From an uncultured Gammaproteobacteria bacterium (GTDB taxonomy: Bacteria > Patescibacteriota > Patescibacteriia > UBA9934 > GWF2-40-263): a stretch of 56,417 bases of DNA. Shown one piece after another: positions 1 through 56,417 of the stretch. Numbering within the stretch: the first letter of the stretch is position 1; the number at the start of each line of letters is the position of its first letter. A program made the translations under genes and the position numbers. Below the pieces are notes generated by a model. The model had not been told where the DNA came from and searched no databases. It saw nothing but the letters and a program-made list of their open reading frames with translations. The stretch lies in contig CAYOCD010000006.1 of assembly GCA_964402425.1 (NCBI GenBank), forward strand, positions 1 through 56,417, given 5' to 3'.

Positions 1-3000
1 TTTGGACGTTTTTCTGCACAGGATGAGCCGATGCAGTTGCCGAGCGAGGTGATGATTGGAGGATTTGGCGTAGAATTTAAAGATCCTGCTTTAATAGACC
101 AGTTCGCTGTTGAACGATCATCCCAAAACCACAAATCACCTTGTTTAACACCTGATCCTGTATATTTTTTATTCTCATCTTTGTAATCAAGCAATTCGTA
201 TACCTGAGCAAAGATCAAACTCAAACGCTTTTTTGCATCTGATTGATTAAAATCGCTTGAAATCGATAATGCTCCAAAGTTCTGGTTTTTATCGATACAG
301 ACAAAGCCATCATCAAGACTGATTTTATTCTTGCTTGCCTCTGGATTTTTGACACACTTTTTTGTTAAACAATCTTCATCATTTGTACAGTCTTTATTCG
401 GACCAGCTGTACAAGAACCGGTTCCTTTACACTCACCGCCAGTCTTTATACAAAGTTTAGTTTTTGCATCATCTCCACAAGTTGCATTGCAATCAATATC
501 ACTTGCACAAGTACCCCCTGCTCTTGGTCCTGTGTTACATTTTCCAGATGTTTTTCCAGATTCAACGACACACTTCCATTTTCCAACACACTGTGTGCTC
601 TGAAAACTACAAATTCCTTTTTTATAAAAAGGGTTACAGTCTTGCGCCGCAGTATTTGGATCACAATAACTACCTATTCCATCTGCTTTTTGAACGACAA
701 GAGACACCTTAGAAAACGCACGTGCTTCCGTTGGGCTACTCAAGACATCAGGCTCAGCACAAACACCATCCGTCTTTGCCATAACATTGCCGCACATCAA
801 AATACTTTTTGGTACGCCAATCTGATCTATTTCATCTTTGACTTGACCGAAAATCTTTGGTTCGGCAACCACGCTATAGCCAGCAAAATCATCGTGGAAG
901 CCTGTTGTTGTTTTGAATTTGGATGCTTGCCAAACACGATCTGTCCAAGCGGCATTCAAATTTCCCTCCACTCCACCTTGAGCAACCTGTACAACATTTT
1001 TACACGCAGCGAACTCATTGAAACTAAACTTTAAATAACGATATCCGCTCGAATCAGACCCACCAACATCACCACTACTTGAGATTTGATTCGGTTCTTT
1101 TCCAAGATGTGTAGACACATCAAAGACACCTTTTACCGAACAGTCCTGGTAATATTTTCTGGCCGTGTCCCAATCACCACTCTTTGTGAAGTAATAAATA
1201 TCCACTGAATTCTGATTGGTAAACATTGAAGTCAGAGAATCAAATGTCTTGATTTTTTTATCCTTTACCATCTTTGGAGTCAAACATTCTTCACCGGCTT
1301 TACCATCTGTATCCGTTGTCTTCTTTGAACCTTTGGGAACACAGAAATAAGGATAATCATTATCGTAATTATCGTACGTGAAACCCTGCTCGTCATCATT
1401 TGAACAGAGAGGAACATCACTTGATCCTTTGGTTGCATTATCGCCACATGGCTCAGCAACCGCAAAATAATTTTCAGGACAATAAATGTTTGAAGCGGCT
1501 TTGTCAGTGTCTTTAAAATAAGACTGACCCGAAGCATCGCTACATCCCCCGCCTGTTTCTGCACAAGCAAAACCGGAAGAAGTCGGTAAATCCCAAGCCA
1601 CTCCAGGCTGCGCACAATAGTAGGTGTTTGATGCAATCTGATATCCAGCACTCATATCCTTCCCATACAAATCTGTTGCGCCGGATAATTGATCAACCGG
1701 AAGCCATGTGAGACACGCTTGATCTTTTGCTTCCGTACTTCCATTCAGTTGGATGGAGGTGTCCTTTTCAAGACAATACCCCTGCCAACCAAACATGGTG
1801 TTTGTGGTAGACAGCTGTTGGCATAAACCCGTAACAGCCTGTGTTGTTGGTGGTTTACTCATGTCGTCTGTTCCATCTGCTTTTTTCGCATAAATAGCTC
1901 CCACGGAACATTCTTCATCTGTATTACAGACTTTTCCTTCTTTTAGCCCACCTGTACAAATTCCTGATGGCACTTTTTGATTTTCAAGTCCCGAAAGGTT
2001 TGTTGGATAATAACGAGATTCAACTCCTTTTCCATAAACTGCTTTTGTATAACTACAGAGACATTCGTCATTTGCTACACAATTATTTCCTTCTTTATCA
2101 CAAATTGGTGTACAAACTTTTGAAGCGTCATAACCAGAAACAAACTGTGCGGGAGTAGAAATAGATGATGATAATTCAATAATTGATTTACCGTTAACTA
2201 TTTTTGACATGGACCCACTTGTTTTCATGATTCCTACAGACGAAGCGACAATCTCTTTTGGTTTTGGAAATACTTTCCACATCGCCACTACTTTTTGTGG
2301 AAACGGTGAATCGAATTCTGGGTATCCTCGGCAGGATTGAATGTTGTCTGATTTGTCTTTTTGGAGTGGTTCCGCGAATCCGTTTCCATCAATATCGCGA
2401 ATATCCGTGAGACATCGGTTTTGGTAACACGTACCCGCAGCCGTTGTTGTGGCTGTGACACATTTTTGTCCTGTAGCACAAGGGTTTTCACCATTAGCAC
2501 CACATGCCCATGCAAGATCCGGCTTATTGAGCAAGCGATCAACACAAACTCCCTGAACAGGATCGCATATTTTTGCTGCCGCTTGCGTATCACAATCATT
2601 ATCTACAAAACACTTCACATCACTCACTTGTTGACAGTATCCGAACACACAAGTGTCATCGGTTCCGCAATTTTTATTTGAGGAACAAGCCGTCTTTGTG
2701 TTTTTACAGAATCCAACTGTACAAGCTGAAGCATCCGCACCGGAACATGGACCTGCATTATTAACTAATCGATAATCTGAAGGGGCATCTACACAATCAC
2801 CCTCTGTTTGGAGACATCCCAAATTTGTTTCACAAGACTTTGCCGTGTTCTTCTCACACCATTTCTTTGGATTCAAATTGAATTGATTGAATCGTTCAAC
2901 CGGTAATTGGTGAGGAATTTGATAACCGGAATAATCTGTTCCCGCCCAGCTTACATCACGTGAAGAGTAATACTGTTCTGTCATGACAACCGGATTACGT

Positions 3001-6000
3001 TCAGACCATGATGCGCATTGTGCTTGATCTCCCTGAGAGCCGGATTGTGTGCACAAATTTACAGAATCACAAATCTGAATGTATTTGTTTGAACCCGCAT
3101 CCCATGTAGTGCGAGAACTATTACACGCAAGCCACGCCGCACACGTACGATCACGATTTACTTTCAAGACGGTGTTGGAATCGTCTTGCAAAGACAAGGA
3201 TGGATCAACTTCACGACAAGTTCCCTGAATTCCTTTTTGTAATTTTGAATCAAGAACAGGACAGTCAGAATTAAACAAGCAAGACCGTTCGTTCCAATAA
3301 ATCGAATTTGTTGGTTTCATTGCAGAAGGTGTAAGTAATACATCTCCCTTGAGTGACAATTTGTAATAACAACGACGTGCACACAAATTAACCGTCAAAT
3401 CATTTGCGGGGTGCGGCACACCCTGAATATTCTGATCTGCTTCATTCAATTTCTTTGCCGTTTCTGGCGAGATCGCAAACGATCCCCCACCCTGCGTACA
3501 GCTAATTGGATCTACCAAACTATTTTCCGGTTTGTTAAGTAACAAGTCTGCGTGCATAGAAAGCACATAGCTTGCACTTGAGTTGTACTTGCGTTGTGAA
3601 ATGGTGGTGTTGTCAAACAAGGCACACCCTGCTTTTTGTCCAACTTTTCCTTCACATTTTTGTGTAAGGGTCACGGAATTTTCAAGGAGCTTATCATTGT
3701 TGATGATGTAATAAGATTTCCCCTTTCCGTGATTCTCTGGACTTGTGTCTGTGGCATCAATGAGTTCCGTACAACGATTTGCACTTGTCTCACACGCACC
3801 AATCCAACCATCATAAGCAGCATCACCATTTTTCCAAATTTGTGATTCATCCCCCGAGATCAAGTAAGCACTATCTGTATTTGGATCAAATTTATTGTTT
3901 GCATTCTTATCCTCCCAGTAACACGGCTCAGACTTTCCAGAACGGAACCAACCATTAAACGATTTGCTTCCGATTGATACAGAGGTTTTGTATTCACACG
4001 TCTTATCAAACGGATTCTTAAAGTAGAAGTTTCCGTCTTTTGCGGAGGAGAACTCATCACAGAACAATGATTGATTCTCACACAAAATATTTTTGTAATC
4101 GTCTGGTGTATCAAGAACGTATCTTGATTCAAATTTTGTCACCGTCTTTAAATCTTGCGCAAATGTTGGAACACCAACCTCGCGGCATCCTTTAAACGCT
4201 GCGTTGCATTGTGCGCTTCCATTATCCACAAGGAATATGGATTGATCTTGTGGAGTCACAACCGTTTCTGGACCGTACACAATCGCGAATTTTGTTCCGG
4301 TGTCGTTTGGAAGAGGATCTGCGAACACTTGTTTTGCAGAGAACACACAGTAATTTTGTCCAGCGCTGATGGTGCAGTACGTCACTCCATTTACAACACA
4401 TGGCTTATTTGTTGTTGATGGCACGCCTTTTGGCAGTGTTCCACTACCAACGTTCACACAACGTGCATTTGCCACTTGTGCATAAGCGGATTCTGAATTG
4501 TATGTGTTGTAAAACGCAGAACAACCGATCGCTTTTTCGGAACAAACGCGTGTAAATTGATAATAACTTTCCTCTTTTCCTTTTCTATCCGTATACGCTT
4601 TACATCCCAAATAATACTGCGGAGAAACAGCTCCGTTTGGAGACTGATCACAAACAGCCGGAGTCACCCACGAATCTTTAATGCGTGTAATATTTTCCGC
4701 GGTCTGTGTAAGGGTGATGTTATCGACAAAGAATTCTTTTTTGTCTTTTGTTATAAAGAATAATTTTGCGTCTTTGTCGAACGTTGCAAAACTGTTTGTA
4801 TCCATTGGACCCACGTCATACACACTCCATGTGTTTGTGAGATCCATATTTTCCACAAAGAAATGTTTGGTTCCATTTGTATCAACGAACCCTGCAGACA
4901 ATTGTCCTGTTCCTTTTGCCCAGAATTGCATGGTGTAGATCTTTCCTTTTACCAAATTTGTTGACAATGCCGCAGGAATAGTTTGAATTCCAGCATTATC
5001 ACTCGATGCAATTACACGCAAAGAATGTCCACCTGAAGAAACAGACTCGTTACTTGGTTGTGCGATTGCAGAAGCGGTTGTCCCAAATGAACCGATAGTT
5101 CCGCCTTCAAAGACTTCATTCAAAATCGTGGTTGCGTTGCGTCCTGCTCCACCTGTATATTCACGACATCCGTTTTCTGCCGCAGAACAAACTTTTGATT
5201 CTTTTTGCAATCCAAAGTATCGGCAGAATCCTTGTGTTGTCCAGAATCCACCAGACGCAGAACAATCAGCCAATGTAGATGTATTTTTTCTGTACGCAAC
5301 ACAGGCAGAATCAACCGTCACAGTTTTGGAGAAGAGACGATAGTGAATATCTCCCGCGTTATCAAAGAATTCGCGACAATCTGGATTTGTAAAAATGTCT
5401 GTGTGTGCATCACAAGATGCGTCGACCGCAGGAGGGTTGATTTCTACACACTTTACAGAACTCTCACTTTCAAGACTTGGTTTGGTACATGGTGCTGCAT
5501 TGACATCCGATTGCAACAATTGCCAGGTTTTCAATTGAAAACCTGAATTATCAGATCCTTCCCATGTGAAATACGTTGCAGATATTTTGTTTGGAGAACC
5601 ATCCGCCATTTGAGGTGTCAAACAAGCGCGCAAGTTCGTGTAATACTCTTGCGATTCCCCGCCGCTTGTTCCGAGTTTTGTGAATCCATCACATCCAATC
5701 GCTTTTGCAGAACAAACCCCCGCTTTATCTGCAATAAAGTGTACAGGGAATTTTGCAGATTCGTATTTGGTTCCTTCTTGTCTGTACGAATCATAACCTA
5801 CACAGGTATTCGGACAGGCATCGAGCGCGGAAGCAATTGCAGAAACGGAAGGGCCGGATTCTTTTGGTGCGTATAAATTACATCCAATATCAAGCGCGGA
5901 ACAAACCGGCGCATAATTAGCACATTCTGCCGGATCCGATTCAAGCCCCTTACAACCAAGATAGCTAGGCGCAACTTTTATGAAAGATTTTGTAGGTGAT

Positions 6001-8648
6001 GCTGTGTTGTAGCCATCCTGAAAGGAAGATGCAGCTTCACCCGTTTCTAATTGAATACCGTCGTACTGTACTTTTGGTGCACTTGAATTCAAATCATATA
6101 AACCAACCTCCACTTGCGCAGCTGTTGCCGGCAATGTGAACGTACAAGTGAATCGCTTCCATTCATTTGCTGTTGAAAGTGTTTTTTCGATCTTGTAATG
6201 ATTGCCTCCGACAGGAAGACAATCTCCCCCAAATGAAAGCCCACTAAACGAGATATTTACTCCGGTTACTGTTTCTGGGTACAGAGCTACATCAATCTTT
6301 TGATTTGCATCCGTTGCTTTTGCGTAAAGACTAAACGTATAAAAACTTCCGGAACTTGCTTGAACCGTTTGATAATAATACCCATTATTTGTTTTTGCAC
6401 TCTTAGCGCCATCAACCGTATCGCCATCAACTGTAAATGATGTTGCGTTTACGTTTGTATTACGCCATCCGTCTGGAGTGCCATTTTTATCTTCATCCTT
6501 TTCAAAACTTCCATTTTGAACAAGGTTAAGTGTGAGTCCGCTATTTTTTACGTTCAACTCCGTACATCCAGATTGAGCAGCGTCACATTGTTTTACGCTA
6601 TGTGTTGTATATAAACGATCTTGATAAGAATAGCTCGGAGCATTCGATCCGTTGTAACGGAGCGTATCTGATGTTGCAACCACGTCATACGTCGGTGCGC
6701 CTGTAAACCACTGAAATACTCCTGCGGAGTCTGCCACTTTTTGTGTTTTATTCCAAAGACAACCCGCATTTTGCTTTGTACAATTTGCGTTGTCCACCGT
6801 GTTCAACAAATAGGATGCCGTTTTTCCGCTTTTTGTGTTTGAGAATGTTAAACAGGTCGCATACTGTGCAGGGCATTCATCGCCTTTTACGCGCCAAATA
6901 TTTTTTTCTTGAACACAATACCCAAATCCTTCGACACACTTTCCAGAGCTATCTTCCCCAATACATGTTGGGGCGTCTGCACAAACACTCTGACGTCCAG
7001 TCGCCTGTGCACTCACACGAATTTCTCCGTTTACAGATGCTCTACATTGCGATTCCGGAGCTTTCAACACCCAGTTTGGGTCAATAAGGTGACACCACGG
7101 ATGACTCGCATCAAGTTGTCCTTGTGCATTACAGTCATTAAATCCAGCAACAATCTCTTTGAGAGATTTAGGGTTGTTCAATGAGTTTTTCTCTGCAGCT
7201 AATTCCCAACCGATAGAGATAATGCGAGCTTTGCGCAACTTCACCAAGTTTCCATAACAAAAACCATAGGTATAACAAAGACGATCTTGGTTTGCAGATT
7301 GATCTTTTGGAGAAATAAGTGGCCAATCTCCGTTTAAGACTTTTTGATCAATCGCCTCTTGCACGGTAAGAGCCCCAGTACTTCCTCCACGACTAATTGC
7401 TGACACAACACTCACGTCAATAACACAAGAATTGAGTCCGCGATTCCCCGTTCCGTCTGGTGGACACTGAGCAAATTCTCCCAAAAGATCAAATTGAGGA
7501 TTTGCAACCGGTGTTGCGGTAAAAATTCCTCCAAGATCTGCTTTGGTTGCGTCTTTATTATTTCCACCCACCAATTCTGTATTAAATGGATCTGCATTCT
7601 CTGGCTGCGGAGAAAACAATCCCTTATAAACACGATTAAACAACTGTGATGTAAGGGTATTTGTAAATGTTGAAACAGACATGTTCAAAAGTCCGTACCA
7701 AACATCTGGGTTTGCAAGGATATCCCCCGGTTTAATTTTATTTTCATCTCCTTTTGCGGCTTTCAATTGATCATCAAACTGCTTTGCCACAATAGCAGCA
7801 GGTGTTTTTGTTTGCCCTGTAATTAAATCTTTTACGTTTGTAAATCCCCCAATTGAAATAGATCCGATTTGCTCTGCAACCCCCAACTCTGCTTTCTTTT
7901 GTGCCGCCTCATTTGTGAGTTGCAAAAACCCAATGGAAGCACCCAATTCATTATTTCCAGGCTTTAACCCTTCCGCAAGTTTATTAAATAAAAATGTATC
8001 ACGCGCATCTTTATCATTACTGAGCAGGGCGGATGCATCTGAAACAACCTGACCCCACTGAGTACTGATAGAATTGAAATCACACTTTGGTTGTTGAATC
8101 GTATAATTTTGTTTAATACTCAACTGAAGATTCAAACGAATCACTGGATTTGGAGGAACACACAAATCCAAACCAAAGGACTCTTTAGTAATATCACTCA
8201 AATTTCCGAATGCTTCTCCCGCAATATCAACAAGAATTCCCTGTCTGGTTCCGTCTGGGTTCTTTTGATAAAACATGGAACTCTCCCCCGGACCTCCGTT
8301 TGCAATGTATACTGCCGCTTCATAGGCAATACGATTACTAGCGAAAGAAACAAAATCAATGAGCGCTTTCACGGCGACCATTTTAAGAGATGGTGTAATG
8401 ATTTTGTCCCAAAGCGTTTTATTTGCTTCCGCTACAGCTTCTGGTGGACAGGTACTTGGAACTGCACCACTTTTTAAACAAGCTGCTCTTGCTAAATTTG
8501 CCGCAAGTTCTGTCCCGGCACTTGGATCCGCAGCCAAAACAGGTGTTGGTGCTGACAACATGAGTCCACTTGAAATGACTCCGATCAAAAAAACAAAAAC
8601 GAGCCCCCTACTAATCCATTGTCTTTTTTTCTTGAAAGAATTCATCAT
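1..8648 (-). CDS. Giant Cys-rich secreted/surface protein (>2,882 aa; 3' end cut by the window edge)
   Basis: I read the reverse complement by hand. ATG-ATG lies at 8648/8645, and the N-terminus MMNSFKKKRQWISRGLVFVFLIGVISSGLMLSAPTPVLA/ADPS is a signal peptide or anchor. The frame (codon first bases at coordinates = 2 mod 3) shows no stop down to base 1. It is absent from the ORF track, presumably because no stop lies inside the window. All 7 minus-strand ORFs listed in 1-8650 sit in one other frame. Confidence 0.9.
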   Translation of the reverse strand, partial: MMNSFKKKRQWISRGLVFVFLIGVISSGLMLSAPTPVLAADPSAGTELAANLARAACLKSGAVPSTCPPEAVAEANKTLWDKIITPSLKMVAVKALIDFVSFASNRIAYEAAVYIANGGPGESSMFYQKNPDGTRQGILVDIAGEAFGNLSDITKESFGLDLCVPPNPVIRLNLQLSIKQNYTIQQPKCDFNSISTQWGQVVSDASALLSNDKDARDTFLFNKLAEGLKPGNNELGASIGFLQLTNEAAQKKAELGVAEQIGSISIGGFTNVKDLITGQTKTPAAIVAKQFDDQLKAAKGDENKIKPGDILANPDVWYGLLNMSVSTFTNTLTSQLFNRVYKGLFSPQPENADPFNTELVGGNNKDATKADLGGIFTATPVANPQFDLLGEFAQCPPDGTGNRGLNSCVIDVSVVSAISRGGSTGALTVQEAIDQKVLNGDWPLISPKDQSANQDRLCYTYGFCYGNLVKLRKARIISIGWELAAEKNSLNNPKSLKEIVAGFNDCNAQGQLDASHPWCHLIDPNWVLKAPESQCRASVNGEIRVSAQATGRQSVCADAPTCIGEDSSGKCVEGFGYCVQEKNIWRVKGDECPAQYATCLTFSNTKSGKTASYLLNTVDNANCTKQNAGCLWNKTQKVADSAGVFQWFTGAPTYDVVATSDTLRYNGSNAPSYSYQDRLYTTHSVKQCDAAQSGCTELNVKNSGLTLNLVQNGSFEKDEDKNGTPDGWRNTNVNATSFTVDGDTVDGAKSAKTNNGYYYQTVQASSGSFYTFSLYAKATDANQKIDVALYPETVTGVNISFSGLSFGGDCLPVGGNHYKIEKTLSTANEWKRFTCTFTLPATAAQVEVGLYDLNSSAPKVQYDGIQLETGEAASSFQDGYNTASPTKSFIKVAPSYLGCKGLESDPAECANYAPVCSALDIGCNLYAPKESGPSVSAIASALDACPNTCVGYDSYRQEGTKYESAKFPVHFIADKAGVCSAKAIGCDGFTKLGTSGGESQEYYTNLRACLTPQMADGSPNKISATYFTWEGSDNSGFQLKTWQLLQSDVNAAPCTKPSLESESSVKCVEINPPAVDASCDAHTDIFTNPDCREFFDNAGDIHYRLFSKTVTVDSACVAYRKNTSTLADCSASGGFWTTQGFCRYFGLQKESKVCSAAENGCREYTGGAGRNATTILNEVFEGGTIGSFGTTASAIAQPSNESVSSGGHSLRVIASSDNAGIQTIPAALSTNLVKGKIYTMQFWAKGTGQLSAGFVDTNGTKHFFVENMDLTNTWSVYDVGPMDTNSFATFDKDAKLFFITKDKKEFFVDNITLTQTAENITRIKDSWVTPAVCDQSPNGAVSPQYYLGCKAYTDRKGKEESYYQFTRVCSEKAIGCSAFYNTYNSESAYAQVANARCVNVGSGTLPKGVPSTTNKPCVVNGVTYCTISAGQNYCVFSAKQVFADPLPNDTGTKFAIVYGPETVVTPQDQSIFLVDNGSAQCNAAFKGCREVGVPTFAQDLKTVTKFESRYVLDTPDDYKNILCENQSLFCDEFSSAKDGNFYFKNPFDKTCEYKTSVSIGSKSFNGWFRSGKSEPCYWEDKNANNKFDPNTDSAYLISGDESQIWKNGDAAYDGWIGACETSANRCTELIDATDTSPENHGKGKSYYIINNDKLLENSVTLTQKCEGKVGQKAGCALFDNTTISQRKYNSSASYVLSMHADLLLNKPENSLVDPISCTQGGGSFAISPETAKKLNEADQNIQGVPHPANDLTVNLCARRCYYKLSLKGDVLLTPSAMKPTNSIYWNERSCLFNSDCPVLDSKLQKGIQGTCREVDPSLSLQDDSNTVLKVNRDRTCAAWLACNSSRTTWDAGSNKYIQICDSVNLCTQSGSQGDQAQCASWSERNPVVMTEQYYSSRDVSWAGTDYSGYQIPHQLPVERFNQFNLNPKKWCEKNTAKSCETNLGCLQTEGDCVDAPSDYRLVNNAGPCSGADASACTVGFCKNTKTACSSNKNCGTDDTCVFGYCQQVSDVKCFVDNDCDTQAAAKICDPVQGVCVDRLLNKPDLAWACGANGENPCATGQKCVTATTTAAGTCYQNRCLTDIRDIDGNGFAEPLQKDKSDNIQSCRGYPEFDSPFPQKVVAMWKVFPKPKEIVASSVGIMKTSGSMSKIVNGKSIIELSSSISTPAQFVSGYDASKVCTPICDKEGNNCVANDECLCSYTKAVYGKGVESRYYPTNLSGLENQKVPSGICTGGLKEGKVCNTDEECSVGAIYAKKADGTDDMSKPPTTQAVTGLCQQLSTTNTMFGWQGYCLEKDTSIQLNGSTEAKDQACLTWLPVDQLSGATDLYGKDMSAGYQIASNTYYCAQPGVAWDLPTSSGFACAETGGGCSDASGQSYFKDTDKAASNIYCPENYFAVAEPCGDNATKGSSDVPLCSNDDEQGFTYDNYDNDYPYFCVPKGSKKTTDTDGKAGEECLTPKMVKDKKIKTFDSLTSMFTNQNSVDIYYFTKSGDWDTARKYYQDCSVKGVFDVSTHLGKEPNQISSSGDVGGSDSSGYRYLKFSFNEFAACKNVVQVAQGGVEGNLNAAWTDRVWQASKFKTTTGFHDDFAGYSVVAEPKIFGQVKDEIDQIGVPKSILMCGNVMAKTDGVCAEPDVLSSPTEARAFSKVSLVVQKADGIGSYCDPNTAAQDCNPFYKKGICSFQSTQCVGKWKCVVESGKTSGKCNTGPRAGGTCASDIDCNATCGDDAKTKLCIKTGGECKGTGSCTAGPNKDCTNDEDCLTKKCVKNPEASKNKISLDDGFVCIDKNQNFGALSISSDFNQSDAKKRLSLIFAQVYELLDYKDENKKYTGSGVKQGDLWFWDDRSTANWSIKAGSLNSTPNPPIITSLGNCIGSSCAEKRP

Positions 8649-8654
8649 ACAATT

Positions 8655-9380
8655 CTATTGCTTTGGAGTTTCAACGGTTTTGGTTCCCTGAACGGCTGCG
8701 CCGCCCGTTGTAAGTGAATCAAATTGCCCTTCAGCGGACGCCTGGCTAACCGCAGCCTCAAATAATTTTTGCAAATCTTCGTCACTAATTTTATCAACCT
8801 CTTCTTTTGCCATTCCTGATTGAATCAATGCAGAACGAATTTCTTGTGCCGTTGCCGCTTTAAAAAACTTCTGGACATCTTCTGCACTTCCAAATTTAAG
8901 TTGGCCGGACTCTAAAATCCCCTCATTTCCCGGAACAGACCCGAGAATTCCTTGAGGAGTCGATTCGATTGTATTTGCAATCTCTCCAGACGCATTACAA
9001 TTTTTGCCTTGAGGACAGTTTGGATCTGTTCCTGCAAAAACTTCTGTTTTATCTTCCGTACTGTCTGAATCAGAATCTTTCAAATAAGGACTTGTCTTAT
9101 AGACATACAGCTCGTCGTAATCCGAAAGTCCATCACTGTCTGTATCTATCTTTTTTTGTTCTTCTGCTTCTTTTGAATCTTTTGCGTAAGGATTTACAAC
9201 GTCTTCGCCCGTATAATACTTGGCGAACTGTTGTTGAATTGGGCGATACAACTGAGAACCAAACGATCTAAATCCAAAAATAATTCCACCAAACCCCAAA
9301 AAAACCAAAAGAGCAAAAGCAATTTTCTGCTCCGCTTGTAAAACCGAACGGGGACGATTTTGAATTCTCCGTGTCGCCAT
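8655..9380 (-). CDS. Small membrane-anchored protein with a thrombospondin-type-3-like Ca-binding motif (DTDSDGLSDYDE...DSDSD)
   Basis: This is track ORF 8655..9452. I prefer the internal start MATRRIQNRP at 9380, which is followed by the TM segment IAFALLVFLGFGGIIFGF. Its TAG stop lies 6 nt upstream of the giant ORF ATG. Confidence 0.75.
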   Translation of the reverse strand: MATRRIQNRPRSVLQAEQKIAFALLVFLGFGGIIFGFRSFGSQLYRPIQQQFAKYYTGEDVVNPYAKDSKEAEEQKKIDTDSDGLSDYDELYVYKTSPYLKDSDSDSTEDKTEVFAGTDPNCPQGKNCNASGEIANTIESTPQGILGSVPGNEGILESGQLKFGSAEDVQKFFKAATAQEIRSALIQSGMAKEEVDKISDEDLQKLFEAAVSQASAEGQFDSLTTGGAAVQGTKTVETPKQ

Positions 9381-9393
9381 AATTTGTACCGTT

Positions 9394-9402
9394 ATTATAG
9401 CA
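9394..9402 (-). promoter_or_regulatory. Extended -10 (TGcTATAAT) upstream of the TSP3-like/giant-protein operon
   Basis: The minus strand reads cctgcTATAATaacggtacaaattATG. There is no convincing -35. The resulting leader would be very short. Confidence 0.35.
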
Positions 9403-9449
9403 GGAGAATTGTGTGTGGGGTAGCAACGAATTGGGGACAAACATACCAA

Positions 9450-9476
9450 CAAAAAAACAGGAAGTGGACTCCTGTT
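9450..9476 (-). terminator. Rho-independent terminator after rsmA
   Basis: Stem ACAGGA/TCCTGT with a 7-nt loop, followed by a T-run on the minus strand, immediately after the rsmA stop. Confidence 0.7.
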
Positions 9477-10262
9477 TTATGTGTGAATCAGTTGGTCGAG
9501 TTTTACCCAATCTTCCAGTGTAAGGTTTTCTGCACGCACCCTCGGATCGTGTCCGATCGAAGTAAACAACGATTTTATCTCTTCTGTGGTTGTTTCAGGT
9601 TTTACATTACGAAGATACGGCAAAAGATTGTGATGCAACTGTTTACGACGTGAGATAAATCCCACTTTTGCAAGTGTAATCACACGTTCCGCAAACGGAT
9701 GCGGAGATGGTTTCAGATCAAATTGAACCACAGCCGAATCCACTTTCGGGATTGGTCTGAACGATCCAGCTTTCACATTCACCACACGCGTACAATCTGC
9801 GTAGAGCTGACACACAACAGACAACAAACTCATCTGAGGTGGTTTTGCAAGAATTCGATCCGCCACCTCCCTCTGCACCATGAGAATCATCCGAGATGGA
9901 CGAGGAGATTGCGTGAGAAATTTTTCAATGATCGGTGATGTGATGTTATACGGGATGTTTGCGATTAATTTATAATTGCGATCTTCGACCGGTAATTTCT
10001 CGATACGTAAAATATCACCCTCTATAAGCTCGATCTTGTCGCCAAAATGTTTTACGAGCGGCTCAATCAGATCATGATCAAGCTCAACTGCAATAACATG
10101 AGCTTTTGATCCAACAAGTGCTTGTGTGAGCAATCCTGTCCCAGGACCAATTTCAAGAACACGCTCCCCTTTCTTCAGATCTGCTGCAACCAAAATCTTA
10201 TCAACCACAGATTGGTCGATAAGAAAATTCTGACCGTACGATTTTTTTGCGCGAGGAAGCAT
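9477..10262 (-). CDS. rsmA: 16S rRNA (adenine1518/1519-N6)-dimethyltransferase
   Basis: The start SYGQNFLIDQSVVDKI and the SAM motif VLEIGPGTGLLT are typical of KsgA/RsmA. Confidence 0.93.
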   Translation of the reverse strand: MLPRAKKSYGQNFLIDQSVVDKILVAADLKKGERVLEIGPGTGLLTQALVGSKAHVIAVELDHDLIEPLVKHFGDKIELIEGDILRIEKLPVEDRNYKLIANIPYNITSPIIEKFLTQSPRPSRMILMVQREVADRILAKPPQMSLLSVVCQLYADCTRVVNVKAGSFRPIPKVDSAVVQFDLKPSPHPFAERVITLAKVGFISRRKQLHHNLLPYLRNVKPETTTEEIKSLFTSIGHDPRVRAENLTLEDWVKLDQLIHT

Positions 10263-10330
10263 AATGTGTCAGTTCAACCGACGAGTCATCGAGGAATGGA
10301 AAAACCCATGTTTAACACGAGATCTTTCGA

Positions 10331-10358
10331 CCTCGCTTCGCTCCACTCAAGATGACAC
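10331..10358 (-). repeat. Copy of the GTCATCYTGAG-GGAGCGAAG short dispersed repeat
   Basis: The minus strand reads gtgtcatcttgagtggagcgaagcgagg. This closely matches 14908-14928 on the plus strand. It is intergenic between rsmA and the epimerase. Confidence 0.6.
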
Positions 10359-10367
10359 AAAAATAAT

Positions 10368-11300
10368 TTACTTCTGTTTTTTCTTAAACCACTCAACCGT
10401 CTTTGCAAGCCCTTCCTCAAATTGAGTCTTTGGTTCCCAATCGAGCATCTTGCCCGCTTTGCGGGCATCTAGGACAGAACGCATAACTTCACCCGCAGCT
10501 GGTTTGGCATGTTGTTCTGGGAGTTTATACTCTGTTAGTTTTGCGAGTTTTTTAAAAAGCGTATTTACATCTGTTTCACGACCCGTTCCAATATTAAACT
10601 CGCCAACCACATTTTTCTGTGCCGCAAGCAGGTTTGCACGCACAATATCACCAACGTATACAAAATCGCGTGTTTGTTTTCCAGTTCCGTTAATCAAAAC
10701 AGGTTTTCCGGCAAGCATGAGAGTTGTAAAAATCGAAACAACACCCGCTTCTCCTTTTGCGTTCTGTCGCGGACCAAAAACGTTTGCGTATCGGAGTGCA
10801 ACGTAAGGCATGCCATGAAGTTTGTGTGCGAACGAAAGATACATTTCCGATGTGCGTTTTGAAATTCCGTATGGAGAAATTGGCTCTGCGGGAATTGTCT
10901 CCGCATACGGCATTTTTGCCGTGTCCGGATACATCACTCCCCCGCTCGATGAGAACACAATCTTTTTTACACCAATTTCCTTTGCAACACTCAAGATGGT
11001 GAGCAAACCCATAATGTTTGTCTTTGCATCTTCAAGAGGATTCTCAACAGACTTGCGCACATTGATCTGTGCTGCCAAGTGAAAAATCACCTCTGGTTTT
11101 ACTTTTTTAAGATAATCGATAAACGCCGGCGCATTCACGGAAAGTTTTGTGAAACTCGCATTCGGATTCACATTCGACTTTTGTCCGCTCGACAAATCAT
11201 CCACAACATAAACCTTCACACGCTTCGCAACGAGTGCGTCGACAAGATGAGAACCAATGAAACCGGCGCCGCCGGTAACAAGAGCTGTTTTGAATTTCAT
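10368..11300 (-). CDS. NAD-dependent epimerase/dehydratase (UDP-glucose 4-epimerase-like, extended SDR)
   Basis: Contains TGGAGFIGSHL, the catalytic YGISK (YxxxK) and YANVFGPRQ. The start is trimmed from the track's 11393 to MKFKTALVTGG at 11300. Confidence 0.85.
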   Translation of the reverse strand: MKFKTALVTGGAGFIGSHLVDALVAKRVKVYVVDDLSSGQKSNVNPNASFTKLSVNAPAFIDYLKKVKPEVIFHLAAQINVRKSVENPLEDAKTNIMGLLTILSVAKEIGVKKIVFSSSGGVMYPDTAKMPYAETIPAEPISPYGISKRTSEMYLSFAHKLHGMPYVALRYANVFGPRQNAKGEAGVVSIFTTLMLAGKPVLINGTGKQTRDFVYVGDIVRANLLAAQKNVVGEFNIGTGRETDVNTLFKKLAKLTEYKLPEQHAKPAAGEVMRSVLDARKAGKMLDWEPKTQFEEGLAKTVEWFKKKQK

Positions 11301-11310
11301 ATATGCATTT

Positions 11311-11353
11311 GTCATTGCGAGGAGTTCGACGACGAAGCAATCCTTGCGTTTAT
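11311..11353 (+). repeat. Left inverted repeat flanking the GIY-YIG gene
   Basis: Sequence gtcattgcgaggagttcgacgacgaagcaatccttgcgtttat. Its partner at 11633-11680 is the reverse complement with a 5-nt indel. Confidence 0.8.
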
Positions 11354-11634
11354 AGTGTATCCGATAAATCAATCCACTCTGGATTATCTGCAATAATTAA
11401 ATCAATCTTCTTTTTACGAGATCCACCCTTTAATTGTTTCTCGCGTGCGATAGCATCTCGCACATCCTCACAGGGCTCGACATATACAAGCTTGCTAATA
11501 TTATACTTTTTCGTAAATCCTTCCACTAATTTTTCTTTATGTTCAAACGCGCGTCTTGCGATGTCGTTTGTGACTCCGATATACAGAACTTCATTATTCC
11601 AATTTGTCATGATGTAAACGTAGTACATTTTCAT
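11350..11634 (-). CDS. GIY-YIG nuclease family protein (UPF0213-like)
   Basis: Contains YYVYIMTN..VLYIGVTNDIARRAFEHK...REKQLKGGSRKKK. The start is trimmed to MKMYYVY at 11634. Confidence 0.85.
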   Translation of the reverse strand: MKMYYVYIMTNWNNEVLYIGVTNDIARRAFEHKEKLVEGFTKKYNISKLVYVEPCEDVRDAIAREKQLKGGSRKKKIDLIIADNPEWIDLSDTL

Positions 11635-11680
11635 AAACGCAAAGATTGCTTCGTCGTCGATGACTCCTCCTCGCAATGAC
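11633..11680 (-). repeat. Right inverted repeat flanking the GIY-YIG gene
   Basis: The minus strand reads gtcattgcgaggaggagtcatcgacgacgaagcaatctttgcgtttat. Confidence 0.8.
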
Positions 11681-11687
11681 ATAAGCC

Positions 11688-12816
11688 TTACTCTCTATTT
11701 TCCTTCGCGAATCGATCTGACTTTCCGAGCTCCATGCGAAGATACGCTTCCATAAATGGTTCGAGTGCGCCTTCCAAAACTCCTTCTGCGTCTGTCGTTT
11801 CTTCATCGGTGCGATGATCTTTTACGAGTTTGTACGGGTGAAGCACATACGAACGAATTTGGTTTCCCCATTCGGCGGATTGATAATCGCCACGCAAATC
11901 TGATTTCTGCTTCTTTTGTTCTTCCACTTTCAACTGATGCAACTTTGCTTTCAAAATCTTCATGGCTGTTTCTTTGTTTTGCAATTGTGAGCGCTCGTTC
12001 TGACACGCGACCGCAATCTTTGTTGGCAAGTGAACAATGCGAACAGCCGAGTACGTTGTGTTCACACTCTGTCCACCTTTTCCGCCAGAAAGATACGTAT
12101 CGATGCGCAAATCTTTTGGATCGAGTTCAATATCTTCAATTTCATCCAATTCTGGAATCACTTCAACAAGAGCGAATGTTGTGTGACGCATCTTTTCTGC
12201 ATCAAACGGCGAAATGCGAACAAGGCGATGAACACCGGCTTCGGATTTCAAATATCCATAGGCGTATCTTCCGGTCACACGAACCATAATACTTTTAATT
12301 CCAACGTCTTCCGCGCGCGATTCGTCTAAGATCGTCATTTCAAACCCTTTTTGTTCAACAAATCTGGAATACATTCTGAGCAGCATCTGCGCCCAATCTT
12401 GTGCTTCCGTTCCTCCGCTTCCTGCGTGAATGGCAAGAATCGCCGTTGTGTCGTCGTGTTCCCCGGAGAAGAGCGTAGCAAATTCCATTTTCAAGAATCG
12501 ATGCTCGAGTCCTTCAAGTTTTGACGCAATCTCATCATGCATCGAGGTATCATTATTCTCATCCCCAAACGTTGCGAGCTCAAGAAGTTCATCGATCTCC
12601 GCAATGAATAACTCCCACACAGAGAGTTCACTGCGGAGATCCGCTGCGTGCTTGCTCACCTTCTGTGCGTTTTGTGTGTCATTCCAAAAATCGGATGCGG
12701 ACATTTGTACCTCAAGACTTGCCACCGTTGTCTTTACGGTATCGAGGTCAAAGTAACCCCCACGTCCGTACGGCACGATCGCGGAGGGCTTGGATGTTAT
12801 GGATGAGTTCGTGCAT
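11688..12816 (-). CDS. prfB: Peptide chain release factor 2 (requires a programmed +1 frameshift)
   Basis: The track ORF 11688..12776 carries the SPF/GGQ-type RF2 body. An upstream 22-codon ORF from the ATG at 12816 (MHELIHNIQALRDRAVRTWGLL) ends in CTT TGA C. Shifting +1 joins it to DLDTVKTT... Confidence 0.93.
12747..12753 (-). promoter_or_regulatory. prfB +1 frameshift site CTT-TGA-C with an upstream SD-like GGGGG
   Basis: The minus strand reads acg tgg ggg tta CTT TGA C. Coordinate arithmetic confirms a shift from frame 0 mod 3 to frame 2 mod 3. Confidence 0.9.
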
Positions 12817-12825
12817 ATGGACGAG

Positions 12826-12861
12826 CAATAAATGCTATAAAGGCGATAAAGGCTTTAAATG
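12826..12861 (+). repeat. Tandem 9-mer array (CAATAAATG CTATAAAGG CGATAAAGG CTTTAAATG)
   Basis: Read directly. It is an inverted partner of 12941-12967. Confidence 0.7.
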
Positions 12862-12881
12862 CCGAAGACTGCAAGGATCAT

Positions 12882-12930
12882 AGCAAAAAAAACACAAAAT
12901 CAAAAGACGAGCTTACAAAAACTCGTCTTT
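12882..12930 (-). terminator. Rho-independent terminator after groEL
   Basis: Stem AAAGACGAG/CTCGTCTTT followed by a T-rich tract on the minus strand. Confidence 0.75.
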
Positions 12931-12940
12931 CTATTTCGGC

Positions 12941-12967
12941 CCTTATGGCATTTATCGCCTTTATAGC
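12941..12967 (-). repeat. Tandem 9-mer array (GCTATAAAG GCGATAAAT GCCATAAGG on the minus strand)
   Basis: Read directly. It begins 12 nt after the groEL stop. Confidence 0.7.
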
Positions 12968-12978
12968 CTTCCTGTTCT

Positions 12979-14604
<1,626 letters not shown>

Positions 14605-14895
14605 TTATTCAACAATTGCCATGACATCACTTAAGGTGATGACCAAAAACTCTTCGCCATCAACTTTAATTTCATCCGGCGCGTATTTTTTAAAAAGCAC
14701 AACCTGCCCAACGGAAACAGGCATACTCGAACGATTTCCGTTTTCGAGCTCGCGGCCGGGCCCCACAGCAATAACCTCTCCACGTTCTGGGCGTTCTTTG
14801 TCTGCTGTATCCGGAATAATGATTCCAGACGCAGTTGTTTGTACCGCTTTAACCGCTTTGACGATCAAATGATCGTTGATGGGAGTGAGTTTCAT
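14605..14895 (-). CDS. groES: Co-chaperonin GroES
   Basis: Starts MKLTPINDHLIVKAV..ASGIIIPDTA. The start is trimmed from the track's 14958, because that extension reads through a repeat element. Confidence 0.93.
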   Translation of the reverse strand: MKLTPINDHLIVKAVKAVQTTASGIIIPDTADKERPERGEVIAVGPGRELENGNRSSMPVSVGQVVLFKKYAPDEIKVDGEEFLVITLSDVMAIVE

Positions 14896-14905
14896 AAGTG
14901 TTTCC

Positions 14906-14984
14906 GCGTCATCCTGAGCGGAGCGAAGAATCTTTCTTGCGAACAAATTCCGCTTCAAGTTCCCTCCTGTCGTCAGGATGACGC
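14906..14984. repeat. 12-bp perfect inverted repeat (GCGTCATCCTGA ... TCAGGATGACGC) enclosing a GTCATCCTGAGCGGAGCGAAG repeat copy
   Basis: The arms lie at 14906-14917 and 14973-14984 with a 55-nt spacer. The element sits between CIRCE and the groES start. Confidence 0.75.
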
Positions 14985-15009
14985 ATAAAAAATTAAGTGA
15001 GCTTTGAGC

Positions 15010-15036
15010 TTAGCACTCTATCTTCTAAAGTGCCAG
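15010..15036. promoter_or_regulatory. CIRCE-like HrcA operator (TTAGCACTC-N9-aAGTGCcAg)
   Basis: The left arm matches 9/9 and the right arm 6/9 to the consensus TTAGCACTC-N9-GAGTGCTAA. It lies upstream of groES, just downstream of a putative -10. Confidence 0.65.
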
Positions 15037-15043
15037 CTGGGAC

Positions 15044-15072
15044 ATTTTGGCGAAATCACCTTTGCCTGTCAA
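15044..15072 (-). promoter_or_regulatory. Putative groESL promoter (TTGACA-17-CAAAAT)
   Basis: On the minus strand the -35 TTGACA is at 15072-15067, followed by a 17-nt spacer and a weak -10 that abuts CIRCE. Confidence 0.4.
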
Positions 15073-15123
15073 GAAGATCATCTTTCTAAAAATGTTATAC
15101 TATTTCTGAATACATATCCTGTT

Positions 15124-16311
15124 ATGCGTAATTTAAACGAACAATTTTTCGATAAAGAAGTTCTTACCAAAGAACAAGTACCCACACCACAAGAAAAAAA
15201 TGATGTTGACCAAAAAGAATCAGAACCATCTCATTTTGTTTCTTATGAAATAAAAGACAAAGACGGAAACCGACTTTGTCAGATAAACCTCGAATTGAAG
15301 GGGGGTGTTTTATCTCGAAATAATGCTAGCCTGAACAGATATGGACAAACTCAGGAAATAAGATCTATTGCATTGGAGCAAAACGGAAAAACAATAAATC
15401 TTTTAGATCTCACTCAGATGAGCGAACCTGTTCAAATTTACATGCACTCAGAAACGCATTCCCATGGTTTTTTCTCTCCTGACAGCAGAAATATTGTTAT
15501 CCCTCGTCCAGATAATCCTATTCGTATTGCTATTGCGCTGCACGAATTAGGACATGCAAAGCAATACGAAAATCCATTTTTTAAAAACCAAAAACGAACA
15601 AAAAAAGATCTTGCCATTTCTTGGGAAGATGATCCTCGCGATAAACTAAATCTTTTAAAAGAATTGATTCCCGAATTAGATAAAAAGATTTCTGAAATTC
15701 CAAAAGAGATAATGGATCATCTTTTAGAGATTCGACTAGACCTTGCATCAAACCACTCAAGAATAAATACACTGGACCTAAAGCTAAGAAAAGTCTCAGA
15801 TCAGATAGAGGACCTTTTGGCAGACCCAAATGATCCTGATCCTATATTTGCATCCTTCTTCGATGAAAAAACACATCCAAATGCACACGATCCAAATTGG
15901 CAAAAACAAATTTTACAATTACGACAAGAAGGATCATTGATACGTGAAGAATTGGTTTCTTTAAAAGAACAACAAGGGAAAAAAGAAAATGAATTTGAAA
16001 TGATTATTTTACCAATACGAGATTTATTAAAAACCCCATCAAAAATAGAAGAGCGCGATGCAACACGCAGAGCATTTCAATGGATGGAATCTATTCGTGA
16101 ACAAATCGATACCGATCTTGCGGCCGCTCCAATTAATCCACACGAATATGAACTACCTTCTGACAGTCCGTGTTCAGAATCCACAACGCGACTTTATTCC
16201 ATCATCAATAAACAAAGCGAACAGAAAACAAAAGATGTTTTACTTCGCGCCCTTGGCACCTATGATGCGCTTGATCGTATTCCCATGCCAAAAAACATGC
16301 ACGACGAATAG
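15124..16311 (+). CDS. Hypothetical cytoplasmic HExxH protein with a coiled-coil-rich C-terminal half
   Basis: Contains the motif IALHELGHAKQ and has no signal peptide. The start is trimmed to MRNLNEQFF at 15124. Confidence 0.6.
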   Translation: MRNLNEQFFDKEVLTKEQVPTPQEKNDVDQKESEPSHFVSYEIKDKDGNRLCQINLELKGGVLSRNNASLNRYGQTQEIRSIALEQNGKTINLLDLTQMSEPVQIYMHSETHSHGFFSPDSRNIVIPRPDNPIRIAIALHELGHAKQYENPFFKNQKRTKKDLAISWEDDPRDKLNLLKELIPELDKKISEIPKEIMDHLLEIRLDLASNHSRINTLDLKLRKVSDQIEDLLADPNDPDPIFASFFDEKTHPNAHDPNWQKQILQLRQEGSLIREELVSLKEQQGKKENEFEMIILPIRDLLKTPSKIEERDATRRAFQWMESIREQIDTDLAAAPINPHEYELPSDSPCSESTTRLYSIINKQSEQKTKDVLLRALGTYDALDRIPMPKNMHDE

Positions 16312-16315
16312 GTTA

Positions 16316-17596
16316 CTAAGACGTATTGGGCAACCGAAGGCTTATTGCTAACACAAACGTCATAAGCGCAATTCCGGGCCACATTGAAAGCGGGTAATGG
16401 TCAAACAAGGAGAGAATGAGAAGCATGAGAAGAAGGGTGCTCGCAAAAATTCCGCCTGATGTTTTTTTATGGACAAAAACCAAACGCAAAATCTCAAATA
16501 CAAAATACCCAAAAGCAAGAAAACCAATGATACCGAATTCTGCAAGCAAAAGAAGAGGGGTGTTATGGATCGGCTGATAACTCCAGACGGGTTGTCCTTT
16601 CGATAAACTCTGAAGCGCAAACACATATGCACCAGGACCAACCCCAAAAAGCGGATCGATCTTAAACACGCTTCCGAATGTTTGATATTGGCTCGCGCGT
16701 TCTTCTAATGAGATCGCCTCAACACGAAGCGCTGGGTTGAACCTTGCAAGAACATGCGAGTGCAGCATGCCAATTGAAAGCAAAATCGTAATGAGACCAA
16801 CAGACAAAAGAGGAATTGCGCGATGCGGAACAAGCTTCTTGTCGTAAAAGGCTTGACCAAGAAAAACAACGAGACCAATCGTAAGCGCGAGCCAGGCTCC
16901 ACGAGAGAACGTGAGGATTAATGTCGAAGTGAACAGGACAATCATTGTAATCTGTAACCACCCTTCCCAACTCTTCATGCTTTTCAAGCCCTTCCGACCT
17001 TTCCAACCCTTTAACACAATTCCAATGGCAAGGTAACCGCCAAAAATGTTTGGGTGTGGAAATGAACCGTAAGCGCGCAAAGAACGAAACGCATCTGTCG
17101 CAACAACAGCAACTCCGGATGTCTCGACCTGTTTTTGTGCGAGACCAAGAAGAGTAAGTGCGGGACTGAAGCCTGTGAGATATTGAATCCACCCAAGAAT
17201 ACACGGCAAAATAAGCCCAACAAGAAATGTGTTTATACTGTGAGAAATTTTTGTACGTTCATCAAGCAACAATAATAAAAACATCCCAGCCGCAACAAGA
17301 TGACTCACCCACCCCAAACTCACGGCATACAAACGAGACCACCCAAGACACACAAAACTCACAGCAAAAACCACAAAAAGAGCACGGACAATCTGTTTAA
17401 ACTCTGGACGAACGATTGGACGACCGCGCAATACAAAAGCGATCGCCATCAATATCTCTGTTGCAAACACCCCAAGATTTCCGTATACCGTTGCTCCTTC
17501 TGGAAGCGAAACCATACGATAGAAAAAAACTGTTTGCCACGGGAGCAAAAAAAGGGCGGCTGTTAAAAAAGCATCTGCTATTTTTTGTTGGTTCAT
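16316..17596 (-). CDS. O-antigen ligase/Wzy_C family polytopic membrane protein
   Basis: About 10 TM segments, with FSRGAWLAL and GVGPGAY motifs typical of Wzy_C. Confidence 0.75.
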   Translation of the reverse strand: MNQQKIADAFLTAALFLLPWQTVFFYRMVSLPEGATVYGNLGVFATEILMAIAFVLRGRPIVRPEFKQIVRALFVVFAVSFVCLGWSRLYAVSLGWVSHLVAAGMFLLLLLDERTKISHSINTFLVGLILPCILGWIQYLTGFSPALTLLGLAQKQVETSGVAVVATDAFRSLRAYGSFPHPNIFGGYLAIGIVLKGWKGRKGLKSMKSWEGWLQITMIVLFTSTLILTFSRGAWLALTIGLVVFLGQAFYDKKLVPHRAIPLLSVGLITILLSIGMLHSHVLARFNPALRVEAISLEERASQYQTFGSVFKIDPLFGVGPGAYVFALQSLSKGQPVWSYQPIHNTPLLLLAEFGIIGFLAFGYFVFEILRLVFVHKKTSGGIFASTLLLMLLILSLFDHYPLSMWPGIALMTFVLAISLRLPNTS

Positions 17597-18552
17597 ACCA
17601 ATGTCTGTTTAACAAGCTCGCGATAGGTATTTTCAAATTCTGCACGACGATCCATCTCATGAAACTTCAACACATGGTCCGAGATCACCACGCGAGAATC
17701 TTTGTTTGCAAGGTTGCGAATCGTGAGAGGAAAACGTTTTTGAGAAAGAGATCGAAAAAATGCTTCAAGAATGCCCACATGAGGAATCATCAACAGAGCG
17801 TGCTTCGACTGATGAAGCGGATGCACATGTCTAGATGAAGCATTTGGGAGGAGATGATCCACCCACGTATTCTCATTCTCAAGTTTCTCAAGATGTTGAT
17901 CGTGATCAAACATCGGTACAAGCGACCTGAGCCAAAATGCAAAATAATGATCCCCTTCTTTAAGCCTGAGGTGATCCATGGCAAGTGCCTGTGTGGTCAC
18001 AAAAAAACTAAAACAAAACGGATCTTGATGAGATACCCCCGGACGTTTTCGAAGAGCGATAAATGGCGCGACCATCCAAAAACGCGTCGACCAGATTGAC
18101 TTTGGTTTTGTAATGACAAACAAATCAATATCGCTTTGTTCATTTGTATTCATGAACGCGATTGAGTTTACGGCTGCAAGCGATCGAGCGCTTGAGAATA
18201 ATCGAAAGTAGACGGAAGCTCGACGAAGTTTACGAAACTTTTTTGTAGCGTCAAGATAATGACGAGAACGAGTTGCGATTTCCACCCTCCCCCCAAATTC
18301 CTTTTCACCCCATCCACTCTCTCCGCCTTTTCCACCCAACCGATAATACCCACCTTCTTCGACCATTCGCTCCTTCACCCACGCACTCGATTCAATCACT
18401 CGATACACCTCCGACAAATCATACGCGCGCGCCGGCTCAATCAACCATTTCCAAATCTCAAATCCCGTGATTGGGCGATCAAACACGGCAAACCAACAAA
18501 GGGTACGAAGGATGGATTGTTCAAGATCTGTTGGAGAGGCAATAGAGTCCAT
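17593..18552 (-). CDS. Hypothetical protein (possible nucleotidyltransferase-fold, SDIDLFVIT)
   Basis: A 319-aa ORF that overlaps the downstream Wzy_C gene by 4 nt (ATGA). Confidence 0.55.
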   Translation of the reverse strand: MDSIASPTDLEQSILRTLCWFAVFDRPITGFEIWKWLIEPARAYDLSEVYRVIESSAWVKERMVEEGGYYRLGGKGGESGWGEKEFGGRVEIATRSRHYLDATKKFRKLRRASVYFRLFSSARSLAAVNSIAFMNTNEQSDIDLFVITKPKSIWSTRFWMVAPFIALRKRPGVSHQDPFCFSFFVTTQALAMDHLRLKEGDHYFAFWLRSLVPMFDHDQHLEKLENENTWVDHLLPNASSRHVHPLHQSKHALLMIPHVGILEAFFRSLSQKRFPLTIRNLANKDSRVVISDHVLKFHEMDRRAEFENTYRELVKQTLV

Positions 18553-18652
18553 AAATACAATAAACTGGATAGCAACAAAAGAATCATAGCAAGAATACGA
18601 ATCAATAGCTTGTGGACAAAAAAAATCGACACTTGTCGATTTTTTTCTTCAA

Positions 18653-18681
18653 CCTCTATTGCCTTTATGGTATTTATTGCC
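18653..18681 (-). repeat. Tandem 9-mer array (GGCAATAAA TACCATAAA GGCAATAGA on the minus strand)
   Basis: Read directly. It lies immediately after the yidC stop. Confidence 0.6.
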
Positions 18682-18683
18682 TC

Positions 18684-19406
18684 TTAAACCTTTTCCTTCC
18701 CCTTAAACACCCACCATTGTTGGACGATCGAGAATACCGTCACTGTCACCCAATACAAGGTAAGTCCGCCAGGAAGTTTCATTCCGATTAAGACTGTCAT
18801 GATAGGCATCATGTACATCATGGATTTGTTCATGCTTGCAAGCATGGACTCGTCTTTTGCCCCCTCTGTCTTTGCCACCGTTTTTGGTGGCTGGCGCTGC
18901 ATAAGCATGCGTGTCTGAAAAAACTGCAAGATACCAGCAAGCACAGCGAGCCAAAGATTGTTTTTTTCAAGATCAATCAATCCAAGAAAAATTGTGTTCA
19001 TGTCTCCTGGGTTTTGAATAAACCCATACAACTGATTCAGCGATGTTGCATCAAACCCATGAAACAACACTTGATAAAGCGCAATCAACACGGGAAGTTG
19101 AACAAGAATCGGAAGACAAGATGCAAGTGGATTCACTTTTTCATCTTGATACAACTTCATCATGGCTTTTGAAAGGGCTTCTTTGTCTGTTCCGTGCTCC
19201 ACTTTGAGTGCATCCAACTTTGGTTGCAATTCCTGCATGGCTTTTTGCGATTTGAGACTGGAGCTCATGAGTGGCCAGAGCGCGACTTTAATCAAAATCG
19301 TAAGCGCAATAATCGCAAATCCAACATCTGCTCCTGGAATGATGTTATACAAGAAAACCAGAAGGTTAAAAATCGGCTGAAGAAGGAACGTGTAAAAAAT
19401 ATTCAT
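18684..19406 (-). CDS. yidC: Membrane protein insertase YidC (short form)
   Basis: A 240-aa protein with ...KMQELQPKL..LYQDEKVNPLASCLPILVQLPVLIALY... and the YidC/Oxa1 core. Confidence 0.88.
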   Translation of the reverse strand: MNIFYTFLLQPIFNLLVFLYNIIPGADVGFAIIALTILIKVALWPLMSSSLKSQKAMQELQPKLDALKVEHGTDKEALSKAMMKLYQDEKVNPLASCLPILVQLPVLIALYQVLFHGFDATSLNQLYGFIQNPGDMNTIFLGLIDLEKNNLWLAVLAGILQFFQTRMLMQRQPPKTVAKTEGAKDESMLASMNKSMMYMMPIMTVLIGMKLPGGLTLYWVTVTVFSIVQQWWVFKGKEKV

Positions 19407-19432
19407 AGGAGGAAAGGAGAAAGTAGAAAGGG

Positions 19433-20722
19433 TTAGATTTTTGATTCTTCTGTATTCTCTACGTTCTTTTCCGCCCCTTCCGCCTTCTCCGCCGTTTCCG
19501 CCTCTTTTCCTTCTACCGGCTCTGCAGACTCCACAACTTCATCTTTATCTTTTTCAACGATGTTGATTTTCCAGCCTGTCAGTTTTGCCGCAAGACGAAC
19601 GTTCTGTCCACCTTTTCCGATAGCGAGAGATAATTGATCTGTTGCAACACTCACAGACGCAACTTTTGCTTCTTCATTTACATCTACGTGTGCAATTTTT
19701 GCTGGAGATAACGCATTTGTAATAAAGACGATCGGATTTTTATTCCATTCAATAATATCCACTTTTTCCCCACCAAGTTCTGCAATAATGGTTTGGATAC
19801 GGCTTCCGCGTTGACCAATACACGCTCCGATTGGATCGATGGAGTTATCCTCTGTTCCAACAGCTACTTTTGATCGAGATCCAGCTTCACGTGCAATCGA
19901 TTTGATTTCAACCGTCTTTTCTTCAATTTCTGGAATTTCTACTTCAAACAATTTCTTTACCATTTCATCCGCTGTGCGAGACAACAAAATTTCAGGACCT
20001 TTTGTCGTGAGACCAACTTGGCGAACATACACTTTGATACGATCCCCTGTGTTGTAGCGCTCATTTGGATTTTGATCTTCTGGGCGCATGATTCCGGTTG
20101 TTCTGCCCAAGTCCACAAGCACAACACGGCCTTCGCGGCGTTGTACGGTTCCTTGCATCATTTCGCCTTCGTGCTCTTTAAACTCGCTAAACACAACTTC
20201 ACGCTCTGCTTCACGTAATTTTTGCGTGATCACTTGTTTTGCGGTCATGGCTGCCATACGTCCAAATTCTCCCGCTTCTGGAAGTGGTGTGCGCAAAACG
20301 TCCCCTACTTGTGAACCGAATTTCAAAACACGAGCGTCTGAAATCATGATCTCTGTTTTTGGATTAAAGTGTGGGCCGTCATCGTCTTCAAGAACAAACG
20401 CGACAGGTTCATCACGACGATCGTCGCTGCGTTTGCGACCATCCGCAAATTGCAATGCCATTGCTTCTGTCTTGATACGGCGTTCTTCTTCAATTTTTGC
20501 GAGCTCTTCTGGATCTACGTCTTCCACAACCGTTTTTATATCAAAAACGTTTGCTCCTCCCGTTTCTACATTAAATTCAACATCAATGTTTTGATTTTTA
20601 TCTCCAAAATCTTTGCGGTATGCCGCAGCAAGCGCTGCTTGAATCGCATCAACGACAGACTCATACGCAAGACCTTTTTCTTCACAAATTTGACGAATAG
20701 CTTGTTCGATAGGAGAGGACAT
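19433..20722 (-). CDS. nusA: Transcription termination/antitermination factor NusA
   Basis: Has N-terminal, S1 and KH domains (GACIGQRGSRIQ, AIGKGGQNVRLA) and an acidic tail. The start is trimmed to MSSPIEQAIRQI. Confidence 0.93.
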   Translation of the reverse strand: MSSPIEQAIRQICEEKGLAYESVVDAIQAALAAAYRKDFGDKNQNIDVEFNVETGGANVFDIKTVVEDVDPEELAKIEEERRIKTEAMALQFADGRKRSDDRRDEPVAFVLEDDDGPHFNPKTEIMISDARVLKFGSQVGDVLRTPLPEAGEFGRMAAMTAKQVITQKLREAEREVVFSEFKEHEGEMMQGTVQRREGRVVLVDLGRTTGIMRPEDQNPNERYNTGDRIKVYVRQVGLTTKGPEILLSRTADEMVKKLFEVEIPEIEEKTVEIKSIAREAGSRSKVAVGTEDNSIDPIGACIGQRGSRIQTIIAELGGEKVDIIEWNKNPIVFITNALSPAKIAHVDVNEEAKVASVSVATDQLSLAIGKGGQNVRLAAKLTGWKINIVEKDKDEVVESAEPVEGKEAETAEKAEGAEKNVENTEESKI

Positions 20723-20856
20723 ACGAGGAAAAAAATATAAATTGAAGATGAATGAGACGCGAAACACTAGAGCAGATCTTTATTTTTAGAAGTTTTTAAC
20801 AAAGAAACCCGTCATTCAGACAGGTTTCAGATAGAAAAAGCATACGGGATTCCGTC

Positions 20857-21216
20857 TCAGATGTCAATAGCTTCGATGTGTACAATGTTTGGTGGTGAGT
20901 GATCATATTCGATCGCAATAACATCAACACGCCAAGGAACATCATTCAAATGACGCTCTGCAAGATACACATCGGCACATGCAGCAAGATGACGTCGTTT
21001 TGTTGGCGTGACAGCATCTTCGGGAAATCCGTAGGTGTCATCATGTCGAGATTTTACTTCCACAAAAACCCATTCTTCCTCTTGCTTACACACGAGATCG
21101 ATTTCACCGTACAGACATCGCCATTGGCGATCCACAATGAGATAGTTCTTTTGCTGCAAATACATTGCCGCAAGATCTTCCCCATCATTTCCAAATTGCC
21201 TGCGCGGATCAATCAT
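20857..21216 (-). CDS. yraN: YraN family (UPF0102) endonuclease
   Basis: Contains GEDLAAMYLQQKNYLIVDRQWRCLYGEIDLV...FVEVKSR. The start is trimmed to MIDPRRQ. Confidence 0.8.
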   Translation of the reverse strand: MIDPRRQFGNDGEDLAAMYLQQKNYLIVDRQWRCLYGEIDLVCKQEEEWVFVEVKSRHDDTYGFPEDAVTPTKRRHLAACADVYLAERHLNDVPWRVDVIAIEYDHSPPNIVHIEAIDI

Positions 21217-21217
21217 A

Positions 21218-21622
21218 CTATCTCTTTCTTCCTGGAATATATTTAGATTTTGCGTGTTGGCGCAAATTCTTCTCACGCAATGCAGGAATCTCTTTTAGGG
21301 CAAAACGCGCAAGGAAGACTCCCCAAGCAATAAACCCAAGAACCCACAACGGATACCAGAATCGTGCACCAAATAATTGAATCCCTTCGTAACTAAAGAA
21401 ATACAGAATCACTCCAAGAAAACCCATTGTAAGACAAAGAGTAATCAAACGTTTGCTGATCATTTTTACATAAGAATCATACTTCTTATTCATGATCACA
21501 ACCCTACAAACCACACCGACCAAAAAAAGCAAAAGAATGAAACCGAGCAATACTTTTCCAAGGAGACCTTCTACACTTGCCGGCTGCAACGAAAACCAAT
21601 AAAGAGGATTGAGCATATTCAT
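21218..21622 (-). CDS. Hypothetical membrane protein (4 TM)
   Basis: A 134-aa hydrophobic ORF whose stop abuts the yraN start. Confidence 0.55.
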   Translation of the reverse strand: MNMLNPLYWFSLQPASVEGLLGKVLLGFILLLFLVGVVCRVVIMNKKYDSYVKMISKRLITLCLTMGFLGVILYFFSYEGIQLFGARFWYPLWVLGFIAWGVFLARFALKEIPALREKNLRQHAKSKYIPGRKR

Positions 21623-21669
21623 AGTACTGTGCAGAATAGTCGAAAAGGATCTTTTTCGTCAAGGAAAAT

Positions 21670-21921
21670 TTAAGTGTTTGTAAGAACTTTTGCAGTTCCG
21701 CCCAAGATATCAGAAATGATGTTCGTTGCAACAAAAATCCCTACAAAAACCACAATAAGTCCGATGAGTTTATAAAAAAAACGAGAACCACCGTACCCAA
21801 AGTATTTTTCGGCAAAGGCATTTTCACCAAACCACTCAAATACTTTTTCCGATTTGGCAACCATAAAGTACCCAATAACCATAATAAGAAGACCAAGAGG
21901 AATGCGAAGAAATGGAGACAT
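21670..21921 (-). CDS. Small hypothetical membrane protein
   Basis: An 83-aa ORF with 2-3 TM segments. Confidence 0.5.
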   Translation of the reverse strand: MSPFLRIPLGLLIMVIGYFMVAKSEKVFEWFGENAFAEKYFGYGGSRFFYKLIGLIVVFVGIFVATNIISDILGGTAKVLTNT

Positions 21922-22070
21922 ATGTCATAAGTGTACACGACTCTTGTCAAAAATCGAAGATTATTTTATGATGTCGAAACAAAACTCATTTGAATGTTTA
22001 GTGTCGGCTTCGCCGAAGCTAAGCAGTCGTTCGGGAAAGTCAAAAAGGGACTTTGCCGTTCCACTCACCT

Positions 22071-22147
22071 GGATGCTTAGCTCAGCTGGTTAGAGCATCT
22101 CGTTTACACCGAGAGGGTCGAGGGTTCGAATCCCCCAGCATCCACCA
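22071..22147 (+). tRNA. tRNA-Val (anticodon UAC), CCA encoded
   Basis: Cloverleaf folded by hand: acceptor GGATGCT/AGCATCC, anticodon stem TCTCG/CGAGA, loop ttTACac, and T-loop TTCGAAT. There is one A-C mismatch in the T stem. Confidence 0.85.
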
Positions 22148-22151
22148 ACAA

Positions 22152-22184
22152 AAACGCCTCAGTTCGCTGGGGTGTTTTTGTTTG
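22152..22184 (+). terminator. Terminator after tRNA-Val
   Basis: Imperfect stem ACGCCTCAG/CTGGGGTGT with loop TTCG, followed by a T-run. Confidence 0.55.
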
Positions 22185-22186
22185 TA

Positions 22187-22217
22187 ACAAAAAACCGTCC
22201 AAGAATCTCGAGGACGG
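22187..22217 (-). terminator. Orphan minus-strand rho-independent terminator
   Basis: Stem CCGTCC/GGACGG with a T6 run on the minus strand. No annotated gene lies upstream for about 390 nt. Confidence 0.55.
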
Positions 22218-22577
22218 CAAAGACGTGGATGAGCGGAAGAACTTTGATTGGAGCGAAACGATGTATACGAGTCACTGTGACGAATCACAATTAACAGCTC
22301 ACCCACTCCCTAACGATGGATGTAATAGCGCCCTCATAGTTCATTCGTAACGCTTGCAAGGCGGGTTGCACTCTGTCCATGTGGCTACAGAACACAATGT
22401 TGTGTTGTGCGGATGTGTGAAAGGTTTTGATGGAACTTTTAGGGATTCTGTCCGCTCAGGAATGATTGAAACATAAAAACGGAAAGTCTGTCTAGAACAG
22501 ATAGATTTCTTTTTACTGAAATCTGCGTTTTTTTTAAAAACACAAAGATCCTTGTCGATTAAAACCGCACATATAAT

Positions 22578-22603
22578 TAAAAAAACAGCTTCATAAGAAG
22601 CTG
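22578..22603 (-). terminator. Terminator after the metallopeptidase gene
   Basis: Stem CAGCTTC/GAAGCTG with a 4-nt loop and a T7 run on the minus strand. Confidence 0.7.
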
Positions 22604-22610
22604 CAGACGA

Positions 22611-23468
22611 TTAGTAATTACAGGCGACAGAAGCAAGGATGCCTGCCGCGTAATTTTTCATTCCGTTTTGAACCGCGCTTACGCGCTGGCTGCAAGTGCC
22701 GTGTGCTGTAGGATCAAACCACGGAACTCCCGCTGAATCCTGCGTCAAACACACTTGTTTGAGTGTTGTGGAAATATCGAATTGCGTTGCCTGATTTGAA
22801 CAGACAAGCCAACCAAGAAAATACCCAGAAAAGCAGTCGGCACTTAACTCGCGCGCAATACTGTACGCCGCATTCATACCGATCGCATATTGCAAGTTGT
22901 GTCCGGCTTCATGTGAAGCCATCCAGGCGGCTGGTAGCAAACTTCCATGACTTCGCAAACTGAGAAACAAACTTGGATCATAGTAGATGTACCCAGGAGT
23001 CTGAGGAGTTGCGTAAGCGTTATGAGCGCAAAACTGTGCAGCGGGTGAGCATGTACAGGCGTACATGTTGCTTCCCCAAAACTCATTGATCTTTTGCATA
23101 TCGTATGCCGTATTTGCACTACGATACCCCCCACATTGGTTCACAGTGCTCTTTACACCAACGCCAGATTGAAATGTTCGACACGTTAAGTCTTTGTCAT
23201 TCATTACATCTTTTGTTGAGGTGCCACCTGGTGATGAACACGCCCCCCATCGTGATCCGAAACAACTCGGATCTTGAGCACAGAACATGTTGCTTTCACA
23301 GTAACCATTGGAACAAAGGGCGCTTGGCGAGAAATTGCAGCAATCCGACAACTGCGTACACGCAGATCCGTGTGTTGTCTCACCACACTGGGATTCGGAA
23401 CAACATCCGTAAAAACAGACAAGTATCGCCACAACGAGCCAAAACCTTACCAAATAATCTGTTTTCAT
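22611..23468 (-). CDS. Secreted Cys-rich neutral zinc metallopeptidase (YpfJ-like)
   Basis: Contains HEAGHNLQ plus downstream ELSADCFSGYF, which matches the YpfJ-type arrangement. The N-terminal signal or lipobox-like segment is VAILVCFYGCC. The start is trimmed to MKTDYLV. Confidence 0.7.
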   Translation of the reverse strand: MKTDYLVRFWLVVAILVCFYGCCSESQCGETTHGSACTQLSDCCNFSPSALCSNGYCESNMFCAQDPSCFGSRWGACSSPGGTSTKDVMNDKDLTCRTFQSGVGVKSTVNQCGGYRSANTAYDMQKINEFWGSNMYACTCSPAAQFCAHNAYATPQTPGYIYYDPSLFLSLRSHGSLLPAAWMASHEAGHNLQYAIGMNAAYSIARELSADCFSGYFLGWLVCSNQATQFDISTTLKQVCLTQDSAGVPWFDPTAHGTCSQRVSAVQNGMKNYAAGILASVACNY

Positions 23469-23545
23469 TACTACAACCTCTGCACGCAAAATTGTGCAAC
23501 AGAAGACTATCAATCTAAAGATATTGCGTCAAAAAAACCAACCGC

Positions 23546-23574
23546 TTGATCTTTTTTTCCCAATCCTTTATTAT
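23546..23574 (+). promoter_or_regulatory. Putative promoter TTGATC-17-TATTAT for tRNA-Leu
   Basis: Read directly. The -10 lies 22 nt upstream of the tRNA 5' end. Confidence 0.5.
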
Positions 23575-23595
23575 CTCGTCACGACATCCAAATGT

Positions 23596-23681
23596 GCGGA
23601 CGTGGCGGAATGGTATACGCGCCAGCTTGAGGTGCTGGTTCTCGCAAGGGATTGGAGGTTCAAGTCCTCTCGTCCGCACCA
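23596..23681 (+). tRNA. tRNA-Leu (anticodon GAG), type II, CCA encoded
   Basis: Acceptor GCGGACG/CGTCCGC, anticodon stem CCAGC/GCTGG, loop ttGAGgt, and a long variable arm. Confidence 0.88.
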
Positions 23682-23684
23682 ACA

Positions 23685-23716
23685 AAAAACATCGACGTAA
23701 CGTCGATGTTTTTTGT
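23685..23716. terminator. Bidirectional terminator (tRNA-Leu / DAGK-like gene)
   Basis: Perfect 12-bp stem AAAACATCGACG/CGTCGATGTTTT flanked by A- and T-runs. Confidence 0.8.
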
Positions 23717-23727
23717 TGTCATTCACA

Positions 23728-24462
23728 TTACGTCTCAAACGCGCGTTCCTTTCCCGTTATAATCTTCATCCCCATCGACTCAACAGAAATATCAAATCTT
23801 GTACCCTCCATAAGCTCCCCATCCGCAAAAACCCGAATTGGTTTTTCTGAACGAATCGTCATAGATTGAAGAGGTAAAATGCTTTCTTCTTTTGTAGAAC
23901 GACGCAAAAGACCCCTTTTTACATCGGCACGAATCACCGCTTGAAGCAGACCGTCACACGGATTGGAGGCACTCGATAAATTACGAACCTCAAGTTCTGC
24001 TGTCGATGTTGGAAACACACGAAACTTTTCTTCAAACGTAATTTCTGCTCGGAATTCCGGAACAGAAATCTCACTCAAAAATTTACGTCCGTTAATACTT
24101 CCAATATCGATTGTCTCTACACGACGCGCAGAAAGGACATCACATGCAAGAACCCCTTCTGGAATTCCAAGAAGGGCTGCAAGGGTGTTTTTTGGACCAA
24201 TAGGAATCATCCCAAACACAACTCTACTTTCTGCGACCACATTTAAAACTTTTCGGACAGTATCATCATTTCCAAGCACAACAACCGTTGTCACACCTTT
24301 ATCAATTTCATCACGAATCATTTCCTCGGCATTACGAAACAAAGCAAGACGAGAAATCTTGCCAGCAATTCCAAGGTCGGTCAAACGGTTTTCGATGAGG
24401 GCTAATTCTTTTTCGAATCGTTTGTTGCCCTGTATAAAATCATCGTACAGGTAGCAATACAC
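23728..24462 (-). CDS. Diacylglycerol/lipid kinase catalytic-domain family protein (YegS-like; GGDGT degenerated to GNDDT)
   Basis: Contains VVVLGNDDTVRKVLN...MIPIGPKNT, consistent with the DAGK_cat layout. Confidence 0.6.
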   Translation of the reverse strand: MYCYLYDDFIQGNKRFEKELALIENRLTDLGIAGKISRLALFRNAEEMIRDEIDKGVTTVVVLGNDDTVRKVLNVVAESRVVFGMIPIGPKNTLAALLGIPEGVLACDVLSARRVETIDIGSINGRKFLSEISVPEFRAEITFEEKFRVFPTSTAELEVRNLSSASNPCDGLLQAVIRADVKRGLLRRSTKEESILPLQSMTIRSEKPIRVFADGELMEGTRFDISVESMGMKIITGKERAFET

Positions 24463-24467
24463 AATGG

Positions 24468-24827
24468 TTATCCTTTGTTGTTCATGGAGATACGTCCGTT
24501 GATAACAGATCCCTCCGCAACAGAAAGGCGACTTGTCAAAACATCTCCCGTGATGTGTGCGGAAGAAAGAAGTTGAAGCCCATCTTCTACATGAAGATTT
24601 CCAACAACCGTTCCAGCAATCACTGCATTCTTTGCAGAAACTTCTGCGTGAATCACAGCACTTTCTCCGATATGGAGTGATGCAGCTGTTGCGAGTGATC
24701 CGTTAAGTTCACCGTCAATCGTGATATCTCCGTTTGATTTAAAATCCCCTTCCACCTTTACACCTTGAGCGATGATTGTTTCGCTCCCCGCTTGTGCATG
24801 TGCCATATGATCTTGTTTACCAAACAT
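24468..24827 (-). CDS. Bactofilin (polymer-forming cytoskeletal protein)
   Basis: Repetitive beta-helix pattern: VKVEGDFKSNGDITIDGELNGSL...VIAGTVVGNLHV..ITGDV..INGRISM. Confidence 0.8.
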   Translation of the reverse strand: MFGKQDHMAHAQAGSETIIAQGVKVEGDFKSNGDITIDGELNGSLATAASLHIGESAVIHAEVSAKNAVIAGTVVGNLHVEDGLQLLSSAHITGDVLTSRLSVAEGSVINGRISMNNKG

Positions 24828-24830
24828 AAA

Positions 24831-26537
24831 TTACATTTCGTCAACGGGTTCGATTCCCATGAGTCTTAATCCATTTTTTAACACGCACGCAACAGACTCC
24901 GCAAGAGCAAGGCGTGCGTGCATGACCTCCGGTTCTGCTTTCAAAATAGGTGCGTCCGCATAAAACGAGGCGAATGTCTGTGACAAATCAAAGAGATACT
25001 GTGCGATACGGCTAAGTTCAAGTGTTTGTACAGAATCGAATACAACGTCTGGATATTGCGAAATGAGAAGTAAAAGTTGATGTTCGAGTGGTGTTTTCAG
25101 ATACGCCGCCACACTTCCCGCCGGACGCTTTGGAGCTTTTTTCAAAAGACTTTCAATACGCGCAAGTGTATAGAGCACATACGGTCCGGTATACCCTTCA
25201 AACACGAGCGACTCTTCGAAGTCAAAGACAATCGGTTTTTCCATGTCTTGTTTCAACATAGAAAATCGCATGGCTGCACCCGTAATCGCCAAAGCGGCTT
25301 CCTGAATCTGACGAGGCTTCCAGTCTTCATGACGCTTATGTGTTTCTGTGGTGGCTCGTTCAATCATTTGATCACGCAACTCTTCAAAACGAATATCATT
25401 TCCTTTTCTTGATGACATCGCTCCATCTTTCAGGGTAACGAAATCATAGGAGAGGTGTGTCAATTCTTTTTCAAATCCCATTCGTTTGAGTGTTGCAAAC
25501 AATTGTTGCATGGCGTGTGATTGACGGGCATCAACAACATAGATGGATCGAAGGGCGTGATAATCTTCTTCTTTTTTGAGAGCAAGTCCGATATCTTTTG
25601 CGTTGTAAAGCAACGTCCCATCAGATTTTACAAACAAATTCACCCCCAGATCTTGATCTCGCAGATCTACAATCCACGCCCCTTCAGACTGCGTTACAAT
25701 TCCATTCTTAATCAGCTTCTCAATTTCTTTTTTTGTTTTTTTAATGAGCTCGCTTTCAAAATACCACTCCTCGATTCCAATATTGAGTTCCTTGTACACT
25801 TTTTTCAGATAATCAACAGACCACCCGCGCGTTTTTTTCCAAACAGCAACCTCTTCTCCTTTTTGGTCTTCCAAATGACGAAATACTTCCGATACCTGCG
25901 CTTTTGCATTTGGATGATCTTCTAAATAACGCGTTGCTTCAATATAGACATCTCGCAAAAAAGTGATGCGTTTTTCTTTAGAGACTTCTTCATCTGCATG
26001 AAGAGTCATAATCGCCCAAACAGACTTTGCAACGTGTGCACCAAGATCATTAATGTATGCCGTCGGAATCACCTCATATCCGTTTGCACGAAAAACATTC
26101 ACCGTCATTTGTCCAACAAACAAGTTACGTAAATGCCCGATATGAACATCTTTATGAGTATTCAAGTTTGCATATTCAATCATGACACGCTTCCCTTTTC
26201 CAACGTCTGATGTTCCATATGCCCCACCAAGGACAGATATTTCTTTCAAAACATCTTTTCCAAATGCTTCGTTTCCAAGAGTAAAATTTACATACGGACC
26301 CGTCGCACGCAGTACCGTCACATACCCATGTGGACCTATCTTTGCCGCAATTTCTTGCGCAAGTTCTGCCGGATTCTTTTTTAAGTTTTTTGCGAGCGAA
26401 AAACACGCAAACGCAACATCCCCCATCTTTGCGTCAGGTGGCGCGGATAAATCTGATAAATGCGGAACAAATCCACTACCAATCGCGCGTTTTAAATCTT
26501 GCAAAATTTGTTGTTTCGCTTTTTGAAGCGTATGCAT
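24831..26537 (-). CDS. argS: Arginine--tRNA ligase
   Basis: Contains EYANLNTHKDVHIGHLRN (HIGH motif) and a DALR-type C-terminus. The start is trimmed to MHTLQKAKQ, adjacent to the valS stop. Confidence 0.92.
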   Translation of the reverse strand: MHTLQKAKQQILQDLKRAIGSGFVPHLSDLSAPPDAKMGDVAFACFSLAKNLKKNPAELAQEIAAKIGPHGYVTVLRATGPYVNFTLGNEAFGKDVLKEISVLGGAYGTSDVGKGKRVMIEYANLNTHKDVHIGHLRNLFVGQMTVNVFRANGYEVIPTAYINDLGAHVAKSVWAIMTLHADEEVSKEKRITFLRDVYIEATRYLEDHPNAKAQVSEVFRHLEDQKGEEVAVWKKTRGWSVDYLKKVYKELNIGIEEWYFESELIKKTKKEIEKLIKNGIVTQSEGAWIVDLRDQDLGVNLFVKSDGTLLYNAKDIGLALKKEEDYHALRSIYVVDARQSHAMQQLFATLKRMGFEKELTHLSYDFVTLKDGAMSSRKGNDIRFEELRDQMIERATTETHKRHEDWKPRQIQEAALAITGAAMRFSMLKQDMEKPIVFDFEESLVFEGYTGPYVLYTLARIESLLKKAPKRPAGSVAAYLKTPLEHQLLLLISQYPDVVFDSVQTLELSRIAQYLFDLSQTFASFYADAPILKAEPEVMHARLALAESVACVLKNGLRLMGIEPVDEM

Positions 26538-26538
26538 A

Positions 26539-29187
26539 TTACGAAGAAAGTTTTTCGAGTTTTTCTTGTGCTTCTTTTTGTTTCTGTTCCATCTGTACAA
26601 TCACTTTTTCTGGAGCCTTCGAACGAAACTCTTCGTTTGCGAGTTTTTCAGAAACGGACACAAGATACCTTGTGAGTTCTGCAACTTCTTTCTCAATACG
26701 AACTTTTTCTTTTTCTGTGTCCACAACAGTTTCCATCTTAATAAACACCGTCAGATCTTTTAAAACAACAGATACGTCTGACGTTACGGTTTCTTGTTTA
26801 TCTACAAGAACAAAATCTGCATTCACACGAGCAAGAACAGCTATGATTTCACGGTTTGCTTCAATAAACGTACGCGATGCATCATTCACAACAAATTCAA
26901 CATCCATCAGTTTTTTTGGTTCAATTTTATATTGCGAACGAATATTACGAATTGCAATAATGAGTTCTTGCAAAGAAACCAATTGTTTCTCAGAAGCTTC
27001 ATCAAAAAACCCTTGAACCTTCGGCCATTTCTCCACCATGACAAATGTATTTGTCCCGAATTCTTTCCAGATTGCCTCTGAAACAAACGGCATAAACGGA
27101 TGAGACAAAATTAAACTTTGTTTCAAAACATATAACAAAATTTCATTCGTTGAAGTTTTCAAGATCTCATCTTTCTGTTGAACTTTTGCGATCTCAAGAT
27201 ACCAGTCTGCAAAATCATTCCAAATAAACTCTCGCAGAGTCTCAATCGCAAGCGAGAAGTCGAACTGTTCAATGAACTTCCCCGTTTTGTTTGTAACCGT
27301 TTCAAGACGACCAAGAATCCAAGCGTCCGCAACAGTCTTTGGAGAAATCGTTTCCGTATGGCGTGTTTCACCAACAGACATCAAAATAAAACGAGAGATG
27401 TTCCACATCTTGTTTACAAAGTTGCGAGAACTTTCAATTTTCTCAACCGAAAAACGAGAATCATTTCCTGGCGTATTCCCCGAGAGCACACAAAGGCGCA
27501 GTGCATCACATCCGTACTTTTCGATAATATCAAGGGGGTCAATTCCGTTTGCATCCGATTTTGAGAATTTCTTTCCGCTTTCATTACGAAGCATTCCATG
27601 AATATATGCATCCTTAAACGGAATCTCGCCAAGCGCATACGTACTCATAAGCACCATGCGCATGAGCCACAAATACAAAATTTCATACCCCATTTGCATC
27701 CAGTTTGTTGGGTGAAATGATTGAAGATCAAGTGTTTTGTCTGGCCAACCAAGGGTGGAAAACGTCCAAGAACCTGAGGAAAACCACGTATCGAGCGTAT
27801 CTGGATCTTGTTCCCATCCATCCCCTTCTGGCGCTCCGTTTCCAACAAAAATTTCCTCACCACGATACCAAACCGGAATGCGATGTCCCCACCACGTTTG
27901 ACGAGACAAACACCAGTCGCGCAAATTCTCGACACGACTTAAATATAATTTTGTAAATCGTTCTGGAGTGATTGTAACTTTCTTTAAAGAATCATTGTCG
28001 AGACCCGTCGTCAACGCTTCTGCCATGAGATCGCGCAAACTCTTTCCCTTTGATGGAATTATTTTTTGAACATCAAGCCACCACTGCGTCATGGGCAGCA
28101 CTTCAATCACATCTTTATAACGGCTGTGTGTTCCAACATTCTGCACGATCTCTTCTGGCTCTTTTTCTAAAAGTCCCTGTTCCGAAAGCCAACCAACGAA
28201 TTTCGTGCGAGCTTCTTCAACCGTAAGTCCTGCATAGGATCCCGCTTCCTTTGTCATTTTGCCGTCGATCCCGACAACTTGAATCATGGCAATCGGATTT
28301 CCCGCAGCTTTCTGTTTTTCAAACATTAAAAAGTCAACCTGACTGTGCGCAGGCGTAACTCCAAGAGCTCCCGTTCCAAATGCTGGATCCACCCCATCAT
28401 CTGCAATAACTTTGATCTCAAGTGGCTTTTCTGCCCCAACATCAACCGTAAATGTTTGACCAATATATTTCTGATAACGTTCGTCGCCCGGATGAACTGC
28501 AACCGCTGTATCTCCTAATTTTGTTTCTGGGCGTGTGGTTGCAATTGTGATTGGAAAATCTTTACTGTATTTAAACGTATACAAAACACTTGGACGTTCA
28601 ATGTATTCAATTTCATCATCTGAACATGTGGACTGCCCTTTTGTGGACCAGTTCACAACTCGGTACCCACGATAAATAAGACCATCATTGTACATTTGGC
28701 GGAACAATTCGTTTACAGCAATATTTCTTTTTTCATCGAACGTATATGCAAGGCGTGACCAATCACAACTCGTTCCCATTTTTCTCACTTGTCCTAAAAT
28801 TGTTGCACGCGACGCTTCCGCAAACTCACGAATCTTTTCGACCAACTTCTCACGCCCTAATTCTTGGCGAGGATTTTTCATTCCTTGCTCCATGAGCATT
28901 TTTTCAACTTTTGCCTGTGTTGGAAGCGCAGCATGATCTGTTCCTGGAACAAGCAAAACTTTTTTTCCGTTCAAACGCTGATAACGTGCCATGGCATCCA
29001 TGAGGGCATTTTCAAGGGCATGTCCCAAATGCAAAACACCTGTCACATTTGGAGGCGGCATCATGATGGAATAGGGCTCCCCTGTCAGATGATCGGGATT
29101 AAAAAATCCGCTTTTTTCCCAGGCGTCATAGATTTCATCTTCGTACCGTTTTGACTCGTACGCTTTTGGCATTTCTGTATTCGACAT
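26539..29187 (-). CDS. valS: Valine--tRNA ligase
   Basis: Contains PPPNVTGVLHLGHAL, KFSKS and a C-terminal coiled coil. The start is trimmed to MSNTEMPKAYE. Confidence 0.95.
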   Translation of the reverse strand: MSNTEMPKAYESKRYEDEIYDAWEKSGFFNPDHLTGEPYSIMMPPPNVTGVLHLGHALENALMDAMARYQRLNGKKVLLVPGTDHAALPTQAKVEKMLMEQGMKNPRQELGREKLVEKIREFAEASRATILGQVRKMGTSCDWSRLAYTFDEKRNIAVNELFRQMYNDGLIYRGYRVVNWSTKGQSTCSDDEIEYIERPSVLYTFKYSKDFPITIATTRPETKLGDTAVAVHPGDERYQKYIGQTFTVDVGAEKPLEIKVIADDGVDPAFGTGALGVTPAHSQVDFLMFEKQKAAGNPIAMIQVVGIDGKMTKEAGSYAGLTVEEARTKFVGWLSEQGLLEKEPEEIVQNVGTHSRYKDVIEVLPMTQWWLDVQKIIPSKGKSLRDLMAEALTTGLDNDSLKKVTITPERFTKLYLSRVENLRDWCLSRQTWWGHRIPVWYRGEEIFVGNGAPEGDGWEQDPDTLDTWFSSGSWTFSTLGWPDKTLDLQSFHPTNWMQMGYEILYLWLMRMVLMSTYALGEIPFKDAYIHGMLRNESGKKFSKSDANGIDPLDIIEKYGCDALRLCVLSGNTPGNDSRFSVEKIESSRNFVNKMWNISRFILMSVGETRHTETISPKTVADAWILGRLETVTNKTGKFIEQFDFSLAIETLREFIWNDFADWYLEIAKVQQKDEILKTSTNEILLYVLKQSLILSHPFMPFVSEAIWKEFGTNTFVMVEKWPKVQGFFDEASEKQLVSLQELIIAIRNIRSQYKIEPKKLMDVEFVVNDASRTFIEANREIIAVLARVNADFVLVDKQETVTSDVSVVLKDLTVFIKMETVVDTEKEKVRIEKEVAELTRYLVSVSEKLANEEFRSKAPEKVIVQMEQKQKEAQEKLEKLSS

Positions 29188-29319
29188 AGTAAACGAAGTG
29201 TACGAAAAAATGGCTTGAATTGCAACAATGCGGGCTGAAGCAACCTCTATTGGAACATTGACAAAATCAATTTTTATGAGAATATACGCGCACGTTCTTT
29301 TACATTTCACGGAGGCTCT

Positions 29320-32313
29320 GTGAACGCACGCCTTTTCGTTTTTATCCTGTCCCTCTTCTCAATCGGATGCGAAGAAATTTCTCCTTTCATTTCGGATATT
29401 CATTGGAGTATTCGTAAAGATGTTGATCGTGACGGTATTCCATATCCAGAAGATTGTGATGATCGCAATCCAAAAATTGGCATTCGTGTCTGGTATCAGG
29501 ATATTGATCAAGATGGATTTGGAGCGGGTGGAAAAATCATTGCCTGTTCCATGCCGACGGGTGCAACTATCACGAACACGGATTGTGATGATACAACCGC
29601 GTCCGCCTATCCAACCGCCACGGAACTTTGTGACACCATCGACAACAACTGTAATGGTAGTACCGACGAACTATTTAAAACCCTCGGCACAAGCTGTGGG
29701 ATTGGCGCCTGTTTGGGTGGTACACAAATTTGCACAGCAGATAAAACGAGCACAATCTGTTCAACACAGAACAATGTGAGTTCGGAATCCTGTGACACTA
29801 TTGATAACGACTGCGATGGTAAAACAGATGAAACATTCACAGATCTCGGTTCAGCCTGTGGTGTAGGTGCGTGTAGTGGTGGCAAAAAAATTTGCGCGAC
29901 CAATCTGTCAGGCACCATCTGTTCCACAGACAGCCAATCGAGTTTAGAAATCTGCGACACCATCGATAATGACTGTAATGGTGAAACGGACGAAAACTTG
30001 TTGAAGAAATTCTTCAAGGATCTTGATAAAGATACATATGGCAACGCAAACGCGAATCGTTTTGGTTGTGAAGCGTTACCAAATGAAGTCACTGTCTCTG
30101 GTGATTGCAACGATCAACTCGCAAACGTCTATGCAGGAGCTGTAGAATTTTGTGACACCATCGATAATGACTGCAATGGGCAAACAGATGAATCATCGGC
30201 CGTTGACGCAAAAACACTCTACGCCGATGTGGATCAAGATGGGTACGGAAATATCTTGGTCACAAAAAAATCGTGCCAAATGGAAAGCGGTTGGTCCCTC
30301 ACAAGTAACGATTGCAGCGATCTCAACAAATCCATTCACCCGAATGCGACAGAGACATGCAATACGATCGACGAAAACTGCAACGGAAAGACAGATGAAG
30401 GTGTGTGGCTTACGTTTTTTCCGGATACAGACAAAGACGGATTCGGCGCTCTTTCTGGAGACGTAACGGGATGCACCGCTTCTGCGGGATACGTTTCAAA
30501 CAACACGGACTGCAATGACACAAACAAGAACGCATATCCAAATGCGATCGAACAGTGCGATAACAAGATCGACGAAAATTGCGACGGGATCACAGACAAT
30601 GCGTCAAACGCAAGTCTCTGGTATCTCGATGCCGACAAGGATAGCTACGGCACAAGTGCTGTTTCGATCTACGCCTGCACACCCCCTGTCGATTATGTCG
30701 CAAACAAAAGTGATTGCAATGATTCAAACAATACCATTCACCCAAACGCGATCGAACTATGCAAAGACAGCATCGACAACGATTGCAACGGTATCACGGA
30801 CACAGACACGCAAGTTGTGACCTGGTACCTCGATTTCGATCAAGACGAATTCGGGGATGCTGCGCAAACGAAACTCGATTGTGCACAACCCGCGGGATAC
30901 GTTAAAAACAACAATGACTGCAATGACAAAGATCTGTTTATCCATCCAAACGCAAAAGAAATTTGCAATAACGGCGTGGATGACAATTGCGACAAAGCTG
31001 TCAACCAATGTGTTCTAACAGGAGTTATCAAAATTGCTGACGTAAACACCATTCAACTCACAGGACCGGAAAACCAAAACTTTGCTTCCGCTGTAGCAAC
31101 ATGTGATCTAAACAACGATGGATTAGACGATCTCATTGTTGGCTCACCGGCCACAAACGCAAATCAAGGAAAAATTTCCATCTACCTGTCCCCTCTCAAA
31201 AACAACATGGCTGTAAGCCATGAGATTCTCGGACTCGCAAGCGGTTTATTTGGAACAAGTCTTGCGTGCACGAAATCAAAAAATGGCCCCGTCCTCGCTG
31301 TTGGTTCCCCAGGGGACCAAACAGGTGGTAACAGTGCCGGAGCTGTCTATCTCTTTAAAACGTCTCTGTTGAACGTTGTGTCTGCAACAAAAGCTGATGC
31401 AAAATGGATAGGCACGACACAAAACATGGAAGTTGGTATTTCGTGTATAACCATCCCCGATCAAAACAACGATCAGATCGACGATTTCTTTGTCGGAGCG
31501 GATGGATACAACGGTGGAACTGGAGCATTTGCAGGAGCAGGCTTTGTCCTGAGCTCAGCGTCGCTCGGAACAGAGATGATCCAAAATGCATTTACGAGTG
31601 TCATCAACAAAACAAAAGACGAACTCGCTGGAACAGCTCTTGCCGCCGGATTTCTCAACCCTGACGGAAAACTCGATCTTATTCTCGGAGCCACTTCAAG
31701 CGATGTTGCCGCCACAGATGCGGGCATCGTCTACACTCACCTTGGACCTTTTGCAGGATCGGTTTACACAACGGACAGCAAACCCCTTTATGGGATTTCC
31801 CCATTCGATCATTTTGGACACAGTCTTTGGAGCGGCTTCGATCTGACAGGAGACACACTCGACGATCTGCTGATTGGCTCTCCAGGAAACGGCAACGCGC
31901 AAAACACAGGCTTTATCCAAGTCGCCAGATGGAATACGCAAGGAACAAATCTGCCATTTCTTGTCACGACACTTGAATCCGCCATCGGTGGAGATCGACT
32001 CGGATATTCCGTTTCAAGCGGACACGTGAACACGGATTCCACAGGTGACATTCTGGTCGGATCCCCAGGAGCGGATGACGCCGGATTCAATACAGGAAGT
32101 GTTTTCCTTCAGTACGGACCCATTCTCAAAGATGGTGATATTCGCAAGACAGCGCATCTCAGAATTGATGGAGATACAACAAGTGGACAACTAGGTTGGC
32201 TCGTAAAAATCGTCCCAGATCTAAATGGAGATGATATTCCCGACCTTATCCTGGTTGCCAAATCAACCAAACCTCTTCGAAAACTTTACGTTTTCCCTGG
32301 GGCCGGATTCTAA
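29320..32313 (+). CDS. Lipoprotein with about 8-9 MopE-type Cys-rich putative metal-binding repeats followed by an FG-GAP/integrin-alpha-like beta-propeller
   Basis: GTG start and lipobox LFSIGC. The repeat CxDxNxxIxPxAxExCDxIDNDCNGxTDE recurs from about 29440 to 31010. FG-GAP motifs (DLNNDGLDDLIVGSP, DLTGDTLDDLLIGSPG, DLNGDDIPDLILVA) follow from about 31010 to 32313. Confidence 0.85.
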   Translation: MNARLFVFILSLFSIGCEEISPFISDIHWSIRKDVDRDGIPYPEDCDDRNPKIGIRVWYQDIDQDGFGAGGKIIACSMPTGATITNTDCDDTTASAYPTATELCDTIDNNCNGSTDELFKTLGTSCGIGACLGGTQICTADKTSTICSTQNNVSSESCDTIDNDCDGKTDETFTDLGSACGVGACSGGKKICATNLSGTICSTDSQSSLEICDTIDNDCNGETDENLLKKFFKDLDKDTYGNANANRFGCEALPNEVTVSGDCNDQLANVYAGAVEFCDTIDNDCNGQTDESSAVDAKTLYADVDQDGYGNILVTKKSCQMESGWSLTSNDCSDLNKSIHPNATETCNTIDENCNGKTDEGVWLTFFPDTDKDGFGALSGDVTGCTASAGYVSNNTDCNDTNKNAYPNAIEQCDNKIDENCDGITDNASNASLWYLDADKDSYGTSAVSIYACTPPVDYVANKSDCNDSNNTIHPNAIELCKDSIDNDCNGITDTDTQVVTWYLDFDQDEFGDAAQTKLDCAQPAGYVKNNNDCNDKDLFIHPNAKEICNNGVDDNCDKAVNQCVLTGVIKIADVNTIQLTGPENQNFASAVATCDLNNDGLDDLIVGSPATNANQGKISIYLSPLKNNMAVSHEILGLASGLFGTSLACTKSKNGPVLAVGSPGDQTGGNSAGAVYLFKTSLLNVVSATKADAKWIGTTQNMEVGISCITIPDQNNDQIDDFFVGADGYNGGTGAFAGAGFVLSSASLGTEMIQNAFTSVINKTKDELAGTALAAGFLNPDGKLDLILGATSSDVAATDAGIVYTHLGPFAGSVYTTDSKPLYGISPFDHFGHSLWSGFDLTGDTLDDLLIGSPGNGNAQNTGFIQVARWNTQGTNLPFLVTTLESAIGGDRLGYSVSSGHVNTDSTGDILVGSPGADDAGFNTGSVFLQYGPILKDGDIRKTAHLRIDGDTTSGQLGWLVKIVPDLNGDDIPDLILVAKSTKPLRKLYVFPGAGF

Positions 32314-32319
32314 CGTATC

Positions 32320-32345
32320 GCCCCATATATGGGGCTTTTTTATTT
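32320..32345 (+). terminator. Terminator after the MopE/FG-GAP gene
   Basis: Stem GCCCCA/TGGGGC with loop TATA, followed by a T6 run. Confidence 0.75.
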
Positions 32346-32490
32346 GTTTTTACTTTTGTTGTCACCGCTTGACGCATTTCATTTATCAGGTTAAAGTTCG
32401 TCATTCCCATGCTTGTGAAAGGGAAAGGCTTGAAAGACAATACCCACAAAAACGCTCAAAAAAGGGCCCATGTAGGTCGTCTTTCACAAT

Positions 32491-32526
32491 ATCTAAAGCC
32501 TTTATCGCCTCTATAGCCCTTATTGC
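32491..32526 (-). repeat. Tandem 9-mer array (GCAATAAGG GCTATAGAG GCGATAAAG GCTTTAGAT on the minus strand)
   Basis: Read directly. It ends 14 nt upstream of the DHH gene ATG. Confidence 0.7.
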
Positions 32527-32539
32527 TTTTCCGAACAAC

Positions 32540-33682
32540 ATGGCCCTCGCGCAATCTCAACAAATATTAGAAATATTTAAACGGAGCACACGTCCGCTTC
32601 TTTGTATTCCCTCTGGAGCAAGTGCGGATCATTATGCTTCCGCAATTGGACTTGCCCGTGTTCTTGAAAAACTGGAAAAAAAACCAACGATTGTTGCGGC
32701 AAACGGTGCCGCTCCTAAAAACATTCATTTCCTTCCTGGACATGATCAGATCAAACATTCCATGGAGAACTTGCGTCAGTTTGTTATTGAGCTTGATGCA
32801 ACAAAAACAAAAGTCGATGAACTCACCTATGAACTAAAAGGAGAAAAATTATTTGTATACCTCTCCCCTAAAAAAGGTTTTTGGGATGCTTCTGACGTGA
32901 AAACATCTTCATCTGGATACAAGTACGATCTTATTATTTGTATCGGGTCTCCCGATTACGAATCATGCGCACACCTGTATCAAGAAAACACAGACTTCTT
33001 CTTCCGTACACCCATCATCAACATCGATCACACACCAGAAAATGAACACTATGGCCAAATCAACATTGTTGATTTAACAGCATCTGCCTGCGGTGAAGTG
33101 TGTCATGATCTGATCGAAGCTATTGAACCCGGACTCATGGATGAAGAGATTTCAACAGCATTTTTAACAGGCATGATTGCAAAAACAAAAAGTTTTAAAA
33201 CAAAAAACGTCACCCCAAAAACACTACAAACAGCAAGCAAACTCATTGCGCGCGGAGCAAAACGCGAACACATCATTCAAAACCTCTACCGAACACGCTC
33301 CGTTTCAACACTCCGTTTATGGGGCCGCGCTCTTGCACGCTTAAAAACAGATGAACAAGCACATCTTGTTTGGACCATGCTCTCAGCGCAAGATTTCATG
33401 CACGCAGGCGCCGAAGAACACGATCTTCCAGATGTCATCGATGAACTTCTTTCCTCTTCCCCAAACGCACGCGTTACAGTCCTCCTTTTTGAAACAGCTC
33501 AACATGAAATAAAAGCTATTGTGCGCACAGAACGCCCACTTGATGCCATTGCCTTGTGTACCCCATTTCATTCAGCTGGCACACACGAAGAAGTCCGACT
33601 CACCTTCCCAAACAAAACTATTACGCAAACAGAACGGGAACTTATTGATCACATCAAAAAAACAATTCTCGCTTCTCAATAA
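32540..33682 (+). CDS. DHH/DHHA1 family phosphoesterase-like protein (NrnA-like, catalytic motifs degenerate)
   Basis: The overall NrnA-like layout is present, but motif positions read SGASAD, NIDHT and SAGTHE instead of DGD, DHH and GGGH. The start is trimmed to MALAQSQQILEIF at 32540. Confidence 0.6.
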   Translation: MALAQSQQILEIFKRSTRPLLCIPSGASADHYASAIGLARVLEKLEKKPTIVAANGAAPKNIHFLPGHDQIKHSMENLRQFVIELDATKTKVDELTYELKGEKLFVYLSPKKGFWDASDVKTSSSGYKYDLIICIGSPDYESCAHLYQENTDFFFRTPIINIDHTPENEHYGQINIVDLTASACGEVCHDLIEAIEPGLMDEEISTAFLTGMIAKTKSFKTKNVTPKTLQTASKLIARGAKREHIIQNLYRTRSVSTLRLWGRALARLKTDEQAHLVWTMLSAQDFMHAGAEEHDLPDVIDELLSSSPNARVTVLLFETAQHEIKAIVRTERPLDAIALCTPFHSAGTHEEVRLTFPNKTITQTERELIDHIKKTILASQ

Positions 33683-33717
33683 AAATATCCCCACCATAAA
33701 CGGTGGGGATATTTTTT
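33681..33717. terminator. Bidirectional terminator between convergent genes
   Basis: 11-bp stem ATATCCCCACC/GGTGGGGATAT flanked by A- and T-runs. Confidence 0.8.
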
Positions 33718-36094
33718 AACGCACAGACGGTACTTCCGGCTGAAGTGGTTCCGGAATAATCACCTCTTCTTGTCCGATTTCGAGTTTTTTCAAACGTTCT
33801 TGCACCGCTTTGTTATTAGGATTCAGAAGCAAAACCTTTTTCACAAACTCAATCGCTTTTTCTTGATCATTCTGCATCTCATACACACTCGCCAAATACC
33901 AAAGTGCATTCGCGTATTGCGGATTAATGGTGATCAATCGTTCCAATTCATGTTTCGCCGCATCTACATTATTTGAACGAATATATAATTGTGCAAGTTC
34001 AAACCCAAGCCCAATATCATTCGGTGTATTTTTAACGAGAGCAACCAAACGTTTGATCGCTTGATCCAACTCTCCTTCACGATCATACGTTGCAGCAAGA
34101 TAATAATGCGCAGGCAAATAATCTCCTTTCAATTCAATAGCGCGCTTCAATGCTTCTTCTGCAGTTGAAAGTAATTTTTGCTCTTGTTCCTGCGCTTGCT
34201 TCGCTTGATCTGCATCTTCCGATTGTTTTAACGCATGTGCACGATCTGCTACCGCAAGATAAACGCGCGCGAGATCTACAAAGTGAGTTGGGTTTGTCGG
34301 TTCTAGCCGAATTGTATTCATAAATGCACTTGCCGCAAGGGTCTCCGCATTTTCCGCAAACGGCATCACCTCACGATACAACATCCCAAGAAATTGCCAG
34401 TTTGCAACCTTGTTTGTTTCAAGCTTTGTTGCACGTACTCCCATCAGAACAGCGGCAGACACATTCTCAGAAATTTCTTTTGTTTGTTCTGCGGTCATTT
34501 TTTGACCATGGAGTCCTTGGATTTTTTGTGATGCTTGCAAAAAGAGAGCAAAACTTAAATTACGTGCATACGTATCATTCAAAGGATTAAACCGCACAGC
34601 CTCACGAAGATATTTAATGACTTGCTGTCTATCCCCCTGCTTTGCATCGAGTTGTACAGCTTGCACAAACGCTCGTTCTCCAAAAAATCTCCCCCCAACC
34701 AAAAACATCGAAACAACCATTCCCACAATAACGAACAGGAACAAGAAAGATGCAAGTAACCCTAATTTCGGAGAACGCTTAAAATCTGTTTTCCATACAG
34801 ATGGAAGAAGATGTGCAACCAACATTCCACTTATGGCCCATAACAAAAATTCCAAAGTCATGTTTGATGCATACAAAACCTGTGAAAGCACAAGCATGCT
34901 CCATGCAACAAAAAGAACATAGGTCATTTTCCATGTCTGATGATCACGCACACGTACAAGACGTTTCAGAGAAAGCATTCCAATCCATCCCATACAAACA
35001 ACCCAAGCAAGTGTTCCAACAAGTCCAATGTCTGAAAGACGCGTTAAAAAGGCAGAAGCAGAACGATCAAATAGAAGCTCCCAAAAAGGTGATGCATTGA
35101 CGTTTACTGGTTTAAATAATGCATATTGGAGAGAAAACGTTCCTGGACCAGATCCAAAAAATAACTGCGGAACTCCTGATGTGAGTGTTGCGTGCGCAAT
35201 CTGCCAACTCGACTCAAAACTCGGTGTAACCAATAAAGGAAGTTTAAACGAAAATGGAGACGGGAGAAACAGAAAAATAACAGACGCAGAAAGAAGCATG
35301 AGTGGAAACAAAAATCTACGGAAATTTGGAAATTCTTTTGTTTGTAAAAAACCAAAAGACGCAAGCAGAAGAACACCAAAAATGGTCAGAACCCAAAAGA
35401 CCCAATAATCAACCGCTATCAAAAAAACAAACGTTGTAATAAAAACGAAAAAAATCAAAACACGTGTTACGATTCCACTCACCCCTTTTGGAATGATGTG
35501 ATCTGTTCCTTCATGCGAAACCAACCAAAGAGCCAGTCCAAGAAACATGACAATCAAAAGAAAAAGAGTCATGCCATTAAACGTTCCAACCGTATTAAAT
35601 ATCGCAGATTGCGCAAACGGAAACGGAAGAAAAAAAACGTGAAATAATTGCAATAAGGCAAACCCTCCTACAAGTACTGCGGAAAGAAGAAGAGAAAAAA
35701 GGGCTCGGCGTTGCGCAACAACATCTTCATGAACATTCGCAAACAGATAAAAAACACTTAGTAACAAAGCTGCGGTCAAAAAACTGGCGTATTCTTGTGA
35801 AGATTGCCCGACCCATGTCTGATACGTCATTTTTGAAAATAGAGATGCTATCAAAACAGAAAGAAAAAAAATCGCTGGGGCGATATTAACAAGCCCAGAT
35901 CGAAATTCACATCGTCTTTGCACAACCCGCGCCCCAAACCACGCAACAAGTCCAACAATCGTCAAAACAACCAAAACAGTTTGTTTATTTGGTTCAAGAA
36001 CATCCTGTGTCCAAGGAAGAAAAAAAAGGGGAATGAAAAAAAGAAGAAGATATGTTGTCCAACGCGTCAGGGAATCAAAAAATTTACTCCACAT
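33716..36094 (-). CDS. Wzy_C (O-antigen ligase-like) polytopic membrane domain fused to a C-terminal TPR domain
   Basis: More than 10 TM segments, the motif FFGSGPGTFSLQY, then about 300 aa of TPR repeats (AHYYLAATYDREGELDQAIKRL, ALWYLASVYEMQNDQEKAIEF). Confidence 0.75.
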   Translation of the reverse strand: MWSKFFDSLTRWTTYLLLFFIPLFFLPWTQDVLEPNKQTVLVVLTIVGLVAWFGARVVQRRCEFRSGLVNIAPAIFFLSVLIASLFSKMTYQTWVGQSSQEYASFLTAALLLSVFYLFANVHEDVVAQRRALFSLLLSAVLVGGFALLQLFHVFFLPFPFAQSAIFNTVGTFNGMTLFLLIVMFLGLALWLVSHEGTDHIIPKGVSGIVTRVLIFFVFITTFVFLIAVDYWVFWVLTIFGVLLLASFGFLQTKEFPNFRRFLFPLMLLSASVIFLFLPSPFSFKLPLLVTPSFESSWQIAHATLTSGVPQLFFGSGPGTFSLQYALFKPVNVNASPFWELLFDRSASAFLTRLSDIGLVGTLAWVVCMGWIGMLSLKRLVRVRDHQTWKMTYVLFVAWSMLVLSQVLYASNMTLEFLLWAISGMLVAHLLPSVWKTDFKRSPKLGLLASFLFLFVIVGMVVSMFLVGGRFFGERAFVQAVQLDAKQGDRQQVIKYLREAVRFNPLNDTYARNLSFALFLQASQKIQGLHGQKMTAEQTKEISENVSAAVLMGVRATKLETNKVANWQFLGMLYREVMPFAENAETLAASAFMNTIRLEPTNPTHFVDLARVYLAVADRAHALKQSEDADQAKQAQEQEQKLLSTAEEALKRAIELKGDYLPAHYYLAATYDREGELDQAIKRLVALVKNTPNDIGLGFELAQLYIRSNNVDAAKHELERLITINPQYANALWYLASVYEMQNDQEKAIEFVKKVLLLNPNNKAVQERLKKLEIGQEEVIIPEPLQPEVPSVR

Positions 36095-36184
36095 AAAGGA
36101 AATTCAAAAATAGAAGGGACAATTTAGACCAAGCATACCATTTTCTCCAACACGAAACAAAATAATTTGCTATAATGATTACCT

Positions 36185-37531
36185 ATGCAACATGTGGAGG
36201 ATTTTTTTTCTTGGATTCAATCTCAATCGTCGCTTGCGTTCTTATCTGAACTCACGCGCCATTTTCGTCATGCAGAAGTTTTTTTTGTTGGAGGTGTTCC
36301 GCGCGATTGGATGCTTCAAAGACACATGGATCACATTGACATTGATCTTGTCATCCGAAACGTTCCTCTTGAACCGTTAATCGAATGGTTGCACAAACAA
36401 GGCAAAGTAGATGTTGTTGGAAAATCGTTCGGTGTCATCAAATTTCGACCGCAAACAAATCTTTCCACCTGTATCGATATAAGCCTCCCTCGCACAGAAC
36501 AATCTCTTCCACAATCACAGGGAGGATATCGTGACACCTCTGTTCAATCCGACGAAAATCTTTCCATGGAAGACGATCTTTCTCGCCGTGATTTTACAGT
36601 AAATGCCATGGCATTTAATTTCCATACACACGAACTCATTGATCCGTTTGGAGGGAAACAAGATTTGGAAAATCATCTTCTGCGCGCTGTTGGAGATCCA
36701 GCCAAACGCTTCAAAGAAGATTTAACGCGTATTTTGCGAGGACTCCGTTTTGCCTGTTCACTTCAATTCGAGATCGAGCCTGACACCTTTACATCCATGA
36801 AAGCTCTCATCCCCGAACTCAATCACCTTCGTTCAGTAGATGGATTGAAAGGATATGTCGTTTCAAGAGAAACAATTGGAGACGAGCTCTCAAAAGCATT
36901 TTTTGCAAACCCTTCACAAACAGTTCATCTCTTACAAGAACTCGGAGCCCTTGAAGAACTTTTTCCAAGTGTGTGGCGACACACACAAATCGATGCACAC
37001 TATCTTGAACCTCTTTATCGCGCGAAACCCCACCACCTTGAACACACGATTGTTCTTCTTCTCAGAAATCTTACAACGGAAGAAGTGCGAACAACGCTCT
37101 CATTTACAGGACTTGAATCCATAAGCAAACAATCCTCTCGACGACTCGATGTCGATCACATTTTGTGGATGATTCAGAAACTCTCTCAACGACTCACCCC
37201 ACAAAATATCACGGTCATGCGTGCCTCGCATTTTGAAAAACAATTTTTAGGCACACGCGGAACACAGCACATGGACCTTCTTGAACACCTTGGACATCAA
37301 ACGGTTGTCGAAGCTGCAAAAAAACGCCGAGCAGAAATCTGCACAAACTGGAATTGCGATGATGATGAACCAATCCCCCCACTCGTAAGTGGAGACGACG
37401 TTCTTCGTCAAGGAATCCCAGCCGGTATGCGCGTACGAGAAATTCTTGAAATGATTCGAGATGAGCAGCTCGACGGAAAAATTCTCACACGAGAAGCAGC
37501 CATTCGATTTATCAAACAACAGATGGAATAA
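36185..37531 (+). CDS. cca: CCA-adding tRNA nucleotidyltransferase (PolyA_pol family)
   Basis: Contains FFVGGVPRDWML..IDIDLV and DLSRRDFTVNAMAF. Confidence 0.85.
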   Translation: MQHVEDFFSWIQSQSSLAFLSELTRHFRHAEVFFVGGVPRDWMLQRHMDHIDIDLVIRNVPLEPLIEWLHKQGKVDVVGKSFGVIKFRPQTNLSTCIDISLPRTEQSLPQSQGGYRDTSVQSDENLSMEDDLSRRDFTVNAMAFNFHTHELIDPFGGKQDLENHLLRAVGDPAKRFKEDLTRILRGLRFACSLQFEIEPDTFTSMKALIPELNHLRSVDGLKGYVVSRETIGDELSKAFFANPSQTVHLLQELGALEELFPSVWRHTQIDAHYLEPLYRAKPHHLEHTIVLLLRNLTTEEVRTTLSFTGLESISKQSSRRLDVDHILWMIQKLSQRLTPQNITVMRASHFEKQFLGTRGTQHMDLLEHLGHQTVVEAAKKRRAEICTNWNCDDDEPIPPLVSGDDVLRQGIPAGMRVREILEMIRDEQLDGKILTREAAIRFIKQQME

Positions 37532-37536
37532 CCATC

Positions 37537-37565
37537 TTGACGCTCTCCCCTATTTCAACTATGAT
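37537..37565 (+). promoter_or_regulatory. Putative promoter TTGACG-17-TATGAT for tRNA-Val(GAC)
   Basis: Read directly. The tRNA starts 28 nt after the -10. Confidence 0.55.
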
Positions 37566-37592
37566 TCCTCGCGTTCGTTATATGAACAGCGA

Positions 37593-37669
37593 GGGCGATT
37601 AGCTCACTTGGTTAGAGCGCTACATTGACATTGTAGAGGTGACTGGTTCGAGTCCAGTATCGCCCACCA
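37593..37669 (+). tRNA. tRNA-Val (anticodon GAC), CCA encoded
   Basis: Acceptor GGGCGAT/ATCGCCC, anticodon stem CTACA/TGTAG, loop ttGACat, and T stem ACTGG/CCAGT. Confidence 0.9.
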
Positions 37670-37700
37670 AAAAACTTCCAATTCGTTGGAAGTTTTTTGT
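37670..37700 (+). terminator. Terminator after tRNA-Val(GAC)
   Basis: Stem AAAACTTCCA/TGGAAGTTTT with loop ATTCG, followed by a T-run. Confidence 0.8.
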
Positions 37701-37868
37701 TTGTGGCGAGCGATTGATATTCTTGATCATTTCAACGACCCTCTTTTTCTTCATGACAGAAGGTTACACATGAAGCGCATTGCGCTCACAAACAGCCAAA
37801 CGGTCATCTGTAAGGGTAAAAATCCCAATTATGCCTTCAAGGTCAAAACGGACGCCTCGAGTCTTTTT

Positions 37869-38351
37869 TTAAAAAAACTTACTCTTATTCCCTGGCATGA
37901 CAGATGCATTTGAAACGCTTGTTTGATCTTCTGTGCTCACATCATTCACCTCTTGTTCTTCATTATCCAAAATAATCCAAGGCTTTGCTTTTGATTTTGA
38001 AATAGCCATGATGAGAAAACCTACAAATGTAAGGACAAGCGTTCCAAACAAAAATGCCCCCATAATTCCATTAAAACCACATCCAATAAAGGCTACTTTT
38101 GTTTGTATGGCACTTGTTGTACTCGCCACACAAGTACGAAGAGCGGGTTCTGCTGTCTTTACACCAAAATAGGCCGCTCCAATTGCACAAGCAAGAGCGA
38201 GAATGGTAAATAAACAGCTAAAGCGTACTTTTCTGACACGACCAAGACGCAAAATAGCCATGACCGCAAAAAAAACCCCCCCCAAAATCCAGTACACAAA
38301 AAACCACAAAATGGAGAGAAATATGATAAATGATTGAAGTCCAACATCCAT
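37869..38351 (-). CDS. Hypothetical membrane protein (4 TM, acidic C-tail)
   Basis: The track ORF 37869..38393 overlaps a tRNA gene, so the start is trimmed to MDVGLQSFIIFL at 38351. Confidence 0.55.
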   Translation of the reverse strand: MDVGLQSFIIFLSILWFFVYWILGGVFFAVMAILRLGRVRKVRFSCLFTILALACAIGAAYFGVKTAEPALRTCVASTTSAIQTKVAFIGCGFNGIMGAFLFGTLVLTFVGFLIMAISKSKAKPWIILDNEEQEVNDVSTEDQTSVSNASVMPGNKSKFF

Positions 38352-38366
38352 AATGAGATAATTTTC

Positions 38367-38443
38367 TGGTGGGCGTGCTTGGACTTGAACCAAGGACCAC
38401 AGAGGTATAAGCTCTGCGCTCTAACCAGCTGAGCTACACGCCC
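38367..38443 (-). tRNA. tRNA-Ile (anticodon UAU), CCA encoded
   Basis: The reverse complement folds as GGGCGTG-ta-GCTC..GAGC-g-CAGAG-cuUAUac-CTCTG-tggtc-CTTGG-ttcaagt-CCAAG-CACGCCC-a-cca. Confidence 0.85.
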
Positions 38444-38510
38444 GGAATAGCTTCGCGGCTGTTAGTGTAGTATAACACGGGACGAAGTCAACATGATACA
38501 ATAATCTCCT

Positions 38511-38681
38511 ATGATCTTTCTTATTCTTGGCCCCATTCTCTTTATTCTTGGTTTTTGGATGCGGTCACGCTTCAAACGCAAAGATCACGGGGCAGGTGTG
38601 GAAGGAATGAATGCCATCTTAGTCGCCGCCACCATTTTAACTATTTTTTACGGAATCATTAATCGTCTCACGATTCTCTAA
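38511..38681 (+). CDS. Small 2-TM membrane protein (56 aa, below the track threshold)
   Basis: Sequence MIFLILGPILFILGFWMRSRFKRKDHGAGVEGMNAILVAATILTIFYGIINRLTIL. It ends 4 nt before the rluD-like ATG. Confidence 0.4.
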   Translation: MIFLILGPILFILGFWMRSRFKRKDHGAGVEGMNAILVAATILTIFYGIINRLTIL

Positions 38682-38685
38682 CCTT

Positions 38686-39609
38686 ATGCCATCATTCATC
38701 GTAGACGAACAACAAAATAAGAAACGTATAGACCAAGTTCTGGTCAGCGTTTTAAATATCTCGCGAGAGAAAATTCAAGCTCTGATTAAATCAGGAGAGG
38801 TAACCATCAACAACAAGGTACCTAAACCCCACACACCCGTTCACATAAACGACACTATTGTCTATCCGAAAATTTCTACCAAACCTCCAAAACAAGAAGT
38901 AAGCGATATTGAAATTCCCATTCTCTATGAAGATGACGATCTTCTTGTCATCAACAAACCTGCAGGACTTATTGTCCACAGAACAAATGAAATCGATGTT
39001 CGCCCAAGCGTTGCAGATCTTCTTGTAAAAAAATACAAAGGGATCAAAAAAGTTGGAGACAATCCCCTTCGTCCAGGAATCGTTCACCGACTCGACCGCG
39101 AAGTATCAGGTGTTATGGTCGTGGCAAAAACAAAAAAAATGTTCGAGTATTTGAAAAAACAATTTCAAGACAGAGAGGTTGAAAAAAAATATACCGCGCT
39201 TGTTTACGGGAAGCTCCCAAAAGAATTTGATGTTATCAAATTTGCAATCGCCCGATCAAAATCACAAGGTCGCATGGTGGCACGCACAGGTGATCAAGAA
39301 GGAAAAGAAGCTCTTACAGAATATGATGTCGTTGAGCGATTAAAAAACACAACCCTTGTTGATGTAAAAATTCACACAGGTCGCACACACCAAATTCGTG
39401 TTCATTTTCTTGCCATCGATCACCCTGTTGTTGGAGATCGCTTGTATCGCAAAAAATCCATGCGCCACACAAAAGAAAAAAATCTTGGTCGCCTCTTCTT
39501 GCACGCAAACAGCCTCACCGTCAAACTCGCAGATGGAAAAAAGAAAACAGTTAAAGCACCGTTACCAAAAGAACTGAAACAAATTCTCGACGCGCTTCCA
39601 CGCAAATAA
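38686..39609 (+). CDS. rluD: RluA-family 23S rRNA pseudouridine synthase with an N-terminal S4 domain
   Basis: Contains RIDQVL (S4 domain), HRLDREVSGVMVVAK and THQIRVHF. Confidence 0.88.
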   Translation: MPSFIVDEQQNKKRIDQVLVSVLNISREKIQALIKSGEVTINNKVPKPHTPVHINDTIVYPKISTKPPKQEVSDIEIPILYEDDDLLVINKPAGLIVHRTNEIDVRPSVADLLVKKYKGIKKVGDNPLRPGIVHRLDREVSGVMVVAKTKKMFEYLKKQFQDREVEKKYTALVYGKLPKEFDVIKFAIARSKSQGRMVARTGDQEGKEALTEYDVVERLKNTTLVDVKIHTGRTHQIRVHFLAIDHPVVGDRLYRKKSMRHTKEKNLGRLFLHANSLTVKLADGKKKTVKAPLPKELKQILDALPRK

Positions 39610-39647
39610 TTCCCTCCAACATCTCAGCCTCTCTCGCCTTCCCTACT

Positions 39648-40196
39648 ATGATCATCACCATTACAGGCGTTCCTGGCTCTGGCAAAACCACCATCGTGAA
39701 ACGTCTTTCCGAAACACTCGGAATTCCTTGGTACTCCGTTGGAAACCTCAGAGGGAAAATGGCGAAAGAACGTGGTTTAACGATTGATGAATTAAACACC
39801 CTTGGCGAAACAGAAGCATTTACAGACAAAGAAGTAGACGACTATCAAACAAACCTTGGAACATCCGGAGAATCGTTTATTATCGATGGTCGACTCTCTT
39901 GGTATTTTATTCCAAATTCCTTCAAAATTTTTCTCAACGTAAATCCAGATGTCAGTGCTAAACGCATCTATCAAGCATCCAAAAAAGGTGAACGCGATGA
40001 TGAAAAAGCCTACGGTTCCGTTGAAGAAGTAAAACAGTTCGTCACAGATCGTATTGCGTCTGACGAACGAAGATATCAAAAATACTACGGGGTTGATTTC
40101 CTCAACCGATCAAACTATGACCTTGTTTTGGATACCACCAACCTCACAACAGAAGAGGAAGTACGTATCATTCTTGAAAAAATACCCAAATCTTGA
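39648..40196 (+). CDS. cmk: Cytidylate kinase-like P-loop kinase (archaeal-type)
   Basis: Starts MIITITGVPGSGKTT and contains IIDGRLSWY. Its size and layout fit short cmk/AAA_17-type kinases. Confidence 0.6.
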   Translation: MIITITGVPGSGKTTIVKRLSETLGIPWYSVGNLRGKMAKERGLTIDELNTLGETEAFTDKEVDDYQTNLGTSGESFIIDGRLSWYFIPNSFKIFLNVNPDVSAKRIYQASKKGERDDEKAYGSVEEVKQFVTDRIASDERRYQKYYGVDFLNRSNYDLVLDTTNLTTEEEVRIILEKIPKS

Positions 40197-40306
40197 CGCA
40201 AAACTCAATATCCGCTATTATTTCGCCACATTCAATTGATGCGACTCATGAACACTGATCGGCCTTTTAGCCGATGTGGTCCTCTCAGCGCGCAATACAC
40301 ACATTT

Positions 40307-40756
40307 ATGACAACAGAAGAAACAACTCCTGTTGAAGCAACACCTGAAGAAGTCGTTGCTGAAACACCTGTCGTAGAGGAAGCTGTAGAAGTCATCCCTA
40401 CAAAAACAACAGAAGTTCGCTCCGGACAAACTGTACGCATCCACGAACGCATCAAAGACATTACTCCAAAAGGAGAAGTTCGTGAGCGTATCCAGATCTT
40501 TGAAGGAATCGTCCTCGGGATCAAAGGTGCAGGCCTCAGCCGAACCCTCACTATTCGCAAAATCAGTTCTGGTGGATTCGGTGTCGAAAAAATCTACCCA
40601 GTAAATTCCCCTGTTGTTTCCAAGATCGAACTTGTAAAAACAGCTAAGGTACGCCGCGCAAAACTTTCCTTCTTGCAAAATGCAAAGAGTGGATTCAAGC
40701 GCAAATTGAAAGAAACCTACGTTGATACAACAACAAAGAAAAAGAAAAAGAAATAA
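40307..40756 (+). CDS. rplS: 50S ribosomal protein L19 with an acidic N-terminal extension and a Lys-rich tail
   Basis: Contains VRSGQTVRIHERI..RIQIFEGIVLGIKGAGLSRTLTIRKIS.GGFGVEKIYPVNSP. The start is trimmed to MTTEETTP. Confidence 0.9.
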   Translation: MTTEETTPVEATPEEVVAETPVVEEAVEVIPTKTTEVRSGQTVRIHERIKDITPKGEVRERIQIFEGIVLGIKGAGLSRTLTIRKISSGGFGVEKIYPVNSPVVSKIELVKTAKVRRAKLSFLQNAKSGFKRKLKETYVDTTTKKKKKK

Positions 40757-40792
40757 AAAAAATAGTCCCGCCATGGCGGGACTATTTTTTTA
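40755..40792. terminator. Bidirectional terminator
   Basis: Palindrome ATAGTCCCGCCATGGCGGGACTAT flanked by A8 and T7 runs. Confidence 0.8.
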
Positions 40793-42337
40793 TATTGTTT
40801 TGAGTGATTGATGTGATTCAATATTGATTCCATTCTCATAACGCCACAGAAATGTAGGCAGTACTTCTGTAATTCCTTTATTCCATTGAGAACCGTAAAT
40901 TGTATTTGCAACGGTTTCAGAAACGATCCAGTGCAACGCACCATCATTTCCAACCATATATACACGCGAATCTCCAATAGCTTTTACGCGTTCACCAGGA
41001 ATCAATCCACCTTCAAATACTTTATCCGTTGGTCGAAATGAAAACGAAACGGAAAGAGTTGCTTGATAAATCGCTCCATCTTTTCCTTTCCAGATCACAT
41101 GAGAATCATCAGTTAAAACAGGATTGGTTCCATATCCGAGTTTTACCTGTTTTTGATTGGTTGTATTTTCATACCAAATGTTTCCTTGTACATCTGTTCC
41201 TACACGAACATCATTTTGCACATCCGACACAAGAAACGTTGTTTGAGTGAGAGTGTCTGAAGCAAAATCATATTTCCACGACCCTTTTGTTGTTGCAAAA
41301 TAAACCGCATCTTTTTCAAGATGAACAGAACCATCTTTCACAACAGGAAGTCCTCCAACAATTCCCTCAAGACCAACTGCGTGGAGCGTATGATTTACAT
41401 CCGTCCACACCATACGATCCCCAGCAATCTGTACATTTTGATTCACATCTTTATTCCAGCTCAACAAAGCATCTCCAGCGGATTGAGGTTCTGTATTGCT
41501 TTTAGGAGTATACGTGTACAAACGATAGTTTTGGAAAAACACAACCGTTCCATTTGAGAGAAAATGTGGAAACAAAATGTCTGCCTGTGGATCTGTCCAT
41601 GTATTTGGGATCGCGAACATGCCTTGTGAAGCCGAATCAATAAGCCAAAGTTGCTTATTTCCTCCTGAAAATTGAAGCTTCACAAGCAACTGATCATTAT
41701 AGGCATCCATCACTTGTTGCCACGGAGCTTTCAACACAGACGCAATGTTTCGCTCTTCATAAGATCCATCTTTTGATTTTGCCACAATGGAGCCTTGAAC
41801 TTTTTTTGTTTCATTATTTGATTGCAAAAGAGATGTGTACAAACGATCTCCTGAAGTTGAAAACGAAACAAAACTTAATTCGTCTGGCTTACGCGCAAGT
41901 GATGTGTATGGATGTGTTTCACCCGTGTTTGGATCCACGAACCAAACATCAATCCAATTATTCTTATTGGTTGATTTTGTAAAAAACACAAATTTTCCTT
42001 TCTGCGCCATAGCAAAAGACGGATTCAAAAATTGCTGATCAATACCTTGTAAAATCCGTGTTTTCCCATCTTTTAAAATCGAAAGATCGATTTTGTCACA
42101 CAACCCCAGATTGGAACATTGTATTGACGGGCTTGAAACAAACGCCATTCCATGGCGTTTCATAGGATCACTTACGGTTGCATTAAATGCCAAACGTTCT
42201 ACACGATGAGTAGATTCATCCCACGCACGATCTGCAAGCAGCGGCTTCCAAGAGGCTGTATCCGCAAAAACACGAGGGAGAATAGGTGAAATACCCGCTG
42301 CAATCACCAAAGAAGCGATCAATATTTTTTTAAGCAT
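40790..42337 (-). CDS. Hypothetical secreted protein (possibly beta-propeller-like)
   Basis: Signal peptide MLKKILIASLVIAAGISPILPRVFA/D on a 515-aa protein. I recognise no motif. Confidence 0.6.
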   Translation of the reverse strand: MLKKILIASLVIAAGISPILPRVFADTASWKPLLADRAWDESTHRVERLAFNATVSDPMKRHGMAFVSSPSIQCSNLGLCDKIDLSILKDGKTRILQGIDQQFLNPSFAMAQKGKFVFFTKSTNKNNWIDVWFVDPNTGETHPYTSLARKPDELSFVSFSTSGDRLYTSLLQSNNETKKVQGSIVAKSKDGSYEERNIASVLKAPWQQVMDAYNDQLLVKLQFSGGNKQLWLIDSASQGMFAIPNTWTDPQADILFPHFLSNGTVVFFQNYRLYTYTPKSNTEPQSAGDALLSWNKDVNQNVQIAGDRMVWTDVNHTLHAVGLEGIVGGLPVVKDGSVHLEKDAVYFATTKGSWKYDFASDTLTQTTFLVSDVQNDVRVGTDVQGNIWYENTTNQKQVKLGYGTNPVLTDDSHVIWKGKDGAIYQATLSVSFSFRPTDKVFEGGLIPGERVKAIGDSRVYMVGNDGALHWIVSETVANTIYGSQWNKGITEVLPTFLWRYENGINIESHQSLKTI

Positions 42338-42433
42338 AGATGAAAGAGATAGAAAGAGCTTTAAAGCCCTTTATCTTCTTATAAATAACAATCAATAATA
42401 GCAGAAAAAGTGATTTTGTCAAGATTTCTACAC

Positions 42434-42461
42434 AAAAAACGGGGTTTTTGCCCCGTTTTTT
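42434..42461 (-). terminator. Terminator after uvrA
   Basis: Stem AAAACGGGG/CCCCGTTTT immediately after the uvrA stop. Confidence 0.75.
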
Positions 42462-42463
42462 GA

Positions 42464-45340
42464 TTATGAGAGAACAGACTTCAAATATTTGCCTGTAATA
42501 CTTTCTTTCACTTTTACAACATCCTTTGGAGTTCCCTCAGCTACAAGTCTTCCCCCTTTGATTCCCCCTTCAGGTCCCATATCAACAATCCAGTCTGCTC
42601 CTTTAATAACATCTAAGTTGTGCTCAATGATGACAACAGTATTCCCTTTATCTACGAGCATATGAAGAACACCGAGAAGGCGCTTAATATCCTCAAAATG
42701 AAGTCCTGTCGTAGGTTCATCGAGAATGTAGAGTGTGCGTCCCGTCGCACGACGAGAGAGCTCTGTAGAGAGCTTCACGCGTTGCGCTTCTCCTCCGGAC
42801 AATGTTGTCGCCGATTGTCCAAGACGAATATATCCAAGACCAACCTCATGAAGCACATCGAGCTTCTCAAAAATAGAGGTTTGATCCGCAAAGAAACGTC
42901 GTGCTTCTTCAACGGTCATGTTCAAAATATCTGAAATATTTTTTTGTTTGTAGTGAACTTCGAGCACCTCTTGGTTATAACGTGTTCCACGACATTCCGT
43001 ACATTCAACATAAACGTCCGGTAAGAATTGCATTTCAATACGACGCACTCCATCTCCCGCACACGTCTCACATCGACCTCCACCCTTTACGTTAAAACTA
43101 AATTTACCTGCATCAAAATTTCGCATCTTTGCTTCTGGAACTTCTGTATACAAATCACGAATCGCGGTAAAAACTCCTGTGTATGTTGCGGGATTCGAAC
43201 GTGGAGTTCGACCAATTGGAGACTGGTCAACCGCAACAACTTTATCAATGTGCTCAATCCCTTTAATGGACTTATGTGCACCTGGATATTCTTTCGCACG
43301 ATAAAAATGTTTTGAAAGTGACTTACCAAGAATATCAAGAATAAGTGTCGATTTTCCGGATCCAGAAACCCCCGTGATACAAACAAGTTTTCCTAGTGGA
43401 ATTGAAACATTTACATTTTGTAAGTTAAACGCCGTTGCCCCAACAATATCGATCGATTTTCCGTTTCCTTTACGATATTTTTTTGGAAGAGGAATAGATC
43501 GATCCCCAGACAAATATAAACCGGTCAATGAATGTTTGTTCTTTTTAATTTGAGCCGCTGTTCCTTCTGCCACGATCTCCCCTCCATACTCCCCTGCCCC
43601 CGGACCGACATCGAACACATAATCTGCTGCTTGAATCATGGCTTCATCATGCTCCACAACAATCACCGAGTTTCCAAATTCTTGCAGACGACGAATCGTT
43701 TGAATCAAGCGATCATTGTCTCGTGGATGCAATCCAATGGAAGGCTCATCGAGAATGTAAATGACGCCAGAAAGTCCAGAACCAAGTTGAGAAGCGAGGC
43801 GCACACGCTGTGCCTCACCCCCAGAGAGCGTCATCGCGGAACGATCGAGCGTAAGATATCCAAGTCCGACTTCTGTGAGCTGTGCTAAACGAGCACACAC
43901 TTCTTTCCCAACACGCTCTGTCACTAATTGTTCGTCACTTGAAAGATTGCTTGTTAAATTTTGTTTTTCCTCTTTTTTTCCTTTTCCACCCCTCTTCTCT
44001 TCCTTTCCTAACATTCCTTCAAAAAATCCTTTTACATCTTCAACAGGCATGTTCACAATATCTGCGATGGATTTTTCAGCAATTGTGATGGCAAGCACGG
44101 CTGGTTGCAGACGTTTTCCAGAACATCCAGGACAAATCATGCGACGCATGTAACCTTCAAGTTCTGATCGGACATAATCCGAATCAGTTTCACGGTATTT
44201 TAATTCAAGCTGCGCAAGCACTCCCGGAAATACAATTTCTTGACCATCAAAAGAATAAAGTTCAGAACCGGTTCCATACAAAATCACGTCCATTTTTTGT
44301 TTTGGAATTTTTTCAACAGGAATATCAAGTGGAATTTTGTGTTTCTTTCCAACAAGATCAAGCATGCGTAAATAACTGGTTTGATTCCCAGCGATTTTGG
44401 ACCACGGACGAATAGCTCCTTCTTCAAGTGTTAAGCGACCGTTTGGAATAACCAATTCTGGTTCGAGTACCAATTTTTCTCCAAGCCCAGTACATTCTGT
44501 ACAAGCACCATAAGGTGAATTGAATGAAAAAAGGCGCGGCTCTGGTTTTGGTAAATTCAATCCACAATGCACACACATGAAACTTTGAGAAAATGAACGT
44601 TCATCCCCTGTTTCATCATTCACAACCGTAACAAATCCATTTCCATACTCAAGAGCTTTTTTCATCATTTGTGTAATGTGATCTTTTGAATAGGATTGTC
44701 CTCCTTGAAACGCAAAAATAAGAACATCTAAATCATGATCTTTCTTTTTATCTTTACGCATGTTAATCGCCTCTTCTGTATCAATAACAAGTCCATCATA
44801 ACGAACACGTGTAAAACCGGCATTCAAAGCCGCTTGTAAAACGTGTTTATGTTCTCCTTTTTGTTTTTGAACAACCGGTGCAAAAAGCAACAACGTATCT
44901 TTTCCAAGAGACCCTTCAACAATTTTACTCATTTGCTCAAGGGTTTGTTCTTGAACAATCGCACCGCATGTTGGACAGTGCGGACGTCCTGCGCGAGCGA
45001 ATAAGACACGCAAAAAATCATAAATCTCTGTCACGGTTCCAACGGTTGAGCGCGGATTGTGCGAAGAAGATTTTTGATCAATAGCGATGGTTGGAGAAAG
45101 TCCAAGCATTTCATCTACGTCTGGCTTGTCTTGGAGTTCAAGAAACTGTCGAGCATAACTCGAAAGTGATTCCATGTAGCGACGTTGTCCTTCTGCATAA
45201 ATCGTATCAAACGCAAGGGAAGATTTTCCGGACCCAGAAAGTCCCGTAATAACAACGAGTTTATTTTTTGGAATGTTCACGTCAATATTCTTCAAGTTGT
45301 GAACGCGCGCACCACGAATGGAAATGTATTCTTGAGGCAT
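42464..45340 (-). CDS. uvrA: Excinuclease ABC subunit A
   Basis: Starts [32 protein letters not shown] and has two ABC modules and zinc-finger cysteines. Confidence 0.97.
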
Positions 45341-45379
45341 AGAAAGAGGACAAATAAATCGTCTGCGACTCTAACACGG

Positions 45380-45416
45380 AAAACAAAAAGGAGCAAGCCT
45401 CAGGGGCTGCTCCTTT
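45380..45416 (-). terminator. Terminator after the pilin-like gene
   Basis: Stem AAGGAGCA/TGCTCCTT followed by a T-rich tail on the minus strand. Confidence 0.55.
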
Positions 45417-45423
45417 TCCGCTT

Positions 45424-47382
45424 TTAATCACACGAATCCTGACCAACAGTATCTCCATCAAATTTACAGGCTGCTTCTCCTTCAATTGCGGCAGCTCCGC
45501 ACGGATCTTCTTTACAAATTTTTTCAAGAGTAATCTCGCCAGAACTAAAATCATCAAGTGTACCATTATCCTCACCACTTTCTACCAACATATCATCATA
45601 TGCATCACATGCATTCGACTTAAAGGTGACATTCTTAACTTTTTTACAATCAATCGTTAACAAAGCACATGTTGGACCGTCCGCATCTGAATCCGTTGTG
45701 AACGCGCATGTACTTCCAGAAATTTTATCTTTTAATTGCCCACATACAGCAGAACTTGGAAGCAATGGCACATCTTCCCCAAGTAATTCATTATCCTTAA
45801 AAATTTCTTTACAACTTGTACAAACCGAGTGCTTACCATAAGTTACACATCCATAACCAGGCTTTTTGGGACACGTCACTGGATCACAAGTCTTTGGTTT
45901 AAGTGGTCCAGAATCAATACAATTACTCATTATTTTTGCTGTATCATCATATTTACAATCCGTTTCAACCAAACCCCCTTTTAATGCTGAACATGGATTT
46001 TCTGCACAAACAGACTGAATCGTTATTTTTCCTGAAACCATGCCCTCTTGTATTTTTTCAAGGTTTGTTGTGGTGAATCCTGTCTGAAATTGAGGTGTTG
46101 TATCGTAATCTTTACACTCCTTAATTTTTTTACAATCAATCGTTACGGCACCACATGCACCCACAACAATACGATCTATGTCTTCCGCTTGTGCAGTTCC
46201 GGAACTCGACAAAGCAGCCGTTAAAGCCGTTAATCCCCAACCAGCAGGTGTTGTTGTTAAAAACGCATTTTTTGCTACTGTCCATGTAGGACTTACAAAC
46301 AATGCATCCGTATCATGCGTATAAGAACAATAATTAATCGTGGACAAATCTTTACCATCTACTTTTGTAGTAGTTGTATCAAGACTTAGTTGGCTGCACA
46401 AATCTTCAGAAGGCTTGATATTTGGAATACCAGGAATAACAGCTGTACACGCCAAACACTTAGCATCCGCTCCTGTTCCGAGACACCCCTCTGCAGCATT
46501 TGGACATTTTTTATAATCACAAGATGTTGCCCCCGCAACAGATCCACCATCTTTTTTTGACATGATTTTTCCAGACGTTCCGCATTTCTTTTGATCTGCT
46601 GGAATATCACTTCCGTCAATAGCTTTAATAATGTATTCCGCTTCCATTGTTTCACAGGATGTTGCGGTCACTAAATCAACACGCTTCACCATTGGAAATT
46701 TTGGTACCTTTAATTTAATCAAATAAGGATTAATGGTTGCAGCAATCAGATTAACACAAAGAAGCAAAACAAATCCTGTCACACCATTTTTTATCCGCTC
46801 CTTTCCTTTTGAAACACCATCTTTTGAACTCGCACCAAGTGTATATTGAAGTCCCCCAACCATGACCATCACAATCGCAAGCACCATTCCTCCGTTGATA
46901 ATAAAGTTGAACAAAGATTCAATGTAATCTCCAATATTTCCCGTGATCGTGAGTGGACTTGATGGATTCGTTGGGTTTGGAATAGCAACATTTAATTTTA
47001 CTTTTTCTGCTTTCGCCGGATCCGGGAAGCAGTAACTTTGCCCAGGAATACAATCTACCGCTTGTTTTGTATCCAAAACACCGTTTTGTTTTGTACAAAT
47101 ATCTTTTGTAAAACAATAGGCACTTCTTTCAGGAAGCTGATCAACGGTGAATGCACATGCTGCCACACGTTCATCTACTTTTTTACACGCAGCTGTACAC
47201 GCATCTTGTCCCAAGGCAGACGGAAGCTTAATTGCTCCTCCTTTTGAAGTACACCAACAACCGGCCGTACATACTTTTTCCGCCGCAGCAGTTGGTGCTG
47301 GCTCTACCGCGAGTGCAGGTGTTGGCGCAACGTGTGCAAAAAATGATACGAGAAAGAACAAGAAAAATTTCAAACGATTCAT
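45424..47382 (-). CDS. Cys-rich surface protein built around a VirB2/T4SS-pilin-like two-TM hairpin
   Basis: Signal peptide ...HVAPTPALA/VEP is followed by a Cys-rich domain of about 120 aa. The hairpin is IESLFNFIINGGMVLAIVMVMVGGLQYTLGASSKDGVSKGKERIKNGVTGFVLLLCVNLIAATI. A 430-aa Cys-rich C-terminal region follows, containing a duplicated IDCKK module. Confidence 0.8.
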   Translation of the reverse strand: MNRLKFFLFFLVSFFAHVAPTPALAVEPAPTAAAEKVCTAGCWCTSKGGAIKLPSALGQDACTAACKKVDERVAACAFTVDQLPERSAYCFTKDICTKQNGVLDTKQAVDCIPGQSYCFPDPAKAEKVKLNVAIPNPTNPSSPLTITGNIGDYIESLFNFIINGGMVLAIVMVMVGGLQYTLGASSKDGVSKGKERIKNGVTGFVLLLCVNLIAATINPYLIKLKVPKFPMVKRVDLVTATSCETMEAEYIIKAIDGSDIPADQKKCGTSGKIMSKKDGGSVAGATSCDYKKCPNAAEGCLGTGADAKCLACTAVIPGIPNIKPSEDLCSQLSLDTTTTKVDGKDLSTINYCSYTHDTDALFVSPTWTVAKNAFLTTTPAGWGLTALTAALSSSGTAQAEDIDRIVVGACGAVTIDCKKIKECKDYDTTPQFQTGFTTTNLEKIQEGMVSGKITIQSVCAENPCSALKGGLVETDCKYDDTAKIMSNCIDSGPLKPKTCDPVTCPKKPGYGCVTYGKHSVCTSCKEIFKDNELLGEDVPLLPSSAVCGQLKDKISGSTCAFTTDSDADGPTCALLTIDCKKVKNVTFKSNACDAYDDMLVESGEDNGTLDDFSSGEITLEKICKEDPCGAAAIEGEAACKFDGDTVGQDSCD

Positions 47383-47394
47383 ACATCTCGGATA

Positions 47395-48129
47395 TTATTT
47401 TTGTTGTGCACCAACAGACACAATCACGTTCTCAAGAATATTTTGCGGAATAGATCCGGGAATACGATTCCCATTAATAAAAAACGTTGGGGTTCCACGA
47501 ACTCCCGCCGCAAGACCATCTTGATAATCTTGTTGAACTTGTTTTGTGTACGTTTGTGCCGAAAAACACGCTCGAAAACGATCGACATTCAAATTCAACT
47601 GGGTGGCAAACTGCTCAAAAGAAGCCTCTTCAAGTGAATCTTGATTTTGATAGATCTTGTCATGATATTCCCAAAACCTTCCTTGTTCATGAGCGCACGC
47701 AGCTGCCTCTGACGCTGTTTGTGCAAGCGGATGTAACTCAATCAATGGAAAATCTCTATAAATATACTGAAATTGATTTGGATATTTTGTAGCAAGAGAA
47801 CGCATAACAAAACTAGATGTCCGAGAAAACGGACAACCAAAATCTGCAAACTCAACAATGGTAATAGGCGCATTCACATTTCCAAGTGTTGGTCGATTCT
47901 TTAGAGCAACATCAAATACCTGATCCTTTACCGGTTCGGATGCAAGTTTTGTTATCGTTGAAACCGTTTGCGAAAAATTCAAATCAGAAAGATTCAAACT
48001 TCCGTTTCTGATTTGATTTGTAAAAAAAACAATCCGCCAAACAAATATACCAAGCAAAAAAAGAACAACGAGGGTCACCATCGTTCCAATCCAGCCACGC
48101 TTCTTGTGAATCGAAATTTCTTCTTGCAT
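47395..48129 (-). CDS. Membrane-anchored DsbA-like thioredoxin-fold protein with a CPFS (monothiol) active site
   Basis: Contains ITIVEFADFGCPFSR ... GVRGTPTFFINGNRIPG (cis-Pro loop) and an N-terminal TM segment. The track start is 48159; the alternative MQEEISIHKK at 48129 is used here. Confidence 0.8.
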   Translation of the reverse strand: MQEEISIHKKRGWIGTMVTLVVLFLLGIFVWRIVFFTNQIRNGSLNLSDLNFSQTVSTITKLASEPVKDQVFDVALKNRPTLGNVNAPITIVEFADFGCPFSRTSSFVMRSLATKYPNQFQYIYRDFPLIELHPLAQTASEAAACAHEQGRFWEYHDKIYQNQDSLEEASFEQFATQLNLNVDRFRACFSAQTYTKQVQQDYQDGLAAGVRGTPTFFINGNRIPGSIPQNILENVIVSVGAQQK

Positions 48130-48170
48130 AAAGACACATGTATACAGAAAGTATATCATAAAATCATCCT

Positions 48171-48344
48171 ATGCGAGATAAAAATAACACACAGACACAA
48201 GAAGAGGCTCAAGAAAATGAACGAGTAAAACGTCGTCGTGTGAAACGCCACCCTAAAATGAAAATGTCCGGAAAAGGAATGAAACGTTTTGTCTCACCCA
48301 CCAACAAGCAAGCAAACCCAAAAAAACCGCCCATGAACGGTTGA
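48171..48344 (+). CDS. Small highly basic protein (57 aa, below the track threshold)
   Basis: Sequence MRDKNNTQTQEEAQENERVKRRRVKRHPKMKMSGKGMKRFVSPTNKQANPKKPPMNG. Coding status is uncertain. Confidence 0.3.
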   Translation: MRDKNNTQTQEEAQENERVKRRRVKRHPKMKMSGKGMKRFVSPTNKQANPKKPPMNG

Positions 48345-48378
48345 CGATTGGGCCTCATTTTGATAAACTGCTTGTGCT

Positions 48379-48600
48379 ATGAACATCTCATTGATTCTCA
48401 AGATTACACAGGTCGTCCTCGCCGTATTCCTTATTGTCTCTATTTTATTGCAATCACGCGGATCCGGAATCGGAGCTGCCTTTGGTGGAGGCGGAAACGT
48501 CTATCGCACAAAGCGCGGGGCAGAGAAAAAACTGTTTCAAATCACCATTTTAATCGCCATTCTCTTTTTTGGCGTCTCTCTTGCTGGTATCCTTTTGTAA
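48379..48600 (+). CDS. secG: Preprotein translocase subunit SecG
   Basis: Two TM segments and the motif LLQSRGSGIGAAFGGGG. Confidence 0.85.
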   Translation: MNISLILKITQVVLAVFLIVSILLQSRGSGIGAAFGGGGNVYRTKRGAEKKLFQITILIAILFFGVSLAGILL

Positions 48601-48771
48601 AGGCGGACTTATTCTTCATTCCGCAACATCTTTACGTTTACTCGTTTTTTCAAATCCTCAAAGAATCCGGAAGCACACCCAACAAAAAACCTGGCCCTTC
48701 GCCAGGTTCTTTCTGTCACAAAACCTCGAAAATTTCCAACATGGAAACAATGGGAACAGCTTCCAAGCGTC

Positions 48772-50460
48772 ATGACCGTTCCAGAAAAAAAACTGTTTGC
48801 AGGATCACTTCTTCTTGTCATTCTCTCGCTTGTGTTTCTTACGGGAGTGTATCTTTTTGCCCATCGCGTTGAACTTCCAGCCATTGGTGGAGAAAATACG
48901 GAAGCCTTGATTGGAACACCTAGATTAATCAATCCACTCTATGCATCCACAAATGACGCGGATGCAGATTTAGCCGCATTGATTTACTCCGGCCTCGTCA
49001 AATGGGATCCAGAGCAGGGATATGTAAATGATCTTGCTGATTCCATTATCTTAAGCGAAGACCAATTAAGTTACACCATCCACATCAAACAAAATGCAAA
49101 ATTCTCTGATGGTGAGCGCGTACAAGCACGCGATGTTGTTTTTACCTATTCCGCCCTACAAGACCCAAACTATCGAAGCCCTTTGTCTGGAGATTTTCGT
49201 CAGATAAAAATCGAACAAGTTGATGATCAAACAGTTCTCTTCACCTTAAAAGAAGCAGATCTCTTGTTTACAAATAAACTCACAATCGGAATTCTGCCAG
49301 AAAATCTTTGGTCTGATATCTTGGCACAAAATGTGCCACTTGCATCCCTTAACCTTCAACCTGTCGGAAGCGGACCGTATGCGTTTCAAGAATTCACCAA
49401 AGACAAGAAAGGATCGATTCGATCCTACACTCTCAAACGCAACACACACTATTACGGAACAGAACCGAAAATAGAAAAAATTATTTTCAAATTTTATTCC
49501 GACGAACAATCTGCAACACAAGCCCTTACCAATAAAAACGTAGAAGGTGTGGGATATATCGCCTTTGAACACCGTGAGGTTGTTGAAAACAACCACGGAG
49601 TCAATCTGATGTATGCTCCTATTCCGCGTGGAACACTCCTTTTTTTCAATCAACAAAATGCATTACTCAAAAATGCAACAATACGTCTTGCGATCGCCCA
49701 AGCCATCGATAAGAACAAGATTGTTTCAGGAGTTTTGAATTCTCATGCTCGGGTTTTAAATGGCCCTATTTTCTCTGGTTCTTCTGCCTTTGACGAATCC
49801 TTTGCGGGAATTGCGTTTGAACCAGCAGCGGCTGCATCTGCATTAGACGCGGCAGGTTTTCAAAAACCCGTCGGAGCAACATTGCGCAAAACCTCCGACA
49901 AAGCTCCTGAAAAAAAAGAATCTGATGCAGAAACACCAGAAATTCCAGACCTTGCGTTTACCCTCACAACCGTCTCAAATGAAGAATTCATCAACGTTGC
50001 ACAAGAAATCAAAAATGAATTGGACCTTCTTGGAATCGGAATCACCATAAAAACCGTTGATGCAAATCAACTCATGAATGAAGTGATTGCAACACAAGAT
50101 TTTGAATTATTACTTACAGCAAATTACGGAGCAACAAACCCGGATCCTTATTTCTTTTGGCACTCTTCTCAAATTGAGAAAGGTGGATTCAATGTTGCAC
50201 ATTACCAAAGTACAGATGCAGACAAACTCCTTGTCAGCGCTCGATCAGCAAAAACACAAGCGGACAAAGACCTGCTCACTCGACAATTTCAGTCACTTCT
50301 GGTAAAAGAAGTCCCAGCTGTTTTTCTTTATCAATCCATGTACGCATTTGCGGAGCCAAAAAAGATTCATCTGACTCCCCCATCTCACCTGCGTATTCCA
50401 TCGGATCGTTTTACAAATGTGGCAGATTGGTACATCAAGACAAAACAAACGTTGAAGTAA
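48772..50460 (+). CDS. ABC transporter substrate-binding protein, family 5 (peptide/nickel type); N-terminus uncertain
   Basis: A TM anchor followed by the SBP_bac_5 layout (LVKWDPEQGYVNDLA, KFSDGERVQARDVVFT). The frame stays open upstream as far as the secG stop. Confidence 0.8.
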   Translation: MTVPEKKLFAGSLLLVILSLVFLTGVYLFAHRVELPAIGGENTEALIGTPRLINPLYASTNDADADLAALIYSGLVKWDPEQGYVNDLADSIILSEDQLSYTIHIKQNAKFSDGERVQARDVVFTYSALQDPNYRSPLSGDFRQIKIEQVDDQTVLFTLKEADLLFTNKLTIGILPENLWSDILAQNVPLASLNLQPVGSGPYAFQEFTKDKKGSIRSYTLKRNTHYYGTEPKIEKIIFKFYSDEQSATQALTNKNVEGVGYIAFEHREVVENNHGVNLMYAPIPRGTLLFFNQQNALLKNATIRLAIAQAIDKNKIVSGVLNSHARVLNGPIFSGSSAFDESFAGIAFEPAAAASALDAAGFQKPVGATLRKTSDKAPEKKESDAETPEIPDLAFTLTTVSNEEFINVAQEIKNELDLLGIGITIKTVDANQLMNEVIATQDFELLLTANYGATNPDPYFFWHSSQIEKGGFNVAHYQSTDADKLLVSARSAKTQADKDLLTRQFQSLLVKEVPAVFLYQSMYAFAEPKKIHLTPPSHLRIPSDRFTNVADWYIKTKQTLK

Positions 50461-50604
50461 AAAGCATAACGATGCGAAAACTTCTGAAATTGGATGCATC
50501 ACGAAGTGCTGGAGTCAAAAAGAGTTGAGCTGTATACAAAAAAAATACAGCGAAGCGTTTTTTTGATGAAGCACGAGGGAAGCGTCAATTTCAGAAGTTT
50601 TCGC

Positions 50605-50690
50605 GCGGATGTGGCGGAACGGTATACGCGCAGGTCTCAGAAGCCTGTGGGCGCAAGCTCTTGGAGGTTCAAGTCCTCTCATCCGCACCA
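50605..50690 (+). tRNA. tRNA-Leu (anticodon CAG), type II, CCA encoded
   Basis: Acceptor GCGGATG/CATCCGC, anticodon stem CAGGT/GCCTG, loop cuCAGaa, a long variable arm, and a T arm identical to that of tRNA-Leu(GAG). Confidence 0.88.
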
Positions 50691-51031
50691 CAAAAACCCA
50701 TGTTTTCATCGGGTGGTGGATCGAATCCAAACACGGTACAATAGGAACAGTGTTTGTATGTGACATTTTCCGGATGTTCTCATTTTATGAGGTCATCTCA
50801 AAAAGTTCGCATATACCTCGTGTAAAAAAGGAGAGAAAAAAACTGTTCCTTAACAATTGAATATTTTTTGATCAAAAACCTTCTTTTTGTTTTTGTATTT
50901 TTTGATCACTAACACAAAAAAACAAACGTCGCTGAGTCGATAGGTTGTTCTGTGCAGGGATTATTCTGTTTACACACAAAATTCCTCAACAGATGAATTT
51001 AACGACTCAACGACTTCTTAATAACAGATGT

Positions 51032-52846
51032 ATGGTACAAACACCCTCAAAACCCCCTACCCCAAAACCAGGAAACAACAAACCAGGAGACAACAAATTC
51101 CGCGGACGCGTTTTTCGTGCACAGCCAAAACGCTTTGTAGAAACCCCTCAACAAGTCAGTTCTGTTAAAACCTATTCCACATCAAGCGGAGACAAACTTC
51201 GTATTATGGTACTCGGAGGATGTGAAGAAGTTGGACGCAACTGTACCCTTCTTGAATATAAGGACGATATCGTTATTGTAGACATGGGACTTCAGTTTCC
51301 AGAAGAAAACATGCCGGGAGTGGATTACATCATTCCAAACATGACGTACTTGAAAGGAAAGGAAAAAAATGTTCGCGGCGTGATCATCACCCACGGTCAC
51401 TATGACCACATTGGTGCGATTCCACACACTGTTCCAAACATTGGAAACCCACCTATTTATGCACTCCCAATGTCAGCGGGAATCATTAAGCGTCGTCAAG
51501 AAGATTTTCACACGCGTCCACTTAACCTGAAGGTCACAAAAAACACAGACGTCTTGAAACTCGGAGCGTTTACCGTTTCCTTCTTCCACATCAACCACAA
51601 CATTCCAGACTCTGTCGGAATTGTGATTGACACACCAGTTGGAACCGTCTGTCACACAGGAGACTGGAAATTTGATTTCCACCCAGCTGGAACAGAACAC
51701 GCAGACTTTCAGACCATCGCCGCGATCGGAAAGAAAGGTGTGCTTTGTCTGATGGGAGACTCCACAAATGCAAACGTTCCAGGTCACCAGATCTCAGAAA
51801 AAGTCATTGAAGACGAATTACGTACCGTTATTGAAAAGGCACAAGGACGTATTATTATCGGAACCTTTGCTTCCCTTCTCGCACGCGTAAAACAAATTAT
51901 CGAAATCTCGGAATCCCTCGGAAAGAAAGTGGCGATCGATGGTTACTCCATGAAAACAAACATCGAAATCGCAAAGGAACTTGGATTTATCAAATGCCAA
52001 GCATCCACCCTCATCAAACCAGAACAAATGGATGCCTATGCAGACAATAAGCTCGTGCTTATCTGTACCGGCGCACAGGGAGAGAAAAAAGCGGCGCTTA
52101 ACCGCATTGCAAACAACGAACATCGTGTCATCAAGATTCGTAAGTCTGATACGGTCATTTTCTCAAGCTCTGTTATTCCTGGAAACGAAAACTCCGTTCA
52201 ACGTCTCATGGATACGCTGTATCGCAAAGGATGCAAAGTAATCAACTACAAAATGATGGACGTTCACGCGGGAGGTCACGCCAAAAAAGAAGACATCAAA
52301 CTCATGCTTGCTCTCTTCAAACCAAAATACTACGTTCCAATTGAAGGAAATCACTTCCTCCTCCGTGAAAACGCATCCGTTGCGTATTCCATGGGTTGGA
52401 AAGAAGAAAATGTCTTCGTGGTTGATAACGGACAAATCATGGAATTTTCTAAAGACCACGGAAAATTAACAAATGAGAAGGTTCCTACCGATTACGTCTT
52501 TGTGGACGGTCTCGGTGTGGGAGACGTTTCTCAAGTCGTGCTTCGTGATCGCCAAGTGCTTGCGGAAGACGGAATGGTGGTTGTCATCGTTCAAGTCGAA
52601 AAACACACCGGAAAACTCGTCGGCAATCCAGATATTGTTTCGCGCGGATTTATCTTCATGAAAGATCACATTGAACTCATTGAAGGAACACGCAAAGAAG
52701 TCAAAAAACTGGTTACAGAAAAAGCTCCTGGCTCAGAACTGGATCCAAAATATCTTCGCGATCAAATTCGCGATGAAGTCGGAAAGTTCTTGTTCAAAAA
52801 AACAGAACGCCGACCAATGATTTTGCCAGTAATTATCGAAGTTTAA
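51032..52846 (+). CDS. rnj: Ribonuclease J (metallo-beta-lactamase/beta-CASP)
   Basis: Contains ITHGHYDHIGA and the beta-CASP and C-terminal domains. The start is trimmed to MVQTPSKPP. Confidence 0.92.
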   Translation: MVQTPSKPPTPKPGNNKPGDNKFRGRVFRAQPKRFVETPQQVSSVKTYSTSSGDKLRIMVLGGCEEVGRNCTLLEYKDDIVIVDMGLQFPEENMPGVDYIIPNMTYLKGKEKNVRGVIITHGHYDHIGAIPHTVPNIGNPPIYALPMSAGIIKRRQEDFHTRPLNLKVTKNTDVLKLGAFTVSFFHINHNIPDSVGIVIDTPVGTVCHTGDWKFDFHPAGTEHADFQTIAAIGKKGVLCLMGDSTNANVPGHQISEKVIEDELRTVIEKAQGRIIIGTFASLLARVKQIIEISESLGKKVAIDGYSMKTNIEIAKELGFIKCQASTLIKPEQMDAYADNKLVLICTGAQGEKKAALNRIANNEHRVIKIRKSDTVIFSSSVIPGNENSVQRLMDTLYRKGCKVINYKMMDVHAGGHAKKEDIKLMLALFKPKYYVPIEGNHFLLRENASVAYSMGWKEENVFVVDNGQIMEFSKDHGKLTNEKVPTDYVFVDGLGVGDVSQVVLRDRQVLAEDGMVVVIVQVEKHTGKLVGNPDIVSRGFIFMKDHIELIEGTRKEVKKLVTEKAPGSELDPKYLRDQIRDEVGKFLFKKTERRPMILPVIIEV

Positions 52847-52851
52847 TCAGA

Positions 52852-52886
52852 AAAAAGCCCGTATCGCAAGATATGGGCTTTTCTGT
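52852..52886 (+). terminator. Terminator after rnj
   Basis: Stem AGCCCGTATC/GATATGGGCT with loop GCAA, followed by a T-run. Confidence 0.75.
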
Positions 52887-52901
52887 TATTATTTCCTCAC
52901 T

Positions 52902-53885
52902 ATGTCACGAGTCCTCACTGCCCTCCAACCAACCGGTATTTTGCACATCGGAAATTATTTCGGTGCGATTGAGCCGTTTTTACAATTGCAAAATCAAGGA
53001 AATGAAAATTTCCTGTTTGCGGTTGATTATCACGCGATTACGGTTCCACAAGATCCGGAAACATTGCGTAAAAATATTCTGTTTGCAACCGCGGTGTATC
53101 TTGCGTCTGGCGTTGATACAACAAAGACCACCCTCTTTCAACAATCGTATGTTCAGGAACACACAGAACTTGCATGGATCCTTAGTTGTATTGCCGGCAT
53201 GGGCGAAATGGAACGCATGACGCAATTTAAAGATAAAGCAAAAGGAAAAGGCGAATCCGTGTCTGTTGGACTCTTCACATACCCAATCCTCATGGCAGCA
53301 GACATCTTGCTTTATGACACGCAAATCGTGCCTGTGGGCGAAGACCAAAAACAACATGTGGAACTCGCGCGGGATTTAGCAGAACGATTCAATAATCGAT
53401 TTGGATACACCTTCTTTGTTCCAAAACCACAGATCCGCGAATCCGGTGCGCGCATCATGGGACTCGATGACCCAGAAAAGAAAATGTCCAAGTCCGCACC
53501 AAGTGAAAAAAATTACATCAGCCTCATGGATGACGAGGCAACGGTTCTCAAAAAAATCAAAAGCGCTGTTACGGACTCTGAAGGAACGATCGTCTATCGC
53601 GAGCACCGCAAAGGAATCGCAAACTTGATGACAATCTATTCCCTGCTCACCGGAGCAAACATGATTGAGATCGAAAAGATTTTTGAAGGCAAAGGATACG
53701 GAGATTTCAAAGTCGCGCTTGCCGCAGAAGTCACCGCATTTCTCTCCCCGCTTCAAAAAAAGATCAAATCGTATTTGGAAGATGAAGACATGCTGAAACA
53801 AGTCCTCGCAAGCGGAGCCGAAAAAGCACGTGAGATTGCGCAGAAAAAAATGATCGAAGTCAGAAAAAAGATCGGGGTTGCTTGA
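52902..53885 (+). CDS. trpS: Tryptophan--tRNA ligase
   Basis: Contains LQPTGILHIGNYFGA and KMSKS. Confidence 0.95.
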   Translation: MSRVLTALQPTGILHIGNYFGAIEPFLQLQNQGNENFLFAVDYHAITVPQDPETLRKNILFATAVYLASGVDTTKTTLFQQSYVQEHTELAWILSCIAGMGEMERMTQFKDKAKGKGESVSVGLFTYPILMAADILLYDTQIVPVGEDQKQHVELARDLAERFNNRFGYTFFVPKPQIRESGARIMGLDDPEKKMSKSAPSEKNYISLMDDEATVLKKIKSAVTDSEGTIVYREHRKGIANLMTIYSLLTGANMIEIEKIFEGKGYGDFKVALAAEVTAFLSPLQKKIKSYLEDEDMLKQVLASGAEKAREIAQKKMIEVRKKIGVA

Positions 53886-53964
53886 CGTAGCACCCCGTTT
53901 TTGTTAGGGTTTCGTCTTCTTGCAAGGTGCTCGAAGTATAGTTTTACCTCACAATAGGTGACTC

Positions 53965-55038
53965 ATGGAACATCGTCGGCGAAGAACGACAACACTTGAA
54001 GAACGCACCACACATCGTGCAAACATCGAACGCCTAATCTTGCAAGGACTCGAAGACTCCGGCAAGACACATCGCTTTGATAACAAACACGATCCCAAAA
54101 AACCTTTCATGTATTTCTTTCAAGAAACTCACGAAGGTCTCGTTCTGTTCGTCATCTTCTACACACAAGCATGTCGATGGATGCGTTGCATAGGATGCAC
54201 ACTTCCATCCACCTCGTCACTGCAACACATCGACTTTTCTGACATCATGGATCAAACACACTCTATCTTCGAGGACCCAATGGTTCTTGGACGAGCACAT
54301 GAGATCAAAAAAGTGATTGTGAGTAATCAAGGATCTGTTCTCGACAATGAGACATTTCCCACAACGGCTCTCCTGCACTTTGTCATGAAGTGCAACAAGC
54401 ACTTGCCAAACATGGCGGTTCTGACACTGGAATCACGACCAGAATACGTCGATGATGTTGAACTTGAAGTTCTCTCACGAGCGCTTGAAGAAGGAGCCAC
54501 TCCCACAACTCTTGAAATCGCTATCGGACTTGAAGTCTTTGACGACGACATTCGTAATTTGATTTTTGGAAAGGGATTGCGCAAGCAAAAGTTGGATGCC
54601 CTTGCGGAGCGGCTCGCAGAACACGGGTTCCGCATGAAGTGTTACTTCATGTTTAAGCCCGTGCTCGATGAGCATATGAGTCGAGCAGATGCCATTAATG
54701 ACGTGCAAGGTGCCATTCGGTATCTGAGCGATGTTATGGCTCGAGTACCAAACTCGATGATCTCCATCCACTTGAACCCAACATACGCTGCACGCGGCAC
54801 TCCACTCGAAGCTGCCCTCAAGGCAGGAAAATACACCCCTCCCCATCTGAGTGATGTTGTCCGCGCTATCCGATTTGGAGAAGGTCGCGGCATTCCTATT
54901 TTTGTCGGCATGAATGAAGAAAATCTCGCTGTTAAAGGCGGATCCTTCGTTCGTCCCGGTGACGAAGAAACCATTCGCATCATCAATGAATTCAACAAAA
55001 CACAGGACTACGGCCTGTTCAAGCAGCTACCGGACTAA
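53965..55038 (+). CDS. Elp3-like / TIGR01210-type radical SAM family protein (CX4CX2C cluster motif)
   Basis: Contains YTQACRWMRCIGC, SNQGSVLDNETFP, LESRPEYV, IAIGLEVFDD and YFMFKP. GC content is elevated relative to neighbouring genes. Confidence 0.6.
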   Translation: MEHRRRRTTTLEERTTHRANIERLILQGLEDSGKTHRFDNKHDPKKPFMYFFQETHEGLVLFVIFYTQACRWMRCIGCTLPSTSSLQHIDFSDIMDQTHSIFEDPMVLGRAHEIKKVIVSNQGSVLDNETFPTTALLHFVMKCNKHLPNMAVLTLESRPEYVDDVELEVLSRALEEGATPTTLEIAIGLEVFDDDIRNLIFGKGLRKQKLDALAERLAEHGFRMKCYFMFKPVLDEHMSRADAINDVQGAIRYLSDVMARVPNSMISIHLNPTYAARGTPLEAALKAGKYTPPHLSDVVRAIRFGEGRGIPIFVGMNEENLAVKGGSFVRPGDEETIRIINEFNKTQDYGLFKQLPD

Positions 55039-55197
55039 AAAAGTCTGGTTTTTTATTTATTCAAGGATTGACAAAATCGATATTTTATAGTAAAGTCCCG
55101 CGTCATGTGCATATGACATTGGCTCGGAACCCTTGTTTTCTTCAAAAAAAATAAAGGCTCCTGGCCAATGTTCGGCCTATGATGGAGAGGTGTCTCA

Positions 55198-56025
55198 ATG
55201 AAGCGTTCGATGTTAAACTTCTTGTTTCTCTGCCTCCTGGTCATGTTCGGTGCTTTCGGATGCCACGGCGTCAACGTCGGACCAGGCGAAGAGGCGGTGC
55301 TGCTCATGCAGCCCATGCTGTTCGGTGATGGTGGCGTGGTCCCCACCCCAGTGAAGACTGGCCAGATGTGGGTGGCCTACACCACCCACGAAACGATTGT
55401 AGACATGAAACCGATGCAGTTCGAGCTCAACCTCGACGACTTCATGACATCAGACGGCGTGCCGCTCGATTTTCATGCAGTCATCCGGCTGCGCGTCACC
55501 GACTCCGTAAAGCTCATCGAGCAATTCGGAGTAAAATGGTACGAAAGCAATGTACAGATGGAGTTTGCCACTCTCGTTCGGCAAGCGGTCAAGAAGCACG
55601 GAATGAACGAGACAGCGATTCAGACCGCAGCCATCGAAGAGATCGATGCTGAAGTCAGGACAGGCCTCGCAAAGTACATCGCGGTCAAGAAGCTGCCGGT
55701 CGAACTGATCGATGTCACGGTCGGCAAGGCGAATCCACCAGACGCGGTCAAGAATCAGAGAATCGAGACCGCGTCGCAACAACAGCGCGCACTCACAGAG
55801 GCCCAGCGAAAGCTCGCCGAAGACGCCCGCAAGATGGCCGAGGAAAGCCGCGCCGCAGCCGACAACGCGTATCGCAATGCAATGTCCCTCGATCCGAGCC
55901 AATTCCTCGCGCTCGAGACCATCAAAATGCAGCGCGAAGTCTGTGCGGCAGCTGGTGGCCACTGCTCCTTCATTATCGGTGGGGGCGACAATCAGCCTCA
56001 ACCGGTGATCAACGTCGGCAAGTAA
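55198..56025 (+). CDS. SPFH/band-7 (prohibitin-like) domain lipoprotein, GC-rich
   Basis: Lipobox FGAFGC, a band-7-like core (VPLDFHAVIRLRVTD), and an Ala/Gln/Arg-rich coiled coil. Confidence 0.55.
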   Translation: MKRSMLNFLFLCLLVMFGAFGCHGVNVGPGEEAVLLMQPMLFGDGGVVPTPVKTGQMWVAYTTHETIVDMKPMQFELNLDDFMTSDGVPLDFHAVIRLRVTDSVKLIEQFGVKWYESNVQMEFATLVRQAVKKHGMNETAIQTAAIEEIDAEVRTGLAKYIAVKKLPVELIDVTVGKANPPDAVKNQRIETASQQQRALTEAQRKLAEDARKMAEESRAAADNAYRNAMSLDPSQFLALETIKMQREVCAAAGGHCSFIIGGGDNQPQPVINVGK

Positions 56026-56034
56026 TCTCTTCAA

Positions 56035-56060
56035 GAGTCCCTCATGGACTCTTTTTTCTT
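56035..56060 (+). terminator. Terminator after the SPFH gene
   Basis: Stem AAGAGTCC/GGACTCTT with loop CTCAT, followed by a T6 run. Confidence 0.8.
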
Positions 56061-56073
56061 TGCCAATTTTCCG

Positions 56074-56102
56074 TTGACATTTCCCTTTTATTCTGTTAGT
56101 AT
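56074..56102 (+). promoter_or_regulatory. Promoter TTGACA-17-TAGTAT for rnpB
   Basis: Read directly. The predicted transcription start is near 56109. Confidence 0.6.
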
Positions 56103-56108
56103 TCCCTC

Positions 56109-56417
56109 GTTCTCAAGGATGATCGGGTGATTACCTGGACAAACGTCTGGGAGGAAAGTCCGAACACCTCGCATGCAGCAATGTATGCGGACAAGAAAAG
56201 TTGTTAACGACAACCAAGGATACGTATTCGAGCGCGAGGCGTTGGAGCAATTCACGCTTTGATCCCGAATACCAACCTTAGGGAAAGTACCACAGAGACA
56301 ATACTAGTTCTGGCGCAAGCCAGGATGAAAGGTGAAAAGTGATGTGATGTCGCAAGACTACGCATCTCGCTGCATGGTGACATGCATGTGTGGCAAACCC
56401 TTTTCGGTGAAAGAGCA
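56109..56417 (+). ncRNA. rnpB: RNase P RNA (bacterial type A), 3' end beyond the window
   Basis: Contains GGGAGGAAAGTCCGAACAC (CR-I), CACAGAGACAA, GATGAAAGGTGAAAAGTG and GGCAAACCC, in the order found in E. coli M1 RNA. Confidence 0.85.

Follow-up and report, generated by a model that had tools for sequence, protein, structure and literature searches.

A family of giant cysteine-rich, predicted secreted proteins with putative glycan-binding modules in Uhrbacteria-type ultra-small bacteria

Results and Discussion

The giant gene

The window, that is, the whole stretch of 56,417 nucleotides analysed here (contig CAYOCD010000006.1), begins with one giant gene on the minus strand. Its 5' 2,882 codons occupy positions 1..8648 (coding bases 8648 down to 3), and the gene then runs off the window edge. 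Such a giant stop-free frame, open at the edge, had been claimed in the first-pass annotation. Indeed, machine translation of the reverse complement of 1..8648 finds no TAA, TAG or TGA in 2,882 codons; the other five frames contain 85-236 stops each. The start proposed there, ATG-ATG at 8648/8645, is also correct, and the frame is the one given (8648 mod 3 = 2). An in-frame TAG is situated just before it, at 8657-8655. All seven minus-strand ORFs listed within 1..8650 fall, as had been said, in one common other frame (end coordinate = 1 mod 3). The region looked empty because the ORF list omits ORFs running off the end of the source. Judged from the relatives, the complete protein would have about 3,118 aa, with approximately 231-236 C-terminal residues past the window edge; the window holds the first 92% of the gene.

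Only the cut at the window edge would suit an open frame arisen by chance, a pseudogene or a chimeric assembly, and the probability of any of these is negligible. Given the base composition, a run of 2,882 stop-free codons would arise by chance with a probability of about 10^-84.5 (~1e-84). Colinear full-length homologs are present on hundreds of independent contigs, and the gene lacks tandem DNA repeats able to mislead assembly, one 29-nt match apart. Comparison with an 82%-identical relative yields dN/dS of 0.14 overall and of 0.06-0.20 in each block of 320 codons. Thus all three variants were rejected. The gene is real and strongly constrained.

Homologs and conservation

Full-length relatives of the giant protein (2,900-3,400 aa) were found in 381 GTDB species genomes. 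The homologs of this size number 142, and the lowest identity among full-length homologs is 30%. A profile of the N-terminal 660 aa retrieves 1,347 protein clusters (clustering at 50% identity). The best 150 of these matches are mostly proteins of 2,500-3,860 aa with the match at the protein start, and the N-terminal region in them nearly always begins within the first ~75 residues. Two relatives, P0001 and P0002, are 81% identical to the window protein over 100% of the query and carry all features of the family: colinearity, the N-terminal signal, the cysteine pattern and a TSP3-like partner gene upstream.

The gene is no oddity of one genome; it is a member of a large database family. By its sequence features the window protein belongs to a family of giant cysteine-rich, predicted secreted proteins of the Uhrbacteria type, defined here and otherwise unnamed. 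Database entries of family members are labelled 'hypothetical protein', and a search of the accessible literature found no paper describing the family. The earlier reading of the host as a CPR genome is borne out. In Uhrbacteria-type ultra-small bacteria the gene is apparently single-copy. Tandem giant paralogs were suspected for P0002 and P0051, whose contigs are listed with identical lengths; this was rejected, as only a single giant gene is present on the contig of P0002. The family is conserved over the C-terminal ~250 aa, and in one member the C-terminal domain is Ig-like.

Export and anchoring

The first 39 residues (8532..8648, minus strand) form a candidate signal peptide with a basic n-region KKKRQW and a hydrophobic core followed by VLA/AD, in agreement with the signal peptide or anchor proposed earlier. 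Residues 11-39 are the sole stretch of the protein with Kyte-Doolittle hydropathy above 1.6. Beyond the signal peptide the peak is 1.41, and therefore no stretch there resembles a membrane segment; for the same reason membrane insertion by a helical N-terminus is not supported. All 56 relatives compared have a hydrophobic stretch at the N-terminus, and across the relatives it is followed by a site of the AxA type. We therefore predict a signal peptide of the Sec type, bearing an AxA site, and no further membrane segment.

Known types of covalent or C-terminal anchoring were not found. The full-length relatives have no LPXTG-like motif within their 60 C-terminal residues and no C-terminal membrane segment (0/56 in both cases), and there is no lipobox among the 56. 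Judged by the combination of C-terminal motif, hydrophobic stretch and basic tail, these relatives do not belong to the sortase-anchored (LPXTG) class.

Cysteines

The product had been described as packed with cysteines, and it has 132 of them in the window, or 4.6% of residues. At least 90% conservation is observed for 102 of the 132, and the mean conservation is 0.86 for cysteines versus 0.34 for other residues. Many are placed in short C-x5/6-C loops. The C-x6-C spacing occurs 19 times, compared to 7.4 +/- 2.5 in block shuffles, and none of 2,000 shuffles reaches 19. The number of cysteines is even in 46 of 56 relatives. A DsbA-like gene is located in the same window, at 47395-48159.

The cysteine cluster quoted in the first-pass annotation as closing the window part of the protein is real (~aa 2,687-2,754). 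However, about 130 residues still follow it, and the label 'knottin/EGF-like' does not hold. EGF, knottin and other curated cysteine-repeat models of Pfam and NCBIfam gave no match at E up to 1, and the cluster is lineage-specific and lies in the least conserved, most indel-rich stretch of the protein, aa 2461-2882 (3..1268, minus strand; identity 0.10-0.28, gap fraction 0.2-0.66). This variable region has the highest dN, its dN/dS still being 0.20.

Jelly-roll modules

Two jelly-roll modules had been noticed in the sequence, and Pfam CBM_4_9 (PF02018) indeed matches two stretches (E = 4e-9, 37.4 bits versus a gathering cut-off of 25.9). The same model matches relatives P0003, P0088 and P0182. 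Jelly roll 1, aa 705-876 (6021..6536, minus strand), is a predicted beta-sandwich of the CBM4/9/16/22 type. It also matches the domain of the head spike fibre of gene transfer agents, NF048003, with E = 2.5e-13 and 50.9 bits (NCBI curated cut-off 36) over model positions 18-170 of 182, residues 725-876, and this match recurs in 11 of 19 family members. The AF2 model of jelly roll 1 (pLDDT 66-82) superposes on the CBM16 structure 2zey (Foldseek E = 5e-6, TM 0.74 relative to the target), and likewise on CBM4 and CBM22 structures. Jelly roll 2, aa 1171-1320 (4689..5138, minus strand), is of the CBM4/9 type, with the best CBM_4_9 stretch at 1174-1275. It is related to the CBM4 structure 1gui in a profile search of PDB sequences (E = 0.004), and its profile weakly matches that of jelly roll 1.

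Judged by sequence, and for jelly roll 1 also by the model, both jelly rolls are putative modules of the glycan-binding type. The studied member of the NF048003 family, the head spike fibre of RcGTA, binds the capsular polysaccharide of the recipient cell (PMC10218006). However, no phage or GTA particle context was found: the neighbours are housekeeping genes and PHROGs yield no match. As only the spike-fibre domain is shared, the giant protein is not a spike-fibre protein. Although both jelly rolls score as CBM_4_9, such modules account for a mere ~10% of the protein, and neither a hydrolase nor a phage particle is attached to them.

Other regions

The cysteine-poor N-terminal region, aa 40-384 (7497..8531, minus strand), is predicted to form long helices, with pLDDT of only ~35-58 in both AF2 runs. 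Its conserved motifs include AYEAAV.IA.GG, LGIKQ.Y, STFTNTLLS and DPFN. It is followed by the most conserved part of the protein, a small predicted alpha/beta domain at aa 385-530 (7059..7496, minus strand; pLDDT 88-96, identity to the query 0.59-0.62) with the motifs LTVQEAID..G.WPLI, CYTYG.CYGNLVKLRKARI..IGWELAA and WCHLIDPNWVLK. No Pfam match to this domain was found in 44 members.

The first block of cysteine modules, aa 531-704 (6537..7058, minus strand), contains C-x6-C and C-x5-C loops with invariant cysteines and the motifs GYC..EKN.W, NAGC and AGCTEL. The second conserved block, aa 877-1170 (5139..6020, minus strand), separates the two jelly rolls and has identity 0.47-0.58. Profile-profile comparison shows that segments 861-926 and 960-989 recur after jelly roll 2; these two ancient duplicated units are the only internal repeats that it detected. 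Downstream lies a long cysteine-rich core, aa 1321-2460 (1269..4688, minus strand), with ~70 mostly conserved cysteines, some of them invariant. The core has no Pfam match above noise in 19 members and no related PDB sequence.

With 19 sequences, AF2 modelled aa 40-1175 poorly (mean pLDDT 44); with 44 sequences, its model of aa 40-560 was confident for aa 385-530 only. Overall, the confident parts of the models are this domain and jelly roll 1. Foldseek searches against PDB and BFVD returned matches for the jelly roll and none for the N-terminal 520 aa. Searches of Pfam, NCBIfam and PHROGs with the whole protein and every member of the segment alignments detected only CBM_4_9 and GTA_spike_fiber, and a search of PDB sequences with the profile of the 44-member full-length alignment retrieved only CBM4 and CBM16 jelly rolls as relatives. 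Single-member matches to DUF7107, DUF4141, DUF6536 and choice_anch_C were dismissed as being at noise level, and p300/CBP TAZ-like matches with E > 0.3 as noise of cysteine composition. Searches of Pfam, NCBIfam, PHROGs and PDB sequences thus leave approximately 85% of the protein unmatched, and the earlier statement that most of its length belongs to no characterised family stands. Full-length homology to a characterised adhesin or toxin family was not found in the domain searches.

As ~85% of the protein lacks a recognisable domain, an undetected enzymatic or other activity may exist. One possibility is that the protein is secreted to act as an effector or enzyme (an enzyme that degrades or scavenges glycans, a lytic factor or a toxin), its catalytic domain being too divergent for recognition and its CBM-type modules directing it to a substrate. 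Characterised CBM4/9/16/22 modules are usually joined to glycoside hydrolases, and the domain at aa 385-530 is conserved, confidently folded, has invariant polar residues and is without known relatives. Giant genes have also been described in Omnitrophota (West-Roberts et al. 2023, preprint, 10.1101/2023.11.21.568195), which are, like the present bacteria, small-celled. Omnitrophota are probably predatory or symbiotic, and their giant genes are read as tools for cell-cell interaction; the title of the preprint ties them to cell-wall degradation. On the other hand, the Omnitrophota genes come from another phylum, and the family considered here has no detectable degradative domain. Indeed, in none of the members scanned did Pfam, NCBIfam, PHROGs or a profile search of PDB reveal a catalytic family. 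There is neither a polymorphic C-terminal toxin nor an immunity gene, and the C-terminal domain is conserved. Domain search revealed no Rhs/YD or filamentous-haemagglutinin repeats as in polymorphic toxins (Rhs/YD, CDI-like), and no immunity-like pair was seen downstream in the loci of relatives examined. Finally, more than 100 conserved structural cysteines over 2,500 residues suit a scaffold better. We consider the effector or enzyme very improbable.

The upstream partner gene

The giant gene is immediately preceded by a small gene on the same strand (8655..9380, minus strand; 241 aa from ATG). Its product has a predicted N-in membrane anchor, two TSP3-like repeats, putatively calcium-binding (DTDSDGLSDYDE...DSDSD), and a DPNCP.GK.C loop. 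The TSP3_bac model matches it with a score below the cut-off (E = 8e-5). The partner motif is kept across 70 aligned homologs. The stop codon of the partner is separated by 6 nt from the start codon downstream, and a small ORF ends immediately upstream of the giant gene in all 74 loci compared, the gap being mostly 1-6 nt.

The short distance raises the possibility of a fusion of the two proteins via read-through of the TAG at 8657-8655. Indeed, the two genes share a frame, with a stop and one or two codons between them, in the window and likewise in the four relatives examined first. However, over the 74 loci the frame offsets are distributed randomly (28:23:23), the intergenic distance varies between -47 and +193 nt and each of the three stop codons occurs. 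Moreover, a start and a signal peptide belonging to the giant protein itself are conserved. The fusion was rejected because of the random offsets and is extremely unlikely; the common frame across the TAG is due to chance.

The neighbourhood is conserved and consists of housekeeping genes: Wzy_C-like, GroES/EL, RF, epimerase, Sua5 and KsgA. The genes downstream of the giant gene differ between the relatives examined. A terminator-like hairpin directly follows ksgA (9454..9478, minus strand); it was detected by consensus scanning alone and does not exceed what shuffles would give. This hairpin suggests that the partner and the giant gene form a transcription unit of their own.

Possible function

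We favour, with modest confidence, a disulfide-stapled surface fibre that is tethered by the small partner and binds polysaccharides of other cells. The protein would be exported, its signal peptide cleaved, and its cysteines then oxidized to disulfides, possibly by the DsbA-like enzyme encoded in the window. The outcome would be a long, rigid, protease-resistant fibre or scaffold at the cell surface. Its conserved N-terminal part may be held to the cell via the partner, whose tethering role we infer from adjacency and topology only. The jelly rolls would bind polysaccharides of the envelope of another cell (host or prey), or a substrate, and thus mediate attachment, and the variable region near the C-terminus may adjust length or specificity between lineages. 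The cautious cell-surface or host-contact reading given earlier agrees with the Sec signal, the conserved cysteines together with the DsbA-like gene, and the CBM-type jelly rolls; the function itself we infer.

Another possibility is a core envelope or S-layer-like protein, forming a protective or shape-giving layer, with jelly rolls bound to the wall glycopolymers of the cell itself. Adhesins that determine host specificity are usually variable and often multi-copy. Thus an apparently single-copy gene in 381 species genomes, with constant housekeeping synteny and strong purifying selection along its whole length, fits a core envelope component at least equally well. Like many surface-layer proteins, this one is acidic (pI 5.05), with much Ser, Thr, Ala and Gly but little His, Met and Arg, and a gene of the Wzy_C family and a sugar epimerase gene are situated nearby. 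However, neither the window protein nor any of three diverse relatives yielded an SLH or other wall-binding domain, and jelly roll 1 matches a receptor-binding spike fibre. S-layer proteins are usually of 40-200 kDa and nearly cysteine-free, unlike the giant protein with its ~3,100 residues, >300 kDa and 4.6% cysteine. An envelope protein of this kind thus seems possible but rather unlikely. The two readings, envelope layer and surface fibre, are mutually compatible.

Giant adhesins of diderm bacteria (LapA, SiiE and MpIBP, of the Bap/RTX type) are retained at the N-terminus and cross-braced by calcium. They are secreted by the type I system via a C-terminal RTX signal, are built from Ig-like repeats, near-identical and arranged in tandem by the dozen, and are almost cysteine-free. 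The present family resembles them in being made of very long secreted surface proteins projecting ligand-binding modules, the brace here presumably being provided by disulfides. However, it has an N-terminal Sec signal, a high content of cysteine and no tandem repeats. RTX motifs were not found in the full-length relatives P0001 and P0003, nor did Pfam detect an Ig, BIg or RTX array in the window protein.

Other analogs by description come from CPR bacteria. Peribacteria encode large proteins with signal peptides and very high cysteine content, unannotated, and one disulfide-bond protein per genome (PMC4736985). The set comprises about 20 different proteins with a mean of ~1,650 aa, many of them in a 14-gene cluster, and varies between strains; Anantharaman et al. 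2016 proposed that these proteins provide rigidity and attachment to other cells (PMC4736985). The likeness covers the CPR origin, large size, signal peptide and cysteine richness, whereas the family described here consists of one protein per genome, apparently, of ~3,100 aa, with fixed synteny and strong conservation throughout the lineage. In another CPR bacterium, Vampirococcus lugosii (Moreira et al. 2021), the ten longest proteins (1,392-4,163 aa) are likewise giant and have a predicted surface location; they have been proposed to make up the fibrous coat and to mediate host recognition and attachment (PMC8080830). However, those proteins carry WD40, PKD, integrin, fibronectin or DUF11 domains, whereas the window protein has two CBM-type jelly rolls, the rest being unassigned and cysteine-rich. 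V. lugosii also belongs to Absconditabacteria, not to Uhrbacteria.

Finally, together with its small membrane partner, putatively calcium-binding, the giant protein might constitute a lineage-defining host-contact organelle, built almost entirely of novel folds and serving as a bridge, possibly a conduit, to hosts. This reading is doubtful. The folds counted in it are the ~345-residue helical N-terminal region, the domain at aa 385-530 and dozens of disulfide-stapled modules. Uhrbacteria and allied Patescibacteria would then attach to and exploit hosts through the giant protein.

Significance

A role in attachment has already been proposed for giant cysteine-rich surface proteins of CPR bacteria (PMC4736985, PMC8080830). 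The advance would be the definition of this particular family and of how it works. Two modules of the glycan-binding type, a conserved partner and a conserved, confidently folded domain provide handles for experiment. Uhrbacteria and their relatives are uncultured, and the gene could be of use as a marker of the lineage and in the targeted labelling of cells in enrichments. It takes up about 1% of a genome of ~1 Mb. Given the apparent single copy, fixed synteny and purifying selection over hundreds of species, in a protein of which ~85% is uncharacterised, the giant protein is probably central to the lifestyle of the lineage.

The giant gene and its family

The reverse complement of positions 1..8648 translates into 2,882 sense codons with no stop. 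The other five frames of this region contain 85-236 stops each, and the chance of a stop-free run this long, estimated from base composition, is about 10^-84, which confirms the single giant frame proposed in the first-pass annotation. It starts with ATG-ATG at 8648/8645, directly after an in-frame TAG at 8657-8655. The region seemed empty in the ORF track because the lister omits ORFs running off the source end; the seven complete minus-strand ORFs inside it indeed share one other frame, as had been noted. Comparison with an 82%-identical relative gives a dN/dS of 0.14 for the gene as a whole, and every block of 320 codons falls within 0.06-0.20. By these sequence criteria the frame is a real gene. 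In alignment with the full-length relatives P0001 and P0003 the last 231-236 or so residues are missing from the window, and thus the full protein should have about 3,118 amino acids. The product is acidic (pI 5.05) and exceeds 300 kDa. The gene accounts for 0.95% of the genome in a relative whose chromosome measures 1.0 Mb.

A protein search yielded 142 homologs, nearly all of 2,900-3,400 aa and colinear across the whole query, the closest being 81% identical. The named ones are "hypothetical proteins" from metagenome-assembled genomes (MAGs) of Candidatus Uhrbacteria or Patescibacteria, and when a 33%-identical member served as the seed, proteins labelled Falkowbacteria and Parcubacteria joined the family as well. 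Among GTDB species representatives, 381 stretches were detected that encode a relative. Each of the best 80 of these 381 loci comes from a separate assembly, consistent with the gene being apparently single-copy in each genome. When 1.84 billion proteins were searched with a profile built on the first 660 residues, 1,347 clusters at 50% identity matched (1,115 at E <= 1e-30). In the best 150 of these clusters the match nearly always starts in the first ~75 residues and the proteins are mostly of 2,500-3,860 aa; shorter ones among them may be fragments. Many public MAG records with the gene and its synteny (loci L012, L013, L017, L021, L024 and others) are titled "uncultured Gammaproteobacteria bacterium", and one carrying a Patescibacteria-type giant gene bears the title "Candidatus Kapaibacterium". 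The organism names in these titles appear to be placeholders or errors.

Domain structure

Residues 1-39 form a classical signal peptide (basic, hydrophobic, then VLA/AD), in agreement with the first-pass annotation. This is the sole stretch of the protein with transmembrane-level hydropathy. All 56 full-length relatives have an N-terminal hydrophobic stretch, and the AxA-type site following it recurs in relatives; LPXTG motifs, lipoboxes and C-terminal membrane segments are absent from all 56. The cysteine-poor region at residues 40-384 was modelled as long helices in both AF2 runs, with pLDDT of only ~35-58. It is followed by a small alpha/beta domain (residues 385-530), the most conserved part of the protein and confidently modelled (pLDDT 88-96). 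For both parts, structural searches of PDB and BFVD yielded no neighbour (all E > 0.4).

The two jelly-roll modules recognized earlier are of the CBM4/9 type and occupy residues 705-876 and 1171-1320. The model of the first one (pLDDT 66-82) aligns structurally with modules of the CBM16, CBM4 and CBM22 families, at a TM of up to 0.74. Its sequence scores above the NCBI cut-off for the GTA head-spike-fibre domain (11 of 19 members); the one member of the spike-fibre family that has been studied attaches to capsular polysaccharide on recipient cells (PMC10218006). Each jelly roll forms a pair with the cysteine module following it, and profile-profile comparison identifies the two pairs as an ancient duplication (probabilities 89-93%). 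The same comparison produced no other clear internal repeats, and the gene contains no tandem DNA repeats.

About 85% of the protein has no match in Pfam, NCBIfam, PHROGs or PDB sequences, so that the earlier impression of no characterized family across most of its length holds. The scans also covered the full-length relatives and all members of the segment alignments of aa 40-1175 and aa 1321-2520. At the alignment depth reached here, structure prediction resolved only ~300 of the 2,882 residues. So much sequence without an assigned domain could hide a cryptic enzyme or effector; however, neither a catalytic family nor a toxin/immunity arrangement was seen, and we consider this improbable. 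The least conserved and most indel-rich part is aa 2,460-2,880 (identity 0.10-0.28, gaps up to 66%). The final ~250 residues, beyond the window, are conserved again in relatives, and those of one family member match a bacterial Ig domain.

Cysteines

The protein was rightly described as packed with cysteines: it has 132 (4.6%), of which 102 are at least 90% conserved among 56 relatives. The mean conservation in this set is 0.86 for cysteine and 0.34 for other residues. Family members contain 120-156 cysteines, an even number in 46 of the 56. The dominant spacings are C-x6-C (19 times) and C-x5-C (16 times); block shuffles yield 7.4 +/- 2.5 occurrences of the former, and none of 2,000 reaches 19. 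Such spacing and conservation are the signature of many short, putatively disulfide-stapled loops in an extracellular protein. On the other hand, the proposed knottin/EGF-like cluster (~aa 2,687-2,754) matches no such model and lies in the least conserved region.

The window also encodes a DsbA-like thiol-disulfide oxidoreductase (47395-48159, minus strand), a candidate for oxidizing these cysteines. Directly adjoining it is a gene for a 652-aa protein with a T4SS_pilin domain (45424-47382, minus strand).

Genomic context

The window contains genes for KsgA, a sugar epimerase, a class-I release factor, GroEL, a Wzy_C-family protein, YidC, NusA, several aminoacyl-tRNA synthetases, UvrA and RNase J, as well as five tRNAs, and to judge from this content it is cellular chromosome. 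GC skew is negative in all 2-kb bins of positions 1-56417 irrespective of gene orientation; therefore the window probably belongs to one replichore and contains neither an origin nor a terminus. The tRNA-Ile at 38367-38443 (minus strand) has the uncommon anticodon UAU; most bacteria read AUA by a lysidine-modified CAU tRNA.

Relatives with 81%, 63% and 33% identity share the gene order Wzy_C-like, GroES, GroEL, release factor, epimerase, Sua5, KsgA, small protein, giant gene. The small partner gene (9380..8655, minus strand) encodes a 241-aa protein that begins with a membrane anchor and carries two TSP3-like repeats of calcium-binding type, whose match is below the model cut-off, and a conserved DPNCP.GK.C loop. 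In all 74 loci a small ORF homologous to it terminates shortly before the giant gene, mostly with a gap of 1-6 nt. Given this gap and the terminator-like hairpin directly after ksgA (9454..9478, minus strand; not above shuffle expectation), the two genes probably form their own, translationally coupled unit. In the window (8655-8657/8648) and in loci L001, L003 and L005 they share one frame, split by a single TAG and one or two codons. A fusion by TAG read-through was rejected, as the frame offsets over the 74 loci are 28:23:23 and the common frame is due to chance.

The Wzy_C-family gene (16316-17596) and the sugar-nucleotide epimerase/dehydratase gene (10368-11393), both on the minus strand, lie near the giant gene, and this neighbourhood is retained in distant relatives (L001 1561-2841; L003 917-2230). 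Among Wzy_C-family members are O-antigen ligases and protein O-oligosaccharyltransferases, and thus glycosylation of the Ser/Thr-rich giant protein is conceivable. On the downstream side, which lies past the window edge, relatives have an M23 peptidase gene within a few kb of the giant gene. In L003 and L004 it is followed by genes for proteins of ~950 and ~640 aa and by a PrgI-family gene, which may be part of the Patescibacteria type IV secretion-like cluster (stretches concerned: L003 22347-29476; L004 17590-24719; L001 26807-29666; L086 23052-24320). In the closest relative (L005) a weak Y1 transposase-like gene (10603-11154) starts 2 nt past the giant gene stop; it is absent from the equivalent position in L001 and L086.

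Possible function and related systems

The giant protein is a predicted Sec substrate that carries no anchor itself; it has a conserved framework of cysteines and two CBM-type modules, and a small membrane protein is its obligatory partner. We lean towards its being a disulfide-stapled surface fibre or scaffold that binds other cells. After export its cysteines would form disulfides, making a long, rigid, acidic structure, and the TSP3-like partner would tether its conserved N-terminal part to the membrane. Polysaccharides on the surface of another cell would be bound by the jelly rolls, and the variable region would tune reach or specificity. The main rival is a core envelope or S-layer-like protein whose ligands would be wall polymers of the cell itself. 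In its favour, the gene is strictly conserved, apparently single-copy and syntenic with housekeeping genes, all of which is unusual for a host-specific adhesin; the cysteine content and the failure to find a wall-binding domain argue against a classical S-layer. Overall this rival seems less likely, and both readings could be partly true.

Peribacteria have sets of large, signal-peptide-bearing, cysteine-rich proteins with a proposed role in rigidity and attachment (Anantharaman et al., PMC4736985), and giant surface proteins of Vampirococcus were linked to its fibrous coat and host attachment (Moreira et al., PMC8080830). Giant CPR surface proteins are thus already known as a kind, and the present family, of which a literature search found no published description, is not categorically new. 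What sets it apart is that a single protein, apparently encoded once per genome and in a constant gene neighbourhood, is conserved in a large lineage, has a dedicated small partner and contains almost no known domains. A second large cysteine-rich surface-type protein of the window (29320-32313, plus strand; 997 aa) carries FG-GAP repeats and eight putative metal-binding motifs of the MopE type; annotations of this kind were reported for the Peribacteria cysteine-rich proteins too. RTX/Bap-type adhesins have tandem Ig repeats and type I secretion, whereas the giant protein lacks such repeats and has a Sec signal. It also lacks the defining features of LPXTG proteins, S-layer proteins with SLH domains, polymorphic toxins, and EGF or knottin modules.

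The originally cautious suggestion of a cell-surface or host-contact structure is supported. With this putative function, the giant protein is a well-defined target for studying how Uhrbacteria meet their hosts.

Follow-up and report, generated by a model that had tools for sequence, protein, structure and literature searches.

The window analysed here, a stretch of DNA of 56,417 nucleotides, derives from a bacterium of the candidate phylum Uhrbacteria and carries on its minus strand two genes that form an operon (Table 1). The upstream gene encodes a DsbA-like thioredoxin-fold protein and the downstream gene a 652-aa protein in which a pilin-type hairpin is flanked by Cys-rich domains. Both reading frames had been recognized in a preliminary description, and the 12-nt gap that it placed between them is exact; its start for the DsbA-like gene, at 48159, is on the other hand likely wrong. 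In alignment, all DsbA-like orthologues begin at the equivalent of Met11, and the 244-aa protein P0025 is identical to the DsbA-like protein from Met11 onwards, for which reasons the gene probably begins at 48129.

The intrinsic terminator, GGAGCAGCC-CCUGA-GGCUUGCUCC followed by UUUUUGUUUU, lies 10–40 nt past the stop codon of the 652-aa gene, has a folding energy of −22.5 kcal/mol (z = −3.6 against shuffles) and was also detected on the plus strand by the terminator scan. The remaining terminator-like matches on the minus strand are short stems of 6–10 bp within coding sequence, so that the single terminator reported after the second gene stands. Beyond it, uvrA starts at 45340. A 515-aa secreted protein encoded after uvrA (40790..42337) is syntenic in all loci; it was considered as a third component and rejected, since it has no Pfam match and only 2 Cys, and uvrA intervenes. 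Other Cys-rich secreted proteins are also encoded in the window, for example one with 8 MopE repeats at 29320..32313.

Table 1. Features of the two-gene unit and their positions in the window
Feature	Position	Strand	Basis or remark
DsbA-like thioredoxin-fold gene	47395..48129	-	244 aa from the conserved start; ORF open to 48159 (254 aa)
N-terminal TM anchor, aa 21-50 of the 254-aa ORF	48010..48099	-	Kyte-Doolittle hydropathy > 1.6; single segment
Active site Cys-Pro-Phe-Ser, codons TGT CCG TTT TCT	47824..47835	-	Direct reading; Ser replaces the resolving Cys
Intergenic spacer, 12 nt	47383..47394	-	TAA stop to ATG start, read from the sequence
Pilin-hairpin protein gene, 652 aa, with Cys-rich ectodomains	45424..47382	-	ORF and PF18895; stop codon included
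Signal peptide, aa 1-25 (MNRLK, hydrophobic core, ALA/VEP)	47308..47382	-	Hydropathy and aligned homologue signal peptides; predicted cleavage between ALA and VEP
N-terminal ectodomain, aa 26-148, 10 Cys	46939..47307	-	Cys count; pLDDT ~80-87
VirB2-like helical hairpin, aa 149-222	46717..46938	-	PF18895; two hydrophobic segments; two long AF2 helices
Linker and Cys-rich repeat 1, aa 223-495, 16 Cys	45898..46716	-	Internal duplication; AF2 pLDDT ~90-97 outside the insert
Hydrophobic Gly/Ala-rich insert in repeat 1, aa ~358-408	46159..46311	-	Flanked by C352 and C410
Cys-rich repeat 2, aa 496-652, 14 Cys	45427..45897	-	Fastest-diverging part
Intrinsic terminator	45380..45416	-	Imperfect 10-bp G+C-rich stem and U-tract; closes the two-gene unit

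Architecture of the two proteins

The DsbA-like protein matches Pfam Thioredoxin_4 (PF13462; E 5.7e-24, 85.6 bits) and DSBA (PF01323; E 1.2e-19, 71.3 bits), as well as 16 DsbA-like chains among the PDB sequences at E <= 3e-4, its PDB relatives being 3gyk, the MdbA-type DsbA 4pwo/4pwp and BdbD 3eu3; the NCBIfam model for the Rcas_1661 thioredoxin-like (seleno)lipoprotein stays below threshold (105 bits vs 190). The membrane anchor is preceded by the basic sequence HKKRGW, and a positive N-terminus would thus stay inside and leave the catalytic domain outside. By profile, the protein has the DsbA arrangement of a thioredoxin fold into which a helical domain is inserted, together with the conserved cis-Pro loop opposite the active site (T223-P224-T225, invariant in the alignment and presumed to be cis), and a second Cys pair, C155/C198, is invariant in the orthologues. 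The CxxC redox-active disulfide of DsbA, on the other hand, is absent.

All 120 of the best homologues carry CxxS at the active site, which rules out a single-base sequencing error (TCT vs TGT), and orthologues 54–85% identical to the protein retain CPFS. Across the 22 orthologous genome loci with a DsbA-like gene, the site reads CxxS at 15, CxxT at 4 and CxxC at 2, a distribution which indicates that the resolving Cys was lost in evolution from a CxxC ancestor. The preliminary description had spoken of a dedicated disulfide enzyme, which cannot here mean a canonical DsbA oxidase: CPFS permits no intramolecular disulfide, and an enzyme with a single active-site Cys is thus not expected to act as an oxidase alone. 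'Isomerase/chaperone' fits the predicted chemistry better than 'disulfide-forming enzyme'. The site could also work together with a small thiol in reduction, or the protein could be a redox-inactive chaperone. As an oxidizing source, no DsbB, VKOR or CxxC DsbA was found among the scanned ORFs of the window.

In the 652-aa protein, hydrophobic segments lie at residues 6–26, 154–185 and 197–224. Residues 149–215 match the T4SS_pilin family PF18895 (E 3.2e-8, 34 bits) above its gathering score of 26.6, and the AF2 model has helices at 147–185 and 187–216 with the basic loop SSKDGVSKGKERIKNG between them (5 K/R vs 2 D/E). The hairpin had been placed at nt 46717–46935, which correspond to aa 150–222, with the peptide then quoted at aa 164–217. 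Its assignment as a TrbC/VirB2-type pilin is borne out by the T4SS_pilin profile but not by TrbC (PF04956), which gave no match in the Pfam profile search; the NCBIfam pilin-like model Mbov_0395 reached 12.7 bits, below its threshold of 40. Searched against all PDB sequences, a profile of the hairpin subfamily (A4) gave chance matches only and no VirB2 or TraA pilin, the chance matches being designed repeat proteins and coronavirus spike TM segments. The protein matched none of the PHROGs families, so a phage origin was rejected, and its 24 homologues all belong to Patescibacteria/Uhrbacteria. It thus shares with T4SS pilins the signal peptide, the two hydrophobic helices and the short basic loop, but it is not a small, hairpin-only protein: the canonical small members in outgroups have 104–201 aa. 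The 'decorated pilin' first described is real in its ectodomains, and these are the rule in the Uhrbacteria hairpin subfamily and not special to this gene.

The 41 Cys are distributed as 10 in residues 26–148, C209 in TM2 and 30 in residues 223–652, so each ectodomain has an even count, and the Cys are the invariant columns of the alignment. Those of the N-terminal ectodomain, arranged as a CxxxCxC...C...C module followed by YCF...C...C...YCFPDP, are invariant or nearly so among homologues. Taken with the signal peptide, the hydropathy and the basic loop (by the positive-inside rule), the even Cys counts suggest that both Cys-rich domains face outside, in line with the original proposal.

The C-terminal domain is a tandem duplication, missed by BLASTP self-comparison and found by Smith–Waterman alignment (local score 164.5, z = 12.7 against shuffles); by the same procedure the N- and C-domains have no detectable relation (z = 1.3). 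With the near-identical P0001 set aside, orthologues share 28–47% identity in repeat 2, the same proteins being 42–88% identical in the N-domain and 46–86% in the hairpin. Repeat 2 lacks the insert of repeat 1, as do about half of the homologues. In many homologues the hydropathy of the insert becomes TM-like over 19–39 residues; here it is only moderately hydrophobic, with no 19-residue window above 1.6. Nine Cys precede it in repeat 1 and seven follow it, and because both counts are odd a disulfide would span the insert. The possibility that it forms a third TM segment and flips the distal domain into the cytoplasm was rejected on its sub-threshold hydropathy, the conserved Cys that flank it and these odd counts. 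In the models (pLDDT 75 for the full-length protein, 89 for the C-domain) the insert is the part of lowest confidence (pLDDT 63–74), an exposed helical excursion from a confident domain. Searches of the full-length model against the PDB and BFVD, and of the C-domain model against the PDB, returned nothing at E <= 1e-3; what they listed was generic helical hairpins and noise, and these fold searches thus linked the protein to no known adhesin, lectin or toxin.

Conservation of the pair and its surroundings

At 22 of 27 orthologous Uhrbacteria loci the DsbA-like gene lies directly upstream, adjacent and co-directional, and the spacers in related loci are mostly 3–31 nt (extremes −22 to +174 nt); the pairing singled out in the preliminary description is thus conserved. 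In the other 5 loci the Cys-rich protein is kept and the adjacent DsbA-like gene is missing, and the enzyme is therefore dispensable in cis. Furthermore, the whole SBP / SecG / DsbA-like / pilin / UvrA block is syntenic across Uhrbacteria, so the two genes could be neighbours in part because their order was inherited. A second module, found at 26 loci in a different chromosomal context, consists of a paralogous CxxC DsbA upstream of 1–3 proteins of the hairpin subfamily, whose hairpins are fused to VanY, M23 or NlpC/P60 peptidoglycan hydrolases. Both modules are present in the genome RIFOXYB2_FULL_45_11 (L010 and L044) and in a LacPavin MAG (L012 and L036), and in these genomes a CxxC oxidase is thus available beside the CxxS enzyme. 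CxxS/T enzymes go with clients of 23–47 Cys and CxxC enzymes with clients of 6–29, and the small Cys-free pilins at L065 and L067–L069 have no DsbA neighbour. Tandem arrays of paralogous pilin-like genes occur at L005, L017 and L021. A pair that is conserved, tightly spaced and recurring in a second context argues that a dedicated foldase–client relationship, as predicted for the two genes, is well founded. In the literature on PF18895, on Patescibacteria pilins and on CPR together with DsbA, we found no description of this pairing.

In the window, 32 large ORFs were scanned and none matched a T4SS or type IV pilus family, in agreement with the preliminary description; VirB4, VirB6, VirB3 and VirD4 were thus not found there. 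Nor did VirB4, VirB6 or VirD4 occur within 6–10 kb at about 69 related loci, the search covering 6–10 kb at L001–L009 and proceeding via clustered large ORFs at L010–L064; as a positive control, a VirB4-like ATPase was detected at the outgroup locus L065, where it lies 1.4 kb away from a small pilin. Within the window and these surroundings the hairpin protein is thus not encoded with T4SS machinery, and the polymerized surface filament previously put forward is not supported by these results. Sister genes join the same hairpin to peptidoglycan hydrolases, which suggests that it is more than a filament subunit and acts as a carrier or anchor.

A proposed foldase and its client

We consider it probable, from the sequences, that the operon encodes a dedicated disulfide isomerase/chaperone together with a hairpin-anchored, disulfide-knotted surface client. 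The proposal builds on the gene order, the domain identities, the CxxS site and its conservation, the conserved Cys and the conserved pairing, all of which were observed directly. The DsbA-like protein would be a type II membrane-anchored protein with one nucleophilic Cys (Cys-Pro-Phe-Ser) beside the cis-Pro loop, most likely a monothiol disulfide isomerase or holdase. By the isomerase chemistry that we infer, this Cys would attack wrong disulfides and form transient mixed disulfides with the client, which the client's own thiols would resolve, as with CXXS members of the PDI family; oxidizing equivalents would come from elsewhere, for example from a separate CxxC DsbA paralogue such as those in related genomes, or from the environment. 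In the predicted topology, the 652-aa protein would be exported by Sec and held in the membrane by its VirB2/T4SS_pilin-type hairpin, with the basic loop inside and the 10-Cys N-domain and duplicated 30-Cys C-domain displayed outside with ~20 predicted disulfides. The distal repeats, being the fastest evolving and bearing a disulfide-stapled hydrophobic loop, would probably be the surface that meets a host cell or a substrate, and an adhesin-like role is presumed for them; any extraction of the hairpin into a T4SS pilus would be a further supposition.

Such extraction is central to an alternative which we judge unlikely, namely that the protein is a polymerizing T4SS pilin, pulled out by a VirB4-type machine encoded elsewhere, to give a filament with a disulfide-stabilized surface or to cap one as a minor or tip pilin. 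The score above the PF18895 gathering threshold is consistent with this, as are weak cross-matches of sister hairpins to TrbC/VirB2 PF04956 (L062, 3.7e-4; L065, 2.8e-3) and the tandem arrays, which resemble pilin arrays of Saccharibacteria that are reported to be essential. Both ends of the pilin point outward in solved conjugative pili, so terminal fusions are geometrically conceivable. However, known VirB2/TraA filaments offer an estimated surface of roughly 700–1400 square angstroms per subunit, on which ~550 ectodomain residues would be hard to fit, no solved pilin was matched in sequence or fold beyond a generic helical hairpin, and the hydrolases on sister hairpins speak for an anchor or carrier. 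The lack of T4SS genes nearby also weighs against polymerization, although a close relative's genome (GCA_001791715.1) is listed as VirB4-positive (Table S1 of PMC12102498), and VirB2-like pilins, near virB4 in 1135 of 1948 Patescibacteria assemblies, lie away from it in ~40% (PMC12102498).

It is rather improbable that the adjacency reflects inherited synteny only, with a CxxS protein that is degenerate or of general purpose (it might act as a chaperone or reductase, for instance, or belong to a thiol-retention system that serves many exported proteins) and without a special tie to its neighbour. Conservation of the block as a whole, the 5 loci without the enzyme and other potential Cys-rich clients in the window, such as the MopE-repeat protein, are in keeping with such a view; it is opposed by the coupling of an independent DsbA paralogue to the same hairpin subfamily elsewhere on the chromosome, by the short spacers and single downstream terminator, and by the way in which the CxxS/T or CxxC state tracks the Cys number of the client. 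We give very little credence to the idea that the ectodomain is a membrane-active effector, whose stapled hydrophobic loop enters a target (host) membrane while the hairpin delivers or anchors it. The exposed ~50-aa insert, TM-like in many homologues, would suit this role, and cell-wall-degrading enzymes on sister hairpins would fit an attack or attachment toolkit. But repeat 2 and about half of the family do without the insert, its hydrophobicity here is moderate, and the fold searches gave no likeness to a known pore former or fusion protein.

The foldase–client proposal can be extended, quite tentatively, to the class ABY1, to which Uhrbacteria belong. Here the VirB2-like hairpin may have become a general carrier that loads extracellular cargo on or next to a T4SS-derived pilus with which these episymbionts engage host cells; each cargo class would have a dedicated DsbA paralogue, and the one for the 40-Cys cargo would have evolved into a monothiol isomerase. 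The cargo would comprise the disulfide-knotted, adhesin-like domain with its hydrophobic finger and no detectable known fold, and the VanY, M23 and NlpC/P60 hydrolases. If true, VirB2 pilins that bear cargo would be known for the first time, and so would a natural CxxS DsbA whose client is defined. Patescibacteria rely on surface machinery for life on host cells, and the locus thus bears on the role of their pilins: hairpin proteins with large ectodomains are candidates for those parts of the apparatus that touch the host and breach cell walls, and extracellular oxidative folding would be genetically hard-wired to them in a minimal-genome lineage.

Comparison with known systems

The VirB2/TrbC T4SS pilins (PF18895; for Patescibacteria, Quinonero-Coronel et al. 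2025, PMC12102498) resemble the 652-aa protein in their signal peptide, two hydrophobic helices and basic loop; the Patescibacteria members share its phylum, form tandem paralogues in some relatives and are often encoded away from virB4. Patescibacteria pilin arrays are known from Southlakia epibionticum and TM7x, and the T4SS and VirB2-like pilin arrays are essential in the one species tested (PMC12857230). VirB2-like pilins, however, have ~100–200 aa, whereas the 652 aa here include ectodomains of 123 and 430 aa with 40 Cys; and unlike the usual members, this family has a DsbA-like gene upstream, no T4SS genes nearby and sister genes that fuse the hairpin to peptidoglycan hydrolases. In these accounts of Patescibacteria pilins we found no mention of such ectodomains, of a DsbA-like neighbour or of hydrolase fusions.

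In F-type conjugation, TrbB (DsbC-like, CxxC) and TraF (a thioredoxin fold without CxxC) serve the T4SS pilus apparatus. Both are soluble periplasmic proteins encoded inside the tra operon, and they act on Cys-rich Tra assembly proteins rather than on the pilin itself. The parallel would lie in thioredoxin-fold proteins, one of them without CxxC, that are dedicated to a T4SS pilus apparatus.

MdbA of C. diphtheriae and Actinomyces (4pwo/4pwp) and BdbD of B. subtilis (3eu3) are significantly similar in sequence (E 2.6e-12 to 7.9e-11 for sequences of this type) and, like the DsbA-like protein, have one N-terminal TM segment and a DsbA fold outside the cytoplasm. Sortase pilins exported by Sec are folded by MdbA, and in both its system and this locus the client is of pilin type in a bacterium without an outer membrane. 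MdbA and BdbD are, on the other hand, CxxC oxidases recycled by VKOR or BdbC, whereas the protein here is CxxS, and the MdbA client is a sortase-linked Ig-fold pilin, as opposed to a VirB2-like hairpin protein.

In chemistry, the nearest likeness is to CXXS members of the PDI family of the Eug1p type, ERp44 being another CXXS member of that family. Here too Ser/Thr replaces the resolving Cys in a thioredoxin fold that carries no oxidizing equivalents, and a CxxC paralogue coexists, as observed in our case in relatives' genomes (L010/L044 and L012/L036). Yeast Eug1p, which cannot carry oxidizing equivalents, depends on a CXXC homologue and lends itself to disulfide shuffling (PMC2195995), and CxxS/CxxT variants of the thioredoxin fold are known, as PMC2757866 mentions in citing Fomenko & Gladyshev. 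The DsbA-like protein, known here from its sequence, differs from the Eug1p type in that it has a bacterial DsbA fold with a helical insertion, is membrane-anchored and is genetically tied to a single family of clients. Natural DsbA-fold proteins with a CxxS site form a large clade with an obvious client and would offer a bacterial counterpart to Eug1p/ERp44-type chemistry, in which mixed-disulfide intermediates should be naturally trappable.

The locus and its surroundings

The window, with 40–46% G+C, is ordinary chromosomal DNA from a member of the Patescibacteria (CPR). It carries genes for GroEL, RF1, NusA, YidC, ArgRS, ValRS, UvrA, SecG, RNase J and TrpRS and five tRNAs, and its homologues carry the name Candidatus Uhrbacteria, which corresponds to GTDB class ABY1. 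The gene for the DsbA-like protein (gene 1) and that for the pilin-hairpin protein with Cys-rich ectodomains (gene 2) are separated by exactly 12 nt, and gene 2 is followed by a terminator hairpin (−22.5 kcal/mol; z = −3.6 against dinucleotide shuffles), with uvrA starting at 45340, 83 nt past gene 2. All the elements of the two-gene unit proposed in the preliminary description were thus recovered. Elsewhere in the region, minus-strand hits resembling terminators are only short stems within coding sequence; together with the short spacer, this makes the two genes look like a single transcription unit. In orthologues of gene 1 the protein starts where Met11 lies here, and databases contain an identical protein of 244 aa; the true start of gene 1 is therefore probably 48129.

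Directly upstream of secG lies a very basic ORF, only 12–42 nt from the divergent start of gene 1, and a gene of 44–57 aa is called at the equivalent place in four related loci (L001, L004, L005 and L008). The promoter of the gene 1/gene 2 operon must overlap this ORF. After uvrA, a secreted protein with a signal peptide, two cysteines and no Pfam match is matched in every syntenic locus by a counterpart of 489–571 aa in the corresponding place. A giant ORF is cut off by the left edge of the window. Its sole Pfam match is a CBM_4_9 carbohydrate-binding domain (aa 1176–1277), and after it comes a 265-aa protein containing a bacterial TSP3 repeat. The product of the giant ORF is probably a giant surface protein, of the kind typical of CPR. 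Finally, AUA decoding in bacteria is usually achieved via a lysidine-modified CAU tRNA, and the tRNA-Ile with anticodon TAT (UAU) may be a sign of a TilS-independent strategy.

Features of the locus and the window, with module B examples from related loci
Feature	Position	Strand	Details
Gene 1 ORF	47395..48159	-	254 aa
Gene 1 active site	47835-47824	-	Cys-Pro-Phe-Ser; codons TGT CCG TTT TCT
Gene 2 ORF	45424..47382	-	652 aa
Repeat 1, gene 2 product	roughly aa 286-488	-	Smith-Waterman
Repeat 2, gene 2 product	roughly aa 497-651	-	Smith-Waterman
C209, gene 2 product	46756..46758		within TM2 (LLLC)
Terminator hairpin	start ~10 nt after gene 2 stop	-	imperfect, G+C-rich, with U-tract; GGAGCAGCC-CCUGA-GGCUUGCUCC-UUUUUGUUUU
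Basic ORF	48171..48344	+	57 aa
Secreted protein	40790..42337	-	515 aa
Giant ORF	3..8654	-	at least 2884 aa
MopE-motif protein	29320..32313	+	997 aa
tRNA-Ile(UAU)	38367..38443	-
Module B examples (L036-L066)	L044:5617-7011, L050:5551-6918, L056:5185-6846

The DsbA-fold protein and its cysteine-rich neighbour

The earlier view of gene 1 as a DsbA-like oxidoreductase holds for the fold (Pfam Thioredoxin_4, 5.7e-24; DSBA, 1.2e-19) but not for the active site, which reads CPFS, from C109 to S112, and lacks CxxC. The protein resembles DsbA-like proteins of solved structure, BdbD and the membrane-anchored MdbA type (4pwo/4pwp) among them. A single hydrophobic anchor (aa 21–50), preceded by HKKRGW, argues for a type II protein whose catalytic domain is extracellular. 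In orthologues, C155/C198, a further cysteine pair, and the cis-Pro loop (T-P-T) do not vary. The active-site Ser is retained among orthologues at 54–85% identity, and CxxS is found in 120 of the 120 best database homologues (48–100% identity), comprising 80 CPYS, 30 CPFS, one each of CGYS, CQYS, CPHS, CEYS and CSYS, and five sites missed by the first regular expression and assigned by eye as CP[YF]S; an error at this site is thus ruled out. At species-representative genome loci, 15 orthologues have CxxS, 4 have CxxT and 2 have CxxC. The last two forms occur in the more divergent members, and on this distribution the resolving cysteine is therefore read as lost inside the clade. A thioredoxin fold with CXXS can neither form the intramolecular disulfide nor carry oxidising equivalents (PMC2195995; also PMC2757866); such a fold can nevertheless shuffle disulfides via mixed-disulfide intermediates, on the precedent of yeast Eug1p, which depends on a CXXC homologue alongside (PMC2195995). 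Elsewhere in the window, the 997-aa protein, which is exported and disulfide-rich with eight Cys-rich Cu-binding_MopE motifs and FG-GAP repeats, could be a further client of the gene 1 enzyme.

In gene 2, a profile search places aa 149–215 in PF18895 T4SS_pilin (E 3.2e-8; 34 bits, gathering score 26.6), bearing out the original assignment of the hairpin to the T4SS pilin family. The AlphaFold2 model has two long antiparallel helices, 147–185 and 187–216. The protein begins with a typical signal peptide, in which MNRLK leads into a hydrophobic core and then ALA|VEP; hydrophobic segments follow at 154–185 and 197–224, connected by the loop SSKDGVSKGKERIKNG with 5 K/R against 2 D/E. Since the signal peptide would be cleaved and the positive loop would lie inside the cell, we infer that both flanking domains face outward, as had been proposed, and the distribution of cysteines, with 10 in the N-terminal and 30 in the C-terminal domain plus one in TM2, agrees with this topology. 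The cysteines are the invariant columns of the family in alignments of 19 and 67 members. At least 90% of the family retain the single TM2 cysteine, C209, which is by count the only unpaired one.

The C-terminal region contains an internal duplication (Smith-Waterman score 164.5; z = 12.7 against shuffles), and homologues occur as one-repeat (about 470–490 aa) and two-repeat (about 650–710 aa) forms. Repeat 1 carries an insert of ~50 residues (aa about 358–408) in which Gly, Ala and hydrophobic residues abound. Repeat 2 and about half of the family lack this insert, and in many homologues it has transmembrane-like hydropathy across 19–39 residues. A third membrane pass was set aside: within the repeat 1 unit nine cysteines precede the insert and seven follow it, and with these odd counts at least one predicted disulfide must bridge it, most simply C352–C410, the pair that corresponds to C559 and C572 in repeat 2. 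We thus read the insert as a disulfide-stapled hydrophobic loop. The C-domain model has a mean pLDDT of 89 (67-sequence alignment); searches of PDB and BFVD at E <= 1e-3 gave no neighbour for it or for the full-length model, and the top fold match of the C-domain has a probability of 0.02. An exhaustive phmmer search of 1.84 billion cluster representatives with the C-domain returned only 77 proteins, the full-length ones practically all consisting of signal peptide, hairpin at ~150–215 and Cys-rich domain, and the C-domain therefore appears restricted to this architecture. Leaving out the near-identical orthologue P0001, orthologues share 42–88% identity in the N-domain, 46–86% in the hairpin and 28–47% in repeat 2; by this comparison, the distal part evolves fastest.

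Conservation of the pair and T4SS context

Every Uhrbacteria contig inspected has the same gene order: SBP/SecG (opposite strand), DsbA-like gene, hairpin protein(s), UvrA and a secreted ~500-aa protein. Spacers between the DsbA-like and hairpin genes are mostly 3–31 nt (extremes −22 to +174 nt), and some genomes have two or three tandem hairpin paralogues. A pattern scan for the hairpin subfamily across 185,579 species genomes gave 60 loci, 27 of them orthologous to the window locus (module A). The pair is well conserved in these relatives: in 22 loci the DsbA-like gene comes immediately before the hairpin gene and in the same direction; the other five have the Cys-rich protein in the equivalent slot without it. 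A further 26 loci (module B) are set elsewhere, flanked by ClpB and RadA/RecG, and have a paralogous DsbA with a genuine CxxC, then one to three proteins with the same hairpin and C-terminal VanY/Peptidase_M15, Peptidase_M23, NlpC/P60 or unknown domains. Both modules occur in RIFOXYB2_FULL_45_11 (loci L010 and L044) and in a Lac Pavin MAG (L012 and L036), so that in such genomes a predicted CxxC oxidase paralogue is on hand beside the CxxS enzyme. Clients have 23–47 cysteines with CxxS/T enzymes and 6–29 with CxxC enzymes; the small, cysteine-poor outgroup pilins (104–201 aa) have no DsbA neighbour. Gene order and sequence comparison across these loci show a conserved DsbA/hairpin pairing that arose twice, with different DsbA paralogues each time.

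Many TPA_asm MAG records titled 'uncultured Gammaproteobacteria bacterium' (L016, L018, L020, L021, L023–L026 and others) carry the CPR-specific block of DsbA-like gene and pilin-hairpin protein, with UvrA wherever the downstream flank was inspected; judged by this block, they look taxonomically mislabelled.

As first noted for the window, VirB4, VirB6, VirD4 and type IV pilus families were not detected among its large ORFs, and none was found around any module A or B locus. One of the small outgroup pilins (locus L065) has a VirB4-like ATPase (P-loop_TraG 9e-27) 1.4 kb away and sits near dnaA, which is the canonical Patescibacteria arrangement (PMC12102498). In the survey of Quinonero-Coronel et al., a close relative carrying the pair, GCA_001791715.1, is VirB4-positive (Table S1), and in only 1135 of 1948 assemblies do VirB2-like pilins lie close to virB4 (PMC12102498). 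A T4SS probably exists in the lineage, and nothing ties gene 2 to it. Searched by sequence, the hairpin-subfamily profile found no solved VirB2 or TraA pilin, and weak cross-matches of sister proteins to TrbC/VirB2 PF04956 are the only connection to classical pilins.

Proposed mechanism and comparison with known systems

The unit encodes a monothiol DsbA-fold protein, predicted to face outward, and a hairpin-anchored protein, predicted to be Sec-exported, whose ~40 conserved cysteines would be extracellular. Our functional statements draw on sequence, conservation and precedent. We consider it reasonably probable that the gene 2 client, which would need about 20 disulfides formed correctly, has in the CxxS protein a disulfide isomerase or holdase dedicated to it, with oxidation coming from elsewhere. 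The mature client would reside in the membrane, or possibly be extracted into a pilus. Its fast-evolving, disulfide-knotted domain, which bears a hydrophobic finger, would be displayed as a contact surface, plausibly one by which an episymbiont attaches to its host. The preliminary description, combining a DsbA-like neighbour with a pilin hairpin, had instead envisaged a disulfide-stabilised surface filament or spike. A homopolymeric 'decorated filament' is less likely than the isomerase/client reading and, in our view, unlikely: the ectodomain is very large per subunit, T4SS genes were not found nearby, and sister genes put enzymes on the same hairpin. Pure synteny, with no functional link between the two genes, is weakened by module B and seems quite improbable; that the hydrophobic loop of gene 2 acts as a membrane-active effector is more doubtful still.

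Relatives are annotated at NCBI merely as 'pilin' and 'DsbA family protein', and the literature consulted on PF18895 and Patescibacteria T4SS pilins makes no mention of cysteine-rich hairpins, DsbA coupling or pilin-hairpin/hydrolase fusions. By profile, the gene 2 hairpin belongs to PF18895 T4SS_pilin, but the protein departs from the family's 'small, T4SS-linked' features. Gene 1, similarly, has the DsbA family fold without the defining CxxC. By analogy, it would work like the CXXS relatives of PDI (Eug1p), and it resembles MdbA/BdbD in its anchoring and in apparently serving a pilin-type client in a monoderm.
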